Below, piece by piece: positions 1-64,000 of a stretch of 64,000 bases of DNA. Below the pieces are notes generated by a model. The model saw nothing but the letters and a program-made list of their open reading frames with translations, searched no databases and had not been told where the DNA came from. Numbering within the stretch: the stretch's first letter is position 1; every line of letters begins with the position of its first letter. Where the stretch lies: positions 1 to 64,000 of the IMG/VR virus record IMGVR_UViG_3300046008_000478; one strand, given 5' to 3'. The DNA is from a virus. The translations under genes were made by a program, and so were the position numbers.

Positions 1-403
1 CCAGTAGCTTGTTTTTAGGATCGATCCACACCTGGGTAGTTGAGATCTTTGAGAATGCATGAGGGAGGAGGGCGAGCTTTGCGTCTTCCGAGATCTCGCG
101 CTTCTCTTTCTTGCCTGGCTTGCGGCCGGTGGTGGCTTCAATGTGGGCGCACTGCTCATCCACCTTGCGCTTGATGACGTCGGCCGGCACTTGCTTGGAC
201 TCGATCATCAGCTTCAGGATGATCTGGCCGGCAACTTGCTCAAACAGTGGGCCAAACATTTGGTCGCGTGGCGATGTCCAGCCCATGGATTTTTCTTGAC
301 TTGCGCCGCAGGGCACGAAGGCATGCGCCTGCAGTGCATCCTCAATGACAAGGCCTTCCGCTGGAAGTACGGCGATACGGAAAATGACTGCGTTTTTAAA
401 CAT
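1..403 (-). CDS. rdgC: Recombination-associated protein RdgC (partial, runs off window start)
   Basis: Not in ORF track. Manual translation from ATG at 403: MFKNAVIFRI...AFVPCGASQEKSMGWTSPR...IESKQVPADVIKRKVDEQCAHIEATTGRKPGKKEKREISEDAKLALLPHAFS...VWID, typical RdgC N-terminus. Confidence 0.9.
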   Translation of the reverse strand, partial: MFKNAVIFRIAVLPAEGLVIEDALQAHAFVPCGASQEKSMGWTSPRDQMFGPLFEQVAGQIILKLMIESKQVPADVIKRKVDEQCAHIEATTGRKPGKKEKREISEDAKLALLPHAFSKISTTQVWIDPKNKLL

Positions 404-555
404 GGTTCTCTTTCAAAATAAGTGGTCGGGATTTGCCGGGGTATTCGAGGGACTTAACCCTGCGTCACCCGGCCTATGCATCGCTGATTTATCCCGGTGC
501 GGTATCCGCTTCTCAGTTCATCCAGGGAGCGACCCTGGCTTCATCTTGCTTGGGC

Positions 556-1041
556 CTAGAAGGGGATGTCGTCTGACATGTCATCAAACCCGCTGCCCTG
601 AGCAGGCGCCTGGCGGGCAGGCTGCTGGCGCTGTGGAGCCTGCTGGTATCCAGGCTGACGCGGAGGCTGCTGGCGGGGTGCCTGGGCCTGCTGGCGCTGT
701 GGTTGCTGCTGACCTTGTGGTGCATCACGGCGATCCGTCAGTTCCACATCATCGATGCGACCAACCATCTTGTGACCCTCTCCTCCATCGTTCTTTTGGT
801 AGGTCTCAATGTGCAAGTCCGTCAGGTGGAAGACGTGCTGTGATCCCTTGACCAGCATGGGCGCCAGGGTCTCTGCGCGCTGGCCAAACAAGGAACCCTC
901 GATCCATTGGGTGGGGCGGTTTCCGTCTTGGCCTTTTTTCCCATGGTTGAATGCCAGGGAGACATTGGCGACAGCGGTTCCGTCTGGGAGAAAGCGGCAC
1001 TCACAATCGCGTCCGATGCGGAATAGGCCTGATGATTTCAT
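556..1041 (-). CDS. ssb: Single-stranded DNA-binding protein
   Basis: OB-fold N-terminus, Q/P-rich linker, acidic C-terminal FDDMSDDIPF. Confidence 0.93.
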   Translation of the reverse strand: MKSSGLFRIGRDCECRFLPDGTAVANVSLAFNHGKKGQDGNRPTQWIEGSLFGQRAETLAPMLVKGSQHVFHLTDLHIETYQKNDGGEGHKMVGRIDDVELTDRRDAPQGQQQPQRQQAQAPRQQPPRQPGYQQAPQRQQPARQAPAQGSGFDDMSDDIPF

Positions 1042-1065
1042 AATTTTCTTTCGTGGTTGTGGTTG

Positions 1066-1716
1066 TTACAGGCCAGCCATCTGGCGCATCTTTTTCTCTT
1101 CGGCATCCAGCTCCATCAGGAACTGCAATACACCGGCTTCGTGGGCTCGAATCTCTGCTTCGTTGCGCTCAACGCGGATGTGGAACTGCTGCAGCTTGGC
1201 AGGGAGACGATTGTCGTAACTCATGAAGTCTGCGAAGTCGGCGCCCGTGATCCACAGGTTGTGCGTGACCTGGGCCTTGTAGGTGGACGGCAGCACGCCC
1301 GCATTCAGGTAGCCCCAATGGGTCTTGCTCTTTGGGCACTTGGCCTCGTAGATCCCGCGGCGACCGCCGTCAGTGATGAAGCCGTCCACGCTGCAGCCAG
1401 CCTTGATTCCGCTGGCCAGGTAGACAAACCCGGACTCCTCAATGTCCAAGCCCTTGGCCATCTCGTAGGCCATGCGTGCGTGCGGCTCTTGCTCGGTTCC
1501 CCAGGCCATCTCAGGGCTGGTGTAGCCAAACGGCTCGGACACGCCGGTGATGCGCTCCAGCAGCAAGGTCATACGCAAGTCGGCGCGGGTGGCCGCCTCT
1601 CCAGACTTCACTTGCGCGAAGACGGCAGAGCAGGCAGATCCAGTGACCATGCCAAGCCTGGATTTAAACCACTCGGGCGTACCTTGCTCATGCTCACAAA
1701 CGATATAGCGGCTCAT
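1066..1716 (-). CDS. YqaJ/lambda-exonuclease family recombination nuclease
   Basis: EQGTPEWFKSRLG, MAWGTEQE, CSVDG, EAKCP, AQVTHNLW motifs; adjacent to annealase. Confidence 0.9.
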   Translation of the reverse strand: MSRYIVCEHEQGTPEWFKSRLGMVTGSACSAVFAQVKSGEAATRADLRMTLLLERITGVSEPFGYTSPEMAWGTEQEPHARMAYEMAKGLDIEESGFVYLASGIKAGCSVDGFITDGGRRGIYEAKCPKSKTHWGYLNAGVLPSTYKAQVTHNLWITGADFADFMSYDNRLPAKLQQFHIRVERNEAEIRAHEAGVLQFLMELDAEEKKMRQMAGL

Positions 1717-2474
1717 TTCGATACTCCTTCAAGTTTTGCTTTTGCATTAGCGCAATGGACCTTGACTGCGTTCCAGCCAATGACATCTCCGGCAGCCGTA
1801 AACTCTTCAGCTGCCAGGCTGCGGGTGACGCGCAGCGCTTCGATGTTGATTGCCGCATCTGCGCGCGCCATCCAGGTTTCAACAGCACTGCGCTGGTCGT
1901 AGTCCACCGGCGCCTGGCTGGACCCGTGTCCGTCGTCATCCGGCAGATCCATCGTGGCCAAACCGCAGGCGGCCAACAGCGTGTAGCGAGATAGATACGT
2001 CACCGAAGATGCAACCTGCTGGATGGCATTCTTCTTGCCGCTGTTGTCCGCCGTGGATTCCATGGTGGTGGACTCACTGTGTCCCAAGCGGTGGGTAATC
2101 TTGCAGGTGACGGTGATCAGTCCGTTGACTTGCTTGGTCTCCCAGCTATGGCTGAACCCGTGGCGAGCCAATGCCTCTACCACCGCCTTAGCCACATCAC
2201 CCAGGGTTGCATGGCTGTACGACGTTCCAGAAAACGCCACCTGCTTGGTCTTGTAGATCTCGGGCGGATTACGCTTGAACTCAGCCATGTCGGCCACATA
2301 ACTTTTCCTGGCTTCGTTAGACTCCCAGTCCTTTTGCAGACCCATAAGTCCTTGCATCTGCTCAATGGTCATGCCAGCCTGCAGTGCAGCGATAGCGCTG
2401 GCCATGGGCCCAGAGAACTGGGTTGGCTGCACTGCGATGGCGCCGGCGGCGGAGGTTTCTACGATTGCATTCAT
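1713..2474 (-). CDS. ERF-family single-strand annealing protein
   Basis: YSHATLGDV, ITHRLGHSE, SSVTYLSRYTL...DDDG motifs. Confidence 0.88.
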   Translation of the reverse strand: MNAIVETSAAGAIAVQPTQFSGPMASAIAALQAGMTIEQMQGLMGLQKDWESNEARKSYVADMAEFKRNPPEIYKTKQVAFSGTSYSHATLGDVAKAVVEALARHGFSHSWETKQVNGLITVTCKITHRLGHSESTTMESTADNSGKKNAIQQVASSVTYLSRYTLLAACGLATMDLPDDDGHGSSQAPVDYDQRSAVETWMARADAAINIEALRVTRSLAAEEFTAAGDVIGWNAVKVHCANAKAKLEGVSK

Positions 2475-3589
2475 GCTGGTTCTCCTGTTGCTTGTTCAAT
2501 GACTCGCTCGATAGTTTCGGCAAGCTTGTCCTGCGAGATGGGTGCTCCTGACCGGAGGCATGCGAGGATTGCCTGCAGCGTCCCCAATAGTTCCGGCGCA
2601 GCGTTGCGAACCCGGCTGCACTTTGTTTCTTCAAGGATGCGGGCCTGGGCCTTCTCGTCTTCAATGCGCTGCTTCTCTGCGCGCTCGGCGGATGCGATGT
2701 CGTCCAGGCGCTTGCGCTCGGCAGCGGCCGCATCGTCAATGACCTTTTGCTCCGCGGCGCGCTGTGCACGAATCACAGCAACCTCGGCGTCCAGCTGGTC
2801 CTGCTTTGCCTTGAGCTCTGCTCGGGCAGCGGCATCCTTGGCGTCTTGAAACTCTTGCTTCTCCCGCTCAAAGGTGGCGCGCTCCAGCGCAATGACCGCA
2901 GCTTGGGCTGCTTGCGCTGCAGCTGCGCACGCTGCGTCTTGCTCTTGCGCTTGGCGGACTCGCTCGATTTCGCGCTGCTGCTCCAACACGCGGGACACTT
3001 GCACCTCGGCCGCATAGGTTGACTCCTGCAGCTTGGCCAGCGACTCCAGTGTGGCCAGCTTGGCTTGCTGCGCCTCACCAGCACGGGACCCGAAGATCTC
3101 CAGGCTGATCTCGATTTCTTCCAGCGCATCCACTGCGCAAGCAATGTCGGCAGATGACTGACCGACCAGAGTCACATCAAAACCCAGCGCGGTAATGCGT
3201 GCTTGGATCTTTTCAGCCTGCTCTTTTTCTGCCAGCTCCAGAGCCGCTGCCAAGGCGGCCTTGCGCTCTTCTTCGGATTTGATGGCGTCGTCCCATGGGC
3301 CTTCAATGGCCAGCAGCTCGGCAGTGATGCGTGCTGCCTCGGAGTCGATCAGCTTGGCATGCGCCAGGGCGGGGGCCTTGAGTGCCTTGCGGATCTTTTC
3401 GCACTCATAGCGTGGTGCACGGATCTCGGCACGCGCCTCTTTGGCGTAGGCAAGGGAGGATGGCGTACCAACCTCGATCACCACGCCAACGTACTTGCGC
3501 TTGAGCTCGGCCAGGCCAGCCGCCACCGGGCTGTACTCGCCAATCTCTGTCACGAGTTCCGGTTCAATCAATTCAATTGAGTCAGTCAT
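2471..3589 (-). CDS. Coiled-coil protein of the recombination operon
   Basis: Long A/E/K/Q-rich helical ORF; ATG at 3589 preceded by AGGAGAG. Confidence 0.7.
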   Translation of the reverse strand: MTDSIELIEPELVTEIGEYSPVAAGLAELKRKYVGVVIEVGTPSSLAYAKEARAEIRAPRYECEKIRKALKAPALAHAKLIDSEAARITAELLAIEGPWDDAIKSEEERKAALAAALELAEKEQAEKIQARITALGFDVTLVGQSSADIACAVDALEEIEISLEIFGSRAGEAQQAKLATLESLAKLQESTYAAEVQVSRVLEQQREIERVRQAQEQDAACAAAAQAAQAAVIALERATFEREKQEFQDAKDAAARAELKAKQDQLDAEVAVIRAQRAAEQKVIDDAAAAERKRLDDIASAERAEKQRIEDEKAQARILEETKCSRVRNAAPELLGTLQAILACLRSGAPISQDKLAETIERVIEQATGEPA

Positions 3590-3610
3590 GTTTCTCTCCT
3601 GTAAGCCTAT

Positions 3611-3659
3611 ATTATGCCGAACAGCAAACAAAATGTCAACACAAAGTTGACATGTTTGC
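3611..3659 (-). promoter_or_regulatory. Sigma70-like promoter for recombination operon with overlapping inverted repeat
   Basis: Minus strand TTGACA-17nt-CATAAT; palindrome ATGTCAAC-N5-GTTGACAT (3633-3653) over the -35 box. Confidence 0.7.
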
Positions 3660-3667
3660 AAGGGTAT

Positions 3668-3970
3668 TCAGACGGGTCGGATTAAGCCGCGCTCAAAGAG
3701 CTGGCCGATGGTTTTGCGATGGGCCTCGTCCCACTGCTCGATGCGCTCAGCCTTGCTGAGATTCTTCCCGCTGTCGATTTCCACATGGCATGCTGGGCAC
3801 AGTGCGGCCACCCGCCAGGGGTAGGACTTCAGGCTCATGCCCTTGCCATCCTTGGATTGATTCGAGTGCGCAACCTGGGTGCCATGTCGACCGCACAGCT
3901 GGCACTCCAGTTCCGCCACGGCAGCAAACAGTTTCTTCTGGTCGCCCGGGTTCATCATGGTGTACTTCAT
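3668..3970 (-). CDS. Zn-binding HNH-like small nuclease (DUF968/Ref-like)
   Basis: CQLCG...AH...ALCPACH pattern; nin-region context. Confidence 0.6.
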   Translation of the reverse strand: MKYTMMNPGDQKKLFAAVAELECQLCGRHGTQVAHSNQSKDGKGMSLKSYPWRVAALCPACHVEIDSGKNLSKAERIEQWDEAHRKTIGQLFERGLIRPV

Positions 3971-4380
3971 TGCGGATCCAGGTCAATGAAGTGAACGCCA
4001 AGCTCAGTCGCAGCATGGGCCTCAACCTTGGTGCAGAAATCGCAGAACTCAGCCGTGCTCAGGTTGGTAGAGCTCATGCCCTGGACTTGTCCATTTGGCA
4101 GCTCAATCACACCAATGAACTGGCGCTTGAATTGTTCATGCCACACCTCGGATGAAAACATCTTACCGCCGACCACCACCTGCTCAGTAATTTGCGCCAG
4201 CACACCGCGCCCCCAGTAGCGCTTATTCTGCTTCTTGGTGCGCTTGCGCAATGAGACCGTCAGCACCAACTGCTTGCCCGCCTGAAGCCAGTGGGCAAGG
4301 AAGGGGTAGAGCTGCTCCTTGATGACGAAGAAGGCCTGCTGCCTGTTGTGCAGGTCCAGGGTGATTGATGTTTCGCTCAT
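3967..4380 (-). CDS. ninB: NinB/Orf-family recombination protein
   Basis: KRTKKQNKRYW, EVWHEQFKRQF, SSTNLSTAEF...VEAHA motifs. Confidence 0.8.
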   Translation of the reverse strand: MSETSITLDLHNRQQAFFVIKEQLYPFLAHWLQAGKQLVLTVSLRKRTKKQNKRYWGRGVLAQITEQVVVGGKMFSSEVWHEQFKRQFIGVIELPNGQVQGMSSTNLSTAEFCDFCTKVEAHAATELGVHFIDLDPQ

Positions 4381-4562
4381 TCGCAAACACTCTCCGCAAT
4401 GCGCTGGCTGGCAAGCTCAATGCACCCGCCACAGATGGACTTCATTGCTGGGCCTTCATGCCCGTTGCTTATCATTTTTTTCACCGACCCCTCTGGCTTT
4501 TTGCAGAAGGAGCAAACCCTCTCGACTGGGTCTGGCTTGATCATTGGTATGACGTTGGTCAT
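4377..4562 (-). CDS. ClpX-type C4 zinc-finger protein
   Basis: CSFCKK...KKMI...ICGGCI. Confidence 0.7.
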   Translation of the reverse strand: MTNVIPMIKPDPVERVCSFCKKPEGSVKKMISNGHEGPAMKSICGGCIELASQRIAESVCE

Positions 4563-4720
4563 TTTGTTGGTCCAGTTCGTTCAGTTTTTCATCCAGCCAT
4601 GCCAACATGTTTTTCATGTTGTGCGGGCACTTGTTTGCGTACCAGGTGGCGGCGTCCCTGGCGTACACCTCATCGATACCGGCCACCCAGATGAGGTGGC
4701 GCAGGACGCGAGCGGGTTGG

Positions 4721-4903
4721 TCATGGATCAATGCCATACACCATCCTCCTGGCCTCCCCGGTGACCACCAGCACACCCAGCTTTTCAAGGTTCTGAAGTG
4801 CGCTTGATACCTGGGGCGCCGTCCACAAGGTGATGGCGCGCATCTCTCCAAACGTGAGGGGCCCGTGCTCCAGCAACTTCCTGGCGGCGTAGGTGCGCGT
4901 CAT
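4721..4903 (-). CDS. Small winged-helix protein
   Basis: LLEHGPLT..E......VSSALQNLEKLG.L wHTH pattern. Confidence 0.55.
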   Translation of the reverse strand: MTRTYAARKLLEHGPLTFGEMRAITLWTAPQVSSALQNLEKLGVLVVTGEARRMVYGIDP

Positions 4904-5532
4904 TGTGCGAATGGCAGGGTGAGCACGTCTATCGCCTGAAAGCTGAGTCTTGTCACCCCGTCACCACCGCCGTGGTACACGACCATGGCCAGGGCCTGGT
5001 CACCAACGACGGCTGGCGCTGGCAGTGGTATGCCTCGGCGCTGGTACTCGGCATCGGGCGACCGGTCTCCGCCCAGGCGCCGGGGATAGTCAAACTTTCC
5101 GCGACCGGTGTAGGCCTTGTGGCTCTCGCAAAACCGATGCTGCATGTAGCTGAGTTCTTTGAGCTCAGTGCGGCAGACCTTGGGCCAGCCTCCGCAGTCG
5201 GCAATGGCTGCATGGATGGCAGGGTCGTCAAAGATGATGTCCTGGTAGCTGCCGACTGCACTGGTGGCCATGAGCACCTTGCCCCAGGCGAGCTGCGCCC
5301 GGTCGGTGTAGGTGCCCGACAGGATGCGTACCACATCGGACACCTTGGGTGCGAATTGTCCGCGCTCCGGGTCGGCTGCATGGGCGCTGAGTGCCTTGCT
5401 GACCTGCTCGAAGTCATAGCCCTGGCAGGCATTCCACCACACGGTCAGGACGAACGGGGTGGCATTTTGCCGGTAGTAGGCCAGCACGTCGGTGACGAGG
5501 GCCGCAAATTCTGCTCGCTCACTGCTCTGCAT
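4900..5532 (-). CDS. Replication accessory protein (helicase-loader/DUF6475-like)
   Basis: FAPKVSDV...AWGKV...FDDPAIHAAI..GGW motifs; follows initiator. Confidence 0.65.
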   Translation of the reverse strand: MQSSERAEFAALVTDVLAYYRQNATPFVLTVWWNACQGYDFEQVSKALSAHAADPERGQFAPKVSDVVRILSGTYTDRAQLAWGKVLMATSAVGSYQDIIFDDPAIHAAIADCGGWPKVCRTELKELSYMQHRFCESHKAYTGRGKFDYPRRLGGDRSPDAEYQRRGIPLPAPAVVGDQALAMVVYHGGGDGVTRLSFQAIDVLTLPFAQ

Positions 5533-6331
5533 TTGGATCTCCTTGTGATGCCCAGTCGCTTGCGACTTTGCGGTTGTTTTGCTCCAGGGTCTCTTGCTTG
5601 TTCGGGTGGCTGCGCTGTCCAGAGCCGTGCTGGCAGGCCGCCTTGAGGTATTCCTTGGCATCGGCAGGCTGAGCAGATACGGCGGCTGCAACAGCCACTG
5701 TGACGATCTCAATGCCGTAGTCCTTCACCAGCTTGCCCATGAATGTTCGGCACTGCGCCTTGGGGCATCCGCCGTTTTCCAGAACGGATACCGCGGCTTT
5801 CCAGAGATCAGCCTTGGCAAGGTCTTCCTGGGATTTTTCAGGCGGCCCGTCTTCTGGGTCAAACGAGCCGCCGCCGGCGTCAGTACCTTCAGGTACTGAA
5901 TTACTCTTCTCTTCTCTTCTCTTCTCTTCTCTAGGTAACGATCCGCTAACGGTGCCAGCGTTACCTGTTGCGTTAGGCTTTGCGTTACCTTTGTGCTTTG
6001 CAACCCTTTTTGCCGTCAAAGCGCGGTCTTTTGCGGTTTGTCCGTTGTGCCGATCAAAGTTTGGAAGAGAGATGCCGTCATCGGTAACGATGATCCATGC
6101 AACTTTTTGCATTGCATTGATGAATCCGCTAACGCCAACGATACGGTCTAGTAACGCCGGGGTAACGCTGGGAGCGTTACCATCAATCGTTTGCTGGTCA
6201 AACCAGCGCCATAGCCTGAACAGCTTTCCAACAGTTGTGTCTGGGTCATCCCATCCCATGTGGGCTGTGATCGCGAGTACCTCCGCCTTTTCTGGGGTGG
6301 ATATTTCAAGCTTGAGCCAGTCTCCAGCCAT
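5519..6331 (-). CDS. Phage replication initiator protein
   Basis: MAGDWLKLE...GKLFRLWRWFDQ...NFDRHNG..AKDRA N-terminus; REEKRREEK linker. Confidence 0.8.
   Translation of the reverse strand: MAGDWLKLEISTPEKAEVLAITAHMGWDDPDTTVGKLFRLWRWFDQQTIDGNAPSVTPALLDRIVGVSGFINAMQKVAWIIVTDDGISLPNFDRHNGQTAKDRALTAKRVAKHKGNAKPNATGNAGTVSGSLPREEKRREEKSNSVPEGTDAGGGSFDPEDGPPEKSQEDLAKADLWKAAVSVLENGGCPKAQCRTFMGKLVKDYGIEIVTVAVAAAVSAQPADAKEYLKAACQHGSGQRSHPNKQETLEQNNRKVASDWASQGDPNAEQ
5904..6181. repeat. Putative replication origin inside initiator gene
   Basis: About seven GTAACG/CGTTAC copies (5934, 5958, 5982, 6083, 6151, 6161, 6174), ATCCGCTAACG twice (5941, 6124), (CTCTT)n tract 5904-5932. Confidence 0.5.
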
Positions 6332-6543
6332 CAAAAACCCCCAATTCTTGCGAATCCGCAAAATGGATTGCCAGTCGCCAAGCAAATAATGGGGTGGCGA
6401 GTGGCGCACCCAGCGCGCGGCGCCAGGGTAAAAAAATGAGACATCAGATTCCTTATTTCAAGGCGTATGCCAAGCTGTCTGCTGGTTGAAATTGCATATT
6501 GCAAGCTCTTGAAAGTTTGCTAAAGTGAAAACATATAGCGGTG

Positions 6544-6774
6544 TTAGATGCTGCGATGGACCTGGTTCTTGGACATGGCAATGCGGGTCTTGACCATGCC
6601 CATGGTGGTCACTTTGTTGCCAGACATCTCTTGAATGACGGGCATCCAGGCCAGCGGCATGAGCCGGCGGCTGTGCTTTACGTTGCTGATACTTCCGGCG
6701 GTGACACCGAGGGTTTTACGAAGCGTGGTTGCCAGGCCGGGGGTGGCGTCGAGCCATGATTTGAATTTATGCAT
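6544..6774 (-). CDS. Cro-like HTH regulator
   Basis: Short HTH divergent from the S24 repressor. Confidence 0.75.
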   Translation of the reverse strand: MHKFKSWLDATPGLATTLRKTLGVTAGSISNVKHSRRLMPLAWMPVIQEMSGNKVTTMGMVKTRIAMSKNQVHRSI

Positions 6775-6844
6775 AAGCTCATTATGCCGTAAGGTAAACG
6801 CAGCTGGTTGTCTACGGCAAACAGCGTGCTGATAGGATTGAAAA

Positions 6845-7531
6845 ATGATCGAGAAAAACGAACTTGCCGTGCTGCGCCGAGCGAACCTGCAGGCCTGGAT
6901 GGATGAAAAGACGGTGTCAAGAACTGACCTTGCCGCAAAGCTTGGCGTTGGTCGGGCCTACATCTCGAACCTGTTTAACCCGGATCGGTTCTTTGGGGAG
7001 AAGTCAGCGCGCTCCATGGAGGAGAAGTTGTACCTTCCAAAAGGTTACCTGGATGAAGATGGTTCCCAGGCCATGTCGGTGGAGAAGTGGGACAAGCCGA
7101 CAGACCTGCAGCCCGATACCTTTGGCCTTGTGCCGCGGTTCGACTACGTGATGCTGACGGATGGATTGATCAAGCGCCCAACCAGGATCCAGAGGAGAGC
7201 CTCCCCTCTTGCGTTTGAGCGTGCTTGGCTGATTGATGCCCGGGTGACCAGTTTAAAGAACCTGGCGTTCCTCAAGGCCGAAGGCGTGGCCATGGCTCCT
7301 TATATCAACAATGGTGACTTGGTCATGATTGATATGGGTCAGAAGAATATAGAAGATGGCCAGGTGTATGCCGTACACCATGCAGATATCCGGGTGCGCC
7401 GCGCCCACCTGAGAAAGGGTGGGGCAGTGCTGCTCAAGCCGGACAACCCTCAGATGCCGGAAGAGCTGATAGAGGCAAATGATCTGGCGTCAGTTCCGGT
7501 TCTGGGTCGGGTGCTTTGGCGGTGTGGCTAA
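6845..7531 (+). CDS. CI-like repressor (HTH + S24 peptidase-like domain)
   Basis: N-terminal HTH, FGEKSARSMEEKL, C-terminal MAPYINNGD...DNP...VLGRV; probably leaderless (TGaTAGGAT at 6830-6838). Confidence 0.85.
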   Translation: MIEKNELAVLRRANLQAWMDEKTVSRTDLAAKLGVGRAYISNLFNPDRFFGEKSARSMEEKLYLPKGYLDEDGSQAMSVEKWDKPTDLQPDTFGLVPRFDYVMLTDGLIKRPTRIQRRASPLAFERAWLIDARVTSLKNLAFLKAEGVAMAPYINNGDLVMIDMGQKNIEDGQVYAVHHADIRVRRAHLRKGGAVLLKPDNPQMPEELIEANDLASVPVLGRVLWRCG

Positions 7532-7691
7532 GCGCGATAAATCCAATCAGCTTCTCGATTGCCGGAGATGCGCCACGCTGCTCGAACCTGGCATAGGTGC
7601 GCAGTGACACACCAACCTCTTGCGCCATGCGCTCCTGGGTCCATTTTAGGCTGTTGGTGCGGATGTTGCGGATGCCAATTGCGTTGCTCAT
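7434..7691 (-). CDS. XRE-family HTH protein
   Basis: WTQERMAQEVGVSLRTYARFEQ. Confidence 0.7.
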   Translation of the reverse strand: MSNAIGIRNIRTNSLKWTQERMAQEVGVSLRTYARFEQRGASPAIEKLIGFIALSHTAKAPDPEPELTPDHLPLSALPASEGCPA

Positions 7692-7945
7692 GATTTGTCC
7701 TTAAAGCGTTCGGCCAGGGTGGCGGCGAGAAAGCACTCCCAAAGGGTTTGTGCGTGAGATCCTGGGTAGCTGTAGCCGGGCGCCGGGGTGGTCTGTGGTG
7801 AAAAACCGTTGTCCTCCAGGAAGGCGTGAAACACCTTGCGGATTGGCGCGTCCCGGTCTTGGTTTTGGATGTCAAGGCGCACACGCTCTTTGCGGGCAGC
7901 TTGGCGCGCCTCGATGGAGTTTGAAAATGATTCGCGGTCGGTCAT
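7688..7945 (-). CDS. Hypothetical protein
   Basis: ORF with AAGGA RBS, coupled in early operon. Confidence 0.55.
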   Translation of the reverse strand: MTDRESFSNSIEARQAARKERVRLDIQNQDRDAPIRKVFHAFLEDNGFSPQTTPAPGYSYPGSHAQTLWECFLAATLAERFKDKS

Positions 7946-7948
7946 GAT

Positions 7949-8842
7949 TTATCCTTTGATTTTTGCAAGGCGCAATTTGTAACTCTTGCGGGACTCGCGC
8001 TCGGTGCGGTAGTGGACCTGCAGAACGGGGTCGCTGGTCAGGTGGTCGCCAGTCTGCTCTTGGTAGCCGCCGGCCAGGCACCAGGCAATGGCGCCGTTGA
8101 TGCCGTTGAACACTGCAGCATCGCGGGCCGCCAGCTGATCAGATGTCAGGAATCCACCCAGTGGGTCTTTGATGTGCGGGTCGGCCCCAGCTTGGTACAA
8201 GACCAGGTCGCAGCCAAATTCGTTGAGCTCTTTGATGGAGTAGTCCAGCCAGAACTCAAACTCCAGCGCCTCCGTCTCCGGGTCGTCGCCGTGGAAGTGC
8301 TTGCCCTGCGTGCGGTGGATGATGCTCTTGGCCAGCACCGGGCGGCGCTTCAAGATGTCATCGGTGCCGTCTCCATAGTGCATGTCGCAGTCCAGGATGC
8401 CAATCTTCAGGCCAGGATTCTCAGACAGCAGCTTGGCGGCCGTGACCATCAAGCCGTTGAAGGTGCAGTAACCACCACCCCAGGCATGGCCAGCATGGTG
8501 GAAGCCAGAGGTGGGCGAGCACTGTGGACTCTCTGGGTACTTCAAAGCCTGTCGCGCAGACGCCAGGAGGCTGCCAGAGGTCCAAAGGCAGGCCTCTGGT
8601 ACGCGAGGGTCCCGCGTCTCGAAGCCGTTGTTCTGGACCCCGCTGAAGACCTCGTCAACATAGGTCTTGCTGTGCACACGGTACAGGTCATCCTTGGTCA
8701 CAGGGATCACCGGGCCCCGGTGGTGCGGGCCATAGTCGGTGTAGTTGTAATGCTGAAGGAGTGCTACGAAGCGCGCGGGCTTTCCGGCTGAGGGCGAGAA
8801 GCTGTTGACATCTTCAATACTTTGGCGTGCGTCGTAGAACAT
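7949..8842 (-). CDS. Histone-deacetylase (HDAC/AcuC/AphA) family Zn-dependent deacetylase
   Basis: GFHHA, GYCTFN, DCDMHYGDGT, YQAGADPHIKDPLG, LAGGY motifs. Confidence 0.92.
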   Translation of the reverse strand: MFYDARQSIEDVNSFSPSAGKPARFVALLQHYNYTDYGPHHRGPVIPVTKDDLYRVHSKTYVDEVFSGVQNNGFETRDPRVPEACLWTSGSLLASARQALKYPESPQCSPTSGFHHAGHAWGGGYCTFNGLMVTAAKLLSENPGLKIGILDCDMHYGDGTDDILKRRPVLAKSIIHRTQGKHFHGDDPETEALEFEFWLDYSIKELNEFGCDLVLYQAGADPHIKDPLGGFLTSDQLAARDAAVFNGINGAIAWCLAGGYQEQTGDHLTSDPVLQVHYRTERESRKSYKLRLAKIKG

Positions 8843-8845
8843 GAT

Positions 8846-9028
8846 TTACTTTCCCGGGTTGCCCCGTTGGTTACGTTTGATCCAGCAGTGCGAGCAGACC
8901 CAGCGGGTGGGGCTTAGCTCAATTCCGCCGCTGGGTTCTGATGGGTTGCCGCAGTTGGAACACGCCTTGAGTGGGTGGGTGTTTTTTGGTGTGCCGCCAA
9001 GGTTGAGCGGCGTATGCGAGGTTCTCAT
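8846..9028 (-). CDS. Small zinc-ribbon protein
   Basis: CSNC...CSHC. Confidence 0.5.
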   Translation of the reverse strand: MRTSHTPLNLGGTPKNTHPLKACSNCGNPSEPSGGIELSPTRWVCSHCWIKRNQRGNPGK

Positions 9029-9164
9029 AATGATAGCCGGTAGGAGACCCAGCCCAGCAGCACGCAGGCGCCAAGGCTCTGGTACTGGTATGGGTTTAGA
9101 TCATTGACTCCGCTCAGTAAAAGGCCGAGGCTGATGGTGGCCAGGACGTTGGATGCGGCGGTCT

Positions 9165-9377
9165 TCATCGGGTGACAATCGCCTCGTAGATTTCCTTACC
9201 CAAGGACTCAAGCCCGGCCTGATCAATGGTGATGGCGTAAGTGGTGCGCTTTTCCAGCGGGTTCTTGGCGTGCAGCAAGCTGGACTCAAAGGTCAGGTGG
9301 AAGTGGCCAGGCAGCGCGGCGATGGGTTTGATGTTGGCTTCCAGGATGTAGCTCTTGGATTCAGTGATTACGGTCAT
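9165..9377 (-). CDS. Hypothetical protein
   Basis: RBS and operon context. Confidence 0.5.
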   Translation of the reverse strand: MTVITESKSYILEANIKPIAALPGHFHLTFESSLLHAKNPLEKRTTYAITIDQAGLESLGKEIYEAIVTR

Positions 9378-9600
9378 GATGTGCTTCCTTGATTTCGGTG
9401 TTGATGCGTTGGGTGTCGGAGTCGGTGAGCTTTTTTGCTAACCATGGGGCGGGCCTGCCGCGGCGGTCGCAGACGGTGAAGTCGATGTCGGTGTAGCCGT
9501 AGCAGTCCCAGTCGGAATCTGCGCGCGGGCCCATGGGTTTTTGAATGTGGAAGCGGTCCACCTGGATACGGCATGGGATGCCGGCCACGGTGCTTTCCAT
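9361..9600 (-). CDS. Conserved phage hypothetical protein
   Basis: VAGIPC...SDWDCYGY...DRRGRPAPWLAKK. Confidence 0.6.
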   Translation of the reverse strand: MESTVAGIPCRIQVDRFHIQKPMGPRADSDWDCYGYTDIDFTVCDRRGRPAPWLAKKLTDSDTQRINTEIKEAHHDRNH

Positions 9601-9691
9601 TACGGCCGCCAGAAGGTGAGGTCCAACCACAGAATGCAAACAGCCGTCATGTAGACGGCTGCAAGGGCGAGGTTGATGAGTCGGTGTTTAA

Positions 9692-9937
9692 TCATGGAAT
9701 CTCCGGGTTGAGTTGGCGGTCATGGCGCTCCAGGATGTCTTTGATGTAGCCCAGGGTGCAGGCGTCAACCACCTTGCCCTGCAGGTGCGCAAGAACCCCT
9801 GTGCACGTTGCGTAGCACAAGCGCCACAGCTTGCGTTCGTGCGGTCGGTGGATGGTGGCTTCGATGTCGCCAAGCGGGCCGCGCACAACAGCCCAGGACC
9901 CGATGGGGATGGGTTCGTAGGTGATCATTTTTTGCAC
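9692..9937 (-). CDS. Hypothetical protein
   Basis: Coupled ORF in early operon. Confidence 0.45.
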   Translation of the reverse strand: MQKMITYEPIPIGSWAVVRGPLGDIEATIHRPHERKLWRLCYATCTGVLAHLQGKVVDACTLGYIKDILERHDRQLNPEIP

Positions 9938-10131
9938 TCCCAGGCTGGATCAAACTGGAATGCGACATCCAGCCAAAGCCCGCCCTCAACCTGGTTCTTG
10001 AAGGTTTGCGCCGTTCCGATTCCATGCTTCTTCAGAAGGCCAATGGTCTGCTCTGTGCGTGGAATGTAGAGGTCTGAGCAGTGGTTGGAATACGGAATTT
10101 TTAGGGATACGACTTCTTCAAATAGCGTCAT
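9925..10131 (-). CDS. Conserved phage hypothetical protein
   Basis: NHCSDLY...F.NQVEG.LWLDVAF.FDPAW; GGAGG RBS. Confidence 0.55.
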   Translation of the reverse strand: MTLFEEVVSLKIPYSNHCSDLYIPRTEQTIGLLKKHGIGTAQTFKNQVEGGLWLDVAFQFDPAWECKK

Positions 10132-10132
10132 T

Positions 10133-10333
10133 TCATTCCTCCAAGGGTGGGAAAACTTCAAGGTTGCGCGTCTCAAACCCGAGCTGGCGAATGATGCGGA
10201 TGGATTCGAGCTGCTGGGCCTGTTCGGTACTTTGCGCATCCAGCAGCGGGTAGAACACTTTTCGCTCAAAGATCCCAATGGATCCGGATGGCCGGACCTG
10301 GGCAACGACGGTGGCTGATGTGAGGTAAGTCAT
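10133..10333 (-). CDS. Hypothetical protein
   Basis: ATGA-coupled ORF. Confidence 0.5.
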   Translation of the reverse strand: MTYLTSATVVAQVRPSGSIGIFERKVFYPLLDAQSTEQAQQLESIRIIRQLGFETRNLEVFPPLEE

Positions 10334-10737
10334 GCTGGCTCCACTTGTTTTGGCTGGATCTCCCACTTGGCTGCGTCGTAGCCAGGGAGGCGGCGGATGG
10401 CGGCGGCTTCAATCGAGTCCAGGATGCACTTGGCTTCGCTGGCCTCCCAGCCGTCGTGCTCGCAGGATTGGTAGGCCAGGCAGTGACAAGCCTTGATCAC
10501 CTCAATCGGCAGCAGGTTGGTGGCAAATGCGTCATAGACGATGGCCTGCTCCGTGGTTTCGTTGTAGCGGTGGTTGACCGACTTGATGTTTTCATCCAAC
10601 AGGAGCTGGGCAATGCGCTGCTCATTTCCAGCAACACCGACGCCGTCCGCGTTGCGGCGGTAGTAGCGCAGGTTGTCGCGGCAGGCCCAGCGGACCAGGG
10701 CGCTGATGTGGTTGTCATTGACTATGAATGCAGACAT
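10330..10737 (-). CDS. Conserved phage hypothetical protein
   Basis: MSAFIV..HI...ENIKSVNHRY...KACHCL.YQSCE...LPGYD.A.W. Confidence 0.7.
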   Translation of the reverse strand: MSAFIVNDNHISALVRWACRDNLRYYRRNADGVGVAGNEQRIAQLLLDENIKSVNHRYNETTEQAIVYDAFATNLLPIEVIKACHCLAYQSCEHDGWEASEAKCILDSIEAAAIRRLPGYDAAKWEIQPKQVEPA

Positions 10738-10754
10738 GGGAGCCTTTCAGTCGT

Positions 10755-10773
10755 AAAAAAAGCGCCGAAGCGC
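10755..10773 (-). terminator. Short intrinsic terminator
   Basis: Minus strand GCGC-TTCG-GCGC-T7. Confidence 0.5.
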
Positions 10774-10800
10774 GAATGGGTGCTGGTGACGTTGTTGATG

Positions 10801-10995
10801 TCACTCCAGCTTGTAGTTCCATGTTGCTGGCTGCTGCTTATTCCATTTTTCAAGTGTTGCTGCGACGGCCTTGTCCAGAGTTCTTTGCGGAAACCCATCG
10901 GGATCTCCAAATGCCCAGTGCTGGGCTGCGGTGAACTCACTTACGCCGGAGTTTCCGGTCTCAAGGTTGGTCCATTTGTATTTTGGGAGTGGCAT
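10801..10995 (-). CDS. Hypothetical protein
   Basis: ATG at 10995 with TAAGGA RBS. Confidence 0.5.
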   Translation of the reverse strand: MPLPKYKWTNLETGNSGVSEFTAAQHWAFGDPDGFPQRTLDKAVAATLEKWNKQQPATWNYKLE

Positions 10996-11278
10996 TGTTT
11001 TCCTTATTGAGGCTGCTTGCAACAAAGCTTGCATAGGTGCGGATCCTGGAGCGCTGGTCGGCGTAGCGGTGGCGCCACTCCGGCTCAATGCCCTTAGCTC
11101 GCAAGGCGTCGTACAGCTTGGCCATGTCGCAGTCTTCTTCGAGGTAGACGAAGTCCCCGCGCTGGTAGCTGTAGCTGGAGATGGTTTGCTCGATGTTGAG
11201 CTCGGCCAGCAGCTTGCGTGGGACCTTGGCCCAGCCATGGCCCGGGTCGACGTGGAACGGGAAGGTGCGGGTTTTCAT
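10961..11278 (-). CDS. Conserved phage hypothetical protein
   Basis: DPGHGW...ISSYSY...YLEEDCD. Confidence 0.7.
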   Translation of the reverse strand: MKTRTFPFHVDPGHGWAKVPRKLLAELNIEQTISSYSYQRGDFVYLEEDCDMAKLYDALRAKGIEPEWRHRYADQRSRIRTYASFVASSLNKENNATPKIQMDQP

Positions 11279-11511
11279 TGGAGCTCCTCATGGCAATCGC
11301 CACAGTGGGTAAATTCGTGTTCGTCAATGTCAAAGACGGGGTGGATGGGGTTGCCTTCGTGGTCTTTTGCCCCAACGACAATGCCGTGAGAGTCGCAAAA
11401 GTCAGGCCGCTCATCCTGAATAAATTGCGGAAGGATGTGTTTACCAAACCGCTTGTAGGTGCAGTGTGAGCAGTGAACGTCTGCCTCAAAGGTGTAGGCA
11501 ATGATTCTCAT
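11275..11511 (-). CDS. Small Zn-binding hypothetical protein
   Basis: HCSHC...HCGDC. Confidence 0.55.
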   Translation of the reverse strand: MRIIAYTFEADVHCSHCTYKRFGKHILPQFIQDERPDFCDSHGIVVGAKDHEGNPIHPVFDIDEHEFTHCGDCHEELQ

Positions 11512-11669
11512 GCTGCCACCACCGTAGCCCCGACGATGCGGCCAGCCCGCTCTGTTGCGTCTGCAAGAGTGAACAAGGTGGCGCCACTGCGCTGACCCAT
11601 GCCACCGAAGTAGCCGCGCCGGGCGCTGAAGTAGCGGCTGCCAATTGCGATTAGGTACATATCAGTTCC

Positions 11670-11990
11670 TTATGGCTTTGTTTTGCCGGTGGATATCACT
11701 GCATTGAAATGATCGATGCCAACGCGATCGGCGCAGGCTTGCACCTGAGCGATGGCTAAGGCCTTGGCCTCGCGCTGCGTGAAGCCTTTGGAGCTAACAC
11801 GCACACCCCGGTAGAGGCCGTAAATGTGGCAGACCCGGGACCCGCTGATGGGATCGCTAACCTGCCACCCAGCCAAGAGCTTGTGCAGCGCCAGGTTGTG
11901 ACGCTTGCTTCCTACTTGGACCCGAATGGGGGTGTATGAGACGGATACCGGAGGGTCGCCGTTTTTGAATGCGATGTCGAAAGTCTTCAT
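11670..11990 (-). CDS. Hypothetical protein
   Basis: GGAGG RBS, operon context. Confidence 0.5.
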   Translation of the reverse strand: MKTFDIAFKNGDPPVSVSYTPIRVQVGSKRHNLALHKLLAGWQVSDPISGSRVCHIYGLYRGVRVSSKGFTQREAKALAIAQVQACADRVGIDHFNAVISTGKTKP

Positions 11991-12148
11991 GCCGTCCTCC
12001 AGGCAGCGCAGCATCGCTGGCTGATGTAATAGTGAGCACTTGGGTCTGACAAGCGGTATTCCTTGACCATGGCCCTGGCCTCTTTGGGGGTGGAAAACTC
12101 GTCAACCGTCTCCAGGTAACCGTTGCCCTTGCGTTGGATGTATCGCAT
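11987..12148 (-). CDS. Conserved small phage protein
   Basis: LETVDEF...EARAMVKEYRLSD...YISQR; AGGAG RBS. Confidence 0.6.
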   Translation of the reverse strand: MRYIQRKGNGYLETVDEFSTPKEARAMVKEYRLSDPSAHYYISQRCCAAWRTA

Positions 12149-12200
12149 ATGAACTCCTATGTAAAACACACTGACAAGGCCGAAGCCTTGGCGGTAGGCT

Positions 12201-12425
12201 CTAGCGATTGCAGAAAGAATCCAGTGCCTTGAGAGCCGATGCAAACTGCACGGCGCCGGTGTAGCTTGGGAAGAAAGACTCTTCGCCGGAGGGCTCCAGC
12301 ACGCCGTACTGCAGCGCAGGGCCACATTGCTTGGCGAACACGATGTAGGGGTAGATGCCGCCAGCGCTGTGCTTTTGAACGCCGGATCCGTCGGCGCAGT
12401 GGCCTTGATAAGTTGCTGAAGTCAC
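12201..12425 (-). CDS. Hypothetical protein
   Basis: GTG start after TAAGGAG. Confidence 0.5.
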   Translation of the reverse strand: MTSATYQGHCADGSGVQKHSAGGIYPYIVFAKQCGPALQYGVLEPSGEESFFPSYTGAVQFASALKALDSFCNR

Positions 12426-12434
12426 AGGATCTCC

Positions 12435-12785
12435 TTAAAGCCCGACCTGGGCGTTGTAATAACTCTCGGGGAAGTCGAAGTACGCTTCGCCGTTGTCGGC
12501 AACGTCATCGATCACGATCTTCTCGGTGGCCAGCAGCTCATCCACCGCGGCGGCGAAGATGATGTTGTCGTAGGGAACTGCTTGGGTGCGGCACTCGCGG
12601 CGCAGGTCCTGGCGGCTTTGGGGGCCACTGGATGCGAGGTGATCCAGGATGCAATCGGTGCAGGAGTAGCCGGAGGAGACGATCTTCCCTTGGCTGTTAA
12701 CCCGCAGGCGGCTGACGTCTTCGCCCTGGGCACTGCGCTGGTCAAGTTCGCGCTGTGCGGCGTCAATGTTGAATTCAAGTGACAT
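12435..12785 (-). CDS. Hypothetical protein, first gene of early operon
   Basis: ACAGGAG RBS; possible C-terminal wHTH. Confidence 0.6.
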   Translation of the reverse strand: MSLEFNIDAAQRELDQRSAQGEDVSRLRVNSQGKIVSSGYSCTDCILDHLASSGPQSRQDLRRECRTQAVPYDNIIFAAAVDELLATEKIVIDDVADNGEAYFDFPESYYNAQVGL

Positions 12786-13152
12786 GTGAATCTCCTGTTA
12801 GTTAGTTGAGCAGCGCACCGACCGGAGGTTGTTATCCCCGCCGGGGTATTCCGTCCATCGCCATACGATGCTCATGTATGCAGGCCGGGGTCGACATACA
12901 TGAGCAGCCTGTTGCCAGGCTGAACCTTGCGACGAATTCCGAGGGCATCACCCTGGCACGTCGCTGTGGATTTATTCCGTTGGTACGGTCTCCACTTTCT
13001 TTCCTGCTGTTTCAGCCGCAGTAGCTGCTTTCCACACCGTCTCTGCCTGTTTTTACGTGGCTTCAAGGGCGCGACCTCATTTGTATTCCGCTGATCATTA
13101 CGGTTCGGCTTTTGGCTGCCTGTCGATTCGGTCGATACCGTTCGATGACTGC

Positions 13153-13182
13153 ATTGTATTCCGAAAGGTAAACAAGTGTCAA
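13153..13182 (-). promoter_or_regulatory. Strong sigma70 early promoter
   Basis: Minus strand TTGACA-18nt-TACAAT, about 360 nt upstream of first early gene. Confidence 0.75.
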
Positions 13183-13352
13183 GTGGTCATGCTAATTTGG
13201 CACTTTCTCCAATGGGAGAGGTATCCGACTGGATCGTAGGGTTATTGCCAATTCAGGGCTAAAACAGGCAATTCCATGGTGCTCCGTCGATTTAATTGAA
13301 ATATTCCGCTTTCTCTTTGATAAATCCGTATACCGTCCAGCATAATTAGTGC

Positions 13353-13874
13353 ATGCAGGAAATAAATCCAGTTGACGTTTGGGACGATGGCTTCGAGCAC
13401 GGTGTGCTGGATGACTACTCCACCCCGCCGTATGCCGAGGTCGCCATGCGCAGGCTGTGGCAGCTGGGCTGGATGTCGGCCAGGAAGATCCAGGCGCTGT
13501 TCGATGGCAAGGTGTCAGAGCACACGCACCAGGTGGCGTTGATTCGATGGGCCAAGGCGGCTGAGCTGTTGCGCCCAGAGCTGAAGCTGCTGTTTGCTGT
13601 GCCCAATGGTGGCATGCGCCACCCGATAGTTGCCGCTCAGCTGAAGGAGGAGGGGGTCAAGGCTGGGGTGCCAGATTTGATTTTGCCGATTCCGCGCTAC
13701 GGGTCCGGAGCCCTGTATATCGAGATGAAGATGCCAAAGGGTCGCGTCAGTCCAGAGCAGGCCATTTGGCTGCAGGACTTGGAAGACAACGGGAATACGT
13801 CGCTTGCCTGCTTCGGTTGGCATGAGGCCAGGCAGGCGGTTAAAGATTATTTAAGCGGAGCTACTGAAGAATGA
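13353..13874 (+). CDS. VRR-NUC domain nuclease
   Basis: SEHTHQ, LFAVPNGG, GVKAGVPDL, LYIEMK...SPEQ. Confidence 0.9.
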   Translation: MQEINPVDVWDDGFEHGVLDDYSTPPYAEVAMRRLWQLGWMSARKIQALFDGKVSEHTHQVALIRWAKAAELLRPELKLLFAVPNGGMRHPIVAAQLKEEGVKAGVPDLILPIPRYGSGALYIEMKMPKGRVSPEQAIWLQDLEDNGNTSLACFGWHEARQAVKDYLSGATEE

Positions 13875-14674
13875 GCTTCATCTTTGCATCTCAAAAATCA
13901 GCAGAGTTATTTACGGCAGCAACCGGGAAAAATTTGTCTGCCGACCAAGCGCTGCTATTGGGGGCAATGCTTTCCGCCAATGGATTTGATTGGACTAGAA
14001 GGCCGCACAACTTCTCTCAGCTTGCTGGGCGCAGGTTCGGAAGGCTGGAAGTTGTTGGTCCATCTGTGGACTACTGCGGAATCGTTAAGTGGCTCTGCAG
14101 GTGCGATTGCGGGGGTTACTCGCAGGTACACGGAGCAAATCTCAAAAGCGGACGCCAATTGTCATGCGGATGCCTTCGCGACGAGGTTAGGCAAATTGTT
14201 GCGGATAGTTCTCGCGTTACAAAAGAGCAAAAGCTTGAGACGCATAGGCGGGCAAATAGGAAATACCGGGTAACCGAGAAGAATCAAATACTGCAGCTCG
14301 AATACCGCCGGAAAAACAGAGACAAAATTTTAGCCAGAAGCCGCCTGCGGCATACGGAAAACCCAGAGGCGGCAAGGTCATCGGTAAGAAACCGCAGAGC
14401 GAGACTCAGAAATGCAGAAGGTAAACACAACCAATTCGACATAAGGATGATTGGCGATGAGCAGGGATGGGTTTGCCCTGGTTGTGATGTTGATATATCG
14501 AATGCGTACCACGCCGATCATGTTGTAGCTCTCGCAAATGGCGGGACAAATTGGCCATCAAACATACAACTCATGTGCGGCGCGTGCAACCTGAGTAAGT
14601 CAACGAAGACACTGGGTGTTTTTATGGCATTGAAGTGGCCAGACCTGTACAAAAACTACAAGGATATTGAATGA
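13871..14674 (+). CDS. Free-standing HNH homing endonuclease
   Basis: GRRFGRL..WLCRCDCG..SCGC domain plus CPGC...HADHVVALANGGTN..NIQLMCGACN.SK; AT-richer than neighbours. Confidence 0.88.
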   Translation: MSFIFASQKSAELFTAATGKNLSADQALLLGAMLSANGFDWTRRPHNFSQLAGRRFGRLEVVGPSVDYCGIVKWLCRCDCGGYSQVHGANLKSGRQLSCGCLRDEVRQIVADSSRVTKEQKLETHRRANRKYRVTEKNQILQLEYRRKNRDKILARSRLRHTENPEAARSSVRNRRARLRNAEGKHNQFDIRMIGDEQGWVCPGCDVDISNAYHADHVVALANGGTNWPSNIQLMCGACNLSKSTKTLGVFMALKWPDLYKNYKDIE

Positions 14675-14916
14675 CTGATTACTCAAAAAATGCAGCGGCT
14701 GATTCTCGCCAGGTGGGCGGGCGTCATTACGCGGACCTTGGAGAATTTCAGCCATGGAATGTGCTTGAGAAGTGGCTGACTCCAGAGGAGTACAGAGGGT
14801 GGATGAAGGGAAATGCCATTGTGTACTTGGCTCGCGAGCGCCAGAAGGGTGGAGATGTAGATATTTCAAAGGCGTCACATCACCTTGAGAAACTGCTGGA
14901 GGTTTTGTCGGCATGA
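14671..14916 (+). CDS. DUF3310-family protein
   Basis: QVGGRHY...GNAIVYLAR..KGG..DISKA.H.LE. Confidence 0.85.
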   Translation: MTDYSKNAAADSRQVGGRHYADLGEFQPWNVLEKWLTPEEYRGWMKGNAIVYLARERQKGGDVDISKASHHLEKLLEVLSA

Positions 14917-15060
14917 AAAAGCAATTCCCAACCGACGCCCAGGCGCTGGCCTTTCTGAATGATTGGCCAGATGGAACTCCAAAGTCGTTTGGGAATGGCT
15001 TCACGCTGCATTGGCATGCCGTACCGGCGCCAGTGGTGCGAGTAAGAAGGGCGCCAAAAG

Positions 15061-15645
15061 ATGAGTGAGCCAATGACCATGGGGGAGCGCTATCTGAGCG
15101 CCACCCAGTCCAGCAACCTGCGCACCGAGGCTGATAGGACGACAGACGCCGATAAGTTATTGGCTGCTGCCTACGCAGTGGCCGGCGACAAGCGGCGCGA
15201 CCTGGCACTGAGGGTGTGGAGATTGAAGGCTGGAGACATGCGCGGCTGCCACCAAGTGGCGGATGACATGGGAGCGATGCTGCGCAAGTCAATGATGGGC
15301 CGCAATGGCGGGTATCTGCGAGGGTTTAAGCCTGGATGCATAGCGTCCATCGAGGCGCGCGACCTGGCGCTGATGGTTTTGAAATGGTGGGCCTACCCAA
15401 CGTGCCCGGCATGCCATGGGCGAGGTGGCCCGCTGATACCAGGCACCCCGGTGCTGGATGAGTCGATGGAGTGCGGCCCTTGCGGTGGCACTGGGCAGGT
15501 TCCGCTGGAGCGGCTGTTCAAGGCCACTGAGGTGGATGCTGCCAAGTGGTTGGTTTCGGAGTTGGAAGGATTGAGCGCTGTGATCTTTGGGGATATGGCG
15601 CGGATCTTGGCTCCACGGATGGATTTGAATTTAACTAAGGAATGA
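15061..15645 (+). CDS. Probable late antitermination protein (Q-like)
   Basis: CPACHGRG...CGPCGGTG zinc finger; position before late region. Confidence 0.65.
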   Translation: MSEPMTMGERYLSATQSSNLRTEADRTTDADKLLAAAYAVAGDKRRDLALRVWRLKAGDMRGCHQVADDMGAMLRKSMMGRNGGYLRGFKPGCIASIEARDLALMVLKWWAYPTCPACHGRGGPLIPGTPVLDESMECGPCGGTGQVPLERLFKATEVDAAKWLVSELEGLSAVIFGDMARILAPRMDLNLTKE

Positions 15646-15646
15646 C

Positions 15647-15946
15647 ATGAGTAGATTTGGTTTATCACGCGAAGAACTTTTGAAAATGCTGGGCGCCTCA
15701 ATTGCCACGGAGCAAGTAAAGCCGCAGGCAGCTGGCCAATCCAGTCAGGAAGCACAACCCCAAGGTGAGTGCGAATGCGAGCAGTGCCAAGCCAATGTGT
15801 TGGACATTGCGCTGGCCGGGGCTTTGGATGAGGCGACTGAAGAGCAACTGATTGGACTGATGTCCAAGGCCTTGATGTTCATGGCCAAGGACGCCGGATG
15901 GACTGAGACAAGCGTTGCAGCCCACGCAATCTGGCTGGAAAGTTAA
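15647..15946 (+). CDS. Hypothetical protein
   Basis: TAAGGA RBS. Confidence 0.55.
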   Translation: MSRFGLSREELLKMLGASIATEQVKPQAAGQSSQEAQPQGECECEQCQANVLDIALAGALDEATEEQLIGLMSKALMFMAKDAGWTETSVAAHAIWLES

Positions 15947-16140
15947 CAGCCCTCATAACTGTCACTGCATGACAGCCACCCAGGGCTAAATGGGTGGGAC
16001 CCTTTAACTGCCGCCGGCGCGGGTATGTAGAGCCGGCACCTCTCTGAAAGCATTGCGTGCAGTGTTTCCAGAGTGGGGCTTTTTCACTTGCTTTTTGTGT
16101 GACTCAAACCCGGAGTATGGCGTTGAAAAATTCCACCGGA

Positions 16141-16552
16141 ACGCAGAGCAAAGCAGGCGTGACTCAGAACACGGTCAAACAACTGAGCGTTTTAAGGCGG
16201 TACTGACGATACAGCTAGGTGTCCCCTGGACCTAAACAGGCGCGTTACCAAAGGCGATATGTAGGTGAGAGCTTCGGCTCCGACCGGGTGAAAGGCCCGG
16301 ACCTTCAAGTATGGATCTGGTGTTGCACAAGTAAAACTGTTGCGGCTGAAGTTCCGGGTCCATTCTTGATGGTGTGCCGAAAGGCTGGGGCGAAGTTATA
16401 TAGCTCGTATCGCGTTTACTGCCCGAGATACCCGTGTAACCCACGACCGAGAGATACGCCGGGCGCAAGTGTGGGGACGCCATCAACCTATCCGCCAGTT
16501 CGCTGGCTACGCAGAAAGGGAACGCGCCTACTGCTTACGGTTTTGCTTGCGT
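16141..16552 (+). ncRNA. Putative large structured ncRNA (~410 nt)
   Basis: Nested long-range helices 16141-54/16540-52, 16238-46/16521-29, 16311-20/16354-63, 16366-75/16477-86; UUCG and GNRA-capped hairpins; no credible ORF. Confidence 0.65.
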
Positions 16553-16572
16553 GACGCCGACCAGAGGTCGGG

Positions 16573-16725
16573 CCATTACATAAGCGGCGGCGTTGAAGGA
16601 AACGCTACCGAGGAAACGAATCCTCTTCAGCGCTGAAGGCGAGGGGTAGGGATTGCAGGGGGCATTGTTTCAGACGCATGCCGCAATGCAAAGCCGGAAT
16701 CAAGCCCGGCCCGCTTATGTGATGG
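16573..16725 (+). ncRNA. tRNA-like structured element
   Basis: 15-bp closing stem, D-like arm GCGTT-GAAGGA-AACGC, T-like arm GCCGG-AATCAAGC-CCGGC. Confidence 0.55.
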
Positions 16726-16987
16726 TGGTTGCGAAAGCATGCGGATTAGTCCAGCCCTGGCCAGGACCCATCTGACATTCGGGAAAGACCGGGGATATCA
16801 AGCGAGCCGCCTGGCTGCTTCGGACATTGGGATCTGATCCCTGGACCGGCTCAGGCGACTAGACGGCTCACTTGATATTTTGGAGTGGATATGAAACTTT
16901 ATTGGCAGTCGCCGCTTTACTTCTGGCGCCCGGGGCTCTACCTGAAGATGGGCAATCGCCGCATTCGTTTATTCGCATGGCATTGAA

Positions 16988-17233
16988 ATGATCACCAAAG
17001 CACCACCACCAGCCACCGAGGTCCACGACCTGAAGCAGCGCATCCACAGCCTGACCATGGCCGCGCGCCAGGCAGAGGCCTCGATTGCAGAGCTCAAGAC
17101 GAATGCCCGCCGCTACATGCATGTGCGCCGCCTGAATGTGCGCCAGTTCTCGGATTTGTACGTCGCCAATCTGAATGGCAAGGGTCCGTTTGATGCGCTG
17201 GTGGATCGTGAAATTACAAAGGCTAGGTCATGA
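16988..17233 (+). CDS. Hypothetical protein
   Basis: Contains NARRY motif; operon context. Confidence 0.55.
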   Translation: MITKAPPPATEVHDLKQRIHSLTMAARQAEASIAELKTNARRYMHVRRLNVRQFSDLYVANLNGKGPFDALVDREITKARS

Positions 17234-17406
17234 GCCGCCTGGATGACATCGTGCGCCAGGCCACAGAGGAGCTTGATGCCCTGGAGTACCGACTGGCAGT
17301 TGATGAGCTCAAGAGGCGCATGCTTGCCAAGCAAGGAAAACCCTGGTGGAGGCGCCTGCTGGCGCGCCTGCCATTCGCAATCACTTTTAACTGGAGAAAA
17401 TCATGA
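17230..17406 (+). CDS. Hypothetical protein
   Basis: Manual translation MSRLDDIVRQ...PWWRRLLARLPF; ATGA-coupled on both sides. Confidence 0.55.
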   Translation: MSRLDDIVRQATEELDALEYRLAVDELKRRMLAKQGKPWWRRLLARLPFAITFNWRKS

Positions 17407-17600
17407 ACGTAACGAAGATCGAGAAAACCCTGACCATCCGTGAGCAAGCCGAAGCCGAGGTCCGCAAGGAGCTGGCCGCCAAGGCGGTGGAGAAGATGAA
17501 GGCCAAGCTGCGCGAGCTGGCGGCGGCCCAGGCGGTGGTGAAGGGTATTGAGCTGCAAATCAACGACCTCGAACAGCAGATCGCTGATGGCACTCTGTAG
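17403..17600 (+). CDS. Coiled-coil hypothetical protein
   Basis: GGAG RBS, strongly biased codons. Confidence 0.65.
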   Translation: MNVTKIEKTLTIREQAEAEVRKELAAKAVEKMKAKLRELAAAQAVVKGIELQINDLEQQIADGTL

Positions 17601-18156
17601 AGATGACAGTCGCCTGCTGAGTCGGCCCCACCGGGTCCACTTTGCGGGCTTCGAGAGCAGCACCTACCGGCTGCAGCAGGCCGGCTGGCAGTTGTCGGCA
17701 GAGCAGTCGCCCCGCGATGGCCGCCTGGGATTGGTCATGCGCCACCAGGGTGCTGGGTGCTACATGATGGCCGATGAGGTGCGATTCAATTTCATGAGCT
17801 CGCTTCGCAGTGAGCAGGAATATGAGCTGGATTTTCAGGTGCGGCGGTGCTCTTCCGACATCACGGTGATCCAATCGAACATGGGTTTCGGTGGATTTGA
17901 ACCGATTGACGCAACCCCACAGTTCGTCACCACTGAGCGCAAGTCAATCAAGGACTTCAACATCTTTGCCTCGCAGCTGGTGCGCACCGAGGAGATCATC
18001 ATCGAGCCCCAGTCCGTGGCCGAGTGTCTGGACCTGATTCGCAAGATGCAGGCGCCCGAGCTGGCCGCCGTGCGCAAGCGCAACCTGGACCGGGACCGCA
18101 TGGATCCGATCAACCAGCAGAATTTTCACGCACAGATTGTGAGTTTGGCAGCATGA
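17587..18156 (+). CDS. Conserved phage hypothetical protein
   Basis: VHFAGFESSTYRLQQAGWQLS. Confidence 0.65.
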   Translation: MALCRDDSRLLSRPHRVHFAGFESSTYRLQQAGWQLSAEQSPRDGRLGLVMRHQGAGCYMMADEVRFNFMSSLRSEQEYELDFQVRRCSSDITVIQSNMGFGGFEPIDATPQFVTTERKSIKDFNIFASQLVRTEEIIIEPQSVAECLDLIRKMQAPELAAVRKRNLDRDRMDPINQQNFHAQIVSLAA

Positions 18157-18593
18157 CGGTAATCGCGTGGGATGGTCGCACCCTGGCGGCCGACAAAATG
18201 GCTGTCACCGGAATTACCAAAGGCTCGGTGAAGAAGATTTTTTACCATGGTGGTGAATTGCTGGGGGTCACTGGGAACCTGTCCATCGGCATGGAAGTGA
18301 TGCGGTGGTACACGGACGGGGCGGACCCGGGCAAGTTCCCCGCCTCCAACCGAAACCTCAATGAGGGATCCAGCCTGATTCGGATTGACAAGGATTGCAA
18401 GGTTTGGAAATACGAGAGCTCCCCGATCCCATTCAGGGTGGAGGGCGACCGATGCGCCTTTGGATCTGGAGATGAGGCAGCCCTGGTTGCCATGGAGATG
18501 GGTGCGGATGCGCGCCGGGCAGTGGAGCTGGCGTCCATGTTCAACACCACCTGCGGCGGCGGGTGCGACGCAATTGATTGGCCTTTGAAGTGA
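18153..18593 (+). CDS. Ntn-hydrolase / proteasome-subunit-like peptidase
   Basis: M-T-VIAWDG..LAAD N-terminal Thr; AFGSG...AM..GA.A..AV..A. Confidence 0.75.
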   Translation: MTVIAWDGRTLAADKMAVTGITKGSVKKIFYHGGELLGVTGNLSIGMEVMRWYTDGADPGKFPASNRNLNEGSSLIRIDKDCKVWKYESSPIPFRVEGDRCAFGSGDEAALVAMEMGADARRAVELASMFNTTCGGGCDAIDWPLK

Positions 18594-18600
18594 GTACAGC

Positions 18601-19050
18601 ATGACCGAAGAAATGATGAATGCGGAGTTCGTCCGTATTTTGGCTGGTACGCAGGGCGACGTCGTAGGGGGAGCTTTGAAAGAGTGCCTGTTATCCGGGT
18701 TCGCAGCCGTCAGCTACACGATGACGGATGACGGGGTTAAGGTCTCACGCATCGACCCAGCCAGTATACAGGCTGAGACTCCACCTGCTACAAAAACGAT
18801 AGCTGCAACCTCACATCCCACATGGGCTAGACACCCATTGGTGCGTAGCGACCGGTATGGCTGCTTCAATCGAAGCGCGTTCGCTCAGGATCACGCCATG
18901 ACCAAGGATGGCCCACCGATCTACCTTCCAGCTTTTGGCCAGCCGACGTGCCAGTTCACCAAGACCGACCTTGGCCAGGTGGATCCACGCTGCACCGAAT
19001 GCAAGCACAAGACAAAACCCAACGGAGAAAAGCATGATGAAGTTCATTGA
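18601..19050 (+). CDS. Hypothetical protein
   Basis: C-terminal YGCFNR...CQF...DPRCTEC. Confidence 0.55.
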   Translation: MTEEMMNAEFVRILAGTQGDVVGGALKECLLSGFAAVSYTMTDDGVKVSRIDPASIQAETPPATKTIAATSHPTWARHPLVRSDRYGCFNRSAFAQDHAMTKDGPPIYLPAFGQPTCQFTKTDLGQVDPRCTECKHKTKPNGEKHDEVH

Positions 19051-19636
19051 TGGGGCGCTGGCCCTGGTGGGGTTGGGCCGGATGGCTGACATGGTGGCTT
19101 GGACAAAGCTGATGCGATCGCGGGTGGCAAGGCTGACCGAGCAGCGCGACGCCTTCGAGGAAAAGGCCTATGACCTCCATTTCCGCTGCGAGCACAGCAA
19201 GGAAGTCATGAAGGCGGAGTGCGAGATGGCCATGCAGGCTGCGCGCGACATGCATCTCCAGACCCTGGATAGCCTCCGGATCCATGCGACCTCAGAGATG
19301 CTGCGAATCCATAATGAGTACGCCAAGCGCGGGTTGGACAAGCGGTCCATGGATGTGCAGGCGGCCGTGCAGCTGGAGATGGATGGTCTCCGGGTGGACC
19401 TGGAGCGGGAGCTGGCGGAGCACAGGGCGTCAAATGATCGAGTGAAGATCAAGCTGCTGGAGACCGAGAAGAGCTACAGCCAGCTCCGGGAGTCCTATCA
19501 AACAGCGCGCAAGAAGGCTGACATGCTTGAGGCGCGAGAGGGGTCTTGGCAGAAACTGCACGGGGAAGCGGTGCGAGAGCGCAATACAGCAATGAGCGCC
19601 CTGGAAAATAGTTTGAAAAATACTGCAAATACTTGA
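19034..19636 (+). CDS. Coiled-coil hypothetical protein
   Basis: GGAG RBS; helical composition. Confidence 0.55.
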   Translation: MMKFIDGALALVGLGRMADMVAWTKLMRSRVARLTEQRDAFEEKAYDLHFRCEHSKEVMKAECEMAMQAARDMHLQTLDSLRIHATSEMLRIHNEYAKRGLDKRSMDVQAAVQLEMDGLRVDLERELAEHRASNDRVKIKLLETEKSYSQLRESYQTARKKADMLEAREGSWQKLHGEAVRERNTAMSALENSLKNTANT

Positions 19637-19734
19637 CACAAATCTTTTGCGCACCGTTATATTCAATGCAGCAATAAAGCCGGAGAGACACCACCGGCAC
19701 AACAAATAGCGGCACCTTTGATGGAAAGCCGCCT
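19633..19734 (+). promoter_or_regulatory. Late promoter 1 with conserved leader hairpin
   Basis: TTGACA-19nt-TATATT, then 45-nt element repeated at 44086. Confidence 0.65.
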
Positions 19735-19745
19735 TTGAAATTTAT

Positions 19746-20305
19746 TGCTGTCCATCCGCATGGTATTCACAAGATGCCAGCCGAATGGGTAGCTCAACCG
19801 GTAGAGCAGCTGAGGAAACTTGGCCTGTTGCGGGATCGTACCCCGCTCCATTGGTCGGTCGTCAAGGGGAGTTGCAGGAAACTGTAATACGACACCCACC
19901 GGGTTGCTTAAAACGCATATCCGGCCACTCTGGGCCTAGACCGGGCGGTTAGATCCGACCAGCAGCACCCCTGAAAGCGGGGAGCACCAATTTCGACTCT
20001 GGAGATACCGCCTACAGCCGGTGAAAGTCCCGGCAATCAGAGTCAGTCAGTTTGGGTTAAGCGCAAAGGATGCCGCCGTAAAGGAGGTCACACTGGCGCA
20101 GGGTTGGGGTCACCCGGCCGCCCGAAGACATTTACCCAGTGCTGCAGCATGTGGGTGGACGAGCCGCCATCGTAAGGGCGGAGTAGGGGCCGACAGTCGA
20201 AACTTGAACTTAACAGATGCCAGCTTGGGGCATGGTCGGAAACACAAGACGCGCAGGGGGTAGCCCTGACAAACATCTGGGTGTAAGCCCCGGAGCCAAA
20301 TACCA
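19746..20305 (+). ncRNA. Cluster of tRNA-mimicking ncRNAs
   Basis: Cloverleaf 19781-19858 with GAAA tetraloop in place of anticodon; T-arm-like hairpins followed by ACCA at 19986-89 and 20302-05. Confidence 0.6.
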
Positions 20306-20333
20306 AAAGCCACCCTAACCCGGTGGCTTTTTT
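20305..20333 (+). terminator. Intrinsic terminator closing ncRNA cluster
   Basis: AAAAGCCACC-loop-GGTGGCTTTTTT. Confidence 0.8.
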
Positions 20334-20427
20334 GTTTCAGCCGTCCGTAGAGTAGTCCAACCACTTTGTGATCACACAAGGGACTTGATCTCGGGCGGCG
20401 ATTTTTCTCCCTGGTCGCAAGACCTTT

Positions 20428-20452
20428 GCCTCGCTGCACGCGGGGCTTTTTT
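20428..20452 (+). terminator. Second intrinsic terminator upstream of packaging genes
   Basis: GCCTCGC-TGCAC-GCGGGGC-T6. Confidence 0.6.
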
Positions 20453-20463
20453 ACATCTGAACC

Positions 20464-20670
20464 ATGAACATCACACAAACTTGGGAGGAGCTTGGCGTCA
20501 AGCGCCCAGAGCGAGGTGATCACCCACACATGGATCCGCGCCAGGCAGCCGAAGAGTCAATGAAGAACTGCAGAGCATTGATTGTGGATTTGATCCACGC
20601 CGGGCGACTTCCTGCTCCTCCAATGGGCAAGAGCTACATCCCAGGAGCAGACGGGGTGAGGCTGGCATGA
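20464..20670 (+). CDS. Hypothetical protein
   Basis: ATGA-coupled to terS. Confidence 0.55.
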   Translation: MNITQTWEELGVKRPERGDHPHMDPRQAAEESMKNCRALIVDLIHAGRLPAPPMGKSYIPGADGVRLA

Positions 20671-21299
20671 GCGACGTAAAGAAGACTGCAGACTGGGAGC
20701 TGATCGAGCGGCATTACCGCGCCGGCATCCTTTCACTGCGCCAGACAGCCACAGAGGGCGGAGTCACTGAGAGTGCTATTCGCAAGCGAGCCAAGCGTGA
20801 TGGATGGTCTCGCAACCTCAAGGCGAAGATCCAGAATCGCGCCGAAGAGCTGGTGCGCAAATCAGAGGTGCGCAAAGTTAGTGCGCAAGCCCGCGCACTT
20901 CCGGAAAAAGAGATCATTGAGGTCAATGCCCAGGCAGTTGCCACGGTTCTGATCGTGCAGAAGGGCAGCATCAAGCGCATGCACTCATTGGCTGAGAAGC
21001 TGATGGATGAGCTGGAAGCCACGACTGACAACAAGGAGCTGTTCATCCAACTGGGTGAGCTGCTTGATACGTCGGGTCCGGATGAGAATGGCAAGGACCG
21101 CAAGGACTTGATGAATGAGATCTACCGCAAGGTCATCTCGATGGGCGGACGCATTGACTCTGCCAAGAAGCTGGCCGAGATCCTGGAGAAGGTCGTCAAG
21201 CTGGAGCGCGAGGCGTTCGGCATTGAGAACACTGAGAAGCAGGCCAGCCCAATTGATGAGCTGCTGCTGAGAATTGCCCGTGAGCGAAGCGGCCCGTGA
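20667..21299 (+). CDS. Terminase small subunit
   Basis: DWELIERHYRAG.LSLRQ...AIRKRAKRDGW.R HTH; LEREAFGI; upstream of terL. Confidence 0.82.
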   Translation: MSDVKKTADWELIERHYRAGILSLRQTATEGGVTESAIRKRAKRDGWSRNLKAKIQNRAEELVRKSEVRKVSAQARALPEKEIIEVNAQAVATVLIVQKGSIKRMHSLAEKLMDELEATTDNKELFIQLGELLDTSGPDENGKDRKDLMNEIYRKVISMGGRIDSAKKLAEILEKVVKLEREAFGIENTEKQASPIDELLLRIARERSGP

Positions 21300-22803
21300 G
21301 TTCGCCATCCAGGAGGTCATGGACTCCCTGGAGGTCCACGCTGCGTACTGCGCGAAGATCAAGGACAAAGGAGGGAAGCTAGTCCCCTTCCTGTTCAACA
21401 AGGCGCAGCACTACGTGCATGAGCGACTTGAGGCGCAGTGCAAGGAGACCGGCAAGGTTCGCGCGCTGATCCTGAAGGGCCGCCAGCAAGGTATCTCCAC
21501 TTACATCAGTGAGCGGTTCTACCAACGTGTGAGCACCAGGATCGGCCAGAGCGCGTTCATCGTGGCGCACGAGGACAAGGCCACCAAGAATCTGTTTGAG
21601 ATGGCCAAGCGGTACAACGACCACAACCCGTTGGCACCGAGCACCAAGGCATCGAACGCGCTGGAGCTGGTCTTTGGCGCACTGGATGCAGGCTATAAGA
21701 CGGCGACCGCGGGATCCAAGGACGTTGGCCGGTCCAACACGGCGCAGCTGCTGCACGGCTCTGAGTTCGCCTTTTGGGCCAACGCACAGAGTCACCTGGC
21801 TGGATTGGGTAACACGATTGCGGACATGCCTGGCACGGAGATCGTGCTGGAGTCCACTGGTAACGGAGTAGGTAACGCCTTCCACTTGATGTGGCAGGAG
21901 GCCGAAGCGGGCCGCGGCGAGTTCATTGCGATCTTTGTGCCGTGGTACTGGCAAGAGGAGTACACCGCACCGATCAAGCCGGACTTGATGCTGACGGCGG
22001 AAGACCAGAAGTACCAGCTTGCATACAGCCTGACGCTTGGCCAGATGCAGTGGCGAGCCAACAAGATTGCGACGTACGGCCAGGGATTCGAGTGGCTATT
22101 CGATCAGGAGTATCCAGCGACCGCCGCTTTGGCGTTCCAGAGCTCCACGGTGAATCCGTTGATCAGCCCGCACGATGTGATGGCCGCGGTCAACAGCAAG
22201 TACCTGGAGATGAATGCGCCGCTGGTGATCGGTTGCGACCCAGCAGGCGACGGTGTCAATGATGCCGACCGCACAGCAATTGCTTTCCGTCGTGGCCGCG
22301 TGTGCTTCCGCTTGGAGTACCACCAGGGCCTGAACACGATGCAGATTGCCGGCAAGCTGGCTGAATACTGGCGCGACTTTGAGCCTGATGGGCTGTTCGT
22401 GGACAAGGGCGGCCTTGGTGCTGGCATCTACGACCGGTTGATCGAGCTGAACATCCCGGCGCTTGGCATCAACAGCGCGACTGTGGCCAATGACCCAGAG
22501 CGCTACGAGAACAAGCGCGCCGAGATGTGGTGGACGATGAAGGAGTGGTTTGAGGATTCACCTTGCCGCATCCCGAATGACGCCGCATTGATCAGTGATG
22601 TGACCGCTCCGCAGCCCAAGGTGAGCTCCAACGGTCGCAAGCTGCTGGAGAAAAAAGAAGACATGAAGAAGCGCCAGGTTCGCTCACCAGATGGTGGCGA
22701 TGCACTGGCCTTGACGTTCGCCGTGCCTGTTGCTTACCGCGACAACCACACCGGTGGGCCTGTGCAAACAAGCAAATCGGCTGCCACCAGCGCAGGATAT
22801 TGA
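21280..22803 (+). CDS. terL: Terminase large subunit
   Basis: ILKGRQQGIST Walker A, LHGSEFAFW, ESTGNG, GCDPA nuclease, RSPDGGDALALTF. Confidence 0.95.
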   Translation: MSEAAREFAIQEVMDSLEVHAAYCAKIKDKGGKLVPFLFNKAQHYVHERLEAQCKETGKVRALILKGRQQGISTYISERFYQRVSTRIGQSAFIVAHEDKATKNLFEMAKRYNDHNPLAPSTKASNALELVFGALDAGYKTATAGSKDVGRSNTAQLLHGSEFAFWANAQSHLAGLGNTIADMPGTEIVLESTGNGVGNAFHLMWQEAEAGRGEFIAIFVPWYWQEEYTAPIKPDLMLTAEDQKYQLAYSLTLGQMQWRANKIATYGQGFEWLFDQEYPATAALAFQSSTVNPLISPHDVMAAVNSKYLEMNAPLVIGCDPAGDGVNDADRTAIAFRRGRVCFRLEYHQGLNTMQIAGKLAEYWRDFEPDGLFVDKGGLGAGIYDRLIELNIPALGINSATVANDPERYENKRAEMWWTMKEWFEDSPCRIPNDAALISDVTAPQPKVSSNGRKLLEKKEDMKKRQVRSPDGGDALALTFAVPVAYRDNHTGGPVQTSKSAATSAGY

Positions 22804-22804
22804 T

Positions 22805-22963
22805 ATGGACGGACCAGTTACCGCGGACATGATGAAAAGCCAAGCCGATGAATACGCAAACGCACACGCCAGCATGGATGCCCATGAAGGCGACAGCGCG
22901 CAACTGATGGCCCTTCAGCAACAGCTCCAGCAAGTCGAGTCACAACTGGCAGGCATGCAATGA
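22805..22963 (+). CDS. Hypothetical protein
   Basis: AGGA RBS; coupled. Confidence 0.45.
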   Translation: MDGPVTADMMKSQADEYANAHASMDAHEGDSAQLMALQQQLQQVESQLAGMQ

Positions 22964-23613
22964 GCGGGTTCCTGGATGAGTTGTTCTCTGCGAAGCACAT
23001 TGGATCGGGCGGCCTCACGCTTATCAATGACCAGGCGCTGCGTGCACTTGGGCAAGACGAGAACACAACGCTTGGCGCATTGAACGAAGGCATGAAGCAC
23101 GGTCCGCTAGAGGAAAGCATTACAAAGGGTCGTCCGGTTACCACCAACGAAGCCCTCAACGAGCGGAACAAAAACCTGGACCGAGACAAGAGCGGGAACG
23201 CAAAGACCGTTGCAGGTATCGCTGGCATTGTTGGTGCAGCTTTCGGTGGCGCAGCACTTGCTGGAGGTTCTGCTGGAGGTGCAGGCGCTGCGGGCGGCAG
23301 TGAGGCTGGAGCTGGGTCCGTCGCTGCTGAGGGATCTGCCGATGCATTCGCTGCTGAAGCAGCTGGCGGCGCGGATGTCAGTGGTGCAGCAAGCGGCGCT
23401 CCAGCTGAGGGATCTGCCGATGCATTCGCAGAGACCGCCAAAGGCGCCAAGTCTGGCAATTCTTTGGGTGACTGGGGTGACCTGATGTCGCAAGGCAGTC
23501 CGTCAAGCAACAAGCCCGACAACAGCGCGCAAAAGCAATCACTTCAAGCGCAGGCAGATTCCCTGCGTTCGCAAATAGCTGCATTACAGGCCCGCATGTC
23601 CGGGTCGAATTAA
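22960..23613 (+). CDS. G/A-rich hypothetical (possible virion) protein
   Basis: Hydrophobic Gly-rich segment; duplicated AEGSADAFA. Confidence 0.6.
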   Translation: MSGFLDELFSAKHIGSGGLTLINDQALRALGQDENTTLGALNEGMKHGPLEESITKGRPVTTNEALNERNKNLDRDKSGNAKTVAGIAGIVGAAFGGAALAGGSAGGAGAAGGSEAGAGSVAAEGSADAFAAEAAGGADVSGAASGAPAEGSADAFAETAKGAKSGNSLGDWGDLMSQGSPSSNKPDNSAQKQSLQAQADSLRSQIAALQARMSGSN

Positions 23614-23622
23614 GGAAACAAC

Positions 23623-24201
23623 ATGGCTACCACGCAAGAACAATTGGACCAGGATAAGGCTGAGTTTGACGCTGAGTTCGCAAATGACGCACTGGAAGAG
23701 GCGAACAACCGCGAGCAAGACGACCAGGAAGATGCCGAGGATGATGCGGAAGACGGCCGTGTCGCAGCCAAGGATTCCATGGGTGGAGGCGAGTCGATCG
23801 AAGGATCTGATGACGCCGCAGATAGTGATGAGGTCGCGCAGCCAGCAGTGAATGCTGTGATTGCTTCGGCCCGCATGGCAGGCGATGAGCAGTCCAAAGC
23901 TTTCACCGAGGCATTCAAGTCTGAGGCCCCAATGCTGCCTGAGCCCAAGGCGCCAACATTCAAAGAGGCCTTTGCTTCAGCACGCAAGGGCGGCGAGAAG
24001 GTTTTCGAGTGGCAAGGCAAGAAGTACACCACCGAGATGGCCAAGCCCAAAGCTGCGCCAGTAGTGGCCGCCAAGATGGATGGCCCGGCGCATGAGACTG
24101 CAGCCGTTGTTGCTAAGCCCGCTCAAGGCGACCTCAAAGGTGCATCAAGCCTGGCTGAAGCCATGGCCGGCGCCAAGCACACGGGCATGGGCAGCAAATG
24201 A
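23623..24201 (+). CDS. Acidic hypothetical protein
   Basis: TFKEAFASARKGGEKVFEWQGKKYTT motif recurrent in phage proteins; TAAGGA RBS. Confidence 0.65.
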   Translation: MATTQEQLDQDKAEFDAEFANDALEEANNREQDDQEDAEDDAEDGRVAAKDSMGGGESIEGSDDAADSDEVAQPAVNAVIASARMAGDEQSKAFTEAFKSEAPMLPEPKAPTFKEAFASARKGGEKVFEWQGKKYTTEMAKPKAAPVVAAKMDGPAHETAAVVAKPAQGDLKGASSLAEAMAGAKHTGMGSK

Positions 24202-26525
24202 GCGAAGATCTGCAGTACGCGCTGGCAGCCAAGGAGGCGTTCGCCAATGATGGGGAGCAAGTCGTCCTGGGCGCCTTGGGAGCGCGGCTGCTGATGGAGT
24301 TCGCCAAGGCGGAGTCTGACCGCCGGTTGACCGAGGAGCGCTGGCTCAGCGACTTGCGTCAGTACCGCGGCCAATATGACCCCGAAGTGCTCGCCGCTAT
24401 CGGCTTGAAGCGCTCGCGTGCGTTTGTTCGCAAGACCCGCGTCAAGGTCAAGACAGTCAACAGCCGGGTGGAGGACTTGTTGTTCCCATCGGGCAGCGAA
24501 AAGAACTGGGAAATCGGCAGCAGCCCCGTGCCAAGCGTGTCCAAAGAGGAGCGCAACGCAGTAGGGCGCAACTTGATGCAGATGGCCGAGCAGGCCGCGC
24601 AACAGGCTATTGCCCAGGCGCAAGCCCAGGGTCAGCAGTTGCCACCACAACAGCCCGCCAAGATCACCAAAGACATGGTGGACAAGGCTGTGGCTGCGAT
24701 CTGCAAAGAGTCCGCCAAGAAGATGGCCAAGGTCATCGATGACCAGCTGACTGAGGTGCGTTACAAGGCGACTTGCAAGCAGGCGATTCACTCCGCCCAC
24801 CTGTACGGCACTGGGATCATCAAGGGCCCGCTGGTCGAGCGCCGGGTGCGCTCCAAGTACCAGAACGTGAATGGCAAGTGGGTTGAGAAGAGTGAGACCT
24901 ACGTGGTCCCGTTCGTGGACTACGTGCCAATCTGGCGCTTCTACCCTGACATGTCAGCAGACACGCTGGACAAGTGCCGCTACGTTTACGAGCGCCACCA
25001 GATGACGCATGCCGATCTGGCTGAGTTGGCTGAGCGCAAGTCGTTCAACAAGACGCAGATCATTGAGTACCTGAAGTCCAATCCCAATGGTCAGGTGACG
25101 ATCAAGTACATCGACAACCAGCTCAAGATCATTGGCGATCGCAATGCCAACCAGGGCGCAGTGGATGGCCGCTACGAGGTGCTGGAGCGATGGGGTTGGC
25201 TGACTGGCAAGGATCTGCACGATGTTGGCGTGAAGGTCGATGAGGCTCGCCACCATGAGAGTTTCTTTGGTAACGTGTGGATCCTGCCCAATGGCTCCGT
25301 GATCAAGGCTGTCTTGCAGCCTATCAATGGCGTGACCTGGCCGTACCACATGTACTACTTCGACAAGGATGAGACGAACATCTTTGGCGATGGCTTGGGT
25401 ACTGTGCTGCGTGACGACCAGACCATGCTGAATGCAGCGACCCGGCTGATGCTGGACAACGCGGCGATCTCCTCCGGTCCCATGATCGAGGTGGCCACCG
25501 GGCTGCTGAGCCGCCTGGATTCCGGCACTGAGATTGAGCCATGGAAAGTGTTCTACCGCAACGCAACTGCACCCGGAACACCCGCGGTGCGCGCCATCGA
25601 GCTGCCCACGCGGCTGGGTGACTTGTCTGGCCTGGCTGACCGCTTCGAGAACAATGCCGATGAGGTGTCGGCTGTGCCGCGCTACATGTCAGGCGAGAAC
25701 ATGAACAATGGCGCCGCGGCGACCAAGGGCGGCCTGTCCATGCTGATGGGTGCTGCCAACATCATGATCAAGGATTTGATCAGCTCCTGGGATGAGGGTG
25801 TGACCCGGCCGTTCATTGCGGCGCTGTACCGCTGGAACATGCAGTTCAACCCGGACAATTCGATCAAGGGTGACTACGACGTGAAGGCGCGTGGATCTGC
25901 AAGCCTGGTGGCGCGCGAGGTGCGTGCAGCCCAGCTGGATAACTTCTCCCAAATGACGGCCAATCCATTGGATGCGCCATTCATCAAGCGTGATGCATTG
26001 CTGCGCCAGCGGGCTGAAGCCAATGAGCTGAGCGACGTGGTGAAGACCGAAGACGAGGTCATGGCCGAGCAAAATAACCAACTGGCAGCAGCTCAGTCGC
26101 AGCTCCAGCAGGCGCAGCAAAAACTGATGCTTGATGAGCTGACGCAAAAGGTAGCCTTGCTGACCGCCAACGCAGCCAAGGCCATGGCCGAGGTCGAACT
26201 GATTCGTGCCAAAGTGGTCGAGACCAAGGTGGCCGGCGTCTACGCTGCGCTGCAGGCAGGCGGTGTTGCCACTGGCAGCCCACACATTGCTCCAGCCGGT
26301 GATGAGATTCTGCGCAGCTCAGGCTGGGTGGATGCAACACCGGACCCAACGATTGCCCAGCTGGCTGGTCCACAGGTGCAAGGTCAACAGATGCCGCAGG
26401 ATGGAAACCCCATGCTGCCTGACCAGGCCAATGTACCAGCCATGGAGCAACCTCAAACGCCCAACCTGCAGCCGCAGACTGGTGGAGTTGGCTTGCATGC
26501 CGGCATTGAGACGCAGGAAGTCTGA
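24198..26525 (+). CDS. Portal protein
   Basis: 775 aa; YGTGIIKGP, FYPD, G.G....RDDQ..LNA..R..LDNA..S.GP; position after terL. Confidence 0.88.
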   Translation: MSEDLQYALAAKEAFANDGEQVVLGALGARLLMEFAKAESDRRLTEERWLSDLRQYRGQYDPEVLAAIGLKRSRAFVRKTRVKVKTVNSRVEDLLFPSGSEKNWEIGSSPVPSVSKEERNAVGRNLMQMAEQAAQQAIAQAQAQGQQLPPQQPAKITKDMVDKAVAAICKESAKKMAKVIDDQLTEVRYKATCKQAIHSAHLYGTGIIKGPLVERRVRSKYQNVNGKWVEKSETYVVPFVDYVPIWRFYPDMSADTLDKCRYVYERHQMTHADLAELAERKSFNKTQIIEYLKSNPNGQVTIKYIDNQLKIIGDRNANQGAVDGRYEVLERWGWLTGKDLHDVGVKVDEARHHESFFGNVWILPNGSVIKAVLQPINGVTWPYHMYYFDKDETNIFGDGLGTVLRDDQTMLNAATRLMLDNAAISSGPMIEVATGLLSRLDSGTEIEPWKVFYRNATAPGTPAVRAIELPTRLGDLSGLADRFENNADEVSAVPRYMSGENMNNGAAATKGGLSMLMGAANIMIKDLISSWDEGVTRPFIAALYRWNMQFNPDNSIKGDYDVKARGSASLVAREVRAAQLDNFSQMTANPLDAPFIKRDALLRQRAEANELSDVVKTEDEVMAEQNNQLAAAQSQLQQAQQKLMLDELTQKVALLTANAAKAMAEVELIRAKVVETKVAGVYAALQAGGVATGSPHIAPAGDEILRSSGWVDATPDPTIAQLAGPQVQGQQMPQDGNPMLPDQANVPAMEQPQTPNLQPQTGGVGLHAGIETQEV

Positions 26526-26776
26526 TGTCCCACCTTGATATTTCCCAGCGTGCCCACGCCTCCTTGCTTGATTCCTGCAAGGCGGTTCGAGCCTATGCGG
26601 ATTCTGAATTGTCCAAGCATGCCATTGACATGCTGGACGCCCTGGCCGCCGGCTACTGCGTGGACTTGATCCATGTGCAGCCCGAAGGACTAGTGAGATT
26701 GCAATCAGCGCTACAGCAGGTGTCTGCGCTGCGCGACGTATTTGCCAATGATGGCGCCGATATTCCAAAGATTTAA
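26525..26776 (+). CDS. Hypothetical protein downstream of portal
   Basis: Coupled ORF. Confidence 0.65.
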   Translation: MSHLDISQRAHASLLDSCKAVRAYADSELSKHAIDMLDALAAGYCVDLIHVQPEGLVRLQSALQQVSALRDVFANDGADIPKI

Positions 26777-26785
26777 GGACTCACC

Positions 26786-27019
26786 ATGAGCGACGCAACA
26801 CTGATTCCATCCAACTACGCCAACGTGACACCTAGCAATACAACACCCGTGAGCGCGAGCCTGGGCTTATACATCGGGGTCTCTGGATCGGTTGTGGTGA
26901 TGGGTGCTAATGGCGTCCAGGCGACCTTCCAGGCGCTTGCTGGGCAATACCTGAGTGGCAAGTTCTACAAGGTAATGGCGGCCACCACGGCGTCATCCAT
27001 CGTGGCTCTTTACGCCTGA
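26786..27019 (+). CDS. Small virion protein (spike/fibre base-like)
   Basis: VTPSN...LYIGVSG.V.V...KVMA..T.A..IVALY. Confidence 0.65.
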   Translation: MSDATLIPSNYANVTPSNTTPVSASLGLYIGVSGSVVVMGANGVQATFQALAGQYLSGKFYKVMAATTASSIVALYA

Positions 27020-27021
27020 TC

Positions 27022-28686
27022 ATGCGCGGACTCGGACTCTCTGTTGCTGGGTTGGCATCTCGGTCATTGACCCAGATCCAGCAAGCCATCTCCCTCCTAC
27101 GCACCTACGGCACCAACGCCAATGCATTCGTACCGGGCGTTGGCTGGCTGAACGGCCTCCAAGCTGCTAACTACCTAGACAGCGCAGGCACAACGCCCGG
27201 CACAGTGGATCAGCCTGTTGGGTTGGTGCTGGATGCGGAGGGGGTGATGGGGGTGGAGTTGGTTACGAATGGTGACTTTAGTGCGGGGGCTACGGGGTGG
27301 ACTGCTGGCGGTTCTGATAGCAGTTTTACTGGCGGTGTGGCTACCTTGCCCACAGGCAACACAAGCAAAGCGCAGACATCGGCGGGAATTACAGTAGCCG
27401 GGAAAACATACCGAGTTCGGTACGATGTCTTAACTACGAATGGTGGGTCACTGGCTCCTTATTTTGGAGGAGTAACACAAAACCCTTACTGGGATGCAAC
27501 CAGCCCCGCAGGAACGCGAGAGTTCACAGCGTTGTGTACGGCAACCGGGCAATTCTCTATGGTGTCGTTTGGTTTCGTAGGCACCATCGACAACGTCAGC
27601 GTCCGCGAGATCACCGGCATCCACGCAAGTCAGAGTACGACGCCATCGAAACCCGTGCTGCGGCGCGGGGCTGTGAATCTGCTGCCGTATTCACAGGCTA
27701 ATTCAAACTGGGTTTCTGACGCTGCATCTACTGTTGTTACGGACAATAGCGCGGTGGGCGTACAAGGTGCGGCAACAGCATCTACTTTCACAATTACAGG
27801 CGCTGGATATAAGTACGGGGCAGCAGCAGCAAACACAAGCCTAGTTATGACGGGGTGCGCTTGGATTAAAGGCGCATCAGGGACAGTTGCTTTGCGACTC
27901 GCCTCAAACGGCTCTGCGGAAACCGCAAGCACAGTGGTGACGCTAACTGGGGAATGGCAGTTTGTGGTGGTACAGCTAACATCAACAGGTGCCCCCGGCA
28001 GTTACAAACTTGGGATAGACAATCGCGCACTCGCCGGGGCAGACACAATTACTAAAGCGGTAATGCTGGACGGCGCAGCCCTATTCCAAGGCACCTACAC
28101 ATCCTCCCAAATCCAAGCCCTCGGAGGCATCCCGCTGACCACCACAGCACCAGCAAGCACGGCACTTGGCCCGTATTTCTGGCAGTTCGACGGTGTAGAC
28201 GATTCGCTGGCAAACCTATCGACTGCTATTTGCCAGCTTTCTGATGACCACTGCTTCGGCGTGGCGGGTCAGGCTGATTCATCGGCTACAGGGGTATTTC
28301 TCAGTCAGAACGGATCAGCCAACTCTCGATTGCAGCTTTATCAATCCGGCACAAACCTCGTTATGGATTGGGCTGATGATGCGGCGGTGACGGTAAACAA
28401 GACAATTGCAAATGCTGTTGGCTCTAAATTCGTCGCATCCGTTCGGTCTATTGGCGGGAATAAGACGCTTTCCTTGGATTCTGTTGTTAGCGGGATAACG
28501 TCCACAGCGCAAGGCACCGGAACTTTCACCGACTTTAAGTTGGGTGCAAACGGTGTTGGCGTGTCGAGTGCAAACTTCCAGAAAGGAAGAACATTTGCAG
28601 CCTACGCAATAAAGGGTTCTGTCAGTGATGCTGACCGATTGGTCTTTGACCGACTCCTAGCGTCCCTGCAAGGTCGCACGATATGA
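27022..28686 (+). CDS. Head/tail fibre with carbohydrate-binding and LamG-like modules
   Basis: DQPVGLVLD, ELVTNGDFS, IDNVSVREI, FDGVDD motifs. Confidence 0.7.
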   Translation: MRGLGLSVAGLASRSLTQIQQAISLLRTYGTNANAFVPGVGWLNGLQAANYLDSAGTTPGTVDQPVGLVLDAEGVMGVELVTNGDFSAGATGWTAGGSDSSFTGGVATLPTGNTSKAQTSAGITVAGKTYRVRYDVLTTNGGSLAPYFGGVTQNPYWDATSPAGTREFTALCTATGQFSMVSFGFVGTIDNVSVREITGIHASQSTTPSKPVLRRGAVNLLPYSQANSNWVSDAASTVVTDNSAVGVQGAATASTFTITGAGYKYGAAAANTSLVMTGCAWIKGASGTVALRLASNGSAETASTVVTLTGEWQFVVVQLTSTGAPGSYKLGIDNRALAGADTITKAVMLDGAALFQGTYTSSQIQALGGIPLTTTAPASTALGPYFWQFDGVDDSLANLSTAICQLSDDHCFGVAGQADSSATGVFLSQNGSANSRLQLYQSGTNLVMDWADDAAVTVNKTIANAVGSKFVASVRSIGGNKTLSLDSVVSGITSTAQGTGTFTDFKLGANGVGVSSANFQKGRTFAAYAIKGSVSDADRLVFDRLLASLQGRTI

Positions 28687-28804
28687 CCTACCTAACCCAC
28701 TTCCTAGCCTACACCGTGGGCCTCCTTTGCGGGGTCTGTGGGGTCTTGATGGCAATGGCAAACACCGGGCGCTGCGATAACTGCCCACAGCACAAGGATG
28801 CCCA

Positions 28805-29443
28805 ATGAGCTACGACAACACCCTGACAATCAAGCTGCCTTTCGCACTGGCTGACATTGCTTCGCGCATTGGACCGAAAGGCGGGAAGGTACACGTCAAA
28901 ACCGGACATATTGGAACGAAAGGCCATTCTGGTCCCGTGATTAATGGGCCTAGTGACATTACGGCAGAGCTTGCCAGTAAGGTGTTTTCATACAACCAAG
29001 ATACCGGTGTCATCACCAGAGTAATAGCCATCGGCGGGAAGACGCCCGGAGAAATAACGCAAGTGGACCGCTCTGGCTACATAAAAACATCTTTCATGGG
29101 AGTCCAGTTGCGTGGGCACAGGCTCGCTTGGCTGCTGCACTATGGAGAGTTCCCTGCGGTTGGAATGGAGATTGACCATATCAATCATGACAAGACAGAC
29201 AACAGAATCAAAAACCTGAGGTCTGTCACGAAATCCACAAACCAGCACAACCTATACAAATCAAGACCCCAGAGTAAAACAGGGTTGCTTGGGGTATCGA
29301 AAGCTAACCAGAAGTTTCAAGCGGAGATCGTTGCGCCGGGTAGCAAGAGGAAGTACCTAGGGGTGTTCGATACGCCAGAGCTTGCGCATGAAGCCTATAT
29401 GCAAGCCAAAACAAAATACTACCCCGGAGTGATGACACCATGA
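28805..29443 (+). CDS. HNH(-AP2-like) homing endonuclease fused to a captured host gene start
   Basis: HRLAWLLHYG...IDHINHDKTDNRIKNLR...N, KYLGVFDTPELAHEAY. Confidence 0.9.
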   Translation: MSYDNTLTIKLPFALADIASRIGPKGGKVHVKTGHIGTKGHSGPVINGPSDITAELASKVFSYNQDTGVITRVIAIGGKTPGEITQVDRSGYIKTSFMGVQLRGHRLAWLLHYGEFPAVGMEIDHINHDKTDNRIKNLRSVTKSTNQHNLYKSRPQSKTGLLGVSKANQKFQAEIVAPGSKRKYLGVFDTPELAHEAYMQAKTKYYPGVMTP

Positions 29444-29796
29444 GCGGCTACGACCAAAAATTATCAATAACTCTCCCTGCGGAATTAGCAGATATTGCAT
29501 CCCGTATAGGTAGGGCAATGGATAGTGACGTTGGCGGCGATAAGAGCTTCACCCGCATCGTGACAGGCTATGCGGACGGCAAGCCCGTGTACGGCGACAC
29601 GATCAGCATGACCACGCCGTGCACCAGCACATTCAAAGAGCAAGCCATTGCAATGCTGGCCGACCCTGTGCTGCTGCACTTGGCAGTTGAAGCTGACTAC
29701 GCGGTGCGTTGGGTTGATCTTGTTGCGCCTACGCTTGCTGAGTGCCGAGCGTTTTGTGATGGGGTGATTCCTGAGCCCGTACCAATCAAGCTGTAA
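29440..29796 (+). CDS. Hypothetical fibre-associated protein with recoded N-terminus
   Basis: ATGA-coupled to HNH; first 24 aa paralogous to HNH ORF start. Confidence 0.7.
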   Translation: MSGYDQKLSITLPAELADIASRIGRAMDSDVGGDKSFTRIVTGYADGKPVYGDTISMTTPCTSTFKEQAIAMLADPVLLHLAVEADYAVRWVDLVAPTLAECRAFCDGVIPEPVPIKL

Positions 29797-29814
29797 CCAG
29801 CCACACAACAACAC

Positions 29815-29837
29815 AAGCAGCTTCGGCTGCTTTTTTT
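29815..29837 (+). terminator. Intrinsic terminator
   Basis: AAGCAGC-TTCG-GCTGC-T7. Confidence 0.85.
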
Positions 29838-29921
29838 ACGTCCAGATTCTTAGCCCCTGGGAAACCAGGACAGTTCAGAGCCCAGTTCGCTGGCTCTTCA
29901 AAGCCCGTGAAGGAAAACACC

Positions 29922-30905
29922 ATGGCAACGTCCCCCGAAAAAGCACAACAAGACCAGCAAGACTTCGCGTCTGCTTACAACGAGGAGCAGTCCGCTGCAC
30001 CGCAACAGACCGAGGACGAAGCATTCGGCATTGAGCCTGAAGCGCATGAGACCCTGGTCGAAGAGGAGGCAGAGCCAATGGACGCGTCTGCCGCAGAAGG
30101 CGGAGCTGAAGGCCAGGCCGGCAACGACGACCAGGGATCTGCGCCAGCATTGGTGGTGATCGAGCCAGGCGCCACCGATAGCAGTGATGTGCAGGAAGAA
30201 GATCCCAAAGACATCCAGCGCCAGAAGTCCTGGGAAGGCCGCTTGAAGGCCAAAGAGGCTGAGCTCAAGGCGCGCGAGGAGGCTTTGAACGCCCCAGCAG
30301 AATCCACGCAAGAGCCAATGGAGGCGGGCGAGACCGCATCAGAAGAGTCCGCCGAGCCAGCCGTCACCGAAAAGATCGAGGAGACCGTGGAGAAGGTTGC
30401 ATCCGGAGAGATGACGGCCGACGAGGCTATGGCCTCACTGAGCCAGGACTTTGGCGAGGACTTCACCAAGATGCTAAGCCTGTTGATCGAATCCAAGGCC
30501 AGTGAGATCGCCGGCAAGACCGCCGACGAGCGCGTCTCCAAAGTGGGAGGCCAGCTGGACAGCATCGTTAGTGAGATCGTGGACGACAAGTCACGCATGC
30601 ATTACGAGTCCATCGCAGAAGCCCACCCTGACTTCGAGGAAGTAGCCGGTAGCCCCGAGTTCAAAGAGTACATCGACGCTATGGATGAGACGGCCAAAGA
30701 TGCCGCCATGCAAGTCATCGAGCAGGGCAGCTGGCGCCAGATCGTGAAGTTGCTCAACAGCTTCAAGGAAGCCGGCAAGCAACCAGAGCAACAAGACGAG
30801 TCCGGCATGGACGCGGCTGAAGGCGTGCGCTCCAAGGGCGCCCTACAGATCCCTAACAAGCCATCGAACTCCAAGGATTACGAAGAATCCTGGAACGATT
30901 TCTGA
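29922..30905 (+). CDS. Capsid scaffolding protein
   Basis: Highly acidic, KSWEGRLK, IAEAHPDF; directly upstream of major capsid. Confidence 0.75.
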   Translation: MATSPEKAQQDQQDFASAYNEEQSAAPQQTEDEAFGIEPEAHETLVEEEAEPMDASAAEGGAEGQAGNDDQGSAPALVVIEPGATDSSDVQEEDPKDIQRQKSWEGRLKAKEAELKAREEALNAPAESTQEPMEAGETASEESAEPAVTEKIEETVEKVASGEMTADEAMASLSQDFGEDFTKMLSLLIESKASEIAGKTADERVSKVGGQLDSIVSEIVDDKSRMHYESIAEAHPDFEEVAGSPEFKEYIDAMDETAKDAAMQVIEQGSWRQIVKLLNSFKEAGKQPEQQDESGMDAAEGVRSKGALQIPNKPSNSKDYEESWNDF

Positions 30906-31152
30906 TCTGAAAAGAATCCGCGGCTCACAAGGCCGCAACCCCGTGTTGGTGGGTTACCTCACCGCCTTGCCTAGTGGGCGTAATCACTAGGCAATTTTCG
31001 GAGCACGACATCAGTCGCGCTGACAGCACGCTCGGGACAAGGCATCACGCCTCCCCATAAAGAGCGTCGTTGGTCTGCATACGGCAAACGAGTCAAGTCG
31101 CTCCTTTTGATGGCCTCCGGGCCTTGTTTTTTTAGTCTCAAAAGGAAACCAC

Positions 31153-32136
31153 ATGTCCACAGTAAATTATGGCGATATCTCGCCACGTACCGCCGCTTAT
31201 GCAGAAAAAGAATTGCTCAAGCGCGGCCTGCCCTACCTGGTGCTGGAGAAGTTCGGTCAAGCCAAGGCTTTGCCAAGCAACTCCACCAAGGTGGAAAAGT
31301 TCCGTCGCTACAACGCACTGAGCAACACGCCCGTCTCCCTGACTGAAGGCGTGACACCCGCATCGCAGACTCTGTCTGTGACCGACATCACTGCGACTCT
31401 GCAGCAGTACGGTGGCCTGGTCCAGATCACTGACGTGATTTTGGATACCCATGAAGACAACACGCTGAATGAAGCGGTTATCTTGCTGGGCGAGCAAGCT
31501 GCCCAGATGATCGAGAAGATGCGCTACGGCGTGGTCAAGGCCGGCACCAACGTGCAGTACGCCAATGGCGCATTGCGCACCGCAGTGAACACTGCTTTGA
31601 CGACTGCTATGCAGCGTAAGGCTGTGCGCGCTTTGAAGCGTCAGAACGCTCGCCCCATCACCACCATCGTTCGCTCCACGCCATCGTTTGGAACAGAGAA
31701 CGTGGCCCCTGGATTCGTTGGTCTGATTCACCCCGACTTGGAAGGTGATGTCCGCACTATGACTGGCTTCACGCCAGCTGAGAAGTACGGATCGATCTCT
31801 CATTGGGAGAACGAAATCGGCAAGGTTGATGACGTGCGCTACGTGTCCAGCACGATCTTTGAGCCCTTCGTTGATGCAGGCGGTGCCAAAGGCTTGATGT
31901 TGTCCACCTCCGGCACCAGTGCTGACGTGTACCCCGTGATCTACCTGGGCCGCGATGCCTACGGTTTGATCGCGTTGAAGGGTCAGTACGCATTGACACC
32001 AATGGTTGTCAACCCCAAGCCAAGCGATTCCGATCCATTGGCGCAGCGCGGCTCCGTGAGCTGGAAGGCTTACCAGACTGCAGTCATCTTGCAAGATGCT
32101 TTCATGGTAAGGGTTGAGGTAGCAGTCACTGCATAA
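31153..32136 (+). CDS. Major capsid protein, N4-gp56 family
   Basis: YGDISPRTA, FRRY, LTEGVTP, EIGKVDDVRY, SDSDPLAQRG.V.WK. Confidence 0.92.
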   Translation: MSTVNYGDISPRTAAYAEKELLKRGLPYLVLEKFGQAKALPSNSTKVEKFRRYNALSNTPVSLTEGVTPASQTLSVTDITATLQQYGGLVQITDVILDTHEDNTLNEAVILLGEQAAQMIEKMRYGVVKAGTNVQYANGALRTAVNTALTTAMQRKAVRALKRQNARPITTIVRSTPSFGTENVAPGFVGLIHPDLEGDVRTMTGFTPAEKYGSISHWENEIGKVDDVRYVSSTIFEPFVDAGGAKGLMLSTSGTSADVYPVIYLGRDAYGLIALKGQYALTPMVVNPKPSDSDPLAQRGSVSWKAYQTAVILQDAFMVRVEVAVTA

Positions 32137-32147
32137 CGTGAAAATGA

Positions 32148-32195
32148 TTGACCTCTGATGCGTACTCCATGGCACAATGTGCCAAAGGAGTGCGC
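32148..32195 (+). promoter_or_regulatory. RBS-sequestering hairpin and candidate internal promoter for HNH gene
   Basis: GCGTACTCC(32160-68)/GGAGTGCGC(32187-95) plus TGGCAC/GTGCCA; TTGACC-19nt-CACAAT. Confidence 0.6.
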
Positions 32196-32198
32196 ACC

Positions 32199-33008
32199 AT
32201 GCCAATCAAGAAATGCGAGACATGCGGGTCTGAGTTTCAGGCCCGTCTTTCCAAGATCAGAACCTGCAGCACGAAGTGCAGAAACCAACTGATCTCGTCG
32301 GAGCGAGAGCAACGACACAAGGCCACCAAGCAGTGCGTGGTCTGCGAAAAGGAATTTGAAGTTGGTGCCAGTGACTCGAAGAGGCTGACATGCTCAGATG
32401 AATGCGGATACAAACTGCGCGGTTCAAAGACCAGTAGAAGCGTCCGACTTCAGTGTGCTACGTGCAACAAGAGCTTCTTGACAAAACTCTCCCAGCTATC
32501 CCAACCAGGTGGCGGAAAGTATTGTTCTAAGGAATGCATGTACCAGCGCAACTCTAGCGAGACAAATCGAGAGTGCGTGTGCTGCGGGAAGATGTTTACA
32601 TCACCGCCAAGCCAAATGCATGTTGTGACGTGCTCCACAGAGTGTGGGTATGAGTGGTTTTCTGGACCGAGACGTGTTAACTACATAGGCGCCACCAAGC
32701 GAATCATTCGTAAGGATGGGACCAATGGGGTGACATTTACCAGATGGTACTCAGCCAAGAAGAATACGGAACGCCGCGTTAAGACACAAATGGCCACGCC
32801 GCCATGGGCAAATCTTGACGCGATTCGGACTGTGTATGACTTGGCCGCAAAGATGGAGTCCCTAACAGGTCAGCGCTACCACGTTGATCACATCGTTCCG
32901 CTTAACAGTAGGACGGTTTCGGGGCTGCATGTGCACCATAACCTTCAAGTTCTTCCAGCAGTAGACAACCTGCGAAAAGGCAACCGACACTGGCCTGATA
33001 TGCCATAG
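32199..33008 (+). CDS. Free-standing HNH endonuclease with tandem Cys zinc-finger repeats
   Basis: Four CxxC...CSxxC repeats; ATPPWA...YHVDHIVPL...VSGLHV..NLQVL...NLRKGN. Confidence 0.9.
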   Translation: MPIKKCETCGSEFQARLSKIRTCSTKCRNQLISSEREQRHKATKQCVVCEKEFEVGASDSKRLTCSDECGYKLRGSKTSRSVRLQCATCNKSFLTKLSQLSQPGGGKYCSKECMYQRNSSETNRECVCCGKMFTSPPSQMHVVTCSTECGYEWFSGPRRVNYIGATKRIIRKDGTNGVTFTRWYSAKKNTERRVKTQMATPPWANLDAIRTVYDLAAKMESLTGQRYHVDHIVPLNSRTVSGLHVHHNLQVLPAVDNLRKGNRHWPDMP

Positions 33009-33034
33009 AAATTTCCACCCCCGTGTGGAAAACC

Positions 33035-33067
33035 AAAAGCCTGCATCTCCGCGCTGCAGGCTTTTTT
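33035..33067 (+). terminator. Intrinsic terminator
   Basis: AAAAGCCTGCA-loop-TGCAGGCTTTTTT. Confidence 0.8.
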
Positions 33068-33104
33068 CATTACTGCGCGGGATTCAATCCAAAAGGAAAA
33101 CATC

Positions 33105-33629
33105 ATGTCCAAACTCTCCGATATCACCAACCAGGCCATCAAGGATCTGCTGGGAAATATGTGCTTCAGCAAGATCGCTCTGGCGGCTACCGGCGGTGCA
33201 ACTGCCACTGTTGCAAGCACCGGCGCAATCCTGTTCTCTAACGGCGGCCTGGCTTTGACCAAAGCTGCCTTGTCGGCCCAGTCAATCACAGCCACCCACT
33301 TCCTAAATGGAAAGCTGGCAGCCACCGCCAGCCAGGCGCTGCCTACTGGCAAGACCGCTTACTTTGTCCTGGGCTTGAGTGCCGCGGGTGCAGTGTGCGT
33401 CTCCCAGGGTGACTACGCCGGCCAGAACCTGAGCCAATTCAACATGGGCACCTCTGCCATGGGTGACGGCTCCGTGCCTGACGTTCCTGCGGGCTACACG
33501 CCCATCGGCGCCATCAAGATTGTCAACACCTCGGTGGGCGACTTCATTGCTGGCACGACCCTGCTGAACGTGGCTGGCATCACCGCCACCTACACCGACT
33601 TGTCTTTGATGCCTGTCGCCCTGGCTTAA
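33105..33629 (+). CDS. Probable capsid decoration/cement protein
   Basis: A/T/G-rich, strongly biased codons, follows capsid gene. Confidence 0.6.
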   Translation: MSKLSDITNQAIKDLLGNMCFSKIALAATGGATATVASTGAILFSNGGLALTKAALSAQSITATHFLNGKLAATASQALPTGKTAYFVLGLSAAGAVCVSQGDYAGQNLSQFNMGTSAMGDGSVPDVPAGYTPIGAIKIVNTSVGDFIAGTTLLNVAGITATYTDLSLMPVALA

Positions 33630-33647
33630 CCAGTAGCCAACCCGAAT

Positions 33648-33680
33648 GAGCCCCTGCGCAGAAATGCCAGGGGCTTTTTT
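33648..33680 (+). terminator. Intrinsic terminator
   Basis: AGCCCCTG-loop-CAGGGGCT-T6. Confidence 0.75.
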
Positions 33681-33709
33681 CATGTCTGTTTCAAACCCGA
33701 GGTAACCAA

Positions 33710-34069
33710 ATGTCCGATCCAAAAACAAAATCCCAGTCCCAGATTACAACCCTGGACAACGAGCCAAGCCAGGCGGAGATCCAAGCCAAGGTGGCCAACG
33801 TCGCCATGGCAACTCCTGGCGAAGGCATGTCTGGAAAGATGGAGATCGTCACGATCCACTCTTCCAGCGAAGACGGCGGCTCTGATGCGGTGTTCTTGTC
33901 GCACAACGGCTATGCCTACCAGGTGCCGCGTGACCAGCCATTCAAGATGCCAACCGAGGTGGTGCAGATCCTGCGCGATGCCAAGGTGACGTCGTACAAG
34001 CCGGGCCCTGGCGGCGCAGTGACTGAAAAGCAAATGCCACGTTTCGCGTTCTCCGCGCAACCTGCGTAA
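33710..34069 (+). CDS. Conserved virion-module protein
   Basis: VFLSHNG..YQVPR....P.EV..IL.DA...RF.F. Confidence 0.65.
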   Translation: MSDPKTKSQSQITTLDNEPSQAEIQAKVANVAMATPGEGMSGKMEIVTIHSSSEDGGSDAVFLSHNGYAYQVPRDQPFKMPTEVVQILRDAKVTSYKPGPGGAVTEKQMPRFAFSAQPA

Positions 34070-34087
34070 TAGAGTGGGCAGCCCATC

Positions 34088-34729
34088 ATGAAGCTGGAAG
34101 ATTTTTTCCCTTACATACTGGTGGAAACACCGGGCTGCCCCGATCCATTGGCGCGCCAGGCCCTGGTGTCTGCCGCCATTGAGTTCTGCAAGGAAACCAT
34201 GGCCTGGACCGAGTCGCAAGACCCAGTCACCCTGGTTGATGGCGTGTCGGACTACGAGCTGGAGGCGCCGCCACAAGCGATTGCTCTCACGGTTCGCGAT
34301 GTCTGGGTGGGCGCACGACGCCTGAACCCCATCACGATGCGGGCACTGCAGGATGTATTGCCCAACTGGGCCACCGCCGGCTCAAGCGACCCCGTTTACT
34401 ACAACTCCGCCACAGAGCGGGGATCGATTCGGGTATTCCCAATCCCAACCAATACAAGCGGCCAGTCGCTGGTGATGCGCTCAGCGTTCATCCCGGTGGC
34501 TGGAGCCACCTCGTTGCCAGACTTCATGGGCCAACGCCACATGGAGTTGATCGCAGCCGGAGCCAAGTGCCGATTGATGCTAATGCCCGGCGGAGCTTGG
34601 TCAAACCCGCAGTTGGGCGCTTATTACAAGCAGGTATTTGCAGAGGGCTTGATCAGCGTGCGCATCGATGAAGACCATGACCGGGTTCCTGGATCCGTCA
34701 CGGTGACGGCTCGCAGCTTTGGGTTCTGA
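34088..34729 (+). CDS. Head-tail adaptor / tail tubular protein A-like
   Basis: PGCPD......AAIEFC..T.AW; W.NPQL..YY. Confidence 0.7.
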   Translation: MKLEDFFPYILVETPGCPDPLARQALVSAAIEFCKETMAWTESQDPVTLVDGVSDYELEAPPQAIALTVRDVWVGARRLNPITMRALQDVLPNWATAGSSDPVYYNSATERGSIRVFPIPTNTSGQSLVMRSAFIPVAGATSLPDFMGQRHMELIAAGAKCRLMLMPGGAWSNPQLGAYYKQVFAEGLISVRIDEDHDRVPGSVTVTARSFGF

Positions 34730-34745
34730 TTTCTAAAGGCAACAA

Positions 34746-35399
34746 ATGACCATTACCGCCCAATCCATTGTGAAAGAGGTGCAAGAACAGCTGCAGGATC
34801 TTGAAGGCATCCGATGGGGTGCTCCTGAGTTGGTGGCGCACCTGAATGATGGTCAGCGCGAGATAGCGACTGTTCGGCCCGACCTCTACGCCACCATGAT
34901 GGCATTGCCTCTTTCTGTAGGCGCCCGGCAGACCCTCCCGGCCCAATGCATTGACCTGATCGAAATCATTCGCAATACAGATGGCCCAGCCGTGCAGGAG
35001 ACCGATCGCAAGATATTGGATCTGCTCAATCCATCCTGGTACACCAAGTTGGGTGCTGCGCTGGCGGTCAATTACTGCTACGACATCCGGGATCCCTACG
35101 TGTTCTACGTCTACCCGCCAGTCCTGGCCGGCGCAAGCGTTGATGCCGTGTGCTCAGTAATGCCTGATGAGGTTGCACTGCCAGGTGGCCTGGCATACGG
35201 CGCAGTCACCGGAAATATCTCAGGCAAGGACACCTGTAAGAACCCATTGATCCACTTTGTGCTGTTCCGCGCATTCTCCAAGGATGCAGAGTTTGGCGGA
35301 AATGTCAGCCTGAGCGCCGCGCATTACCAGATGTTCATGTCATTGCTGTCTACTGATTCGGGCGCCAAGCAAGCCGTCAAACCACAGGCGGGCGAATAG
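34746..35399 (+). CDS. Head-tail adaptor paralog (DUF6682-like)
   Basis: LQD....RW...EL...LNDGQ.EI...RPD; FYVYPP; RAFSKDAE. Confidence 0.75.
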   Translation: MTITAQSIVKEVQEQLQDLEGIRWGAPELVAHLNDGQREIATVRPDLYATMMALPLSVGARQTLPAQCIDLIEIIRNTDGPAVQETDRKILDLLNPSWYTKLGAALAVNYCYDIRDPYVFYVYPPVLAGASVDAVCSVMPDEVALPGGLAYGAVTGNISGKDTCKNPLIHFVLFRAFSKDAEFGGNVSLSAAHYQMFMSLLSTDSGAKQAVKPQAGE

Positions 35400-35400
35400 C

Positions 35401-35808
35401 ATGCTGGATACCAAACTTTCTAATTTGAGCGTGAACACCCAGGCGGATGCTCTGGCTGCGCTGTGCAATGGCGGGTTCCTGCATGTCTTTGATGGCACCA
35501 GGCCTGCTAGTGCAGATGCTGCGATCTCTGGCAATACTCTGGGTGTTGTGCTGTCGTTGGCAAATCCAGCCTTTGGCTCCGCTGCGTCCGGCGTCCTGGT
35601 GGCAAACGCCATCTTGGCCGGGGTTGCGTCAGCGGGCATCACTGCTACGTTTGCGCGCCTTGTAAAAAGTGATGGCGTCACCGTGGTCATGGATATTTCT
35701 GCTGGACCGTCTGGAGCGAATCTAACCATCGGGTCATTCACAGCCGGAACACTGGTCGGCGCCACATCCTTCACGCATGACGTGCGCAATGAAACGGCAG
35801 GGTACTGA
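35401..35808 (+). CDS. Virion structural protein
   Basis: FDGTRPASAD...PAFG.A.SG...ATFARL. Confidence 0.65.
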   Translation: MLDTKLSNLSVNTQADALAALCNGGFLHVFDGTRPASADAAISGNTLGVVLSLANPAFGSAASGVLVANAILAGVASAGITATFARLVKSDGVTVVMDISAGPSGANLTIGSFTAGTLVGATSFTHDVRNETAGY

Positions 35809-35809
35809 C

Positions 35810-36133
35810 ATGCCGCTCAACGACTATGAGGCTGACGGTTGTTCGATCAATGGGATTGATACGCCGGCCGTGTTGTCTACCTGCTCTGCGGGGCAGGCGC
35901 AAGGAATCTTGCCGACTGCGTTTTCGCGCTGGCTGTCCGGGGTAGTTCAGTCTGCCCAAGCCCAGTCCGTGGCGTCAGTCTTATTCAAGGGTCTTGCCCC
36001 CAGCAGCAACCCCTTGCAGTTGTATCTGCGCGCAGACAGTCTTTCTTGCGTTGTGCCCGCCGGCCGTAACCGCGTGTCTGTGCCTGCAACGCTGTTGCGC
36101 GTCGACATCACCCCTGAATTAATCACGGAGTAA
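35810..36133 (+). CDS. Hypothetical protein
   Basis: ORF filling gap in tail module. Confidence 0.5.
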   Translation: MPLNDYEADGCSINGIDTPAVLSTCSAGQAQGILPTAFSRWLSGVVQSAQAQSVASVLFKGLAPSSNPLQLYLRADSLSCVVPAGRNRVSVPATLLRVDITPELITE

Positions 36134-36136
36134 CCC

Positions 36137-36427
36137 ATGTCGATCCTTGCCAAATACGAAAAACAACCAGTGGAGGCGCTGGACTACGAGGTGAACTATT
36201 CCGAGTGGCTGGCGTCCGTGGGCGACGCCGCAACTGGAAATGGAAACCTGATCGTGGTTGCGGATGCCGGAATCACCATCGGCACGACGACCCTCCTGAA
36301 TGGCTTGGCCAAAGCGCGCATCTCAGGCGGCGCGGATGGTGTTACCTACAAAGTCACGTTCACCGTCACCACGGTGGGCGCCCTGGTCAAGCAAGCTGAA
36401 ATCAAAATTAAGGTGAAGGAAATCTAA
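36137..36427 (+). CDS. Fibre-tail adaptor-like protein
   Basis: KQP.E.LDY.VNYS.WL...ISGG.DG.TYKVT. Confidence 0.65.
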   Translation: MSILAKYEKQPVEALDYEVNYSEWLASVGDAATGNGNLIVVADAGITIGTTTLLNGLAKARISGGADGVTYKVTFTVTTVGALVKQAEIKIKVKEI

Positions 36428-37221
36428 TGGTCGCAAGAGCACTCCTGGCGAATAACGCCATCACGACACTCGCACTGGCAATCACTGGCGCGGGGGATGT
36501 CACGATGAATGTGACCTCGGCTGCAGCATTCCCAGCTTTGAGTGGCGGTAACTATTTCTATGCAACGATCCTCGATGGGTCAAATATCCCCGAAGTGGTG
36601 AAGGTGACCGGTGTTGCTGGGACCATATTTGCCATCGTAAGGGCTGCAGACAATACCATTGCACGCACTTTTGCGGTTGGGGCTAAGGTGTCTATGAATC
36701 TCAACGCGGCCGTTCTCAACGAGCTGCTGGGGAAAGATTTGGTTGGGTTGTCTGGAATAGTTGATGTTGCACACGGCGGCCACGGAGCAACAACCGCTGC
36801 AGGCGCAAGGACCGCTCTCGGCCTGGAGATTGGCGCTGACGTTGCTGCTCCGCTTGGCTTCACGCCAGCCAACGACACGCTCGCGCTGCACCTTGCTGGC
36901 ACCGAGTCCGTGACGGGAATCAAGCGCACAAACGAAACCACCGACAACGATGGCAGCTTCGACTTGAATGCCGCGATGGACTTCAAATGCACACCCTCTG
37001 CGGGTTTCACGCTGACGTTCACGAACATACCGGCAACGCCGCTGGTGCAAAAGGGCACGATCATGCTGGTCAACCCAAGCGCCTACTCAGTCGCGGCCCA
37101 CGCCAATACAAAAGTTGGTGCGGCCACTCTCGCAGCACTTAGCGCCGCAGGCACCTACGAGTTGAGCTACCGCACCAGTAACGGCATTGCTTATGTCACG
37201 GCATCTGGAGCACTCGCATAA
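36427..37221 (+). CDS. Tail fibre protein (proximal)
   Basis: NNA.TTLA...EVVKVT...VRA...A..F..G; VAHGG.GATTAAGARTALGL. Confidence 0.7.
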   Translation: MVARALLANNAITTLALAITGAGDVTMNVTSAAAFPALSGGNYFYATILDGSNIPEVVKVTGVAGTIFAIVRAADNTIARTFAVGAKVSMNLNAAVLNELLGKDLVGLSGIVDVAHGGHGATTAAGARTALGLEIGADVAAPLGFTPANDTLALHLAGTESVTGIKRTNETTDNDGSFDLNAAMDFKCTPSAGFTLTFTNIPATPLVQKGTIMLVNPSAYSVAAHANTKVGAATLAALSAAGTYELSYRTSNGIAYVTASGALA

Positions 37222-39617
37222 TGACCGGCTTTCTTGATGCTTCGGTAATCGAAGAAGGTGGGGGCTACCAAATCCAGCGCAGCCTGCGGACGAGGGCTAG
37301 TGCTACGGCGTATTTGTCGAGGACGTTTGGAGTTCCAACGGATGCAAAGAAATACACGATAAGCGTGTGGTGCAAGCGTGGTGCACTCTCTAGTTTGCAG
37401 GGTTTGATTTCCGCATTTGACGGAGCGCTATCTCACCCCGGTGAAATTACGTTTAACGCGAATGACACAGTAACCGCTAAGGCTGGTGGATCGGCGGTTA
37501 ATGGCGTGACTACCACTGCGGTGTACCGTGACCCATCTGCACACATGCACATCTGCTTTAGCATTGATGCAGCGAACACGACTTGCTCATTGTTTGTAAA
37601 TAACGGCCCTGCACTCACGGCAACAATCGCAAACGTAGTTAGTCAGCTAAATGCGAACGGGCGCGTTGTTCGGATTGGGGCTTTCTACACGGCGGCAGCC
37701 CAGTTCTTAGACGGATACCTGTCAGAGTTCAACTTCATCGACGGCCAAGCCCTCACGCCCTCCAGCTTCGGCCAAACCGACCCGACCACAGGCCAGTGGT
37801 CAGCAAAGAAGTACGTCGGAACCTACGGCACAAACGGCTTCTACCTCGACTTCAGCGACCCAACCAGCGCCACAACGCTGTGCTACGACCGATCTGGCAA
37901 CGGCAACAACTGGACGCCGAACAACATTTCAACGACTGCCGGTGCGACTTACGACAGCATGCTGGATGTGCCACTGGGTGGTGGAGGTGCTGAGCGGGGG
38001 AATTACTGCACGTTGAATCCGTTGGATAAGATAACAACGACTGTCACAAACGGGAACCTAACTGCGAACCCGTCAGGGATGGGGCCTGTTCTGGGCACTA
38101 TACAAATACCAGCAAGTGGCAAAATCTACGCTGAGTGCACAGCGGATACGACTGGGGCCTCTGGAACATCATTGGCTATTTTCGGTGTCAAGAAAACTTC
38201 AGCACCGTTGGTTGGGGGCAACGCTGCGCCACCAAATGTTTGGGGTGTTAGCTGGGACGGAAGATTGATATTTTCCCTAAATGCAACGCAGACAATCGGA
38301 GCATCTGGCTTCGGTGTTATTGGGCGTGTGTTTCAGTTTGCAATTGACACGGCTACGGGTAGCATTTGGCTCGGTACTAATAACGTGTGGTATTCGGCTG
38401 TAGGTACTGTCACCAGTGCACCCGATGCAGGCGGCACTCCCGCAGCAACCGGGCTACCCGCAGACCTAATACCATTCTTTTCCGCAGACCTTGCGACTGC
38501 CTCCGTCAACTTCGGCCAACGTGGTTTCACCTACACCCCACCCGCAGGCTTCAAAGCATTGCACACCGGCAACCTGCCAATCCCTGTTGGTGCTGCGCTG
38601 GAGCCTAAGAAGCATTTTGATGTGGTGACGTACCTTGGAAATGGGGGCGCAAAAGCCATAACAGGGTTAGGATTCCAGCCCGACTTGGTGTGGCCGAAGG
38701 ATCGCGGTGTGGCTTTGAATCACCGCTTGGTAGATTCAGTGCGCGGCACAACCAAGGTTCTGTCGTCAAACACCACTGATGCGGAACGCACGATTCCAGA
38801 CGCTAACGATACCTTCACATCCTTTGACTCTGGTGGCTTCACGCTTGGTGCTGGTCAGGGCATGAACTCCAATGGGGATAGCTATGTCGCATGGCTCTGG
38901 AAAGCAGGCGGCGCAGCAGTCACGAACACCACAGGAACGATCACCTCTCAGGTGAGTGCGAACGTGGCGGCTGGTTTTAGTGTCTTGACGTACACGGGCA
39001 CGGGCGCGAACGCTACGGTAGCGCATGGTTTGGGTGTTGCGCCGAAGATGATGATCGTCAAGCAGCGCAGCGCTACGGGTGATTGGTTTGTATACCACGC
39101 AAACTCAAACGCAACCCCACAAAACGCGGCGCTGTTTCTCAACCTGACCACAGCGTACACAAACAACGTGTACTGGAACAACACGGCACCAACCTCAAGC
39201 GTATTCACAACAGGGGTGGCTGGCGGCTTGAATGCCAGCGGCGTCACGCAAGTTGCCTACTGCTTTGCAGAGGTCGCAGGCTACAGCAAGATCGGTTCTT
39301 ACACCGGCAATGGCAGTGCAGACGGCCCGATGGTGTGGTGTGGGTTTAGGCCACGGTTTGTGATGTACAAACGTGCGGACTCCGTTAGCGACTGGCAGAT
39401 GGTTGATACGGCCCGTGACCCGTACAACCCGCAACACCTCGAATTGAATGCTAATCTGAGTGGTGTTGAGTTCGACAACACAGGTGTCCGTCCATTTGAC
39501 CTTGTTGCCAATGGATTCAAGATTCGAGGCACGAATGGTGGGGCAAACGCATCAGGCGGCACCTACATCTTCTACGCCATTTCCGAAGCCAATTTTAAAT
39601 ACGCACTAGGACGCTAA
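37221..39617 (+). CDS. Tail fibre / receptor-binding protein (LamG, SPRY-like, repeated beta domains)
   Basis: YQIQRSLR, FIDGQALTPSSFG, YGTNGFYL.F, NFGQR.F.YTPP.GFKAL, repeated YTGNG. Confidence 0.8.
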   Translation: MTGFLDASVIEEGGGYQIQRSLRTRASATAYLSRTFGVPTDAKKYTISVWCKRGALSSLQGLISAFDGALSHPGEITFNANDTVTAKAGGSAVNGVTTTAVYRDPSAHMHICFSIDAANTTCSLFVNNGPALTATIANVVSQLNANGRVVRIGAFYTAAAQFLDGYLSEFNFIDGQALTPSSFGQTDPTTGQWSAKKYVGTYGTNGFYLDFSDPTSATTLCYDRSGNGNNWTPNNISTTAGATYDSMLDVPLGGGGAERGNYCTLNPLDKITTTVTNGNLTANPSGMGPVLGTIQIPASGKIYAECTADTTGASGTSLAIFGVKKTSAPLVGGNAAPPNVWGVSWDGRLIFSLNATQTIGASGFGVIGRVFQFAIDTATGSIWLGTNNVWYSAVGTVTSAPDAGGTPAATGLPADLIPFFSADLATASVNFGQRGFTYTPPAGFKALHTGNLPIPVGAALEPKKHFDVVTYLGNGGAKAITGLGFQPDLVWPKDRGVALNHRLVDSVRGTTKVLSSNTTDAERTIPDANDTFTSFDSGGFTLGAGQGMNSNGDSYVAWLWKAGGAAVTNTTGTITSQVSANVAAGFSVLTYTGTGANATVAHGLGVAPKMMIVKQRSATGDWFVYHANSNATPQNAALFLNLTTAYTNNVYWNNTAPTSSVFTTGVAGGLNASGVTQVAYCFAEVAGYSKIGSYTGNGSADGPMVWCGFRPRFVMYKRADSVSDWQMVDTARDPYNPQHLELNANLSGVEFDNTGVRPFDLVANGFKIRGTNGGANASGGTYIFYAISEANFKYALGR

Positions 39618-39619
39618 TC

Positions 39620-40036
39620 ATGCAATACCACCCTGAATCAAACATTTACGTCCGTGATGGCGAGGCATTCACCCATGAGGGTACTCAGTACCCATCGACA
39701 TGGGACAAGGCCAGCCTTGGATTTATCGAAGTAACCACGGTAGGAACCCGCGAGAACGATGCTTACTACTGGGTCAGCGAGGAAGTGCTGGACGGTGTTC
39801 GCACTATCACCAACACGCCCAAAGACCCCGAGCAAATCAAGACGATGGAGTCGGCAAAGAAGCTGGCCGAGATTGACGCACTGGAGCGCAACGCATTGAT
39901 GCCCCGTGCAACCCGAGAATTCATGCTGCTGAGTATGCAGTCGATGGCAACACCCGAGCAGCTTGAAGCAAACTTTGGGTACAAAGCGGTCAAAGCATTT
40001 GACGAGCAGATCAACGCACTGAGGGCTGCGCTGTGA
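39620..40036 (+). CDS. Tail fibre assembly-like protein
   Basis: GTQYP..W, YYWV, PRATRE; follows fibre. Confidence 0.55.
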   Translation: MQYHPESNIYVRDGEAFTHEGTQYPSTWDKASLGFIEVTTVGTRENDAYYWVSEEVLDGVRTITNTPKDPEQIKTMESAKKLAEIDALERNALMPRATREFMLLSMQSMATPEQLEANFGYKAVKAFDEQINALRAAL

Positions 40037-40314
40037 CGCTACTCCTAATCCTCCTGTACCCAGTTGCTGTGCAGTATGAGCGCGGTGGCTGGTGGCGTTT
40101 GCTTGCCCCGGTCACGGTGTTTGCTTTGCTGATCGACGTCATTGCCAACTACACGGAGTTGGCAATGCTGACGTGGGACTTCCCACGCAAGGGAGAGTTG
40201 ACATTCAGCACTAGGTTACTTCGTCTGCGCCATGACACCGGCCACATGCGGTACGCCTACAGCAATGTGATTGACTACCTAAACTTCTTTGCACCCAACG
40301 GGAAGCATGTATGA
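40033..40314 (+). CDS. Small membrane protein
   Basis: Hydrophobic; DVIANYT...TFSTRL.RL. Confidence 0.55.
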   Translation: MTLLLILLYPVAVQYERGGWWRLLAPVTVFALLIDVIANYTELAMLTWDFPRKGELTFSTRLLRLRHDTGHMRYAYSNVIDYLNFFAPNGKHV

Positions 40315-40763
40315 AAGACCGCTTCATCCGATCCCTATCCCGCGTTCTGTGGGACTCTGACCTGATTGCAACGCGGGTGTGGCTTGCGCTTGCGGAACTG
40401 TTCTGGGCGTTGATGCTGCTGATACCTGCGGATGGTCTGTTCTCTCGCCCGACATACAAGCACATGGCGACCGTCATGGGGCAGGATCAATGGGGTGTTG
40501 TGATGTTGCTGTCGGCAATCACTCAGATCAGCATCGTCTTGCAGAACGATTTGTACGGCAGGTTTTCGCGGTACTTTGCTGGCTACAACGCGGTACTGTG
40601 GTGCTACATAGGGGTCTACTCTCCGCTGGTGTCAGTAAGCCCACCGCCCGCAGCAATGGGGGCTGAAATGGCCGCGGCCTGCGCTGCTGTTTTCATCTTT
40701 ATCCAGCCTATCGTGCTGTGTGCAATCTACCGAAAGGGGTACGGCAATGGCAGGCTCCGATGA
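40311..40763 (+). CDS. Multi-pass membrane protein (lysis module)
   Basis: About four hydrophobic segments. Confidence 0.6.
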   Translation: MKDRFIRSLSRVLWDSDLIATRVWLALAELFWALMLLIPADGLFSRPTYKHMATVMGQDQWGVVMLLSAITQISIVLQNDLYGRFSRYFAGYNAVLWCYIGVYSPLVSVSPPPAAMGAEMAAACAAVFIFIQPIVLCAIYRKGYGNGRLR

Positions 40764-41088
40764 GAAATACCAGCGCAGGGCATCTGACTTGGTTGGCGGG
40801 GCGCCATCTGGTGAGCCACTTCTGGACTTGCTACGCGATGTGCTTAAACGCCTTGAGACTCTTGAGTTGTGCTGCGCGGAAATACAAACGGCCTTTGTGC
40901 AAAACGACTTGAAGAAACCAGACTTTGACGGCCACCGCAAGGCGCACATCATCATGATTAAAGCGGCTGAAGTTGTGGATGGCTACAAGCAGGACGCCAC
41001 AAAGACCGTGCTGCACTGGCTACTGGCGGGAGTGCTTGGCTTGCTGCTCACCGGCTTCGGTGCTTGGGTGTCGGGGCATATCAAATGA
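40747..41088 (+). CDS. Holin/antiholin-like protein
   Basis: Coiled N-terminus with DFDGHR.AH; single C-terminal TM; upstream of endolysin. Confidence 0.55.
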   Translation: MAGSDEKYQRRASDLVGGAPSGEPLLDLLRDVLKRLETLELCCAEIQTAFVQNDLKKPDFDGHRKAHIIMIKAAEVVDGYKQDATKTVLHWLLAGVLGLLLTGFGAWVSGHIK

Positions 41089-41140
41089 TGGCGCTGACTG
41101 TTTGGTTTTACTGGTGGGAAAACGTCTGGAAGGATTTGAA

Positions 41141-41557
41141 ATGATTAACTCCCGCGACATCAACGCCCTTAACCCGCGCACCTCCGCCAAGGCGCTGGAC
41201 TTCCAAGTCCGATGCGCCAACGCCGGTATCGACATCATCTTCACCAGCACCTTCAGAGATGACGAGTCCCAGAACTCCTTATACGCTCAGGGTCGCACGA
41301 CGCCGGGTAAACGAGTTACGAATGTGGCGGGCGGTGGATCATTCCACAACTGGAGAGTGGCGTTTGATTTCGTGCCTATCGTCAATGGCAAAGCCATCTG
41401 GAATGACAACGATCTTTGGGAGCGCTGTGGCGTCATTGGCGAGCAGTGCGGGTTGGAATGGGGCGGACGCTGGAAAAAGTTTGTAGACCGTCCTCACATG
41501 CAGGACACGATGGGATTCTCCATTGCTCAATATCAACGAGATGAGGTTAACGTATGA
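41141..41557 (+). CDS. Endolysin, peptidase M15 (L-Ala-D-Glu peptidase)
   Basis: R....Q..LYAQGRT.PG..VTN...S.HN...AFD...LEWGG.W..F.D.PH. Confidence 0.92.
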   Translation: MINSRDINALNPRTSAKALDFQVRCANAGIDIIFTSTFRDDESQNSLYAQGRTTPGKRVTNVAGGGSFHNWRVAFDFVPIVNGKAIWNDNDLWERCGVIGEQCGLEWGGRWKKFVDRPHMQDTMGFSIAQYQRDEVNV

Positions 41558-42063
41558 ACGATTGGCTTAAAACACTTGCCCCTTTGTTGGGTACTGCACT
41601 GGGTGGTCCATTGGGCGGTGCGGCTGCAGCATTTCTTGCTGACAAACTTGGTATTGAATCAAAAACAGTCGAGGCTGTAACCGAGGTTCTGAACTCCGGC
41701 AAGATGACACCCGACCAGATTGCCAATATCAAACTGGCCGAACTCGATTTCAAGAAGTTCACGGAAACCAACAAGATCGACGTGATGAAGGTTGAGGCTG
41801 CTGACCGCGCTGATGCTCGTGACACGTTCAAGGTGACTCGTTCCCGTGTACCGGCAGCCCTGACATTTCTAATCACCGTTGGATTCTTTGGCGTGTTGAT
41901 CGCAATGTTTAAGTGGCCAGAGGTGAAAGAATCCGCACCGTTGATGATCATGCTGGGCAGCCTCGGTACGGCTTGGACGGGGGCTTGCGCCTTTTGGTTC
42001 GGAACCACCAACTCCAGCGCCGACAAGAATCAGATGCTGGCCAACAGCGCACCAGCGAAATAG
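41554..42063 (+). CDS. Holin-like membrane protein
   Basis: APLLGTALGGPLGG, DRADAR, two TM helices, FWFG.T.SS..K. Confidence 0.75.
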   Translation: MNDWLKTLAPLLGTALGGPLGGAAAAFLADKLGIESKTVEAVTEVLNSGKMTPDQIANIKLAELDFKKFTETNKIDVMKVEAADRADARDTFKVTRSRVPAALTFLITVGFFGVLIAMFKWPEVKESAPLMIMLGSLGTAWTGACAFWFGTTNSSADKNQMLANSAPAK

Positions 42064-42065
42064 AT

Positions 42066-43859
42066 ATGAAAATCTCGATAGATACCTTCACTGGCATGGC
42101 CCCAAAAGTGGGCCCGCACCTGCTTCCTGCTCAGGCGGCGCAGCGCGCTGTCAATGTGAAACTCGTTTCTGGCGCCATTCAGCCAGTGAACAAGCCGAAG
42201 CTGGTATTTACCGGGATTATTGGCAACGCAAAGTCTGTGTTCATGCTTGGGGTTGCCGGTTCGGCAGTCCCGATTTCCTGGGCGACTGATGTGGATGTGG
42301 CCAGTAGCCCTGTTCCAGATGATGAGTACCGCATCTACTACACCGGTGACGGGGCTCCAAAGAAAACAAGCGTGCTGCTTTGTGGCTCGCCTGTTGGCGG
42401 TCCCACTGCCTGGTACAACCTGGGGGTTCCTGCTCCTGCATCTGCTCCAAGCGCTGCAGCCACGACCGGTAGCGTTCCTGCCGGCACGTATGTCTACGTT
42501 TACACCTATGTAACCCAGTTCGGCGCCACGCTGCTGGAAGAGTCAGCCCCATCCAATCCCGTCACGATTACCCTGGGCGCCGCGGGAGGGGTGGCTTTGA
42601 CTGGGCTGGCCAACCCAGTATCCAGCACCAACTACAATTTTGTCTACAAGCGGATCTATCGCAGTACAGGGACAACCCTGCAGCTTGTTGCTCAGATCCC
42701 TGTGGCCACCACGACATACACCGACACGCTGAGTGCCACCAGTATTCTTGGGGATGCGCTGGCCACTGCCGGGTGGCTACCACCTCCAGCAGACTTGAAG
42801 GGGATCACATCGCTGCCATCGTCCGTTCTGGTGGGGTTTCGCGGCAATGAGGTGTGGTTCAGTGAACCAGGCTTCCCGCACGCATGGCCACTCCAGTACA
42901 TGCAGTCGCTGGATAGCCAGATCATTGGTCTGAAAGCGTTTGGCAATAACATCGTGATTGCGACACAGATGTACCCCTATGCTGCAAGTGGCCTGCACCC
43001 TTCTGCGTTTACGCTCCAGAAGCTGCCGCTGCTTGAGCCATGCCTATCCAAGCGGTCGCTGGTGAGTGACGAGTTTGGCGCCTTGTATGCGAGTGCAAAT
43101 GGGCTAGTTTCCATCACCAGTGATGCAAGCGGCCTGGCATCCGCCCAGGTACTGAGTCGAGATACCTTTGCGCAGTTTTACCCAAGCACCATCACGGCCG
43201 CCGTGTTTGAACGCAGGTACTACGGGTTTTATGATTCGCCATCAGGCGGAGCGGGTGGGTTTATTTTCACCAGGGAGGATGCGGGGCCCATCACAGTCAC
43301 GGATGTGCAGGCCACTGCCGTGCATGTGGACCAAGCGACGGCGCAGCTGCTCTTTGTCAATAAAGTGGATGGGGATTTGTACCAGTACGACCCCATAGAT
43401 TCCGCTCCATTCCGATTTTTGTGGAAGTCCAAAGTGTTTATCTTGGAGTCTGCTGCGAATCTTGGGTGCTTTCGTATCAGTGGGCCCGAGCTCACTCACG
43501 CCGACAACCAGGCCAATGCCGCCATTGACGCCATCAACGCCGGGGTTATTGCCGCCAACAATGTGCTGTATGCGTCCGGAGACTTGGGCATCGGCACCAA
43601 TGCACTGGTGACAAACTCCGATGTCAACGGCGTGAATGGCTCCAGCATGGAGGCCACCACTCCTTACCCGCTTTCCACTTTTGATGTGGTGGTGAGCGCC
43701 GGCGGCGTGGATGTGAGCTACCAGACATGCGTGGTCAACAAGTTGTATCGCCTGCCGTCTGGATTCCGAAATACTGGCTGGGAGATAGCTATCAGCGGCC
43801 AGCGTGAGGTCCGCGGGATTGACATGGCGATCTCGCCACAGGAGTTGCGCAATGGCTAG
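42066..43859 (+). CDS. Tail tubular/nozzle (stabilization) protein
   Basis: F.GM.PK..P.LLP...AQ.A.N; YVYTYVT; FSEP..PHAWP; WKSK.F. Confidence 0.78.
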   Translation: MKISIDTFTGMAPKVGPHLLPAQAAQRAVNVKLVSGAIQPVNKPKLVFTGIIGNAKSVFMLGVAGSAVPISWATDVDVASSPVPDDEYRIYYTGDGAPKKTSVLLCGSPVGGPTAWYNLGVPAPASAPSAAATTGSVPAGTYVYVYTYVTQFGATLLEESAPSNPVTITLGAAGGVALTGLANPVSSTNYNFVYKRIYRSTGTTLQLVAQIPVATTTYTDTLSATSILGDALATAGWLPPPADLKGITSLPSSVLVGFRGNEVWFSEPGFPHAWPLQYMQSLDSQIIGLKAFGNNIVIATQMYPYAASGLHPSAFTLQKLPLLEPCLSKRSLVSDEFGALYASANGLVSITSDASGLASAQVLSRDTFAQFYPSTITAAVFERRYYGFYDSPSGGAGGFIFTREDAGPITVTDVQATAVHVDQATAQLLFVNKVDGDLYQYDPIDSAPFRFLWKSKVFILESAANLGCFRISGPELTHADNQANAAIDAINAGVIAANNVLYASGDLGIGTNALVTNSDVNGVNGSSMEATTPYPLSTFDVVVSAGGVDVSYQTCVVNKLYRLPSGFRNTGWEIAISGQREVRGIDMAISPQELRNG

Positions 43860-44049
43860 GAGATTTCAGAATATCCCGCCAATCACAGCCGGGAATTCAC
43901 TTCCGGCACTTCGAGCCCTGGCGGACTCTGTTGGCTACATCACGGCACAGTCCCAGCCCGTGATTGCTCCTTTGCCGCCTGGCGCAACACTTGACCAGGT
44001 GGCAGCGAAGGTGAATGAGATTCTTTCCAGGCTGCAGGGCGTGGATTAG
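43852..44049 (+). CDS. Small tail protein
   Basis: AGGAG RBS; KVNEILSRLQG. Confidence 0.6.
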   Translation: MARRFQNIPPITAGNSLPALRALADSVGYITAQSQPVIAPLPPGATLDQVAAKVNEILSRLQGVD

Positions 44050-44050
44050 T

Positions 44051-44130
44051 GTGACGGAATTCACTCGTCACTGATAGAATGGTTCCAGCAACAAAGCGGG
44101 ACAGACAGCCCCCGCAAAACAAATAGCGGC
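44051..44130 (+). promoter_or_regulatory. Late promoter 2 with conserved leader hairpin
   Basis: GTGACG-18nt-TAGAAT (extended TG), 45-nt element 38/45 identical to 19669-19713. Confidence 0.65.
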
Positions 44131-44170
44131 CACTTCTGGGCCGACCTGTCTTCAAAATACCCAACAACCC

Positions 44171-44201
44171 AAGCCGCCTGGTTCTCAGTGCGGCTTTTTT
44201 T
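44171..44201 (+). terminator. Intrinsic terminator in leader of ejection-protein operon
   Basis: AAGCCGC-loop-GCGGC-T7. Confidence 0.75.
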
Positions 44202-44235
44202 GCATTTGCAATTAGCAAAGCGCCATGCAAATCAC

Positions 44236-44658
44236 ATGCTGAACTATCAATTCGACCCGGTATTTTCGTTTGTTCAATCGCGCATTCCAGGACTGGTGAG
44301 ATCGCCAGGCATGTCCGCTATTGGCCTTGAGCGCAATGGATCGATTGTTGCTGGCGCAGTCTACGAGGGCTTCAACGGGAAGAACATGTGGGTTCACCTT
44401 GCAGGCTTGCCTGGTCGGTCCTGGTTGAATCGCGAGTTTCTGCATGCTGGGTTCTGCTACCCATTTATTCAATGCGGAGTCCAGCGACTGAGTGGCTATG
44501 TGAACGCCAGTAACACTGAGGCTAGGCGCTTTGATGAGCACGTCGGCTTCCGCGAGGAGGCGCGTTTGCGTGGCGCAGCCCCCGATGGTGGCGATGTGAT
44601 TATTTATGTGATGCAAAAAGAGGATTGCCAGTTTCTCGGCAAGGTAAAAATATGTTAA
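44236..44658 (+). CDS. GNAT-fold acetyltransferase-like virion morphogenesis protein
   Basis: F.YPF.Q.GV.RL...V.A.N..A.RF..H.GF..E..LR. Confidence 0.8.
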   Translation: MLNYQFDPVFSFVQSRIPGLVRSPGMSAIGLERNGSIVAGAVYEGFNGKNMWVHLAGLPGRSWLNREFLHAGFCYPFIQCGVQRLSGYVNASNTEARRFDEHVGFREEARLRGAAPDGGDVIIYVMQKEDCQFLGKVKIC

Positions 44659-45833
44659 TTCCAAGTAAGCACTGCGGCTACCAGGCTAGCATTCGTCTGT
44701 ACCCCGGAAGCGGGAAGGGTGGCGGCGGAGGCTCCGCTCCAGCTCCAGACCCAGCCTTGATTGCGGCGCAAATTCGCTCCATGGGGATCCAGGACGAGGC
44801 GATCAAGACAGTGGTGGCCAACTCAAATGAGATGCTTCCTTTGCAAAAGGAGCAGACGAAGTTTGGCCTTGAATCTGCAAAGACCGCCTACCAGCAATCA
44901 CAGGATGACCGCGGTTGGGCGCTTGCTCGCCGCGGAGAGATGACTGGCGTCCAAGATGGAATGATCAAGGATGCCGCCGACTTCAATGCGGATGGCCGCC
45001 AGGAGCAGTTGGCTCAGAAGGCCGGAGAAGATGTCGCTGGGGCAATAAGTACATCCCAAGGGCAGTTGACACGGACACTGGCATCCCGCGGAATCAATGC
45101 CAATTCAGGTGCCGCGCTAACCGCCATGAATGGGTCTGCATTAACCGGAGCAATGGCTGGCGCCAGTGCTGTAAACAACACCCGAGAGGCTGCGCGCAAA
45201 GAGGGTTACGGCCTATCCGACCGGGCGAACAGTGCCCTGGCTGGGTATTCCACCCAGGCATCCGCATCGTCCGGTGCAGGCGCTGGGTTCGGAGCTTCCG
45301 GCGTAGCTACGGCAAATGCAGGGGCGACCGGAATGAATGCTGGATTTGGAACGGCCGGAGGAATGGCTGGGCAAATGGGATCCAATGCCGCTGGTATGTA
45401 CGGAACCCAGGCCAACTACTCCATCGCACAGAATCAAGCGAACAACCAGCCAGACCCCATGATGCAACTCATGGGTGGCGCGGCCATGAAGTACGCCATG
45501 TCCTCCGACGTCAACCAAAAGGAATCTATCTGCGCTACTGAGCCTGGATCAGCCCTGGAGGCGGTCAAAGCCCTGCCTGTGAGCGAGTGGCAGTACAAGG
45601 AAGATAGCCCAGCTAATGACGGAGGCAAGCGCCACACCGGACCCATGGCCCAGGACGTGCAGCGCGTCGTTGGAGAGAAGGCAGCCCCGGGCGGCAAGAT
45701 GATTGACTTGATCAGCCTGAATGGGCTGAACATGGCAGCCACCAAAGATCTGAACCAAAAAGTTGAGCAACTCACCCATCAGGTCAAGCGCCTGTCTGTA
45801 GGTGGCGTGCACCGAAAGGAATCCAATGTCTAG
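44652..45833 (+). CDS. DNA ejection/pilot protein with C-terminal peptidase S74 chaperone domain
   Basis: GKGGGG.APAPDP start, LASRG..NSG, G/A-rich; SD...KE.I...WQYK...HTGPMAQD. Confidence 0.75.
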   Translation: MLIPSKHCGYQASIRLYPGSGKGGGGGSAPAPDPALIAAQIRSMGIQDEAIKTVVANSNEMLPLQKEQTKFGLESAKTAYQQSQDDRGWALARRGEMTGVQDGMIKDAADFNADGRQEQLAQKAGEDVAGAISTSQGQLTRTLASRGINANSGAALTAMNGSALTGAMAGASAVNNTREAARKEGYGLSDRANSALAGYSTQASASSGAGAGFGASGVATANAGATGMNAGFGTAGGMAGQMGSNAAGMYGTQANYSIAQNQANNQPDPMMQLMGGAAMKYAMSSDVNQKESICATEPGSALEAVKALPVSEWQYKEDSPANDGGKRHTGPMAQDVQRVVGEKAAPGGKMIDLISLNGLNMAATKDLNQKVEQLTHQVKRLSVGGVHRKESNV

Positions 45834-46278
45834 GGCACTGTTGAATATTGCCGGGATTACTGCAGCCATGATGGCTGGTCGCGGAGACCGAGAGCGACAA
45901 GCCAGCGACCGGGCCGCCTGGCGCGCGCGCATGGGTATGAAGCCCGAAGAAGAGCAAAAGGCACCCATCGACCGATTGACTGATTGGGTTGGGTCCAAGG
46001 CGAGCAGCATGCTCAAGCCAGCCGAGGCGGCCGCAAGCACGCCGCCATCACCTGCTGCTGTACAGGATGCGCCAACAGTCGAAAGCACCCGGCAGACCAT
46101 TGATCAGCCTGCGGTAGATGACTTGGCTGAGTCGACTCGGCAGCAGTCCGAAGCCGCAAGCAACTCCCAATTCGAGAGTGATAAAGATATCCCGGCCGGC
46201 GGTGCATTTACGACTGACCAGTGGGACAAAGCCCCTGATATGTACCCAAGTAGCCAAATGCTCGATGAGCAGCAATAG
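45826..46278 (+). CDS. Hypothetical (ejection module) protein
   Basis: AAGGA RBS; low complexity. Confidence 0.5.
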   Translation: MSRALLNIAGITAAMMAGRGDRERQASDRAAWRARMGMKPEEEQKAPIDRLTDWVGSKASSMLKPAEAAASTPPSPAAVQDAPTVESTRQTIDQPAVDDLAESTRQQSEAASNSQFESDKDIPAGGAFTTDQWDKAPDMYPSSQMLDEQQ

Positions 46279-46286
46279 GAAACACC

Positions 46287-47900
46287 ATGGCTGATGCACT
46301 GACAAGTTTTATGGGCGGCCTGGCCGGCGGCTACATCAATGAATCCAATCGCCGCGAGGACCGTGAGCGCACCGATCGGCTGGACGCCATGCGCGAGCAG
46401 GAGTTTATGCTGCGCAAGCAAGGCCTTGAGGGAGACCTCAAAGACAAGGAGCAGGCCAGGTCTGATGCAGCCGATCTCCGCAAGGAGGGGCAGGATGTTG
46501 CTACAACCGATGTTTGGTCCAGCGATATGTCCGGCATGCCTCCAGAGGAAAGGCAGGCCATGGCTGAAAAGATGTCGAGCGGAGAGATGGGTCCGGCCAA
46601 TGGAGTAGAGGTTGGGTCGGGCTCGGAGCGCAAGTCCTTCCTGAAAAACGAGGGAGGCATTGCAGATGCGAAGTCATACGCCTCCTCGCTCAATGACCCT
46701 GGCGCCAAGTCAGACCGCGTCACCAGGATGTTGCGTTTGCAAGGAAAGTACAAAGAAGCCGACGCCAACGAGCTTGGGATCCAGGACCATAAAAAAGCCA
46801 TGTACAACGCTGGACGCGATGCTATTTGGCGCGGCATTTCTCCGTTCATCTTGAATGGCGATGATGCCAAACTGATTGATGCCTACGGCCATTACAAGGA
46901 TGGCAACACAATCCAAATCAAGCGCAATGAAGCGGGTGGCGGCGAGTTGTTTCAACTCGGATCCAAAGGCGAGCCCATTGGATCTTACAAATTTGCAGAC
47001 AACGCGGATCTTGCGGGCAAGGTGCGCGATGCTCTGTACCCAGAAGAGGCTCTTTCGCGCGTCAATGCGGGCAAGGTTGCTGGCGCCAAGCATGCCGCGG
47101 CTCTTGAGTTGCAAGGCGTCAAGAACCAAGGAACTCAGACTGCAGCTGCAATCAGGGCCAATGGGCAGATAGCGCTTGGTAGCCTGCGCGCAAGCAGCGG
47201 AGGATCATCTGGCGGGCGAGGCAAGGCTGCGGCAGGGCCGGAGACTCCAGAGTCCATCATGTCAGGGATCATCACGACATCCAACAAAGATGCGGATGGG
47301 GCGTCCAAAATGTCGCCTGAGCAATCCGGATCTGCGATTGAGTTTGGGTCGCGGTTTTTAGCCAATAACCCAGGACTTCATCCATCACTGGCGGCTAGTG
47401 CAGCCATTGCGCAAGCCAGAAATCCGCAGCCACTGCTGCGTGCTTTTGATGCGGATACATGGACAATCAAACCCGCCATTCAGGAGCTCGTCAATGGCAA
47501 AAAGCTGTTTGCTGGTGGATCACTTGCTCCGCAAGAAGCTGACAAATCCGTCTACGCAAATGGCATTCAGTCATCGCTGGATGCAATGAAGCCGGAAGAC
47601 AGGGGGATGTACCTGCGAGCAGCCAATGGCGACAAGCCGACAGCCACGCTCATGCACAACAGCTTGGTCAACAAAAAGGTTGCAGCCATCCAGGCGGACC
47701 CGAGGTTTACCAATACGCCGGCAGCAACCATTCGGGACTTGGCAATCAGAGAGGTGGACAACCACCTGGAAGGCCGATATGCACTCATCCGCAGGTATCA
47801 GTCCGGGATGCTGCTGAAGCCGGCTGGCTACCAGGCCCCGGCCGCACCTCCGATTAAGCACCAATTTACACCTGACGACATCCACCTTCCAAATGAGTGA
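46287..47900 (+). CDS. Probable internal virion/ejection protein
   Basis: SFMGGLAGGY N-terminus, helical; context. Confidence 0.6.
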   Translation: MADALTSFMGGLAGGYINESNRREDRERTDRLDAMREQEFMLRKQGLEGDLKDKEQARSDAADLRKEGQDVATTDVWSSDMSGMPPEERQAMAEKMSSGEMGPANGVEVGSGSERKSFLKNEGGIADAKSYASSLNDPGAKSDRVTRMLRLQGKYKEADANELGIQDHKKAMYNAGRDAIWRGISPFILNGDDAKLIDAYGHYKDGNTIQIKRNEAGGGELFQLGSKGEPIGSYKFADNADLAGKVRDALYPEEALSRVNAGKVAGAKHAAALELQGVKNQGTQTAAAIRANGQIALGSLRASSGGSSGGRGKAAAGPETPESIMSGIITTSNKDADGASKMSPEQSGSAIEFGSRFLANNPGLHPSLAASAAIAQARNPQPLLRAFDADTWTIKPAIQELVNGKKLFAGGSLAPQEADKSVYANGIQSSLDAMKPEDRGMYLRAANGDKPTATLMHNSLVNKKVAAIQADPRFTNTPAATIRDLAIREVDNHLEGRYALIRRYQSGMLLKPAGYQAPAAPPIKHQFTPDDIHLPNE

Positions 47901-47983
47901 TGGCCGCAGGGCTGCCAGCCCTGTCTGCGGATTATTGTGGTTAAAGCCTGAATCCATTCAGCAATAAATATCAGAACCAAAAC

Positions 47984-50900
47984 ATGAGCATCCTCGACAA
48001 CACTGCCATTGAACAACAGCTACTGGCCATGGGCGAGAAAAAGTCCGCCGGAGATGCGCCAGCCGCGCCCAGGTCCGACAGCGCAGCCAGCGGGCCACAA
48101 GCTTTTGTTCAGCGGTATGCAGACCTTGCCGCAACCACCGGGGCAAAGCTCGGTGTGGCGCCAGAAGTTCTGCTTGGTCAATGGGGGCTGGAGACAGGCT
48201 GGGGCAAGAGCATCATCCCGGGAACCAACAACCTGGGCAACATCAAGGGTAAGAATGGCCCCATGGCCACCGACAACCAAACTGGCTCGCGTGACTCCTA
48301 CCGGGCGTATAAGGACGACGCTGATTTTGGCAATGGCTTCACTGCATTTATCGGAAACTCAGAGCGCTACCAGGGCGCCCTGAATTCAGGCGCAGATGCT
48401 GGCGCGTACTTCTCTGCCCTCAAGAAAGGTGGCTACGCAGAAGACCCCGCCTACGTGCAAAAGGGTGTAAGCGCAACTCGTCTTGCGTCACAATTCCTGG
48501 GTGGGCGTGCTCTACCTGCAGGGCAGGTGAGTGCAACGGAGGCGCCAACCGAGGCTCCGCAGTACCACTGGGGTGCACAAGATGGTCCAACGCGCACCGT
48601 TGCCACTAAGCCAGCCAGCTTCGCTGAAAAGGCGGCAGACACCGCTATTTCCCTGGGATCTGGGTTGCTTGGTGGCGCCAAGAGTTTGACGGATGTATTT
48701 GGCGCAGACAACTCCGCATCACAATTTCTTGGCGAGCAATCCAAGAATGTTGACGGTTACACATCGGATGAGCGCAAAGCGGAGCGCGCAGCCAGTCAGG
48801 AAAAGATCAAGCAAGCTGAGCTGTACGGTTCTGCATGGGATGAGATCAAGGCCAACATCAGTGCATTTGCAGATGCCCCCATTGACATCGTAGTGGGCGC
48901 GGTTGGATCCAGTGCCCCAACCCTGTTGAGCATGTTCATTCCGGGGCTTGGTCAAACTGCTGCTGCACGCCTGGTGATGGGCGGGATTATGGGTGCCGCA
49001 CAGGGGACTGGCGCTGGCAAAGGCAGCATCTACGAGGCTGTGGAAAATAAGCTGCTGGAGTCCGGCATCGACCAGGACACAGCAAAGAAAACAGCGGCGG
49101 CAGCGCAAGCATACGACGGCCAGAATGGCGGAATGATCGCAGCCAACGGAATCATGGGCACCATCGCTGGACTGACTGGTGTCGAGGGCTCGCTCGCCAA
49201 AATACTGGGAAAGAAGGTCGCAGAAGGCGCCGCAGAAAAAGCAGCCCCTGGACTGATTAAAACTTTTGCTAAGGGTATTGCGCAGGAGTCCCCAATAGAA
49301 GGTGCCCAAGGCGGCCTTGAGCGAGTCTCTGGGAATGTTGCTCTGCAAAACCAAGGGTACGACACTCCAACATTCCAAGGGGCTGCCGGACAGGCGGCTA
49401 TGGAAAGCTTGGCATCCGCACCAATGGGTGGCGGCTTTGCTTTGCTGAGTCGCAACGGCCAGCCAGCCGGCCCAATCACACCACCCAATCCACTGGAGGA
49501 GGCAGCCAAGGCGCCTGGCGCTGTACTGTCGCGCGCAGCCATTGCGCCGGATGACATCGCCCAGCGCGCCCATGAGATTGAAGGCGAACTCAAAGACAGC
49601 GGCGGCATGCAGGCCCTGCGCTCCATTGGTGCACAACACGTTGCCCCATTCCTAGAGGCCCTGTCGATTGCCAAGGACAAGCGCCTGCCGGCAGCCGCGC
49701 GCCAGGAAGCACTGGACACCATCAACCTGGGCATGCAGTGGATGGCTGACGGCAAGACCGCGGACCAGCCAGGCAATGGATCTCCATTCAGCACCAGCTT
49801 GGTGACGCAGTCAGCACCCACTCAGCCGGGCACGGACCTAGCCACCACAGCGGGCGGAGCCCTGACCAATCCTGGCATGCCGCAGGCTTTCGATCCCAAC
49901 ACGATCGATGGCGAGGTCACGCGCGTGGACAACATGCTGGATGGCCCCAAGGCATTGCCGGCGCCACCAGGCCCAGCACTCACCAATCAAACAACTCAGA
50001 CGCCTGCACCCGCAGGCGTTTCTACTTCTGCACCACAGGAAATCACCAATGTCACTCAAGCCCCTCAGTCCAAGCAAGCAGCGCAAGAAGGACAAGAAGC
50101 ACCCGCAGCTGCCACCCCAGCAGTAGACACTGCGCGCACGCAGGTTTCGGCGCCCAAGGTATCTATACCCACTGGCAAGGGAACAGCTCAGTCACGAAAG
50201 CGCCGGGCCCAGCTCGATGCCATGGTTGTCAGCGGATTCGACACGGTGGAGCGCCGCGACGATGGCTTCTACCTGATCAACCACAAGTCCAACGAAGAGA
50301 TGCGCCTGGATGGCATGGGTGACGCGCAGACTGCCCGGGTAGCCATTAAATTCAAGATGGATGCGGACTCGCACGTAGCGCCATCATCCCCTCTGAATGA
50401 CAAGAAGGCGCCTTCCGAGGCTCAGATTGAGGCCGGCAACTACCACAAGCCAGTCACATCAATCAACGGCTTCAAGGTCCGTATTGAGAACCCCAATGGG
50501 TCAACCCGAAGCGGCACCTCGCCCGATGGCAAGAAGTGGTCCAGCACCATGGCCGCCCACTATGGCGAGCTCGAAGGCACGCTGGGCGCAGATGGCGACA
50601 AGGTCGATGTGTTCATTGGCAGCCGCCCGGACAGCGACAAGATCTATGTGATCGACCAGAAGAACAAGGACGGCAGCTTCGACGAGCACAAGGTGATGAT
50701 GGGCTACCAAAGCCTGGAAGCCGCCAAGGCCGGCTACCTGGCCAATTACGAAAAGGGCTGGACCGGGATGGGCGCCGTCACCGAGATGGGTGTGGCGGAG
50801 TTCAAGGCCTGGGTGAAGTCGCAAGAGGCGCTGAAGCCAGTGGCGTACACTGACCCCAAAACAACAGGGGTAGAGAATGACGAACGAGGATCTGACGCAG

Positions 50901-53900
50901 CAGGCGCTGGACTGGATACGCAATCGGAAGGAATCACTGGAGTCAGCAGCAGCACTGGAGAAGGAGTGCGGAATCCAGCTTCGACAAAGGGGGCTGGATC
51001 CACTGGATCTTCCGGAGCCACTCAGCTCGATGGTAATGAAGCTACTGTCGCAAGAAACGCAGAGCTCCTAGCTCGGGTACGAAGCGCTATTGAGGGGCTG
51101 CGCGCTCGGTATCAGGCGCAGCTCTCCGTCGCAAGTACCGATGCGGAGCGTAAAAAACTCCTGCACGAAATATCTCGACTCCCCGATGTAAACGACCCTA
51201 GTGGAGAGTTGCTTCAGGGGTACTCAAATGTTGCCTCTGCATGGGAGCGCGCTTTTGGTCAATCCGTTGGTGCTTATGTAGACGGAAGGTCGTCGGCAGA
51301 CGATGGCTTCCAGATGGGAAGCGATGCACTCGTAAACCTGCTTAACCAACAGATGCCATTGCAGTGGACGATGGCCCATGAATTCAAGCACTTGAGCGAG
51401 TTTGTGCCGAGCCTGAAGAAGCTGTACGACAGAATTTTCAGCCTCATCCCACAGGGTGCGCGGTCAGAATACCTTAGCTATCTGCACCGTACAGGCCAGG
51501 CGTCCACCAAATCTCTCGATGCGGCCACTGCCGCGGATATCGCCAAGCTGCGCCAAGAGATGGTTGCAGACTTCCTTGGGCAGCGCTTTACCGACAAGGC
51601 TTGGCTTGAGCAGCTTGCAAAGCAAAAGCCAAATCTTTTTGGTGAGTTTGTCCGCGACTGGTTGAGCATACTCAACAACGCCATACACGAGCTTATTTCC
51701 GCACTGTCAAAGGGGAATAACCCAAAAGACATTGACCGACTGATGCTGGGTCATCTGAAGCAGCTCCAGGAGATGAAACTACTGGCGGTTGATGTGGCTA
51801 CAGAGTGGGCAGAGCGCAACCCAAGGATGTCAAAGAGCACAGGCGCAAGCGAAATACTGCATAGCTCCCGCATCGACTCCATCAACGAGCTCGGCAACCT
51901 CAACCTGGACGCCATGTCTATCGATGAAGACCTGGACATGGTCGAGTTCCTGAAGGCGCAGGCGGAGTTTGATGCACAGCGGCCAGCAGCCAAGGTCGAT
52001 CCCAAGCGCGGCGGGCCGGTGCAGCCGCGCGCGGATATTGCCGATGCCGAGATCCAGGCGCATGGCCTGGCGGCCGAGGATGCTTATGGCGACGCGACCT
52101 GGGTGCATACCCACAAGTCAGCCGTCATGCTGAACACCACGGCCCGCAACCTGTACAAGCAGGGCGACGAGTCCCGCATCGATCTGCTGCAAGAGCAAGA
52201 CGGCAAGTGGGGCACCGAGGGTGGCATCCGCGGCACCTGGGTCGGCAATGACGGCATGTCTACCGGCGGAACTACCAGCCTGAAGATGGCTCAGAAATTC
52301 GTCAGCCGATTCATTGCGTCCAAGGATTTATTCGCACGCAAATTTGACATTGCGCAGACTTACTCCAGCGCATCCAGGGCCAACCTGCTGAATGCCTGGA
52401 ATGCCTTGAACAAGATGGATGGCGTGCGCAAGTATGCCAAGGCCGACAAGACAGCCATGTCCATGAAGGACATCGCGACCCAGTTGGGTGTGACGAAGTT
52501 CTATGACGTGTCCACCTTCACTGAGCGCCAAAGCCCAACCGAATCATTCCTGATGGTTGAATTCACCAACAAGGAGACGAGCGAAACCCAAGAAGCCAAC
52601 CTGACCATCGAGAAGGATGGCGACCAGCGCTTTGCCACCGCCCACACCGGAGCATTGAACCGCAACGGACTGGGCGGCGCCTTCTACCAGATGGCTGTGG
52701 AGTACGCTGCACGCAACCGGCTGGTGATTCGGCCTGATGATTCGCTGTCTGGCGTGAACACCTACCGGCGCACCGAGCAGATGCTGGCGTCCGCTATGCG
52801 CTCGGGAAAGTCCAACATCATGGTTCCGCATTCGGTGCAGCGGGTCTACGGATTCCAGAACGATGCCAAGACGCAAGATGAGCACGATGACAACGTAGTG
52901 CGCTTGCTGCTGGCCGGGCTGCGCAACGCACGCGAGCTGGCGCCTGAGATGGGGCTGCTGAACTACCACCCTGAAACCGACACCTTCACCCTGAAGAATG
53001 GGAAAGATGCGACCGGAATTGTGGATCGCATGCTGGCCAACGAGGATGCTCGTGCATTTGGCCTGGGCCGCAGTACCCTGGCGCGCGCCGTGCTGACAGA
53101 GATGGCATTGCTTGGGCAGTTGGACGTCAAGTCCATCCAGTCCATCGGAACCCCGCTCTTGTACAGCGCCCGCGAGGATGCTGAGCTGGAATACAAGCTG
53201 GTCGAGGACCAGTACAAGGGCACGCCTCAGTGGATGAAGGCGCCAGATGGCAGCCAGACACAGCTCACCCAGCGCCAATGGGTGCAGGTGCGCACGCCTC
53301 AATTCAAGGAATGGTTTGGCGACTGGGAAAAAGCCCATGCTACCGGCGGCGTCTGGGCAACAAAAGAAGATGTGTCCAAGGTCGTGGGCTCAGATGGTGA
53401 GCCTCTGGTGGTTTACCACGGGACCGACAAGGGCGGATTCATGGCGTTCAACCAGCCCGGCGGCACCAAGCGCGGCGACCTGGGAGTCTTCACGACCAGC
53501 AATGAAGGCATGGCTCGCAGCTATGTCCGCAAGGGTCGGCCGCAGGATATGACGCCACCAGTTGGGCTAGGCGACCTGGAGGAAATTGGCTACGCTTTTG
53601 AGCAAGGATTCCGGATCGATGGTGACTTCTACGATAGCGAAGAGGAGGCTCGCGATGCGGCGCAAGAGGGGGATGTGATTGCTCCAGCTGTGCGCGCCAT
53701 GGATATTGATGGCTATTTTATAGATGGGCCACGGGAGACTGGTCATTTCTTTGCAACCATGGACGATGCGGTGGAAGAGGCGCTTGGCTTGTACGACGGA
53801 GCAACCGGAATCTCCACAATTTACGCCGCCTTCGCCAACATCCGCCACCCAAATGAGACCAATTTTGAAGGCGCACTCTGGGGTGGCGAGCGACCAGAGC

Positions 53901-56900
53901 AGTACGTTGTATCGATTGATGGGGATCTGCAGTCGCGCGCGGATGGTAAGCAATACTTCACCCGAGAAGAGGCCGAGGCGTTCGCCAAAGAGCATCCCAA
54001 CCCACTCTACCAGGATGACGATGGCAGTGACTACATCGAGCCAGCTCAAGACCACTACCAAACCACCGACGACGCAGTGCGCGAAGGCCTGAAGCATGGC
54101 CACGACGGCACGATCATTCGCGAGGTTATTGATGACGGCGGCGGAATTGGCTACGACGACATGCCTTCCGATGTGTTTGTGGCCAACAAGCCAGAGCAGT
54201 TGAAGTCGGCAGACTGGAACACGGGTGAGTTTGGATCGTCGGATGACCTGCGGTACAGCGAGAGACTCATCGAAGCATCGTCAGCGCAGCACCAAATGGA
54301 GATCGAAAGGGAGGAGAGGGAGATTGCCGCCACCACTCGATTGTCTGCCGCAGAGCAGAGCTCCATCGCCATCGAGGCTGAACTCATTGGCATACCAAAA
54401 AGCAAGCTTGAGCTTGAGGTGCGTCGTATTAAGGCGCAGTTCCCAGCATCTGCGGGCTGGGCGCCCATGGAATTCGACAAGATCAATAAAGCCGAGTACG
54501 CCAAGAGGGGCGTCCTGATAATGCGCACTGTCGAGTTCAAGAAACAGCCTTACGATTTCCATCTTGGGCGCGATGGAAAGGACGACACGTCTACACACAA
54601 CAAGCGGGTGACGTCAGTTGCCAAAGGCATAAGTGACGAGATTATTGGACTGTCCAACAAGGCTAAACAAGGTGACAAGAACGCGCAAATCACCATGGAC
54701 CAGATTGGCTGGTACAGCAAGGTAGCCGCCATGTTGCACCATCAGTTTGGCGGCTTCGCAGACTTCCTTGCTCAGCTCATGGGGCCAACCAGCGCCAATA
54801 CGCCAGTGGAGGGCAATGTCAAGTACGCTATGTCCGCACTCAAGTCGGCAATGTCTGGCAAGTGGGATGGCCTCATCGCGGACACAATACGCTGGAATGA
54901 AGGCGTCATGCAAGCGGCTGCCGGATTGGATGCGGTGATCGATGCTAATCGCGCAAAACCCAAGGCAGAGCGCCTGACCGGGAAAGCTTTAGCTCAGACC
55001 GTGGAGTTCAAGGATGCCATGGCAGTAGTTGCAGCGGCCGCACCCTATCAAGGAGAGGTGCCACAGCAAGATAGCGGAGCTAAATTCGGCATGGCCACCC
55101 AGGGTGTTGTAGAAATACTGGCTGGCATTTGGAGTGACTTCCAGCGCGGTGATGCACCCAAGACCAAGAACTACTACCAAAACCTGATTGGCCGCCAGTT
55201 CACCGGCGCCACCATCGACGTCTGGGCGGCGCGCACGCTGCGCAGAATGGCTGGATTGCTGCGCCTGCCAACGTCGGCAGAGAAGGGCGTCGCTGGCAAC
55301 ATTGGGGCCAAGCTAACCCCGGGCGCGGAGTTTGGCTTCGGGCAGGAGGCGTTTGTTAAGGCTGCTGAAAACCTGCGCAACTCAGGCATTGAGGAATTTG
55401 CCAACACCACGCCGGCTGATGTGCAGGCGATGATTTGGTTTAGCGAGAAAGAGAGTTGGGCTCGCAGCAACTGGACCACCAAAATTGGCGAAGGCGGCTC
55501 TGCTGAAGCAGAATTCAATCTCCAGGGCAATGCCGATCGAGATGGACTGGAGGATGCGCGTAGGATGGCTCGCAAGGGACTGCCTCACACCGGAAGCACC
55601 AAGCCAAACAAGACGGAGGAGGGCGCCCAACAAGCATCCATCAATGCTGGCGTGGGGCAATTCCCATCCGCCCGCGAAACCCCTCAGTACAAAGAACGCC
55701 TGGCGAAAATCATCGCCAAGGCGGTGCGCGCCCGCAATGAAGCCCGCGTGCAGTTTGAGTCCATGCGCGGCGCAGCCGACCGCTGGATTGCTGGGGTGAC
55801 CCCGGCCACGGACTTCACGCCAACGGACGCCACCATGGCCGAGGTTGGCGCAGAGCTGGAGTCAAAGGTTGCCATGGGCGAAGATGCCCACAAGGTCTTG
55901 GCATTCAAAGCGCTGCCGACCATGGGTCGTTACGGCTATGACGAGCGCTCCATTGACTTCGAGGGCGTCACCCGCCAAGGCTACAACGGCGTCGATATGC
56001 TGAAGCCGCTGCTTGAATTAGCCAAGGACAAGGCGCAGGATGGCCTGCTGTTTGGACGCGTCTTGCGCGCGGATGAGGATATCGACTACCTGCGGCACCG
56101 CCCTGGCCTTGAACTCTATCTGGCTAAAGGCACAACGATGGAGAAGGCGCAGCCACTGCTGGACAAGCTCACGGAACTTGGCTTCCAGCAGTTCACATTC
56201 GTGGTGGATCCAGTGCGGACCCCGGGCGCCTTATCCGGCAAGATGGGGGATGTTGTTGGCCTGCGCTACATCTTCACTCCGGAATTTGCGTTGCGCGAAC
56301 CCAACCCTGAGTACGGCGGCGACCAGACTTGGGCGCCTGGAGCCTTGACCGATGACCAGATCCGGGGCAGAATGTTAGCGAAGGCTGATGAGCTGCATGG
56401 CCTCTCTGATGACCTACAAATGATTGCAGGCGTTTCCTCTGTTGAGAGGCGCCATTACGAGGCTAATGTTTATTTTTGGGGTGATTATGACAACGCAATT
56501 GCAAGACTTGGAGCGAGGGCTGGAAATAGTGACTCGGAAAAATCATGGAGCGGACAGCCCTTACGCTCAGGGCTTGAGGGCGCAGATCGCCGCCGCGAAA
56601 TGGACTCAGGCTCAGAAGACGCAAAGTCCTTCGCAGCTCGAAGAGACGTACTTCGGGGGGACTCGGAGCCAGCCTTCAGCCGCCGGGACGAGGGATATAG
56701 CGGACGGGATGGAGCGGATGGCTCGGTCTCGATTAAAGGAGCTGTCCACTACGGACGGCAAGCAGGCCTAAGCGTACTGTCCGGGTCCTCTAGTGGGACC
56801 GGAATCAAAGGCGCAGAGCAAGACCGCTTGAGTGCACCAGGAGTAGACCCCCGCATCAAGCGCCGGGTCTATTTTTACATCCCAACATCAGTCGGAATTC

Positions 56901-58219
56901 CCCAGTCAGAGATTGGACTTGGGGCGCACGTCTACATGGCAGACCTGGACGGCCTGTACAACCCGCACACCACCACCAAACCTATTGCCAAGTCCGGCAA
57001 TGCGCTCGAAACGGCTGTGCTGGATGCTGGATACAAGGGATATGTAAACCCAGAGCAGGGATCCATTGTGGTGCTGGACCAGGATGTTCCAGTGAGGTAC
57101 GCTGGCATTAGCTCGCAGCACGCCATTACTCCGCGCGTGGTGCAGCGGGTGCAGCAGCGCATCATGACTCGCCTGGAGCGCTCCGAGCTGGTGCGCAAGC
57201 CGGTCGGCAACGAGATGCTGCAAATCATCGGGGCACGCGCGGCCATCGATGCCGCGGCCCCATCGTTCAAGCTGCAGTATGGGGATGCCCGGGTAAATCA
57301 GGATGAATCTGCTGCGGCAGATGGCGCCCTGGCCTCCGCCGGGTCGACCTTTCAGTTTGGCGAGGCGCGCTACAGTGCCCGCGACCTGGGCTTCTACTCT
57401 GAGCTGTCAGCCCAAATGGACAAGGCCACCATGAAGCAGGCCCCGGCCGGAGCATGGAAGTCGTTCATCGGCGCCCTGGCCCAGAAGGGTGTAAAGAAGG
57501 ATGAGGTCGAGTGGACCGGCATCAATGACTTCCTGGATCTCCAGGAGGGCAAAGTGTCCAAGGAGCAGATCCAGGAATACCTGCGCGGCAATGGCGTACA
57601 GGTGGAGGAGGTTGTGCTCGGAGATGAGCCGGCAATCAAGACAGTTGAGGCTGCCAAGAAGTATCTGCTTGAAAGATTCAAGGAAGATCCGGAAGAGCGC
57701 TATGGGTACAGTGATGATGCGGACTACATCTCAATCGCCAATGAGTGGCAGCTTGGAGACACTGGCCCCAACAGCGTATCAAAGTACCACCAGTACACCC
57801 TGCCTGGTGGCGAGAACTACCGCGAGGTGTTGCTGACGCTGCCTCGTGAAGATGATAAGACCAAGTCCGCGAAGGCTGCATTTGAAGAAGCCAAAAAGAA
57901 ATTTGATACAGATGGGTCGCAGCCCAACTACTTCAATCTGAAGATGGCAGAGATGGATCTATCAAGCGCCCAGCGTAACGTTGGGGGAGCGTACAAATCA
58001 AGCCATTGGGACCAGAAGAACGTCCTTGCCCACATCCGCCTGAATGACCGCACCGATTCGACAGGAGCTCGCGTACTTTTTGTAGAAGAAGCGCAGAGCG
58101 ATTTTCAGCAGGACTACCGCAAGTCAAAAGAAGCAGTTTCCAAGGCTGTTGAAAGTGACTTCAATGGGATAATTGAGCGCATGAAAAAGGCTGGTGTTTT
58201 GGAGGTGAATTGTGATTAA
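47984..58219 (+). CDS. Giant polyvalent virion protein, N-terminal part (3411 aa)
   Basis: FlgJ/glucosaminidase muramidase, inorganic-pyrophosphatase-like, HExxH, GNAT-like, ADP-ribosyltransferase-like (VVYHGT) and other modules. Confidence 0.88.
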   Translation: MSILDNTAIEQQLLAMGEKKSAGDAPAAPRSDSAASGPQAFVQRYADLAATTGAKLGVAPEVLLGQWGLETGWGKSIIPGTNNLGNIKGKNGPMATDNQTGSRDSYRAYKDDADFGNGFTAFIGNSERYQGALNSGADAGAYFSALKKGGYAEDPAYVQKGVSATRLASQFLGGRALPAGQVSATEAPTEAPQYHWGAQDGPTRTVATKPASFAEKAADTAISLGSGLLGGAKSLTDVFGADNSASQFLGEQSKNVDGYTSDERKAERAASQEKIKQAELYGSAWDEIKANISAFADAPIDIVVGAVGSSAPTLLSMFIPGLGQTAAARLVMGGIMGAAQGTGAGKGSIYEAVENKLLESGIDQDTAKKTAAAAQAYDGQNGGMIAANGIMGTIAGLTGVEGSLAKILGKKVAEGAAEKAAPGLIKTFAKGIAQESPIEGAQGGLERVSGNVALQNQGYDTPTFQGAAGQAAMESLASAPMGGGFALLSRNGQPAGPITPPNPLEEAAKAPGAVLSRAAIAPDDIAQRAHEIEGELKDSGGMQALRSIGAQHVAPFLEALSIAKDKRLPAAARQEALDTINLGMQWMADGKTADQPGNGSPFSTSLVTQSAPTQPGTDLATTAGGALTNPGMPQAFDPNTIDGEVTRVDNMLDGPKALPAPPGPALTNQTTQTPAPAGVSTSAPQEITNVTQAPQSKQAAQEGQEAPAAATPAVDTARTQVSAPKVSIPTGKGTAQSRKRRAQLDAMVVSGFDTVERRDDGFYLINHKSNEEMRLDGMGDAQTARVAIKFKMDADSHVAPSSPLNDKKAPSEAQIEAGNYHKPVTSINGFKVRIENPNGSTRSGTSPDGKKWSSTMAAHYGELEGTLGADGDKVDVFIGSRPDSDKIYVIDQKNKDGSFDEHKVMMGYQSLEAAKAGYLANYEKGWTGMGAVTEMGVAEFKAWVKSQEALKPVAYTDPKTTGVENDERGSDAAGAGLDTQSEGITGVSSSTGEGVRNPASTKGAGSTGSSGATQLDGNEATVARNAELLARVRSAIEGLRARYQAQLSVASTDAERKKLLHEISRLPDVNDPSGELLQGYSNVASAWERAFGQSVGAYVDGRSSADDGFQMGSDALVNLLNQQMPLQWTMAHEFKHLSEFVPSLKKLYDRIFSLIPQGARSEYLSYLHRTGQASTKSLDAATAADIAKLRQEMVADFLGQRFTDKAWLEQLAKQKPNLFGEFVRDWLSILNNAIHELISALSKGNNPKDIDRLMLGHLKQLQEMKLLAVDVATEWAERNPRMSKSTGASEILHSSRIDSINELGNLNLDAMSIDEDLDMVEFLKAQAEFDAQRPAAKVDPKRGGPVQPRADIADAEIQAHGLAAEDAYGDATWVHTHKSAVMLNTTARNLYKQGDESRIDLLQEQDGKWGTEGGIRGTWVGNDGMSTGGTTSLKMAQKFVSRFIASKDLFARKFDIAQTYSSASRANLLNAWNALNKMDGVRKYAKADKTAMSMKDIATQLGVTKFYDVSTFTERQSPTESFLMVEFTNKETSETQEANLTIEKDGDQRFATAHTGALNRNGLGGAFYQMAVEYAARNRLVIRPDDSLSGVNTYRRTEQMLASAMRSGKSNIMVPHSVQRVYGFQNDAKTQDEHDDNVVRLLLAGLRNARELAPEMGLLNYHPETDTFTLKNGKDATGIVDRMLANEDARAFGLGRSTLARAVLTEMALLGQLDVKSIQSIGTPLLYSAREDAELEYKLVEDQYKGTPQWMKAPDGSQTQLTQRQWVQVRTPQFKEWFGDWEKAHATGGVWATKEDVSKVVGSDGEPLVVYHGTDKGGFMAFNQPGGTKRGDLGVFTTSNEGMARSYVRKGRPQDMTPPVGLGDLEEIGYAFEQGFRIDGDFYDSEEEARDAAQEGDVIAPAVRAMDIDGYFIDGPRETGHFFATMDDAVEEALGLYDGATGISTIYAAFANIRHPNETNFEGALWGGERPEQYVVSIDGDLQSRADGKQYFTREEAEAFAKEHPNPLYQDDDGSDYIEPAQDHYQTTDDAVREGLKHGHDGTIIREVIDDGGGIGYDDMPSDVFVANKPEQLKSADWNTGEFGSSDDLRYSERLIEASSAQHQMEIEREEREIAATTRLSAAEQSSIAIEAELIGIPKSKLELEVRRIKAQFPASAGWAPMEFDKINKAEYAKRGVLIMRTVEFKKQPYDFHLGRDGKDDTSTHNKRVTSVAKGISDEIIGLSNKAKQGDKNAQITMDQIGWYSKVAAMLHHQFGGFADFLAQLMGPTSANTPVEGNVKYAMSALKSAMSGKWDGLIADTIRWNEGVMQAAAGLDAVIDANRAKPKAERLTGKALAQTVEFKDAMAVVAAAAPYQGEVPQQDSGAKFGMATQGVVEILAGIWSDFQRGDAPKTKNYYQNLIGRQFTGATIDVWAARTLRRMAGLLRLPTSAEKGVAGNIGAKLTPGAEFGFGQEAFVKAAENLRNSGIEEFANTTPADVQAMIWFSEKESWARSNWTTKIGEGGSAEAEFNLQGNADRDGLEDARRMARKGLPHTGSTKPNKTEEGAQQASINAGVGQFPSARETPQYKERLAKIIAKAVRARNEARVQFESMRGAADRWIAGVTPATDFTPTDATMAEVGAELESKVAMGEDAHKVLAFKALPTMGRYGYDERSIDFEGVTRQGYNGVDMLKPLLELAKDKAQDGLLFGRVLRADEDIDYLRHRPGLELYLAKGTTMEKAQPLLDKLTELGFQQFTFVVDPVRTPGALSGKMGDVVGLRYIFTPEFALREPNPEYGGDQTWAPGALTDDQIRGRMLAKADELHGLSDDLQMIAGVSSVERRHYEANVYFWGDYDNAIARLGARAGNSDSEKSWSGQPLRSGLEGADRRREMDSGSEDAKSFAARRDVLRGDSEPAFSRRDEGYSGRDGADGSVSIKGAVHYGRQAGLSVLSGSSSGTGIKGAEQDRLSAPGVDPRIKRRVYFYIPTSVGIPQSEIGLGAHVYMADLDGLYNPHTTTKPIAKSGNALETAVLDAGYKGYVNPEQGSIVVLDQDVPVRYAGISSQHAITPRVVQRVQQRIMTRLERSELVRKPVGNEMLQIIGARAAIDAAAPSFKLQYGDARVNQDESAAADGALASAGSTFQFGEARYSARDLGFYSELSAQMDKATMKQAPAGAWKSFIGALAQKGVKKDEVEWTGINDFLDLQEGKVSKEQIQEYLRGNGVQVEEVVLGDEPAIKTVEAAKKYLLERFKEDPEERYGYSDDADYISIANEWQLGDTGPNSVSKYHQYTLPGGENYREVLLTLPREDDKTKSAKAAFEEAKKKFDTDGSQPNYFNLKMAEMDLSSAQRNVGGAYKSSHWDQKNVLAHIRLNDRTDSTGARVLFVEEAQSDFQQDYRKSKEAVSKAVESDFNGIIERMKKAGVLEVNCD
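50877..51071 (+). CDS. Candidate nested +1-frame small protein
   Basis: AGGGG SD 7 nt before ATG; globular helical sequence while main frame is S/G/T linker. Confidence 0.45.
   Translation: MTNEDLTQQALDWIRNRKESLESAAALEKECGIQLRQRGLDPLDLPEPLSSMVMKLLSQETQSS
56487..56771 (+). CDS. Candidate nested +1-frame small protein
   Basis: GGGGTGA before ATG; MTTQLQDLERGLEI...HGADSPYAQGLRAQIAA; main frame R/G/S/D linker. Confidence 0.45.
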   Translation: MTTQLQDLERGLEIVTRKNHGADSPYAQGLRAQIAAAKWTQAQKTQSPSQLEETYFGGTRSQPSAAGTRDIADGMERMARSRLKELSTTDGKQA

Positions 58220-58892
58220 AAAGTTCTTTGTCTACCAGCACAAAACAGCAGACACCTTGACGGTTTTCTATATTGGGAAAGGGTCGCTAAAAAAAGGTGG
58301 CTTTGATAGGGCGTATGTTTCAAAGAAGCGCAGTAAATTCTGGCAGGCCATTGTTGCAAAGCATGGTCTTGTTGTTGAAATTCTTGATTCATTCGACACA
58401 GAGCAAGAGGCTTTTGAATCAGAGCGCCAGTTAATCTCCTTGCACAAGCGCCGATCTGACGGAGGGACATTGTGCAATATGACTCTCGGCGGAGATGGTC
58501 ACTTGGGATTAACAGCATCGCCAGAAGCAAGGGCCAAACTTAGCGCCGCATTGTCTGGCGAGAAGCATCCGAACTGGGGCAAGAAACTATCAGCAGAAAC
58601 GTGCCGCAGAAAGTCCGAGTCGCTAAAGGCCAGTCCCCACAATCTCAAGGGAAAGAAGTTGCCTGATTGGTGGAAGTCTCGTATTGCTGCAACGAAGGTT
58701 GGCGAACTCAATCCTATGTATGGCAAGACCGGGTCTGCGAATCCAAACAGTCGCAAGGTGCGCGATGCTGGAACTGGCCGCATTTATGACAGTGTTCTTA
58801 TTGCAGCTGATGCCAATGGCTACAAAATGAAAACACTTTACAACTGGCTATCAGGTCACCGACCAAACCCAACCTCACTGGAGTTCGCATAA
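58212..58892 (+). CDS. GIY-YIG homing endonuclease with NUMOD3-like repeats
   Basis: FVYQH...VFYIGKG...RA...E..LI...LCN.T.GGDG; GEKHPNWGKK, GELNPMYGK. Confidence 0.88.
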   Translation: MIKKFFVYQHKTADTLTVFYIGKGSLKKGGFDRAYVSKKRSKFWQAIVAKHGLVVEILDSFDTEQEAFESERQLISLHKRRSDGGTLCNMTLGGDGHLGLTASPEARAKLSAALSGEKHPNWGKKLSAETCRRKSESLKASPHNLKGKKLPDWWKSRIAATKVGELNPMYGKTGSANPNSRKVRDAGTGRIYDSVLIAADANGYKMKTLYNWLSGHRPNPTSLEFA

Positions 58893-59947
58893 TGGCCTGC
58901 CAATACACCTACAAAGGAAGCACCTATGAAGCGTGGGAGTTTGAGGACGTCTTAAAGGCAATGTCACCATCTGAGGCCTCCGCCTTCATTCCTGGAGTGA
59001 AGTCAGTTCCAGATGCTCCATTCACCCAGAACACGCAAGGCTGGCTGAACCTGGCACTCAAGCGCGTCATGAAGCTGGCGGTGGATGGAGGCTACGACAA
59101 GGTGGCATTCGTGAATGGCGAGCAGTCTGCGGATCGGTACAGCCTATCTAAGTCCGTCGCAAAAGTTGATTGGTACAAAGCGCAAAGCGAGTACGGCACA
59201 AGGATTGTCGAGATCGAAACCACGGCGGATGATACGGCCATGCTGTATGTTGATGATGCCGGATTGATTGTTAGGGTTGGCTCGCGTACCGCCGCCTTGA
59301 AGCAGCTTCAGGGTCGCCAGCTAGACGAGGCGCTCGGAAAGGACTTTGCTAACAAGGTCTTGTCAGAAGACGATGGCAGCTCCAGCGGGGATGGACTGAA
59401 CATCGGCGGCGAAGGCATGAAGACCTTCTACAACTCCATCGTGCCCAATGCCGCCAAGGCCTTACTGAAGAAGCTGGGTGGCGGGCAGATGGAGTTCGTC
59501 AAAGGCATGACGGCCGACAAGCAAGGCTGGCACATCACCGACCCATCCAACACCACCACCGGTAAGTGGATGCTCAAGAGCAGCGACTACAACTCAAAAG
59601 GTTTGCACTTTGACACTGAAGCCGCGGCCAAGGAGGCGCTTGCAGAAAAGCAAGTGAAGCTCAGTCAGCCAGGATTCACCATCACCGACGCCATGCGCGA
59701 GAAGGTGGGCAACGGAATGCCACTGTTCAGCATGCGTGACACCCAGGCGCTGGATGCGGAGCAAGCCCACCAGGACGACGCTCCGGCTACTCCAAAGGCC
59801 AGGAAGTACGCCGGCGCCAAGGTGGACATCCAGGTGAAAATTGAGGACACGGGCGAGGTGGCAACCCTTAGAATGGATGTACACCAAACGATTGACGACT
59901 TTGATAGCCGTCAAGCAAACATGCAGACGCTGCTGGATTGCCTGTAA
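58892..59947 (+). CDS. Giant polyvalent protein, C-terminal continuation
   Basis: VPDAPF...W..LALKRV...A...GYDKVAF.NGEQ.ADRY, GMKTFY..IVP, F.ITD.MREKV..G.PLFS. Confidence 0.8.
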   Translation: MACQYTYKGSTYEAWEFEDVLKAMSPSEASAFIPGVKSVPDAPFTQNTQGWLNLALKRVMKLAVDGGYDKVAFVNGEQSADRYSLSKSVAKVDWYKAQSEYGTRIVEIETTADDTAMLYVDDAGLIVRVGSRTAALKQLQGRQLDEALGKDFANKVLSEDDGSSSGDGLNIGGEGMKTFYNSIVPNAAKALLKKLGGGQMEFVKGMTADKQGWHITDPSNTTTGKWMLKSSDYNSKGLHFDTEAAAKEALAEKQVKLSQPGFTITDAMREKVGNGMPLFSMRDTQALDAEQAHQDDAPATPKARKYAGAKVDIQVKIEDTGEVATLRMDVHQTIDDFDSRQANMQTLLDCL

Positions 59948-60396
59948 TGAAAATTGTCAAGTCGACCGAAGACCTCAAGCGCATGGCCCTCGCCCGGGGT
60001 GCTAGCGCCAGCTTCGGCGGTGCAAAGTTCAACAGCACCGAGGACCGGGTGAGCTCCAGGCCCATCAAGCCTGAGCCCAAACCAGAGCCTGCCCCAGAGC
60101 CACCCAAGGAAAAGCCGCCAGAGCCACGCATTGAGCAACCCAAGGCAGTTGACCTGGCGCCCATCGTTCAGGCTGCTGTGGATGCTATGGCGGCCAGCGT
60201 GAGCGACATTGCCAAGGACAACGCCCGGGTGATGCAGGAAGTCATGAAGGCGGTGGAGCGAATAACTGCAGCGCCTCCCGCAGCCACGACCATCACCTCT
60301 ACCGTGCCAGAGATGACGGCCAAAGCCTGGCAGCTCAAAGTGAATCGCGATACCCGCGGGTTCATGGACACAGTCGATATCAAACAAATCGGATAA
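59947..60396 (+). CDS. Hypothetical protein
   Basis: TAATG-coupled; Pro-rich linker; W.L.VNRD..G. Confidence 0.6.
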   Translation: MKIVKSTEDLKRMALARGASASFGGAKFNSTEDRVSSRPIKPEPKPEPAPEPPKEKPPEPRIEQPKAVDLAPIVQAAVDAMAASVSDIAKDNARVMQEVMKAVERITAAPPAATTITSTVPEMTAKAWQLKVNRDTRGFMDTVDIKQIG

Positions 60397-60405
60397 GGAG
60401 CAACC

Positions 60406-60615
60406 ATGCAAACAGTTTCCGGGTCACTGACCCTACTCAACGCCCACACGGACGCACCACAGGTTTACTGGAATGGAGCCAAGGTCGAAGGCATCACCGC
60501 CATCGCCATTGCAAACGGCGGGGGAATGCATCGTGTTGTACTGACCCTGCCCGAAGACCCAATCCTTGCTGAGATGCAAGCGGCTGGTATCACCATCAAA
60601 CGGAGTGCAGTATGA
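60406..60615 (+). CDS. Hypothetical protein
   Basis: TAAGGAG RBS. Confidence 0.6.
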   Translation: MQTVSGSLTLLNAHTDAPQVYWNGAKVEGITAIAIANGGGMHRVVLTLPEDPILAEMQAAGITIKRSAV

Positions 60616-60842
60616 GCGGCGAATTCCTTTTCATCCTGCCTACGGGCTGGGAGCAGATTGTTCCTGCGGACGTTGACATGATTGAAGGCGGCTTGTCTAC
60701 CTGTCGCGCTCACATCAGCGGCGGTCAGATGGGTGACTTGACCGCCTTGTTCATTGCCAGTGGACGCTTCACGGCCCCTACCTACATTGACGAGGCCAAG
60801 CTGCTGAATGACGATATTCTGGTTGTGCATACGGTGACGTAA
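60612..60842 (+). CDS. Hypothetical protein
   Basis: ATGA-coupled, GGAG RBS. Confidence 0.55.
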   Translation: MSGEFLFILPTGWEQIVPADVDMIEGGLSTCRAHISGGQMGDLTALFIASGRFTAPTYIDEAKLLNDDILVVHTVT

Positions 60843-60845
60843 TCA

Positions 60846-63431
60846 GTGACTGCCTACACGATCAGCAACGGGGGGCTCAATTACTTTGATGCCCAAACTG
60901 CCCCAAGCCTTAACGCGACATTAGACACCTACACAATTTCTGCGGGTAGTACCCTTGTTTGTCGCACCGATACCTACGCCTGCGCCAATCACTCGATAGC
61001 GGGTGGTTCGCTGGACACGGTGACATTCACCGGGCAGGGTGGCGAACTTCGCTTTGACCCCACCTATGTGCGCGAGATTGACTACACAGGCGGTAGCGGT
61101 AACTCGCCCGCCTACGGTGCGGCAGTCAGCCAAGGCGGTGTAAGCGGTGTGTTCTTGGGGTGCTGGGCCAACTGGCAGAGCGACCCCGCTGTGGCTGGTG
61201 TAGCCATTCCAGCTACCGGAAAAATGAAGATTGGCGGAGTGACTGGCGGGGCTTTTGCTGCCGGTGCGCTGACGGGCATCGCCGCAACTTGCTCCGGTGC
61301 AGACAAGCAATCGTGGATCGAAATCAAAGGCCCCGACACAGCCACCATCACAGTGCCGCGTATCGGCAAGGTCACCAGTGTTGAGGCGTGGTACGAGCTT
61401 GGCACCACCACTGGTGTGCGCGGTCAGATCATCCCTTGCCCCACCACCGTCACGGTTGCAGGCGTTTGGCCGGGTGTGTGGATTGAGACTGCGGCAGGCT
61501 CTGGGGTCTATGACCGCTATGCCGGTGTGGGTTCGCAGGCTGCTTTGGCGACTACCCGCACCACGGCTGAAATGAAGATCATTTGGCAGACCACCGCAGG
61601 CATTCGTATTGGCAACGATGGCACTAACGGTGTCGGCTACCTGCCTGTCACGGGCTGCAAGGTGCGCATTCCAGCCACTATCCTGACCAACTGCACCCGC
61701 GTGGTGGGTGGATCAGGGCCAAGGGTGCTACCCAATGCCACGATTGCCACACGGCAGGAGCTGGTGACTACCGGAGCGGGTTACTTTGATCTGCGCAATC
61801 TGGTGTGCCAGTGGTACATGAACTTCAGCCAACCGTTCTATGTCAAGTATTTGAACTGCGCGGTATCGGATTCGATGATCTTGTCGGAGGTGGCATCACC
61901 GCTGGATGTGGACAACTGCATCGTGGGTGTGACTCAGGCACAGAGCAACTTCGCCCTGAATGTGGCTTCATGCTTCGCTGGCGGGGCTATCAAGAACAGC
62001 CTGTTTGGTCGGTTTGCAATGGCGGCATCGGGCAACTACGTGGCTTCGTTGGCCTACATCACTGGTGTGGCTTTCAGCAGCAACACACTGTTGTCTGCTA
62101 CCTTGCGCGGCAATGCCAGCACGGGTGTAATTAACTCAACCCAGTTGGTGAACTGCACGTTTACCAACGAGACTTGGATTGGTGGACGCGGTTACTTCGT
62201 TGGCCCGCAGCGTTGTACCTTCAACAACACGACATACTACGACCACACGATAACCACCACGACAACGGCGACCAACCCAATGTACGCGCTGGACTTCGCC
62301 ATCGGAGGCTCTGGTAATGTGGTGAACGGTTTTGCAATGCCGCAACCCAACTTCGGCCCATACAGCGGCTTGGTGTCAGTCAATGCTTGCTACACCACGC
62401 TGATCAAGAACATCGGCACGGACTACGACACGCCGCTGGTGATGAATGCTGCGGTGACAGGCGTAGGTGTAAACGGTGTTGGTAACAATGACGGCATCAC
62501 GATCAAACGGATGTACCTGAGCAACACCCGGTCAGGGCCGTATGCGTTCGTCAACTCGGACACCAATGTGCTGATTGAGAACATTTCAGGCGATGCGGCT
62601 GACACTTCAGTGGTGGCTGGATTGAACGTGCTGGTGAAGAATGCACAGCTCACCGGAGCAACAACGGGTCAAGTGTCGGTCTATGGGTCACACTGGCTGA
62701 CACGCTACACCAGCGCCACGGCTGGTTTCACGGAGATTCTGTGCAATGAGCCAACCAGCTCCAGTGCAGCGCAGTGCTTTGCATCCGGTGGATTGCCACA
62801 GTTCAACTCCAGCGGATCGGTGCTGCTGACCAAGGTGGGCGACTCGGTGACTTGGGAAATGCCGTTCTTCGCAGTGGGCTACACCGCGTTCACCAACGGC
62901 GCACCCACTATTACCGGCACGAACGTGACCTTTGGCACACGATGGGGAAATCACGACATTGAATTCCAAGTGGACACCGGCACAGGCTACGGTGGCACAT
63001 GGCTGAACCTGACTGCTGCCAACCTGATTACCAAGACGTTCACCAGTACGGCAGGTTTCAAGCTCAAGGTGCGAGCCACTTGTGCGATTGCTGCGGCCAC
63101 CAACGTCATTACGAATATGCGCGTAGCCATGACCACCACGGCCAGTGCCCGCAAGGGGACGCTGTACCCGCTGTCGGTCAACACCATCACGTTCACAGGC
63201 TTACCCACTGGCACGGATGCAGTGGTGCTGACTGCTGGGACTTCTACGGTGCTGGCAAGTGTGGATGCAGGAGTAGGCACCACGTTCAGCTACCAGTACG
63301 AGGGAACACCAACCGTGGATGTTGGCTTTATTCAACCCGGCTATGTACCTCTGTACATCCGGGGACTTGCACTCACCAGTGTGGATTCGTCCATCCCTGT
63401 ATCGCTTTCAATTGACAGAAATTACGTCTAG
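60846..63431 (+). CDS. Large beta-rich virion protein (spike-like, possible beta-helix)
   Basis: 861 aa T/G/N/V-rich; C-terminal IPV....DRNY. Confidence 0.7.
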   Translation: MTAYTISNGGLNYFDAQTAPSLNATLDTYTISAGSTLVCRTDTYACANHSIAGGSLDTVTFTGQGGELRFDPTYVREIDYTGGSGNSPAYGAAVSQGGVSGVFLGCWANWQSDPAVAGVAIPATGKMKIGGVTGGAFAAGALTGIAATCSGADKQSWIEIKGPDTATITVPRIGKVTSVEAWYELGTTTGVRGQIIPCPTTVTVAGVWPGVWIETAAGSGVYDRYAGVGSQAALATTRTTAEMKIIWQTTAGIRIGNDGTNGVGYLPVTGCKVRIPATILTNCTRVVGGSGPRVLPNATIATRQELVTTGAGYFDLRNLVCQWYMNFSQPFYVKYLNCAVSDSMILSEVASPLDVDNCIVGVTQAQSNFALNVASCFAGGAIKNSLFGRFAMAASGNYVASLAYITGVAFSSNTLLSATLRGNASTGVINSTQLVNCTFTNETWIGGRGYFVGPQRCTFNNTTYYDHTITTTTTATNPMYALDFAIGGSGNVVNGFAMPQPNFGPYSGLVSVNACYTTLIKNIGTDYDTPLVMNAAVTGVGVNGVGNNDGITIKRMYLSNTRSGPYAFVNSDTNVLIENISGDAADTSVVAGLNVLVKNAQLTGATTGQVSVYGSHWLTRYTSATAGFTEILCNEPTSSSAAQCFASGGLPQFNSSGSVLLTKVGDSVTWEMPFFAVGYTAFTNGAPTITGTNVTFGTRWGNHDIEFQVDTGTGYGGTWLNLTAANLITKTFTSTAGFKLKVRATCAIAAATNVITNMRVAMTTTASARKGTLYPLSVNTITFTGLPTGTDAVVLTAGTSTVLASVDAGVGTTFSYQYEGTPTVDVGFIQPGYVPLYIRGLALTSVDSSIPVSLSIDRNYV

Positions 63432-63439
63432 GAATCATC

Positions 63440-64000
63440 ATGGGCCACTTACTGCTTCCATCGTCTGAAACGCCTATGTGCGTATACACGGTAACCAATA
63501 CTTTAAGCGGCAAGACGTATGTTGGTCAGACGACAAAGCTGGCTGGTGACCGCTGGTACAAGCACGTATGGAATAAAGAAGGGTCTGCAATAAGTGCAGC
63601 AATCAACAAATACGGGGTCGATAATTTTGAATTTGCAGTTATCGACAACGCTGAAAATATTGACCAGTTAAATCACAAAGAGGACTTCTGGGTAAAGAGG
63701 CTGAACACGCTATCACCGTTTGGGTACAACTTGTTGCACGGCGGGAAAAACAGAATACCGTCTGAAGAAACACGGAAGAAGCAATCTGCATCAAAGCGTG
63801 GTAAGCCGTCAGTCCCTGAGCATGTTGAGAAGCGCACCATCGCACTCCGCGCATATCACGCGGCGTTGCCAAAGACGCCAAAGCCTCCAAAGGTGTACGT
63901 TGACAGGAAGTCGCCTGAGTATCGCGCAAAGATGTCTGCCGCCAAGATGGGCACCCGCATAACTCATAGGTCAATCAATGCCACAAACCGGACAGGTAAG
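63440..64000 (+). CDS. GIY-YIG/NUMOD3 homing endonuclease (partial, runs off window end)
   Basis: Not in ORF track. Manual translation: CVYTVTNTLSGKTYVGQT...AINKYGVDNF...E..W...NT..P.GYNL..GG...SEETRKKQS. Confidence 0.88.
   Translation, partial: MGHLLLPSSETPMCVYTVTNTLSGKTYVGQTTKLAGDRWYKHVWNKEGSAISAAINKYGVDNFEFAVIDNAENIDQLNHKEDFWVKRLNTLSPFGYNLLHGGKNRIPSEETRKKQSASKRGKPSVPEHVEKRTIALRAYHAALPKTPKPPKVYVDRKSPEYRAKMSAAKMGTRITHRSINATNRTGK

Follow-up and report, generated by a model that had tools for sequence, protein, structure and literature searches.

Phages can co-transcribe tRNAs, singly or in clusters of variable content, between a regulatory region and their late or packaging genes. In Stx phage 933W, ileZ-argN-argO lie downstream of pR', and the T4 tRNA cluster also encodes RNA C and RNA D, which are tRNA-like stable RNAs. 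Non-decoding bodies with the shape of a tRNA are likewise found as parts of longer RNAs. The module of the YrlA-type Y RNAs, which occurs together with a Ro60 gene, is permuted, having a closed acceptor end and an opening by way of the anticodon stem. The tRNA-like parts of mascRNA (at the 3' end of MALAT1) and of the MHV68 TMERs are the sites at which RNase P and RNase Z cut. GOLLD (RF02032) and ROOL (RF03087) are large non-coding RNAs of phages and prophages whose sources include lake metagenomes; to our knowledge, the function of such large tRNA-carrying phage RNAs, GOLLD among them, is still not known. The GOLLD linker contains tRNAs in some cases, and a location close to tRNA islands is frequent for both RNAs (Kretsch et al., bioRxiv 10.1101/2024.12.08.627333).

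The window, the whole stretch of 64,000 nucleotides that was analysed, belongs to a temperate phage of 79 kb from lake water. Directly upstream of terS, terL and the portal gene, which were assigned with PHROGs, it specifies an RNA of ~665 nt that runs from promoter to terminator, and inside this leader RNA lies an element of 75 nt that probably is a tRNA-derived, non-decoding cassette. The resemblance to the late-leader tRNAs of other phages resides in the co-transcription and the position of the tRNA-type units, whereas the difference is that the present unit is non-decoding and that the tRNA-type units are set between conserved non-tRNA modules of an undescribed family. The parts of the leader RNA, together with its second terminator and a paralogous module elsewhere in the window, are as follows:

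19633..19663, + strand: promoter-like site, TTGACA (19633-19638), 19-nt spacer, TATATT (19658-19663)
19662..19752, + strand: conserved 5' leader module (CM R1, 94.4 bits)
19773..19781, + strand: anchor motif GATGCCAGC, 5' of the element and left edge of variable slot 1
19782..19856, + strand: tRNA-like element in slot 1 (ARAGORN, fold, shuffle controls)
19859..19925, + strand: two further slot-1 hairpins (predicted fold)
19915..19998, + strand: conserved core, ACTCTG..TAG.CC.....GTTA..TC, T-loop-like hairpin, AGC(A)CCAATTT (alignment A4)
19995..20044, + strand: variable slot 2, 7-bp stem GACTCTG/CAGAGTC around a T-arm-like hairpin GCCGG-TGAAAGTC-CCGGC
20049..20301, + strand: 3' domain, beginning with AGTTTGGGTTAAGCGC and ending in a hairpin (20277-20293, T-arm-like, loop TGTAAGC), then AGCCAAAT
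20305..20331, + strand: intrinsic terminator, 10-bp stem followed by a T run
20428-20446, + strand: second terminator, preceding a small ORF and terS (20667)
44079..44160, + strand: paralogue of the 5' module, after a promoter-like site and before a terminator (~44168-44200) and the next gene block

Within the element the following parts can be discerned, given as drawn by ARAGORN:

19782-19789 / 19847-19854, + strand: acceptor stem, 8 pairs including one G.G mismatch and one G.U
between acceptor and D arm, + strand: U8 and A9
19792-19807, + strand: D arm, GCUC / AACCGGUA / GAGC
between D arm and anticodon arm, + strand: A26
19809-19824, + strand: anticodon arm, 5 pairs with the loop GGAAAC, or 6 pairs with GAAA at 19815-19818
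between anticodon arm and T arm, + strand: variable loop CUGUU, 5 nt
19830-19846, + strand: T arm, GCGGG / AUCGUAC / CCCGC

A previous sequence-only reading, which quoted the same letters, had described a tRNA cloverleaf in which the anticodon loop is replaced by a GNRA tetraloop. The complete cloverleaf at 19782-19856 (75 nt) was recovered both as the minimum-energy fold of the isolated 75-78 nt stretch (-26.5 to -27.5 kcal/mol) and in the ARAGORN drawing, which also bears out the D arm with its GG and the T arm with five pairs and a 7-nt loop; the folding energy of the isolated element is unremarkable (z = -1.1 versus shuffles). The proposed tetraloop stood in part. The loop GGAAAC has six bases, lacks U33 and can be closed as G-GAAA-C, but the same letters could equally be read as an anticodon loop that is one base short, with GAA and A at the anticodon and 37 positions. 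Among GNRA loops, moreover, GAAA is the most common. In either form the loop agrees with the description of the element as non-decoding, and the reported lack of a CCA was evident from the sequence.

The likeness to a canonical tRNA (RF00005) comprises the four-arm cloverleaf of 75 nt, the 5-nt variable loop and the U8-A14, A15-U48, G18G19/U55C56 and G53-C61 combinations, and as read from the sequence the tertiary-core bases are present (U8, A14, A15/U48, G18 G19, A21, G46, G53-C61, U55 and C56). All four stems are paired, with one mismatch in ~21 pairs. The differences, on the other hand, are found at the two working ends and in the T loop: besides the six-base loop without U33, the T loop has A54/U58 in place of U54/A58, position 1-72 is a G.G, and at the 3' end, where no CCA follows, the discriminator is not free, since positions 73 and -1 are paired and the acceptor helix extends into the flanking sequence. 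When the full transcript was modelled, the anticodon and T hairpins both had a probability above 0.9. The 5' strand of the acceptor (AUGGG, 19785-19789) was paired with an upstream UCCAU (19751-19755) at a probability of ~0.5-0.6 and with the downstream UCCAU of the cloverleaf (19847-19851) at ~0.25; in the context of the whole transcript the cloverleaf is thus predicted to face a competing pairing of equal or greater likelihood.

Neither the window nor the 79-kb genome as a whole gave a tRNA with ARAGORN at default settings, in line with the earlier expectation that the program would call a pseudogene or nothing. The Rfam tRNA model RF00005 likewise had no match in the genome at E<=10 (its control was positive in 14/14 genomes). 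When the ARAGORN threshold was lowered to 94%, the element emerged as tRNA-?(Phe|Phe)(aa) having a loop of six bases, and no other candidate in the genome scored higher. When a single nucleotide was inserted in silico before GAAA, ARAGORN at default called a tRNA-Phe(GAA), a label that would follow only from the letters of the loop. In 9.5 Mb of dinucleotide shuffles of the genome, 2 six-base-loop candidates passed the default after such a 1-nt insertion, so that near-tRNAs of this kind are expected by chance at ~0.017 per shuffled genome and at a lower rate within a non-coding RNA of 0.7 kb. The D arm is 92% identical to real phage tRNAs over 25 nt, and the D-arm region matches a tRNA in the locus L007 at 77% over 48 nt. 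This generic D arm is the only DNA similarity of the element to tRNAs, and a search with the 75 nt against E. coli genomes gave no match. Judged from its sequence, the element probably is a derivative of a tRNA gene, one base away from a detectable tRNA.

That the cloverleaf is embedded in a larger non-coding transcript, as had been proposed, is supported by the promoter-like site and the terminator. The promoter-like site was missed in a consensus scan because of its non-optimal spacer of 19 nt. The same layout (T-T/G-N-A-C-A, 18-19 nt, TATATT/TAGAAT, then AGCAAYAAAG) precedes both the 44-kb paralogue and the homologue L047, and transcription is predicted to begin near A19670. As a whole, the RNA folds more favorably than its shuffles (z = -3.1). 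A Q-like identity of the gene upstream found no support in Pfam or PHROGs. The ORFs that overlap the leader had no Pfam match, and the 1-nt indels and segment swaps that relatives show within it were counted toward its non-coding nature.

The 5' module consists of a stem P1 (19669-19678 with 19741-19750) that encloses two hairpins (GCCGG...CCGGC and GCGGC...GCCGC) with an A-rich linker between them. CM R1 recovered this module at 44079-44160 (77.4 bits), in L047 (74.9 bits) and in L032-L035 (81.7 bits). Compared with L047, 4 of the 10 pairs of P1 differ and all 4 changes are compensatory, as read from the sequences; the covariation of the two enclosed hairpins is weak (n=4 sequences). For the conserved core, CM R2 gave scores of 77.7 bits in the window, 96.5 bits for L047 and 89.8 bits for L048, without any other match in 686 kb of related loci, and 4 of the 20 predicted pairs carry a compensatory change. 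Within the 3' domain, the helix 20102-20108/20113-20119 is still paired in a relative from run X4 (G20103A with C20118T; C20119T gives a G.U), and in a relative the hairpin 20277-20293 has kept 5 pairs and an identical loop despite 8 substitutions and 1 insertion. The 16-mer at the start of the domain is identical in L048 (360-375).

Between these modules lie the two variable slots. Slot 1 contains, in addition to the tRNA-like element, the two hairpins of 19859..19925, which have no counterpart in L047. One of them has a 7-bp stem (19871-19877 / 19882-19888) with a GAAA cap and has the 8-mer AGGAAACU in common with the tRNA-like anticodon arm. The hexamer GGAAAC occurs 3 times in the 668 nt of the leader, versus 0.17 expected from the genome rate. 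An enrichment of tetraloop hairpins as such (3 versus 0.65 in shuffles) was rejected, as comparable counts are found elsewhere in the genome. The T-arm-like hairpin and stem of slot 2 may, on the predicted fold, represent an internally deleted tRNA remnant.

Homologues were sought with nhmmer and blastn in ~125 loci around relatives of terS. Among these loci, only L047 and L048 carry homologues of the leader RNA, and L032-L035 carry the 5' module. The terS relatives that are closest as proteins, at 60-70% identity, derive mostly from Logan and ENA. In L047 the 5' module, the anchor, the core and a terminator are kept, and the identical 9-mer GATGCCAGC is followed by just a hairpin, GTGC-GCAA-GCAC, before the core begins. 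L048 retains the core along with the first part of the 3' domain, and its slot 2 is occupied by three tandem CCA-ended tRNAs (Met CAU, Tyr GUA and Gly UCC). A contig of 3,153 nt from run X6 matches 19683-19764, 19843-19986 and 20130-20258; the intervening 19765-19842 are replaced by 80 unlike bases and 19987-20129 by 218 (joint 19986/20130). In a contig from run X4 slot 2 is empty, with a loose end at 19990. Those contigs of runs X3 and X5 that are identical to the window end at ~19762-19767 and resume at 19838; the element falls into the gap, but the depths of 3-7 are too low for this to count as evidence. The family as a whole ranges from ~335 to >650 nt and is built from cassettes. With the scaffold kept around the GCAA hairpin of L047, the tRNAs of L048 and the replacement in X6, we conclude that the element, derived from a tRNA, is an exchangeable cassette of a late-leader RNA that is itself modular. 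In view of the real tRNAs, the plain hairpin and the other inserts that occupy these slots in related phages, we take it for a tRNA that has been repurposed or is decaying, and not for a new kind of molecule.

Further members were not encountered: blastn of the leader RNA against GenBank phages gave no match, and DNA pattern scans of IMG/VR and GTDB genomes yielded no additional leader RNA. Matches to the GAAA pattern in L005, L012, L013 and L015 were rejected because they lie inside an open reading frame, L007 was rejected as a look-alike because it is an ordinary tRNA, and L156 and L157-L162 were chance matches. In L039, which has the closest terS fragment, and in L004, genes are found upstream of terS and the RNA slot is absent.

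The leader was compared with the lambda pR'-6S RNA-tR' leader and the put RNAs of HK022 and HK639 for its chassis only (Hwang et al. 2022, PMC9378689). The likeness lies in a module of ~80 nt with two hairpins at the start of the transcript, which is present in two copies, each before intrinsic terminators and late genes. A put-type identity of the 5' module was rejected, as there is no similarity to the putL-like RNA of HK639 and CM R1 was blank in HK639. An attP site with a tRNA fragment was rejected as well, considering that the sole integrase match (70.9-71.4 kb) is ~50 kb distant and that the T loop is non-canonical. A classification of the phage as N4-like on basis of a 3411-aa ORF was dismissed because this ORF specifies a polyvalent protein.

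Like the YrlA-type Y RNAs, the leader contains a non-decoding tRNA-shaped module within a larger non-coding RNA; in contrast to YrlA, the anticodon stem of the element is capped and its acceptor is open toward the remaining RNA. Ro60/TROVE (PF05731) was absent from the 79-kb genome in all six frames (the control was positive in Deinococcus and Bacteroides). The Y-RNA system was rejected because of this absence and because the tRNA-like module is not permuted. A search for tRNA repair (RtcB) or a CCA-adding enzyme in the phage genome was negative. With mascRNA and the TMERs the element has in common that it is tRNA-shaped, non-decoding and embedded in a longer transcript, the difference being that those RNAs are eukaryotic, or viral in a eukaryote, and that cutting of the phage element is a proposal.

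The explanation that we favor takes the element as one exchangeable cassette of a modular RNA of ~665 nt, transcribed from a sigma-70-like promoter to an intrinsic terminator; the variable sites of this RNA are, in related phages, either empty or filled with real tRNAs, a simple hairpin or other inserts. The cassette would have lost both working ends, the anticodon loop and the acceptor end, and would have retained the nucleotides that specify the L-shape. It might then be kept as a tRNA-shaped handle for the tRNA-processing enzymes of the host, with RNase P cutting on its 5' side and 3' trimming enzymes acting behind it. Such cleavage would free the 5' module from the remaining leader and would leave a stable, non-decoding and uncharged tRNA-like RNA as product. 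The determinants for RNase P are weak, as RCCA is absent and the helix is carried on by positions 1-72 and -1/73. We consider a selected function of this processing-handle type a tentative proposal, with the balance somewhat against it, while for the explanation as a whole, a tRNA-derived cassette blended with a selected function, the chances appear even.

The element could also be a plain relic: a phage tRNA gene, possibly for tRNA-Phe, that recently underwent a 1-nt deletion in its loop and a few substitutions and that is functionless now, at a locus where this group of phages gains and loses tRNAs. It was stated beforehand that homologues with normal anticodon loops and random decay would identify an ordinary tRNA pseudogene. 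The homologous RNA of L048 indeed contains CCA-ended tRNAs with 7-base loops, but at the other variable site, and the equivalent site is occupied by a plain hairpin in L047 and by 80 unlike bases in the X6 relative; an ordinary decaying tRNA therefore stays a live reading, which we nevertheless regard as somewhat unlikely. The single base that separates the element from a tRNA callable by ARAGORN, the high turnover (the homologous loci are empty or contain a hairpin or tRNAs that look functional), the resemblance of slot 2 to a more eroded remnant and the ordinary energy z-score all speak for a relic, and the number of defects, one stem mismatch and a few changes at functional sites, is compatible with a young pseudogene. 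The four stems that are still paired and the intact tertiary core, with the defects located at the two working ends, speak against it, as do the favorable G-GAAA-C cap that results from the shortened loop and recurs 60 nt downstream, and the threefold presence of GGAAAC in the leader. None of these latter points is statistically decisive.

Next to the processing handle, a role as decoy or sponge can be envisaged, in which the released tRNA-shaped RNA would bind host proteins that recognize the tRNA body, like tRNA-cleaving defence nucleases or modification or processing enzymes, while its anticodon loop would be unusable and uncleavable. The retained determinants of the L-shape and the sealed loop fit such a role, and it has been proposed that phage tRNAs, through changes in their anticodon loop, counteract the anticodon nucleases of the host (van den Berg et al. 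2023, PMC10264068). The word 'decoy', however, occurs 0 times in that study, and a sealed loop would escape binding by a nuclease that reads the anticodon loop. Moreover, the element is single-copy, and Ro60, a CCA-adding enzyme and RtcB, any of which would indicate a system centred on tRNA, are absent from the phage. We regard the decoy as improbable.

More improbable still is that the element forms an integral domain of one 665-nt fold resembling GOLLD or ROOL, in which its elbow and GAAA tetraloop would make tertiary or quaternary contacts and from which it would never be released. The acceptor helix that runs into the flanks, the missing CCA, the z-score of the transcript (-3.1), the wealth of GNRA-type and T-loop-like hairpins in an RNA of which several helices covary, and the fact that the GOLLD linker can hold tRNAs are all in keeping with this view. 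Yet the scaffold persists in L047, where the element is missing, and in the X6 relative, where it is swapped, and therefore does not need it. No tetraloop-receptor motif was found on reading the sequence, and compared with the one conserved fold of GOLLD and ROOL the leader RNA is smaller, variable in size (~335 to >650 nt) and a string of cassettes. A cmscan against Rfam, of the window at gathering thresholds and of 19400-20500 at E<=10, recovered terminator look-alikes only. The model of the conserved 3' region of GOLLD had no match in the genome at E<=10; the Rfam entry RF01998 is a piece of a group II intron and not a GOLLD model. ROOL was not matched in the cmscan of window and region, and a direct search of the genome was also blank, as was its control.

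A working tRNA, processed, CCA-tailed and charged, that decodes with a six-base loop or donates its aminoacyl group off the ribosome, is very improbable. ARAGORN admits six-base-loop tRNAs as a class, labels the element Phe|Phe and displays GAA; against this, the changes at U33, 54/58 and 1-72, the paired position 73, the rejection by the Rfam tRNA model and the lack of a CCA-adding enzyme have to be set, and CCA is not encoded, unlike in 3/3 of the tRNAs of L048. A chance cloverleaf in a GC-rich structured spacer can practically be dismissed, for although the energy z-score is only -1.1 and ARAGORN at the 94% threshold yields ~0.24 matches per shuffled genome, merely 2 six-base-loop candidates were rescued by one insertion in the 9.5 Mb of shuffles, the D arm is of the tRNA type and the locus is a tRNA slot in the homologue L048.

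If the element is a relic only, the finding would be of lesser value, namely a fast turnover of tRNA genes in a slot of the late leader together with an uncatalogued family of leader RNAs. In a broader and rather doubtful generalization of the cassette explanation, tRNA look-alikes with a sealed anticodon could constitute a selected, undescribed class that is borne by phages as exchangeable cassettes in the leaders before packaging genes, with the leader as a dedicated scaffold that carries and processes tRNAs and tRNA mimics, and with the mimic as processing punctuation or as decoy for host factors that bind tRNA. Phage tRNAs are currently discussed as counter-measures against tRNA-targeting defences. 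The present family provides one scaffold whose cargo comes in four states, being a hairpin, a tRNA look-alike that is disabled, genuine tRNAs or some other insert, and thus a compact natural series that bears on how leader RNAs use tRNA-shaped cargo and on the purpose of tRNA bodies that do not decode.

The tRNA-like element lies within an ORF-poor stretch, with a gene end (19636) on one side and a small ORF (20464) on the other, in a phage (IMG/VR record, completeness 96%; lake or freshwater metagenomes) that, given its tyrosine integrase at 70.9-71.4 kb, is temperate. The stretch contains a non-coding unit that runs from promoter to terminator in front of the packaging genes, with the following features.

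Features of the leader RNA region (window coordinates)
Beginning of the ORF-poor stretch: promoter-like TTGACA-19 nt-TATATT, read by eye and not called by the promoter scan
20305-20331: strong intrinsic terminator, end of the leader RNA
20428-20446: second intrinsic terminator
20667, 21274 and 24198: terS, terL and portal, beyond the small ORF

The ORFs that overlap the leader RNA showed no family match, and relatives carry 1-nt indels across the region. The whole 667-nt RNA was predicted to fold better than its shuffles (z = -3.1). As the sequence-only reading had it, the element is embedded in a larger structured transcript.

The cloverleaf with an unusual anticodon arm, described by that reading from a sequence that was found as given in the window, was recovered both by ARAGORN and, complete, as the minimum-energy structure of the isolated segment.

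Parts of the tRNA-like element (19782-19856) in the ARAGORN drawing
Acceptor helix: 8 pairs, including one G.G and one G.U
Positions 8 and 9: U8 and A9
D arm: stem GCUC/GAGC, loop AACCGGUA
Position 26: A26
Anticodon arm: stem of 5 pairs, six-base loop GGAAAC
Variable loop: CUGUU
T arm: stem GCGGG/CCCGC, loop AUCGUAC
CCA: absent, as had been noted

The 6-pair anticodon stem with a GAAA cap (19815-19818) that had been proposed is obtained if the first and last bases of the six-base loop, G and C, pair; either way the element cannot decode as written (six-base loop, no U33), in agreement with the earlier view. By its defining features it is not a tRNA, since it fails on the size of the loop, on U33 and CCA, and in both detectors: ARAGORN at default settings called no tRNA anywhere in the complete record of 79,245 bp, the window included, as had been expected (pseudo or none), and the Rfam tRNA model gave no match at E<=10 in the region and genome searched. 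At 94% of the ARAGORN threshold the element was the first and best candidate genome-wide, reported as tRNA-?(Phe|Phe)(aa), and any single base added in silico before GAAA turned it into a default-threshold tRNA-Phe(GAA). The putative 'Phe' label rests solely on the GAA in the loop; GAAA is the commonest GNRA loop, and DNA similarity to real tRNAs was limited to a generic D arm. Only two candidates from 9.5 Mb of dinucleotide shuffles of the phage genome behaved in the same way. Considering that this amounts to ~0.017 equivalent candidates per genome, the cloverleaf is real and beyond chance; its folding energy taken alone is unremarkable (z = -1.1). In the full-transcript model the anticodon and T hairpins had probabilities >0.9, and the acceptor 5' strand AUGGG paired with an upstream UCCAU (19751-19755) at a probability of 0.5-0.6 versus ~0.25 for the downstream UCCAU of the acceptor stem. 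Since energy models ignore tRNA tertiary contacts, this competing pairing does not refute the cloverleaf.

A homologue search via terS relatives and DNA patterns yielded two true homologues, L047 and L048. In L047 the RNA (~335 nt) shares with the window its promoter layout, 5' module (74.9 bits with CM R1, the covariance model of this module), anchor (GATGCCAGC) and core (96.5 bits with CM R2, the core model), and it has a terminator; four of the ten pairs in P1, the closing stem of the 5' module, differ from the window, all compensatory. The interval from anchor to core (slot 1) is 144 nt in the window, comprising the tRNA-like element and two hairpins, versus only GTGC-GCAA-GCAC in L047. 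In L048 the contig end cuts into the RNA, and directly behind the core (89.8 bits) come three tRNAs in tandem, each with a 7-base loop, U33 and a CCA in its encoded sequence.

Tandem tRNAs of L048 (contig coordinates)
116-190: Met(CAU), Rfam 44.6 bits
196-281: Tyr(GUA)
287-359: Gly(UCC)

Two of the three fall below the ARAGORN default threshold, with odd T loops (AGCGACU, CUCGAUA), and Met(CAU) lacks GG in its D loop and shows a C1.A72 mismatch as in bacterial initiator tRNA. The tRNAs are followed by a 16-mer identical to window 20049-20064. The corresponding slot 2 of the window holds a 50-nt element (19995-20044) with a 7-pair closing stem and a T-arm-like hairpin, which by its predicted fold looks like an internally deleted tRNA.

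Contigs from public lake metagenomes showed two further states. In run X6, a contig of 3,153 nt aligns with window 19683-19764, 19843-19986 and 20130-20258; 80 unlike bases stand in place of 19765-19842, which holds the body of the tRNA-like element, and 218 in place of 19987-20129; in a contig of run X4 position 19990 joins the 3' domain almost directly, so slot 2 is empty. Pairing is kept at one pair of a scaffold helix (G20103A with C20118T), and hairpin 20277-20293 keeps five pairs and its loop despite eight substitutions and one insertion. On these comparisons, four parts of the leader RNA form a conserved chassis, namely the 5' module, core, 3' domain and terminator, and two or more slots within it carry inserts that are swapped among relatives in a cassette-like manner, real tRNAs included; among the homologues and contigs compared, the tRNA-like element, a single copy, fills slot 1 in this phage only. 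The family is rare: neither model found another member when run on 686 kb of related loci, and the closest terS fragment lacks such a slot. Beyond the RNA's downstream end, before the gene preceding terS, L047 (~2380-2470) and L048 (~690-760) share another conserved structured element, GCGCACTC...GAGTGAGT...CCCAGCGC-GCAAG-GCGTC, which is absent from the window.

Lambdoid late leaders with tRNA genes, and tRNA clusters that also encode stable tRNA-like RNAs, show a similar arrangement. The leader RNA matched no Rfam family, GOLLD and ROOL included; GOLLD was rejected as its identity, and ROOL is an improbable one. GOLLD sometimes carries tRNAs in its variable region (Kretsch et al., bioRxiv 10.1101/2024.12.08.627333), a habit that the leader RNA shares. 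A YrlA-type Y RNA (unlike topology, no Ro60 gene in the phage) and attP (only integrase match ~50 kb away, at 70.9-71.4 kb) were also rejected.

The phage has two copies of the 5' module, at 19662-19752 and at 44079-44160, and both follow a promoter-like site and precede terminators. The second belongs to a short RNA unit of ~115 nt (44079-44200), in which a promoter-like TGTGAC..TAGAAT and the paralogue (84% over 45 nt; CM R1 77.4 bits) precede a terminator just ahead of a gene for an acyl-CoA N-acyltransferase (44188-44658). In several separate metagenomic contigs the match is confined to this module (45-65 nt), beyond which they are unlike the window; the module therefore recurs in other contexts or relatives. 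Its logic resembles that of the put antiterminator RNAs (PMC9378689), with no sequence likeness when CM R1 was compared with the putL-like RNA of phage HK639.

Elsewhere in the window, a second ORF-poor, hairpin-rich stretch of ~0.9 kb (15950-16890; UUCG, GAAA and T-loop-like caps) has no Rfam match. One part of it, 16572-16726, folds into five hairpins enclosed by a closing stem of 15 pairs, on which a T-arm-like hairpin stacks (z = -4.67). A 'Q-like' identity of the genes upstream found no support from Pfam or PHROGs. Adjacent VRR-NUC and HNH endonuclease genes (13353-14674) lie upstream of the non-coding blocks, and the 3411-aa ORF at 47984-58219 encodes a polyvalent protein with domains of the glucosaminidase, InPase, LPD37 and ART-PolyVal types; its reading as a virion RNA polymerase of the N4 type was rejected.

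Comparison with standard tRNA numbering, by reading, showed that U8-A14, A15-U48, G18 G19 with U55 C56, A21, G46, G53-C61 and all stems save the 1-72 pair (now G.G) are kept. Lost are U33 and one anticodon-loop base, the U54-A58 pair (A54/U58 instead), and the free discriminator and CCA, as the helix runs on past -1/73 and resumes beyond a 3-nt bulge. The defects thus fall at the two working ends, with the determinants of the L-shape intact, a pattern suggestive of a shape being kept. Only a handful of events are involved, and their pattern is statistically no different from that of a young pseudogene. The proposed non-decoding tRNA mimic within a larger transcript stands in its descriptive part, and the element is probably a tRNA-derived, non-decoding cassette; a selected function as processing handle is a tentative reading. 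The main rival, only slightly less probable than that function, is a plain relic of tRNA turnover. A decoy, an integral tertiary domain, a working odd tRNA (despite the six-base loop) and chance (despite the shuffles) jointly share the remaining probability.

As a processing handle, the element would descend from a tRNA gene carried in the leader and would have been kept as a tRNA-shaped substrate for host tRNA-processing enzymes, which may cut the leader at its borders to leave a stable non-decoding RNA. The cultured Escherichia phage HK639 (L164), whose terS is related (48%), carries behind its Q-like gene a late leader of ~950 nt (44265-45217) that is free of genes and has four annotated terminators, and is a possible laboratory counterpart for work on long late leaders.

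Follow-up and report, generated by a model that had tools for sequence, protein, structure and literature searches.

In the tRNA-like structures of plant viruses of the TYMV/TMV type, the acceptor arm is a pseudoknot whose strands run in the order S1a-S2a-S1b-S2b, with a T-loop-like loop and with NCCA following directly as the physical 3' terminus, one that can be charged with an amino acid. RNAs other than tRNAs may also be co-transcribed with tRNAs or with tRNA-like folds, as is the case for the stable RNAs (species 1 and 2) of the T4 tRNA cluster, for 't-elements' and for mascRNA-type signals, whose ends are all generated by RNase P or RNase Z. Structured phage RNAs next to tRNA islands are, moreover, a kind already known from GOLLD and ROOL, both of which occur in phages near such islands, with tRNAs sometimes lying within the GOLLD linker (bioRxiv 10.1101/2024.12.08.627333). 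The RNA described here resembles GOLLD and ROOL (RF01998, RF03087) in being encoded by phages and prophages, in having many helices and a pseudoknot, and in lying beside or around tRNA genes (same-strand tRNAs or tRNA-like calls are found within about 530 nt of its conserved motif in seven of 20 independent loci), but it shows no match to either in sequence or structure, its conserved core is only 57 nt long, and short forms of it exist. The hosts also differ, being of Burkholderiales type for the motif, in contrast to the Firmicutes, rumen or marine settings of GOLLD and ROOL.

The window, by which we mean the whole stretch of DNA analysed, is the first 64 kb of a 79-kb phage record in IMG/VR. 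The phage is lambdoid and temperate, with hosts of Comamonadaceae type; its genes include those for a YqaJ exonuclease, ERF and a CI-type HTH and S24 repressor, which, like terS/terL, belong to the flanks of the block, and VRR-NUC and HNH genes of the nin type are also present. The RNA block lies in a gap of 830 nt, which separates the end of a 242-aa ORF (19636) from a 68-aa ORF (20464), and downstream of it are terS (20667) and terL (21274), identified by PHROGs matches at 9.9e-55 and 2.2e-29, respectively. Within this gap, an ORF-poor stretch of about 670 nt has a promoter-like site on its 5' side and two terminators on its 3' side, upstream of terS/terL. The promoter-like site (TTGACA-N19-TATATT, 19633–19663, plus strand) overlaps the stop codon of the 242-aa ORF and was recognised by eye; a consensus promoter scan called none at 19633–19663, because the spacer there is 19 nt, and a related phage locus, L005 (loci are referred to here by such numbers), has TTCACA-N18-TATATT at the equivalent place. 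Both terminators are on the plus strand and were called by terminator scan, at 20305–20331 and 20428–20446: the first (taken here as 20305–20337), also found by our own scan, has a 10-bp stem and a T run, and the second (taken as 20428–20452) precedes the 68-aa ORF and terS/terL. We conclude that 19633–20337 is a single promoter-to-terminator noncoding RNA gene cluster, its promoter being putative, and that the cluster was inserted in this phage, in the manner of a 'moron', where the lysis and packaging genes meet. A coding role for the block was dropped, as seven ORFs can be drawn in the gap and not one has a PHROG match. A BLAST search of 50,697 phage records found no match to the block.

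An earlier note on this DNA had seen here a row of tandem RNA units between a promoter and a terminator, and had read them as a polycistronic precursor cut by host tRNA-processing enzymes into RNAs with tRNA-like ends, of tmRNA- or Y-RNA-like architecture. Every string that it quoted is present where it had placed it. As a whole, its observations are confirmed in part and its interpretation is supported in part; the placement between promoter and terminator is upheld by the scan at the terminator end, and the promoter is seen by eye only. The proposed architecture found no echo in ARAGORN or Rfam. ARAGORN detected no tRNA and no tmRNA in the window, apart from spurious permuted tmRNA calls when the threshold was lowered to 70%, and the Rfam scan that the note had put forward as a check (Rfam 15) gave nothing at gathering score and nothing relevant at E<=10, i.e. 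no tRNA, tmRNA, Y RNA, GOLLD or ROOL, the E<=10 runs having covered 19500–20500, 15900–17050 and the locus L232.

At the presumed start of the transcript is an element (19668–19749, plus strand) in which an 11-bp closing helix, formed by 19668–19678 and 19739–19749, surrounds two hairpins joined by ACAACAAAUA. It is more stable than expected from its composition (MFE z = -4.5; none of 200 shuffles was as stable), it matches L005 at 1921–1997 in an nhmmer search (the L005 element itself spanning about 1915–2000), and between the two sequences the closing helix shows four compensatory pairs. The element is a candidate for a shared regulatory leader. The TGCT that had been paired with AGCA to give unit 1 an acceptor stem belongs to this closing helix, which covaries in L005, and that stem is accordingly abandoned. 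A partial second copy of the leader (84% over 45 nt) is present at 44086–44130, after a promoter-like site, before a terminator and upstream of a GNAT 'moron' gene (44188–44658).

Judged by folding energy alone, units 1 and 3 and the cloverleaf discussed below are no better than shuffles (MFE z-scores of -1.0, -0.3 and -0.35; unit 2 reaches -2.4), and the leader alone, at -4.5, stands out. It is because of comparative evidence, and not of folding energy, that the 3' end of unit 3 stands out beyond chance. On such evidence it contains a motif of about 57 nt, consisting of a hairpin A (3–5 bp) directly 5' of ACAA, then a T-loop-like hairpin B (6 bp, with a loop that begins UGNAA) pseudoknotted through that loop to the linker, and then GAGCCA. 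The first relatives were reached through terS homologues, namely L005 (terS 64% identical), L085/L006 (57%) and L141. L005, L085, L141 and the window share hairpin A, ACAAGCCAUC, the hairpin B loop UGNAAGGCC and GAGCCAA; among the 160 loci of the terS-guided search (IMG/VR and metagenomes), the RNA was found only in these three closest relatives. Two degenerate patterns led to further copies in IMG/VR (L214, L218, L219, L226–L229, L231–L235, L238 and L240) and in GTDB prophages of Curvibacter lanceolatus (L211) and Delftia sp. PS-11 (L213), and a model search of 151 genomes from the same family as these hosts added the prophage L223. In all there are at least 21 motif copies, in phage or prophage DNA, i.e. 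about 20 phages besides that of the window, and a covariance model built from just three sequences recovered all the other copies, at E values of 1e-7 to 1e-26. Below, R1 denotes the first motif model and R2 the model from 21 sequences.

In the 21-sequence alignment, 97.6% of the cells are paired, and the covariation that the earlier note had proposed as a check proved strong for the family to which the 3' end of unit 3 belongs, with eight of 13 pairs changed on both sides. Family-wide covariation extends to all four pairs of hairpin A. The observed values were not attained on any measure in 500 shuffles, and sliding the register in any way lowers pairing to 20–57%; RNAalifold independently gives the same two hairpins. 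Three bases before the hairpin B stem covary with three that follow UGNAA in its loop (GCC/GGC, CGC/GCG twice, CGC/GUG, CCC/GGG and GCU/GGC), and this pairing is kept in 19 of the 21 family members (as 2 bp in L223), L240 being a further partial case; the motif is an H-type pseudoknot. There are 17 G-U against one A-C among the motif pairs, an excess that assigns the RNA to the plus strand and speaks against a signal at the DNA level. ACAA, UG.AAG and GAGCCA are nearly invariant, and conservation falls to noise right after GCCA; across loci it is only the 57-nt motif that is conserved, the flanking domains not being alignable. The motif is uncatalogued as far as Rfam goes; a separate catalogue from 2023 lists some 10,000 candidate phage RNAs (PMC10690425).

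Several other candidates were discarded. The 15-mer GTTTGGGTTAAGCGC has 45 matches in IMG/VR, all but L085 attributable to chance and those in L126 and L093 being coding; chance or coding matches to the pattern or model also account for L210 (an archaeal MAG), L212, L224, L225 and L236. The idea of GGAGCCAA as an sRNA seed was dropped because its complement occurs at chance frequency in the window, and that of a cos location at contig ends because the positions are inconsistent between L214 and L217.

The window's own copy of the motif (20251–20305, plus strand) is bona fide, scoring 47.3 bits (E 1.2e-10) with R2 and 29.6 bits with R1, and is the only match when R2 is run over the whole 79-kb phage. 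Hairpin A lies at 20254–20268 (CAGGG/CCCUG) and is followed by the linker ACAAACA (20269–75) and by hairpin B, in which 20276–81 pairs with 20289–94 around the loop UGUAAGC; the pseudoknot triplet has been lost from this copy, the linker having ACA and the loop GC. This is the end that had been described as CUGGG-UGUAAGC-CCCGG-AGCCAAAU-ACCA (20277–20305), and it is present as such, as is GUUUGG at 20050–20055. The ACCA at 20302–20305, with which that description ends, is not conserved, conservation falling instead on GCCA at 20295–20298. The body of unit 3 (20050–20250, plus strand) starts with 15 nt, GUUUGGGUUAAGCGC, that are identical in L085, where they come right after a tRNA-Gly (BLAST finds a 16-nt exact match, E 0.009), and the rest of the body is poorly conserved. 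The internal helices GTTAAG/CTTAAC and CACTGG/CCAGTG do exist, but at a level expected by chance in 257 nt, and they are not retained in L085, the one relative of unit 3. There is no support for the notion of two units of about 250 nt, each closed by an acceptor-like stem. A 9-mer box, GAUGCCAGC, is found at 19773–19781 and again in the unit 3 body at 20216–20224, at the starts of the unit-1 and unit-3 terminal domains; GAUGCCAGC recurs in L005 at about 2084, and L213 has GACGCCAGC.

The end of unit 1 (19942–19996, plus strand) is, at best, a diverged copy of the motif. It has a hairpin A (19946–19957, loop UUAGAU) and a 7-bp stem (19965–71/19979–85) with the loop UGAAAGC; a possible 2-bp pseudoknot joins the GC of this loop to GC at 19962–63, and ACCA follows at 19986–19989; CCCC/UGAAAGC/GGGG and then AGC-ACCA are present over 19968–19989, as had been claimed. 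It is matched by R1 at 14.3 bits (E 0.057) and gives no match to R2 at E<=10. What speaks for it is the like layout of its fold and its synteny with the canonical copies in L005 and L085, with which it has CCACUCUGG, UAG.CCGGG and the UUAGAU loop in common. Upstream of it, 19782–19856 (plus strand) is read here as a tRNA relic: the acceptor, D and T arms are those of a tRNA, with a canonical D-arm sequence, but the anticodon arm has a 6-bp stem and a GAAA-type, 6-nt loop with no usable anticodon, the T loop (AUCGUAC) is aberrant, and no CCA follows. ARAGORN called 19782–19856 only at the 90% threshold, as 'tRNA-???' with a 6-nt anticodon loop; there was no call at the default threshold, and no Rfam tRNA match at E<=10. 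The equivalent place in L005 has no pseudo-tRNA, and a search of IMG/VR with the exact D-arm 24-mer found nothing.

Between the two motif-like ends is unit 2 (19995–20044, plus strand), a 7-bp outer helix (GACUCUG...CAGAGUC) enclosing a T-loop-type hairpin, GCCGG-UGAAAGUC-CCGGC, just as previously described; its partial match to R2 (7.5 bits, E 5) is not significant. In L085 the same slot holds two real tRNAs, placed between the motif and the unit-3-like GUUUGGGUUAAGCGC: the first starts 4 nt after the motif, and the tRNA-Gly ends 1–2 nt before GUUUGGGUUAAGCGC. The proposal that this is a site where related phages keep tRNAs is supported, and with it a tRNA-type punctuation of the precursor becomes plausible. 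Overall, the evidence supports the view of the block as noncoding, plus-strand and RNA-like, and as located where related phages keep tRNAs.

How might such a cluster be used? The reading that we favour, though we hold it tentatively, combines tRNA-type processing of a precursor with a role for the pseudoknot and RCCA as a protected, acceptor-like 3' domain. Transcription would begin at the cluster's own promoter and also reach the cluster as late read-through, and the precursor would be cut by the host's tRNA-maturation machinery, with RNase P acting at the pseudo-tRNA, at the unit-2 slot or, in relatives, at real tRNAs, and with 3' trimming next. The products would be small stable RNAs of roughly 60–250 nt with the pseudoknot and then RCCA as their 3' domain, in the strand order of the acceptor pseudoknot of plant-virus tRNA-like structures, and this domain may block 3' exonucleases and offer an end of CCA type to some partner, either from the host or from the phage. 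The neighbourhood of the motif is in keeping with this: in the Curvibacter prophage L211, a tRNA-Tyr starts 1 nt past the end of the motif model, and in L141, L226 and L228 there are tRNAs within 200 nt of the motif, always on the same strand. With the plant-virus structures the motif shares the strand order, the GCCA directly after it and the T-loop-like loop, but it has a 5-nt UGNAA between the stems, its S1 is only 3 bp long, and in the DNA the sequence of the RNA continues past the CCA. The likeness to T4 species 1 and 2, t-elements and mascRNA is one of co-transcription with tRNA-like folds; there is no sequence relation, and processing here is putative.

Against this reading we count that neither the pseudo-tRNA nor unit 2 is scored as a tRNA by Rfam, that the pseudoknot is lost in unit 3 and the unit 1 copy fails R2, that the promoter is one seen by eye, that units 1 and 3 fold no more stably than their shuffles, and that the CCA is paired downstream in a third of the family. 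In these seven of 21 loci, the tail that starts with CCA pairs with a complement some 50–100 nt downstream, ending in UUGG or AUGG, to give duplexes of -13 to -23 kcal/mol. In the window such pairing is weak, and involves the unit-1 tail with the outer helix of unit 2 and, in unit 3, the tail CCAAAU with the 5' GUUUGG of 20050–55. In L214, L231 and L238, an ORF starts 5–16 nt past the modelled motif, i.e. 12–26 nt past GCCA. From the paired CCA and these close ORFs it follows that a free CCA end is not universal.

The main rival, which we think rather unlikely, sees in the motif a leader element of the put or nut kind that acts in cis on the packaging operon. It would bind RNA polymerase, or else a factor of host or phage origin, and would govern either elongation through terminators or the stability or translation of packaging-gene mRNA, the tRNAs merely sharing the leader. 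The orientation of the motif is always that of the neighbouring downstream genes; it lies upstream of terS in seven loci (the window, L005, L085, L141, L219, L235 and L240), with terS being of several unrelated types, between terL and the portal gene in L227 and L231, before small ORFs in L214 and L238, and, in L233, upstream of an HTH/replication-O module, a nutR-like place. Its unpaired nucleotides are invariant, as in sites bound by proteins or polymerase, and L211 and L218 have a zinc-finger 'Q-like' ORF directly upstream of it; on the other hand, no homologue of the window's Q-like protein occurs in other motif loci. Terminators tell in both directions. They were detected within 700 nt downstream of the motif in eight of the 21 loci, preceding terS in the window, L214 and L219, and lying as little as 6–9 nt after the motif in L213, L218, L219 and unit 3 of the window (in L005 and L218, the first terminator after the motif was recognised by eye); in 13 of the 21, however, none was detected, and in L211 and L085 a tRNA comes immediately after the motif. 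Furthermore, the element that is repeated at a second promoter-terminator pair of this phage is the leader at 19668–19749, not the motif. HK022 put, the lambda nut sites and the lambda 6S leader have in common with the motif a two-hairpin form and a promoter-proximal position in the leader of a lambdoid operon, upstream of terminators, but differ from it in sequence and in fold, the motif being pseudoknotted, and many motif copies have no downstream terminator.

It seems improbable that the block belongs to a large RNA with several domains, comparable to GOLLD or ROOL, some 0.65 kb folding, and perhaps multimerising, as one, with tRNAs or their relics in a linker between 5' and 3' domains. Its size and phage origin would fit, as would the many hairpins and the pseudoknot, the position of the L085 tRNAs between unit-1-like and unit-3-like domains, the >1 kb of noncoding RNA-like sequence with T-arm relics in L232, and the location of the known examples near tRNA islands (bioRxiv 10.1101/2024.12.08.627333). 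Nevertheless, the GOLLD and ROOL covariance models found no match in the window or L232, either at gathering score or at E<=10, the 57-nt motif alone is conserved between flanks that cannot be aligned, and in L219 and L214 there are short forms of only about 100–130 nt.

We see little likelihood, too, in the motif being a riboswitch, i.e. an aptamer for a small molecule, or a ribozyme that cleaves itself. Its compact pseudoknot and the invariance of its junction nucleotides might suggest either, some loci have a terminator or ribosome-binding site after the motif in the manner of an expression platform, and RNA-unit boundaries, where the motif is found, are often the sites of phage ribozymes; but no alternative pairing with the terminators is shared between loci, several loci have a tRNA or a long helix directly after the motif, and there was no match to any known ribozyme or riboswitch model. 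Nor do we give more than a slim chance to the block being a tRNA island in decay that itself serves no function, its hairpins mere relics, even though the broken anticodon loop of the pseudo-tRNA, the position of unit 2 at a tRNA slot, the degraded motif copy of unit 1, the missing pseudoknot pairing in unit 3 and the unremarkable folding energies could all be taken in that sense: the motif is not tRNA-like in sequence, and its compensatory changes across 21 loci with different terminase types require selection on the RNA. Finally, an RNA resembling tmRNA or Y RNA, or a cos/pac packaging signal at the DNA level, for which the T-loop-like hairpins, the CCA and the position just upstream of terS might speak, is essentially excluded, given that neither ARAGORN (tmRNA) nor Rfam (tmRNA, Y RNA) finds one, that the 5' and 3' ends form no acceptor stem, that no Pfam family of a Ro-like partner (the TROVE, or Ro60, domain) is present among the 20 ORFs scanned, which cover the late genes only partly, and, as to cos/pac, that the G-U bias is strand-specific, the pseudoknot covaries and some copies are away from terS.

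If processing of the tRNA type does yield RNAs that end in the pseudoknot and GCCA, a more specific idea, to which we attach only a small probability, is that temperate phages in this way make a free end that mimics the acceptor end of a tRNA. Such a mimic would engage a factor that recognises CCA ends, for example as a decoy for host defence enzymes by which tRNA 3' ends are modified or cut, or alternatively let RNase P, the ribosome or the CCA-adding enzyme take hold of the RNA, and would be a counterpart, among bacterial viruses, of the tRNA-like ends of plant viruses; phage tRNA islands would thereby be tied to host processes directed at tRNA. Should the motif instead mark RNA ends or control packaging genes, it would represent a new RNA-level control in lambdoid late transcription. 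In either case a compact motif with strong covariation and a clear pseudoknot is added to the many structured phage RNAs near tRNA genes. These ideas are directly testable, because two cultured lysogens carry the motif: Curvibacter lanceolatus ATCC 14669, at 5976–6032 of L211, and Delftia sp. PS-11.

We also draw attention to some features elsewhere in the phage and in the related loci. The 'Q-like' ORF of the window (15061–15645) encodes 194 aa with two DnaJ-type CxxCxGxG zinc-finger motifs and has no Pfam or PHROG match. The ORFs with similar fingers directly upstream of the motif RNA in L211 and L218 were not detected as its homologues by tblastn, and a link between the motif and the Q-like protein was dropped, since no homologue occurs in other motif-bearing loci. 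After this ORF comes a second noncoding structured region of about 1 kb (16000–17000), with no Rfam match, in which a hairpin at 16284–16300 is of exactly the same type as the motif's hairpin B and scores 16.4 bits (E 0.02) with R2; it has the same loop type as the unit-2 hairpin, and neither is significant as a motif copy.

In L232, more than 1 kb around the motif (1–1050) is noncoding and contains tRNA-like T arms, and 930–1046 gives a weak match of Cobalamin-riboswitch type (14.8 bits, E 0.32); a likeness of the GGUGAAAGUCC hairpins to the cobalamin riboswitch was dropped, this 14.8-bit match in L232 being the only one. A second conserved RNA-like block (CGCUGGGG..GCGCACUC..GAGUGAGU..CCCAGCGC..CCCRAUGGGUG), not found in the window, comes after the motif RNA in L005 (about 2340–2480) and L085 (about 650–775), and is seen in L213 and L218 after the first terminator. 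L085 also has, at 116–187, a tRNA with the anticodon CAU that ARAGORN missed at its default setting and Rfam scored at 44.6 bits, and whose T loop, AGCGACU, is unusual.

Follow-up and report, generated by a model that had tools for sequence, protein, structure and literature searches.

We suggest that the locus described here is most probably a homing cassette, made up of a start-less HNH endonuclease gene and a replacement for the 5' end of the gene that it invades. It lies in the first 64 kb (the window, i.e. the whole stretch of DNA analysed) of a 79-kb IMG/VR virus record with an estimated completeness of 96%. The runs that hold the window are lake-water metagenomes, and run X1 is its probable source sample. 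The invaded gene, referred to as gene X, is a short phage gene of the head/tail module and is conserved. The start of gene X is present twice, once as an in-frame leader of the nuclease (copy 1) and once, recoded, at the beginning of the restored gene (copy 2). Along the window, the features are:

24198-26525, portal gene of the structural module.
26786-27019, 77-aa ORF that matches phrog_12296 (tail fiber protein).
27022-28686, gene for a 554-aa protein with a conserved N-terminus and a variable C-terminus, directly before the 41-aa ORF.
28683-28808, plus strand, upstream ORF of 41 aa, ATGA-coupled to the captured start and part of the proposed left homology arm.
28794-28798, plus strand, AAGGA Shine-Dalgarno-like motif, the ribosome-binding site (RBS) of resident gene X, 6 nt 5' of the captured ATG.
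28805-29443, plus strand, complete HNH ORF of 212 aa, whose first 23 codons are gene X codons.
28805-28873, plus strand, copy 1, resident gene X codons 1-23 as in-frame HNH leader, MSYDNTLTIKLPFALADIASRIG; 91% nucleotide identity to HNH-less alleles.
28874-29443, plus strand, HNH endonuclease body, residues 24-212 and stop (HNH_3, phrog_99).
29426-29429, plus strand, GGAG Shine-Dalgarno-like motif within the HNH 3' end, 10 nt 5' of the restored gene X start.
29440-29796, plus strand, gene X, an ORF of 118 aa whose ATG overlaps the HNH stop (ATGA).
29440-29511, plus strand, copy 2, element-borne recoded gene X codons 1-24, MSGYDQKLSITLPAELADIASRIG; 81% nucleotide identity to copy 2 of L004, the other occupied locus.
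29512-29538, plus strand, extension of the element segment, codons 25-33, RAMDSDVGG for RALDPDVGG; candidate core of the nuclease target.
29539-29796, plus strand, resident gene X body, codons 34-118 and stop, a mosaic of HNH-less alleles.
29815-29839, plus strand, intrinsic-terminator-like hairpin and T run, closing the operon 3' of gene X.
3' of the terminator, genes for an acidic scaffold-like protein and then the major capsid protein, in the structural module.

The coordinates, the two sequences, the ATGA overlap and the spelling of the shared peptide LADIASRIG, which differs synonymously in eight of its nine codons between the copies, had been given in an earlier sequence-only reading of this DNA, and all are exact. 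A profile of 27 gene X homologues matches the HNH N-terminus with E = 4e-7. Together with the 91% DNA identity of copy 1 to HNH-less 5' ends, this shows that the similarity between copy 1 and gene X is not due to chance. The longest exact run common to the two copies is 8 nt, so a deletion of the HNH gene by recombination between the repeats is unlikely.

In its codon usage, copy 2 has a GC3 of 0.33, compared with 0.65 for copy 1, 0.66 for the remaining gene X and 0.68-0.75 for the structural genes, and it contains the rare codons TTA and ATA twice each. It had been described as AT-rich like the HNH gene, which is correct only in part, as the HNH body has a GC3 of 0.56 (CAI-like index 0.50). 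Copy 2 is only 55-64% identical to HNH-less alleles at the nucleotide level, and its protein differs too, by one extra residue and the changes L to M and P to S. Among codons for the same amino acid, 65-77% differ from HNH-less alleles in codons 1-34, versus mostly 30-38%, and at most 55% (L119), in the rest of the gene (one-sided Fisher p from 4e-4 to 0.09, depending on the pair). In most comparisons between two HNH-less alleles the trend is reversed. The empty alleles L003, L005, L006, L008 and L119 differ synonymously by 10-45% in codons 1-34 versus 30-59% in the rest of the gene, and the lower value at the 5' end holds for most comparisons, but not for those with L120. This conservation in the empty alleles could come from a constraint on the translation start or the RNA, or from frequent exchange there. 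A sigma-70-like match at 29432-29461, within the AT-rich copy 2, was rejected, as one site was found and 2.3 are expected by chance.

About 75 distinct gene X loci were collected from viral and metagenome contigs, and only two of them are occupied by an upstream in-frame HNH gene. In the close clade formed by L002, L003, L005-L008 and L119 there is a single gene, MSYDNTLTIKLPFALADIASRIG-RALDPDVGG, whose start is exactly copy 1 (23/23 residues, 89-91% of the DNA). An HNH-less single gene of this kind had been predicted, and its first 23 codons do match copy 1; however, it continues with RALDPDVGG and not, as had been expected, with RAMD. The stretch 28677-28872 of the window, i.e. the small ORF, the AAGGA RBS and the 23 codons, is colinear with the close clade at 85-91%, and together with 29488-29787 it is colinear with the single-gene loci L002, L005, L006 and L008. 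Homology to the empty loci stops at 28872/28873 and restarts at 29488. The 41-aa ORF is colinear with HNH-less L003, L005, L006 and L008 at 85-91% identity and runs on into copy 1, and the context cacAAGGAtg also precedes gene X in HNH-less L002, L005, L006, L008, L119 and L120. The presence or absence of the HNH gene is thus polymorphic at one locus among related genomes.

Both forms are found in run X1. An HNH-less contig with a depth of 457 runs with the window as far as 28872, where it diverges into CAGAGCTTTAGACCCGGACGTTGGTGGTGA, which encodes RALDPDVGG; it occurs alongside an HNH-carrying contig with a depth of 385. An L004-type contig is present there too, and the empty contig recurs in run X5. 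The co-occurring empty allele in X1 is 89%, not 99%, identical to the window, and no isogenic HNH-less twin of the window phage was found among the about 75 gene X loci and the run contigs. As several related strains with this region exist in the source sample, the arrangement might be thought to be a metagenomic assembly chimera of two related phages, joined at their shared gene X 5' sequence, but this is close to impossible. A contig of 1972 nt in X2, from another run and another study, spans 27800-29607 with both junctions and zero mismatches, which excludes an assembly artefact, and a contig of 1649 nt in X1 covers 28129-29777. Further, the same design is present in L004, in three contigs, and in independent proteins from other sources, and an in-frame HNH fusion is not expected from a chimera.

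In INPHARED, neither megablast of 27800-30600 nor tblastn of gene X gave a match, and gene X was absent from the bacterial and archaeal species genomes searched, which give no prophage or host lead. Two small ORFs sit exactly at the ATGA junctions of other loci: one of 69 aa between the 41-aa ORF and gene X in L003 (L003:4789-4998), and an unrelated one of 65 aa between the 41-aa ORF and copy 1 in L004 (L004:4118-4315). The bases just 5' of the gene X start are therefore a point of repeated insertion and mosaicism. In L121 and L122, a protein of 306 aa with two tandem HNH-family matches is encoded upstream of gene X on the minus strand (1369-2286 and 512-1429 on the reverse complement).

The nuclease belongs to the HNH_3 family (Pfam: PF13392), with 65.3 bits against a cut-off of 24.8 (E = 3.7e-18) at residues 105-147, about 29117-29245 of the window, and the ORF matches phrog_99 with E = 8e-48. 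At the sequence level, D124, H125, N127, N133, N146 and H148 are invariant among the four aligned members of its subfamily, P0028-P0031. An AP2 domain (PF00847) in the C-terminal region is a weak match (17.9 bits), under the cut-off of 33.3; many HNH relatives carry a precomputed PF00847 match. The arrangement is free of introns, as had been proposed, since no Rfam intron family matches 28300-30100 at E <= 1 and a Pfam search of the HNH ORF found no Hint (protein-splicing) domain. An Rfam match to snoU105B was discarded as noise (19.6 bits vs a gathering score of 49).

Rather than being an independent gene with its own start between host genes, the HNH ORF continues the reading frame of 23 resident codons. 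None of its codons between 2 and 44 is an ATG, GTG or TTG, and the motif TGxIGTKG at residues 33-40 is invariant in the subfamily. Since every internal start codon lies 3' of this motif, the conserved HNH protein can be made only from the captured ATG with its AAGGA. We infer that the nuclease is translated from there. For gene X, the spacing of 10 nt between GGAG and ATG is on the long side, and L004 has GAGG at the same distance from its gene X start. The C-terminal peptides YPGVMTP and YPEAVIA are conserved, each within its own HNH subfamily.

The insertion had been placed at codon 23 of the target gene. This agrees with copy 1, which is 23 codons long, but the replacement reaches about codon 33, i.e. 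about 10 codons past the duplicated part. In the codon alignment, the diverged tract goes past codon 24 and through RAMDSDVGG. Over codons 1-33, copy 2 of the window and copy 2 of L004 are 81-85% identical in nucleotides, and HNH-less alleles are 85-100% identical among themselves. From about codon 34 the window is 88% identical to L002, and over codons 70-90 it is 97% identical to L005; L004 is 98% identical to HNH-less L006 from codon 34-35. The gene X body of the window is thus a mosaic, with parts up to 88-97% identical to HNH-less L002 and L005. The motif GCAATGGATAGTGAYGTNGG is common to the window, L004 and one further locus, L185, only. From the extent of this tract it follows that the element removed resident codons 24-33 and supplied its own codons 1-33. 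The RAMDSDVGG segment is likely the core of the nuclease target.

Gene X gave no match in Pfam and PHROGs, and its AF2 model (pLDDT 87.8) had no match in PDB and BFVD at E <= 0.001 using Foldseek. In this model the duplicated 23 codons encode the strand 6-13 and most of the helix 14-27, and are integral to the fold.

The second occupied locus shows the same design with a different nuclease. At the same place, L004 has an HNH protein of 230 aa, 36% identical to the window HNH, with a different, cysteine-rich N-terminal domain, and joined after resident codon 10 (MSYDNTLTIK|ACTCC). This gene is followed by ATGA and by a gene X beginning with MSNYDQKITITLPVALADIASRIGRAMDSDVGG. Given the likeness of copy 2 in the window and in L004 and their unlike fusion points, the right end of the element is shared and the left junction differs.

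Further leaders were found in HNH proteins. P0029, P0030, P0149 and P0157 are known as proteins alone, so the comparison covers their leaders. P0029 and P0030 are 70% and 67% identical to the window HNH, which makes them its closest leader-bearing relatives, and start with MYSARFNLTLNDTVKDIAAKVGKG and MPNYSERFTPTLSDTVKEIAAKVG. Their leaders equal the gene X N-termini of HNH-less L188 (24/24 for P0029), L151 and L154, and gene X of the lineage L151/L188/L190 is only 39-42% identical to gene X of the window. P0149, of the L004 type, has a leader of 26 gene X codons, ..AAAIGRAL|SKTCTCC, and P0157, also of the L004 type, has a leader of about 22 codons from a very distant allele (cf. L202 and L203). 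P0031, 74% identical to the window HNH, is without a leader and has its own short start. Scans of viral contigs with the window HNH or the subfamily alignment retrieved only distant HNH genes (<=49% identity), and P0029-P0031 were absent from them.

In total, the leaders of six HNH proteins from two subfamilies correspond to the local gene X allele; they cover at least four lineages and have their junctions at codons 10, 22-24 and 26. Aligned to 103 gene X N-termini these six clear leaders score 51-120, compared with at most 40 for 160 control HNH N-termini. The leaders of P0150, P0152, P0154 and P0156 (7-11 residues) are gene X-like but were left uncounted, as they score 30-34 and the control maximum is 40. 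The junctions cluster at codons 22-26 and at codon 10 or before. Here, we infer that the longer leaders lie near the insertion site and that the shorter ones would have arisen by later in-frame trimming. In the L004-type proteins, the zinc-finger cysteines start right behind the leader.

We suggest the following mechanism. The cassette would have two parts: (i) an ORF for an HNH-AP2-type nuclease without its own start codon or RBS, and (ii) a diverged, rare-codon version of gene X codons 1 to about 33, with its own ATG and with an SD-like motif that lies within the 3' end of the HNH ORF. In occupied genomes, the 23 resident codons would act both as the left arm of homology and as a leader from which the nuclease is translated in frame, and gene X would be rebuilt whole from the replacement 5' end through ATGA coupling. 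In a mixed infection, the nuclease would cut or nick HNH-less gene X near codons ~23-33, at the conserved ..IGRALDPD.., and repair from the occupied allele would copy in both the nuclease and the replacement segment. The spelling of the replacement (LDPD to MDSD, and the synonymous changes) would protect the carrier from its own nuclease. The cleavage site, the specificity and the resistance of the recoded allele are here read from sequence, and the nuclease may cut elsewhere or be inactive.

It could also be that copy 2 is a naturally diverged foreign allele and not a spelling selected for resistance. An alternative of this kind would be an ordinary free-standing nuclease gene upstream of gene X, with a foreign 5' end of gene X that was co-converted. 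Copy 1 would then be a scar, without function, from an illegitimate left junction, the fusion would be incidental, and the recoding would be neutral divergence of a distant donor. We consider this improbable, though it does have several observations in its favour. The copy 2 protein differs as well (the extra residue and the two substitutions) and resembles the N-termini of the distant alleles L181, L140 and P0022; co-conversion of flanking markers is standard for the T4 Seg and Mob enzymes (PMC2988022, PMC2790892); and the leader length varies from 7 to 26 codons, as expected for a functionless leader. However, the leader has stayed in frame in six or more independent HNH proteins, which belong to two subfamilies. 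The window has no alternative start before the conserved motif, and in the L004-type proteins the cysteines begin right after the leader. Further, even by the standard of natural alleles a GC3 of 0.33 is unusual: leaving aside a few alleles whose genes are AT-rich over their full length, GC3 as low as in copy 2 recurs only in the AMDSD/AMDYD-bearing alleles L185, L181 and L140.

A mobile cassette also has to be weighed against an old, immobile relic, in which gene X was duplicated in tandem, the first copy was largely overwritten by the HNH gene, and the result was inherited vertically with a nuclease that is possibly domesticated or dead. This would fit with the rarity of occupied loci (2 of about 75) and with the lack of an isogenic empty partner among the loci found, but it is very unlikely. 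Copy 1 and present-day HNH-less alleles share 89-91% identity, and the leader of P0029 is identical to L188 at 24/24 positions; so little divergence between leaders and HNH-less alleles suggests recent insertion or continuing exchange. HNH proteins with 67-70% identity occur in gene X lineages whose own identity is only 39-42%, and the HNH ORF is intact, with D124, H125, N133, N146 and H148 invariant among the four aligned members. Finally, occupied and empty forms occur in one sample, and L185 is a clean footprint allele.

This allele (L185:3001-3100, IMGVR_UViG_3300046028_002821) is an HNH-less gene X with a sharply bounded low-GC3 segment covering its first ~33 codons, and there is no HNH gene within 3 kb. 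Its identity to the sister locus L190 is 88-89% on the upstream side and 82-94% on the downstream side, but only 52-54% over gene X nt 1-100. These 100 nt have a GC3 of 0.25 and one extra residue, and carry GCAATGGATAGTGATGTCGG, which among viral contigs is found only in the window, L004 and L185. L181 and L140 show signs like those of L185, but weaker ones. According to the sequence-only reading, HNH-less relatives should carry neither both copies nor a copy-2-like sequence. No close HNH-less relative with both copies was found; however, the 5' ends of L185 and L181 are copy-2-like. That of L185, a sharply bounded 100-nt replacement in an L190-like locus, is most readily taken as a footprint left by the element, and not as the ancestral state. 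The allele is best read as one that kept the replacement after nuclease loss, or as a donor-type allele, and it is a candidate for a "hit-and-run" resistant allele. In the window, the ATGAGC microhomology at both starts would allow a precise loss of the HNH gene.

It can be speculated further that the two HNH subfamilies form an obligately start-less lineage that lives on the 5' end of one gene, an idea for which the chances are slightly less than even. In such a lineage, in-frame capture of a leader would be needed for expression, the leader would be trimmed from 26 to 23, 10 and 7 codons, and the 33-codon replacement would be re-copied in each host lineage. Loss of the nuclease would leave behind resistant, "vaccinated" alleles, e.g. 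L185. If true, a cycle of invasion, loss and resistance would be readable in the first 100 nt of one gene, as a 5' mirror of the mitochondrial mORF hybrids discussed below.

Parts of this design are known. The closest phage parallel is the MobA/gene 60 cassette, an HNH endonuclease within the T4-type topoisomerase large-subunit gene (Manning & Atkins, bioRxiv 10.1101/2022.08.31.505936, who cite Bonocora et al. as their ref. 19). In both systems the HNH gene lies inside a phage ORF and not between genes. As with MobA, a short target stretch is deleted and the element carries its own diverged replacement (the MobA HomR has 67-81% DNA identity and includes the nick site), the reading frame is kept across the flanking fusions, the replacement is closer to the local clade than to other clades, and nuclease-less "hit-and-run" remnants exist. 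However, the gene split by MobA yields two polypeptides that have gained C- and N-terminal tails, and a 50-nt translational bypass is needed, whereas gene X is a single ORF of 118 aa with no coding gap. The present element is inserted at the very start of its target gene and substitutes a complete 5' end of its own, with ATG and SD. The MobA ORF is also in another frame than its flanking sequences and starts independently, unlike the nuclease here, which is fused to a 23-codon remnant that supplies its start. For MobA, polymorphisms alone did not block nicking (bioRxiv 10.1101/2022.08.31.505936), and immunity of the recoded gene X should therefore not be assumed.

A second parallel is the mobile-ORF (mORF) "gene hybrids" in the mitochondrial genes atp6, atp9, cox2 and nad3 of Allomyces, Glomus, Rhizopus and Mortierella (PMC3630166). 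There too, the mobile unit joins an endonuclease ORF to a terminal host-gene segment of foreign origin, and the native segment persists as a duplicate. The native copies at the mORF sites are 91-98% identical to relatives and the inserted ones 64-81%, with largely synonymous differences (PMC3630166); the corresponding values here are 89-91% and 55-64%. The replacement here is, as a mirror image, at the 5' end and not at the 3' end, and the native remnant is the translational leader of the nuclease, while the mORF remnant is silent and downstream. The mORF enzymes are LAGLIDADG or GIY-YIG proteins of mitochondria, as opposed to an HNH protein of a phage.

Intronless homing is also known from the free-standing T4 enzymes SegB, SegF, SegG and MobE (PMC2988022, PMC2790892, PMC2330249). 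As here, the nuclease genes are present or absent at a fixed locus among genomes, and co-conversion of flanking markers, with a carrier allele that differs from the sensitive one, matches what we propose. However, the Seg and MobE genes either lie between other genes and have starts of their own, or divide the host gene into two functional parts, as the MobE insertion does with nrdA in Aeh1 (PMC3045599). No Seg or Mob gene has been reported to be fused to the start of its target together with a full replacement 5' end. In a limited search of the open-access literature we did not find this layout described in phage papers, and neither Barth et al. 2023 (PMC10448857) nor a survey of Skunavirus HNH genes (PMC12724721) describes it. 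To the best of our knowledge, the 5'-capture layout in a phage is new.

With it, homing endonucleases would have a third means of residing in a coding sequence in the absence of introns and inteins, next to the splitting of the gene (MobA, and MobE in Aeh1) and the replacement of its 3' end (mitochondrial mORFs). Here, the whole 5' end is replaced and the orphaned start is used to express the nuclease. A short N-terminal likeness between an HNH ORF and the next gene could serve as an annotation flag for intragenic homing, and sharply bounded rare-codon 5' segments such as that of L185 could be explained as footprints of past invasions. The locus also offers a natural pair of alleles, in which about 100 nt are either sensitive or recoded, so that target recognition and self-immunity of an HNH-AP2 enzyme would be directly mappable.

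The neighbourhood of the cassette has two other features. The protein encoded before gene X (27022-28686 in the window, and present at nearly all loci) gave no match in Pfam and PHROG searches. Its N-terminus, ..YGT.AHVYLPG.G..NGL.A.NYLDSAGTT.., is conserved, and its middle and its length (294-659 aa) are highly variable, a pattern that resembles receptor-binding or fibre proteins. Directly 3' of the major capsid gene is a nuclease-like gene of 286 aa (32148-33008, plus strand; the TTG start is uncertain). It contains several CxxC pairs and a C-terminal HNH motif, has a GC3 of 0.58, and matches the HNH endonuclease phrog_1271 with E = 5e-20, as well as phrog_26577.

Follow-up and report, generated by a model that had tools for sequence, protein, structure and literature searches.

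A GIY-YIG homing endonuclease gene within a GNAT-like domain of a giant phage polyvalent protein, flanked by recurrent Cys-tipped peptides that are predicted to dock

Background

How does a giant phage protein tolerate a free-standing homing endonuclease gene that cuts one of its domains in two? The question is raised by a 64,000-nt stretch of viral DNA (IMG/VR record IMGVR_UViG_3300046008_000478, positions 1 to 64,000; "the window" below), in which three genes follow one another with zero intergenic bases:

47984..58219, + strand: ORF A, 3411 aa, giant polyvalent protein of a lake phage; the N-terminal half of a predicted GNAT-like domain makes up its last ~250 aa
58212..58892, + strand: free-standing GIY-YIG/NUMOD3 homing endonuclease gene, 226 aa, GTG start
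58892..59947, + strand: ORF B, 351 aa, starting with MACQYTY and ending with LLDCL

A precedent is known from phage Aeh1 (nrdA-a / mobE / nrdA-b), where NrdA, split by mobE, is reassembled through element-derived tails, which are essential, as has been shown biochemically (Crona et al. 2010, PMC3045599; PMC2988022). Crona et al. proposed that such tails serve generally as an antidote when a gene is fragmented, and expected them to be peculiar to each case and beyond the reach of similarity searches; the tails of Aeh1 had no database match (PMC3045599). The initial annotation of the window had cited this case as reassembly without splicing, in agreement with the paper, and had also presented the arrangement as a new "third route besides RNA and protein splicing". 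The latter claim does not hold, since Crona et al. 2010 (PMC3045599) had already shown the principle; what is new here is its portable, conserved form.

Results and discussion

Gene layout at the break

ORF A (C-terminal end VLFVEEAQSDFQQDYRKSKEAVSKAVESDFNGIIERMKKAGVLEVNCD, closing with GVLEVNCD) has its TAA stop at 58217-58219. The endonuclease frame opens at the GTG at 58212, within TGTGATTAA, and overlaps this stop by 8 nt; its own stop, TAA 58890-58892, overlaps the ATG of ORF B by 1 nt. The translation signals of the two downstream genes are as follows:

58201..58207, + strand: GGAGGTG, Shine-Dalgarno sequence of the endonuclease gene, within the L-E-V codons of the tail of ORF A (see below)
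58880..58883, + strand: GGAG, within the last codons (L-E-F-A) of the endonuclease gene, likely the ribosome-binding site of ORF B

A GGAGGT-like site is kept in most endonuclease-bearing loci and is gone from locus L005, which is without the endonuclease. The 3' junction (TGGAGTTCGCATA followed by ATGGCCTGC) is conserved in DNA among endonuclease-bearing loci. The ORF ends, the overlaps, the position of the Shine-Dalgarno sequence and the absence of intergenic bases are all as first annotated.

The interrupted domain

Pfam search of ORF A finds Glucosaminidase, InPase, LPD37 and ART-PolyVal, and the C-terminal 312 aa match 8117 representative proteins. ORF B begins with MACQYTYKGSTYEAWEFEDVLKAM, followed by VPDAPF; the head peptide comes first, the C-terminal half of the GNAT-like domain second and one more module last. 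An alignment with uninterrupted homologues, which had been suggested as a check on the initial annotation, finds both ORFs in the single chain of the orthologue P0146 (3988 aa). It is 77% identical over ORF A, its residues 3680-3988 align with residues 38-351 of ORF B, and one position differs among the last 23 residues. P0146 is continuous across the break, and its linker at the site of the tail and head is unrelated to them (25.8% identity over 62 aligned positions, no homology). The two motifs E-x-QSD and VP-x-APF are carried in a single chain by more than 100 unsplit homologues.

For the structure predicted for an unsplit member of the family (pLDDT 83.5, pTM 0.75), the top 50 VIA matches are all GNAT proteins (Z 6.6-7.9, about 110 aligned residues, rmsd 2.9-6.8), most of them spanning model residues 83-451, i.e. 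both halves, and the Foldseek matches listed for the same model are all acetyltransferases. According to the model, the interrupted domain is a single GNAT-like fold unit; because it would fold as one unit, the cut is placed mid-fold, within a hypervariable loop. As to an acyl-CoA binding motif and catalysis, Pfam search of the split halves gave no GNAT match, and the conserved VP-x-APF-x-x-T-x-GW loop lies ahead of a long helix. The statement in the initial annotation that EExQSD and VPDAPF belong to one continuous domain is thus upheld. Split alleles retain the family-invariant residues in both halves, and both halves are, by this measure of sequence conservation, still under selection there.

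The endonuclease

The middle ORF, first annotated as a GIY-YIG endonuclease, indeed matches NUMOD3 (E 4.5e-14) and phrog_314 (E 1.1e-25), and 8 of its 12 homologues match PF01541 GIY-YIG (best E 4.8e-6). The endonuclease profile also matches, weakly, GIY-YIG chains 9u75 and 1yd6. Y8, Y20, R33, E71 and N89, which correspond to the conserved Tyr, Tyr, Arg, Glu and Asn of the GIY-YIG domain, are invariant among the homologues. In I-TevI and Seg-type homing endonucleases, as in this protein, a GIY-YIG catalytic domain is combined with NUMOD3 and, at the C-terminus, a helix-turn-helix-like region; the gene, like theirs, is present in some close relatives and missing from others, lies between tracts of altered ancestry and shows tight translational coupling. 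Unlike those genes, it lies neither in an intron nor between two different genes, but within one domain, always with the same two coding arms on its sides.

The tail and head peptides

58109..58216, + strand: tail, QDYRKSKEAVSKAVESDFNGIIERMKKAGVLEVNCD, of which the last ~33 aa are the cassette-specific part
58892..59005, + strand: head, MACQYTYKGSTYEAWEFEDVLKAMSPSEASAFIPGVKS, 38 aa

The 5' boundary of the tail lies about 8 aa past QSD. The 3' boundary of the head, at residue 38/39, comes from the split P0037 and the unsplit P0108, which are nearly identical from residue 39 on. These lengths are close to the ~35 aa for each added end given in the initial annotation. A tail-type C-terminal end (DF-x-GI[VI]-x-RMK-x-AGVL-x-V-x-C[DE]) is found in 59 of the 150 best relatives and is absent from unsplit homologues; the head, MACRYTY-x-GKTYEA-x-EF, is the N-terminal start of more than 30 proteins and occurs in 14 loci. 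A Cys is invariant in both peptides, 1-2 residues from the C-end of the tail and 2-3 residues from the N-start of the head. The tail is predicted to form a long helix and a short strand closed by Cys, and the head a β-hairpin opened by Cys and followed by a helix. Compared pairwise, tail sequences differ by 0.30/0.23/0.63 at codon positions 1/2/3, and head sequences by 0.21/0.15/0.56; by this codon pattern, with third positions near saturation, both peptides are translated and under strong purifying selection. The pair is not charge-complementary (pI 6.3 for the tail, 5.6 for the head).

Recurrence and the imported-looking tract

In 12 of the 14 loci for which DNA is available, tail and head are separated by a homologous GIY-YIG gene whose junctions overlap in the same way. 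The other two have the peptides with only a gap between them, of 11 nt in L005 and 81 nt in L006. In L006 the core of the domain has been lost on either side of the break while tail and head were retained, so that the arms appear to have outlived the domain that was interrupted. Mapped on a tree built from the C-half core, the split state takes 19 changes to account for 25 rows, and well-supported branches force at least 3 of these changes. Such patchiness on a tree of flanking sequence fits the expectation for a mobile cassette, although ordinary recombination without homing could yield the same scatter, polyvalent genes being highly mosaic. The unit proposed at the outset, a helix with a Cys tail, an endonuclease, and a Cys-opened hairpin head, is real and recurrent, with conserved arms; neither P0146 nor any of the more than 100 unsplit homologues has it.

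The tail has a GC content of 0.43, the endonuclease gene 0.48 and the head 0.51, whereas the rest of gene A has 0.58; this agrees with the AT-richer stretch over both new termini that had been noted initially. A weaker dip spans ~57.56-59.43 kb and takes in both cores of the split domain:

57563..58108, + strand: N-half core, within the imported-looking tract; GC 0.52 vs 0.58
59006..59425, + strand: C-half core, within the imported-looking tract

Identity to P0146 is 77.5% upstream, 49.4% across 57563-58108, 45.9% across 59006-59425 and 89% past 59426. The nearest relative of the C-half core is that of a split allele, P0004 (58%). Low identity to the orthologue (46-49% vs 77-89% outside), lower GC and closeness to other split alleles make the tract 57563-59425 look as if it was imported together with the cassette.

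A probable docking cassette

The reading that we consider probable is that a mobile cassette of ~0.9 kb, made of the tail arm, the endonuclease gene and the head arm, sits in the hypervariable loop of the GNAT-like domain; the endonuclease spreads the cassette, and the tail/head pair rejoins the halves. The GIY-YIG endonuclease, whose cleavage activity we infer, would cut cassette-free alleles, and repair would copy the cassette with flanks of variable length, which here would amount to the tract at ~57.56-59.43 kb. A and B would be translated separately, and the strand of the tail would pair with the hairpin of the head as a small three-stranded sheet. The two polypeptides, and hence both domain halves, would be held together in this way, with neither RNA nor protein being spliced. 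The near-terminal cysteines would come to lie side by side and may form a disulfide where conditions are oxidising, as in the released virion. Since a disulfide is unlikely in the cytoplasm, stapling, if any, would take place outside the cell.

Docking of tail and head is a structural prediction. It comes from a read-through construct of L006, an artificial single chain modelled with AlphaFold (mean pLDDT 51.7, pTM 0.46), in which the tail strand LEVEC and the head hairpin CRYTY/KTYE are the sole strands (pLDDT 73-85; tail 77-85, head 73-81).

Other Cys-tipped junctions

Pairs of this kind had been expected at other junctions, with or without an endonuclease, and two further types were found. 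In type II, seen in 18 loci, the Cys-tipped tail and head lie on either side of a ferritin-like gene; in type III the two are neighbours, 9-12 nt apart. Neither type has an endonuclease in between. P0206 and P0257 combine a type II head at the N-terminus with a tail of the type described above (type I) at the C-terminus. Together with L005 and L006, the type II and type III junctions indicate that the docking pair may predate the endonuclease and be independent of it. A tentative extension is that Cys-tipped pairs are a general connector of phage polyvalent (probably injected) proteins, possibly stapled by disulfides in the virion and released in the reducing cytoplasm of the host. If so, any gene could be nested in a giant gene, be it an endonuclease, a ferritin-like gene or even a 6.4-kb block of structural-looking genes; the pieces would re-clip by strand or helix pairing, and the connector would have in the endonuclease cassette one of its mobile carriers.

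Free-standing endonucleases often settle in small gaps between genes. The same observations may therefore be turned around: the Cys-tipped pair would be an older general connector, spread by ordinary recombination, and the endonuclease a later settler in the gap between separate genes. The loci with a pair and no endonuclease, the type II and III pairs, the mixed proteins P0206 and P0257, and the strong mosaicism of polyvalent genes all speak for this history. We nevertheless hold it to be unlikely. The same endonuclease family occupies 12 of the 14 type I loci, with junctions conserved in DNA; the divergent tract in this phage is centred on the endonuclease gene; and continuous tail-head sequence was not found in any unsplit protein or in IMG/VR. 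The spacer of L006 opens with GTGATTAAAGACTGA, which resembles the first codons of the endonuclease gene and suggests loss, not primary absence.

Do the two products need to meet at all? They might work apart, with tail and head kept for expression signals, protection from self-cleavage, capsid targeting or ejection, and not for mutual docking. The DNA of the tail does contain the ribosome-binding site and start codon of the endonuclease, the end of the endonuclease gene contains the ribosome-binding site of ORF B, and L006 keeps the pair without the enzyme core, so that the pair is not required to rebuild that particular domain. Yet it is the protein sequence that is conserved, over 33-38 aa and with nearly saturated synonymous sites, in endonuclease-less loci as well; the family-invariant residues persist in both halves; paired Cys-tipped ends occur at three types of junction; and a fold that spans both halves implies that these must meet to function. 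Independent products are, in our judgement, improbable.

In a split intein the N-terminal fragment is about 100 aa long and starts with Cys or Ser; the C-terminal one has about 35 aa and ends with His-Asn ahead of Cys, Ser or Thr. The arms of 33 and 38 aa, ~70 aa in total, are too small for a Hint fold; the tail starts with (Y/F)(R/K)K, without an initial nucleophile, the head starts with MAC, without His-Asn ahead of the Cys, and Pfam at E<=0.01 has no intein or Hint match. A split-intein fractured gene was rejected on these grounds. That the halves are peptide-bonded in some other way, by an unknown cysteine-dependent ligation or trans-splicing, is suggested by the invariant Cys near both ends and by a layout like that of "fractured genes" (PMC2677866), but it is very improbable on the same grounds, and the residues beyond the cysteines (D; MA) also vary in number among junction types.

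The least credible reading is a single product made by group I/II intron splicing, or by ribosome hopping between the Cys codons on either side of the insert as in T4 gene 60, an endonuclease cassette with a bypass element (10.1101/2022.08.31.505936; PMC2988022): cmscan of 57500-59700 against Rfam at E<=10 gave no intron and only two chance sRNA rows, there is no non-coding space, the arms show codon periodicity, ribosomes have a binding site of their own at ORF B, a gap of 672 nt far exceeds the 50-nt bypass of T4 gene 60 (10.1101/2022.08.31.505936), and the stop is one codon beyond the putative take-off Cys codon, not adjacent to it. An endonuclease-carrying intron and a gene 60-type bypass were both rejected; in line with the initial annotation, the site gave no signal of an intron or intein.

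Comparison with known systems

The docking cassette that we favour is closest to the Aeh1 case. In both, a free-standing homing endonuclease lies between the halves of a gene that is continuous in relatives, splitting it within a functional domain; both products bear AT-rich terminal extensions, of differing composition and absent from unsplit homologues, and neither RNA nor protein splicing is involved. The differences are that the endonuclease is of the GIY-YIG type here and HNH in Aeh1; that the tails here are a conserved sequence family, recurring in dozens of diverged alleles; that the arms have invariant near-terminal cysteines and no charge complementarity; and that they persist where the split domain is deleted. 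Pairing of strand and hairpin is a model prediction here, whereas in Aeh1 function was shown biochemically.

The order of half, rejoining element, endonuclease, rejoining element and half is shared with the "fractured genes" of Dassa et al. 2009 (PMC2677866). Here, however, there is no intein, the arms are without Hint motifs, and rejoining, if any, is not by protein splicing. As with T4 mobA and gene 60 (PMC2988022; 10.1101/2022.08.31.505936), the endonuclease is accompanied by accessory sequence that would make the insertion tolerable; in T4 the ribosome is the target of the element, which works through a coding gap of 50 nt, and here there are translated peptides and a gap the size of a whole gene.

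Implications

A large unannotated domain of polyvalent proteins, with 8117 representative clusters, can now be assigned, on the strength of the predicted structure, to the GNAT fold. Tails that offset the splitting of a gene have been demonstrated in one case, Aeh1 NrdA; here one pair of peptides is found, together with one endonuclease family, in dozens of diverged alleles, which would make such tails a rule and not a lone case. They would be a third kind of "antidote", alongside self-splicing introns and inteins, in the form of a self-contained "cut and reconnect" cassette. The tail and head could serve as a small (~35 + 35 aa) natural heterodimerising tag, perhaps redox-switchable, for split-protein engineering. 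For annotation, many large phage proteins would have to be read as assemblies of the products of several genes.

Gene arrangement at the split

The source genome is a 79-kb phage contig that occurs in lake-water metagenomes; no RNA dataset is among the sequencing runs listed for it. Pfam domains of ORF A (Glucosaminidase, InPase, LPD37 and ART-PolyVal) mark it as a polyvalent protein, which is split between ORF A and ORF B around an endonuclease gene:

47984-58219, plus strand: ORF A, 3411 aa, C-terminal end ...EEAQSDFQQDYRKSKEAVSKAVESDFNGIIERMKKAGVLEVNCD
58201-58207, plus strand: GGAGGTG upstream of the endonuclease start
58212 (GTG start), plus strand: endonuclease ORF, 226 aa, start codon inside TGTGATTAA
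58890-58892, plus strand: endonuclease stop TAA, sharing bases with the ATG of ORF B
58892-59947, plus strand: ORF B, 351 aa, N-terminal start MACQYTYKGSTYEAWEFEDVLKAM...VPDAPF

Re-derivation of the coordinates across 47984-59947 reproduced the ORF ends, overlaps and embedded SD recorded in the initial annotation. The AT-richer stretch that it described over both new termini is likewise real, with GC of 0.43 in the tail (the Cys-ended arm of ORF A), 0.48 in the endonuclease gene and 0.51 in the head (the Cys-started arm of ORF B) versus 0.58 in the remainder of ORF A. Intron, intein and bypass readings of the split were all rejected; Rfam detected no intron at the split at E<=10 and Pfam no intein, as had been supposed. 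Neither Pfam nor PHROGs has a family for the two halves or for the tail and head regions.

In a second lake-water study, short contigs cover 57.2-59.0 kb, most of the endonuclease gene included, with zero differences. Read joints that skip 57843-59405 have sides of 30-35 nt only and probably derive from other polyvalent genes. The split, with its order of tail, endonuclease and head, is confirmed.

The middle ORF is a predicted GIY-YIG/NUMOD3 homing endonuclease, which matches NUMOD3 (E 4.5e-14) and phrog_314 (E 1.1e-25). PF01541 (GIY-YIG) is matched by eight of its 12 homologues, which share the invariant residues Tyr, Tyr, Arg, Glu and Asn. A single-sequence search of PDB gave no match, and a profile search gave GIY-YIG matches that are weak only.

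Recurrence and boundaries of the tail and head

The tail ending ...KAVD-x-DF-x-GI[VI]-x-RMK-x-AGVL-x-V-x-C[DE] was found in 59 of the best 150 relatives of the ORF A tail, and the head start MACRYTY[KQ]GKTYEA[WH]EF[ED]D[VL]L in more than 30 relatives of ORF B. Scans of IMG/VR and JGI supplied the genomic context. At 12 of 14 distinct loci with DNA (the window, L003, L004, L007-L012, L016, L018 and L023), a GIY-YIG homologue of 179-250 aa lies between the two; its start codon falls within TGYGAYTRA at most of these 12, and its end overlaps the ORF B start as TAATG at 11. The other two loci, L005 and L006, are without the endonuclease and have tail-head gaps of 11 nt and 81 nt, respectively. The 81-nt spacer of L006 keeps the frame of both ORFs, and its beginning, GTGATTAAAGACTGA, resembles the first four endonuclease codons. 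A pattern scan of IMG/VR for a tail and head contiguous or no more than 33 nt apart returned zero loci, which is weak evidence, the pattern being strict.

Pairs of split and unsplit proteins delimit the arms. Near-identity of split P0037 to unsplit P0108 extends for about 190 aa and begins at P0037 residue 39 (IPEAPF), which sets the head at residues 1-38. On the other side, P0174 (split) is 72% identical to P0246 (unsplit) up to about 8 aa past QSD, leaving a tail of about 33 aa. Both agree with the added ends of about 35 aa estimated initially. Cysteine is the second-last residue in every tail seen and residue 3 in every head seen (residue 4 in one variant, MAHC), in a tally that includes sets not chosen on Cys.

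The interrupted domain

The C-terminal 312 aa of ORF A match 8117 representative clusters, and the interrupted domain (window 57281-58108 and 59006-59500; unsplit member L060:2191-3543) has no Pfam family. The suggestion that the motifs on either side of the junction belong to one continuous domain is borne out: E-x-QSDWGQ-x-GKKKGF and [VI]P-x-APF stand on one chain in more than 100 homologues, with a hypervariable linker of 15-194 aa between them, and the predicted fold spans both halves. We modeled L060 with alignment A9 (pLDDT 83.5, pTM 0.75). The best 50 VIA matches of this model are all GNAT acyltransferases (Z 6.6-7.9, about 110 residues aligned), most of them covering both halves of the domain (model residues 83-451); among the Foldseek matches listed, all are acetyltransferases. 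A GNAT acyltransferase fold that contains large insertions is thus predicted for the domain. Because the VIA matches span both halves, the break falls mid-fold, yet in an insertion-tolerant loop. The family-invariant residues of both halves are retained in split alleles, which argues that the split domain is still functional.

The top 50 structural matches, all GNAT, include the tRNA-acetylating toxins TacT and AtaT. Dolichospermum phage Dfl-JY45 (L002, XAI97106) has a 2388-aa protein with two copies of this GNAT-like domain, both unsplit.

Selection and probable mobility

Alignment to an uninterrupted homologue, the check proposed initially, defined the insertion. The unsplit orthologue P0146, a chain of 3988 aa, matches ORF A at 77% identity across 3400 aa and runs on through ORF B, with a nearly identical C-terminus (...LLDCL); at the position of the tail, endonuclease and head of the window it carries an unrelated helical linker.

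Identity between the window and P0146
300 aa upstream: 77.5%
N-half core: 49.4%
Tail and head versus P0146 linker: 25.8%
C-half core: 45.9%
Remainder of ORF B: 89%

Besides its lower GC, the tract diverging from P0146 (about 57563-59425) resembles other split alleles more closely (56-59% identity with P0147, P0150 and P0152; 58% with P0004). Break repair copies a homing endonuclease gene plus its flanks, known as co-conversion (PMC2988022), and the divergent tract shows the pattern expected of this process.

The split state requires 19 changes on a tree built from 25 split and 70 unsplit rows of the C-half core, with the head left out; the mean with shuffled labels is 22.4, and well-supported branches force at least three of the changes. 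This topology points either to movement of the cassette among alleles or to free recombination of the flanks around it. Pairwise differences among 13-14 loci at codon positions 1, 2 and 3 are 0.30, 0.23 and 0.63 in the tail and 0.21, 0.15 and 0.56 in the head. Because they pile up at position 3, both arms are translated, old and constrained, and not merely DNA that was co-converted recently. The reading of the unit as a cassette is well supported.

Possible docking of the tail and head

At locus L006 (5548-6330), deletion has removed the GNAT-like core to either side of the junction and left the tail and head intact; in its ORF A an early part of the domain is directly joined to the tail, and in its ORF B the head is directly joined to GGVPLFSRR. 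Since L006 keeps both arms without the domain core, they seem to connect two polypeptides and not solely to restore the enzyme. When the one in-frame TAA of L006 is read through, the product is P0282, with tail, 28-aa spacer and head on one chain, for which AlphaFold was run with alignment A6:

79-114: helix
118-122: strand LEVEC
Between LEVEC and CRYTY: disordered spacer
154-158: strand CRYTY
161-164: strand KTYE
165-173: helix

The pLDDT is 73-85 in the tail and head and low overall (mean 51.7). In this model the head hairpin is the sole possible partner for the tail strand, and an antiparallel register would place both cysteines side by side. Complex prediction for the ORF A C-terminus and the ORF B N-terminus with alignments scored 0.57 versus 0.81 for the control. 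A fold search with the junction model gave helical matches only, and because these are weak (Z<=5.3) no known fold can be named for tail plus head. Docking of tail and head is plausible; the putative covalent rejoining of the halves is speculative.

In the mixed alignments of tails and heads, A5 and A7, which were wrongly aligned and set aside in favor of A6, MAFFT repeatedly paired the helix of the tail ([DN]F-x-GI[VI]-x-RM) with the head helix (EF[DE]D[VL]L-x-AM). The arms have a short motif in common, perhaps a hint of internal duplication or pseudo-symmetry in the connector.

Other Cys-tipped junctions

The initial annotation had predicted such pairs as adjacent termini elsewhere, and related Cys-tipped pairs were indeed found at two other kinds of junction, here called types II and III, type I being the pair around the endonuclease gene. 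The type II tail ends ...EFMDILERLDDAGLVKINC(K) at the stop, e.g. ...DDAGLVKINCK, and is followed by a ferritin-like gene (about 163 aa, PF00210 E 5.7e-18), the stop of which overlaps the start of the next polyvalent piece (ATGGCTGA). The type II head, MA[D/E/EN]C-x-YTF-x-TA-x-GEVTI-x-GMAEMKAFLALNG, precedes ART-PolyVal or other modules; one example at the ferritin-like junction is MADCTYTFKTAEGEVTIKGMAEMKAFL... This layout occurs in L041 (3700-4400) and in 17 IMG/VR loci (L087-L103, e.g. L087:4743-5300), in which the gap is constant at 493 nt. Proteins P0206 (492 aa) and P0257 (1172 aa) have a type II head at the N-end and a type I tail at the C-end and, to judge from these termini, are middle pieces of polyvalent proteins spread over at least three genes.

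The type III tail, ...L[IL]-x-CL(x) before the stop, is followed by M-x(1-5)-C[LM]-x-[IL][VI]-x-x-M...DQD. ORF B itself ends ...RQANMQTLLDCL, and the polyvalent piece that comes next, beyond the window, begins MTTKCMEIVNKMADEDQD. Type III pieces are adjacent in L004 (1797-1810) and L061 (1797-1807), with gaps of 9-12 nt, and 6.4 kb apart in the genome of the window (ORF B end at 59947, window 59900-59947; next start at 66330), where structural-looking genes fill the interval.

Relation to known split genes

In phage Aeh1, AT-rich tails made by mobE insertion are essential for split NrdA and had no database matches (PMC3045599). The Aeh1 tails are charge-complementary; an equivalent complementarity of tail and head was looked for in the window and not found. 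The gene order around the cassette of the window recurs in the 'fractured genes', where split inteins join the halves (PMC2677866). In phage T4, mobA moves together with the bypass element of gene 60 (PMC2988022; 10.1101/2022.08.31.505936). The paper that founded the field of polyvalent proteins makes no mention of split, intein, homing or cysteine. The cassette is a conserved, portable new form of a previously known type of arrangement, that of Aeh1 NrdA and mobE.
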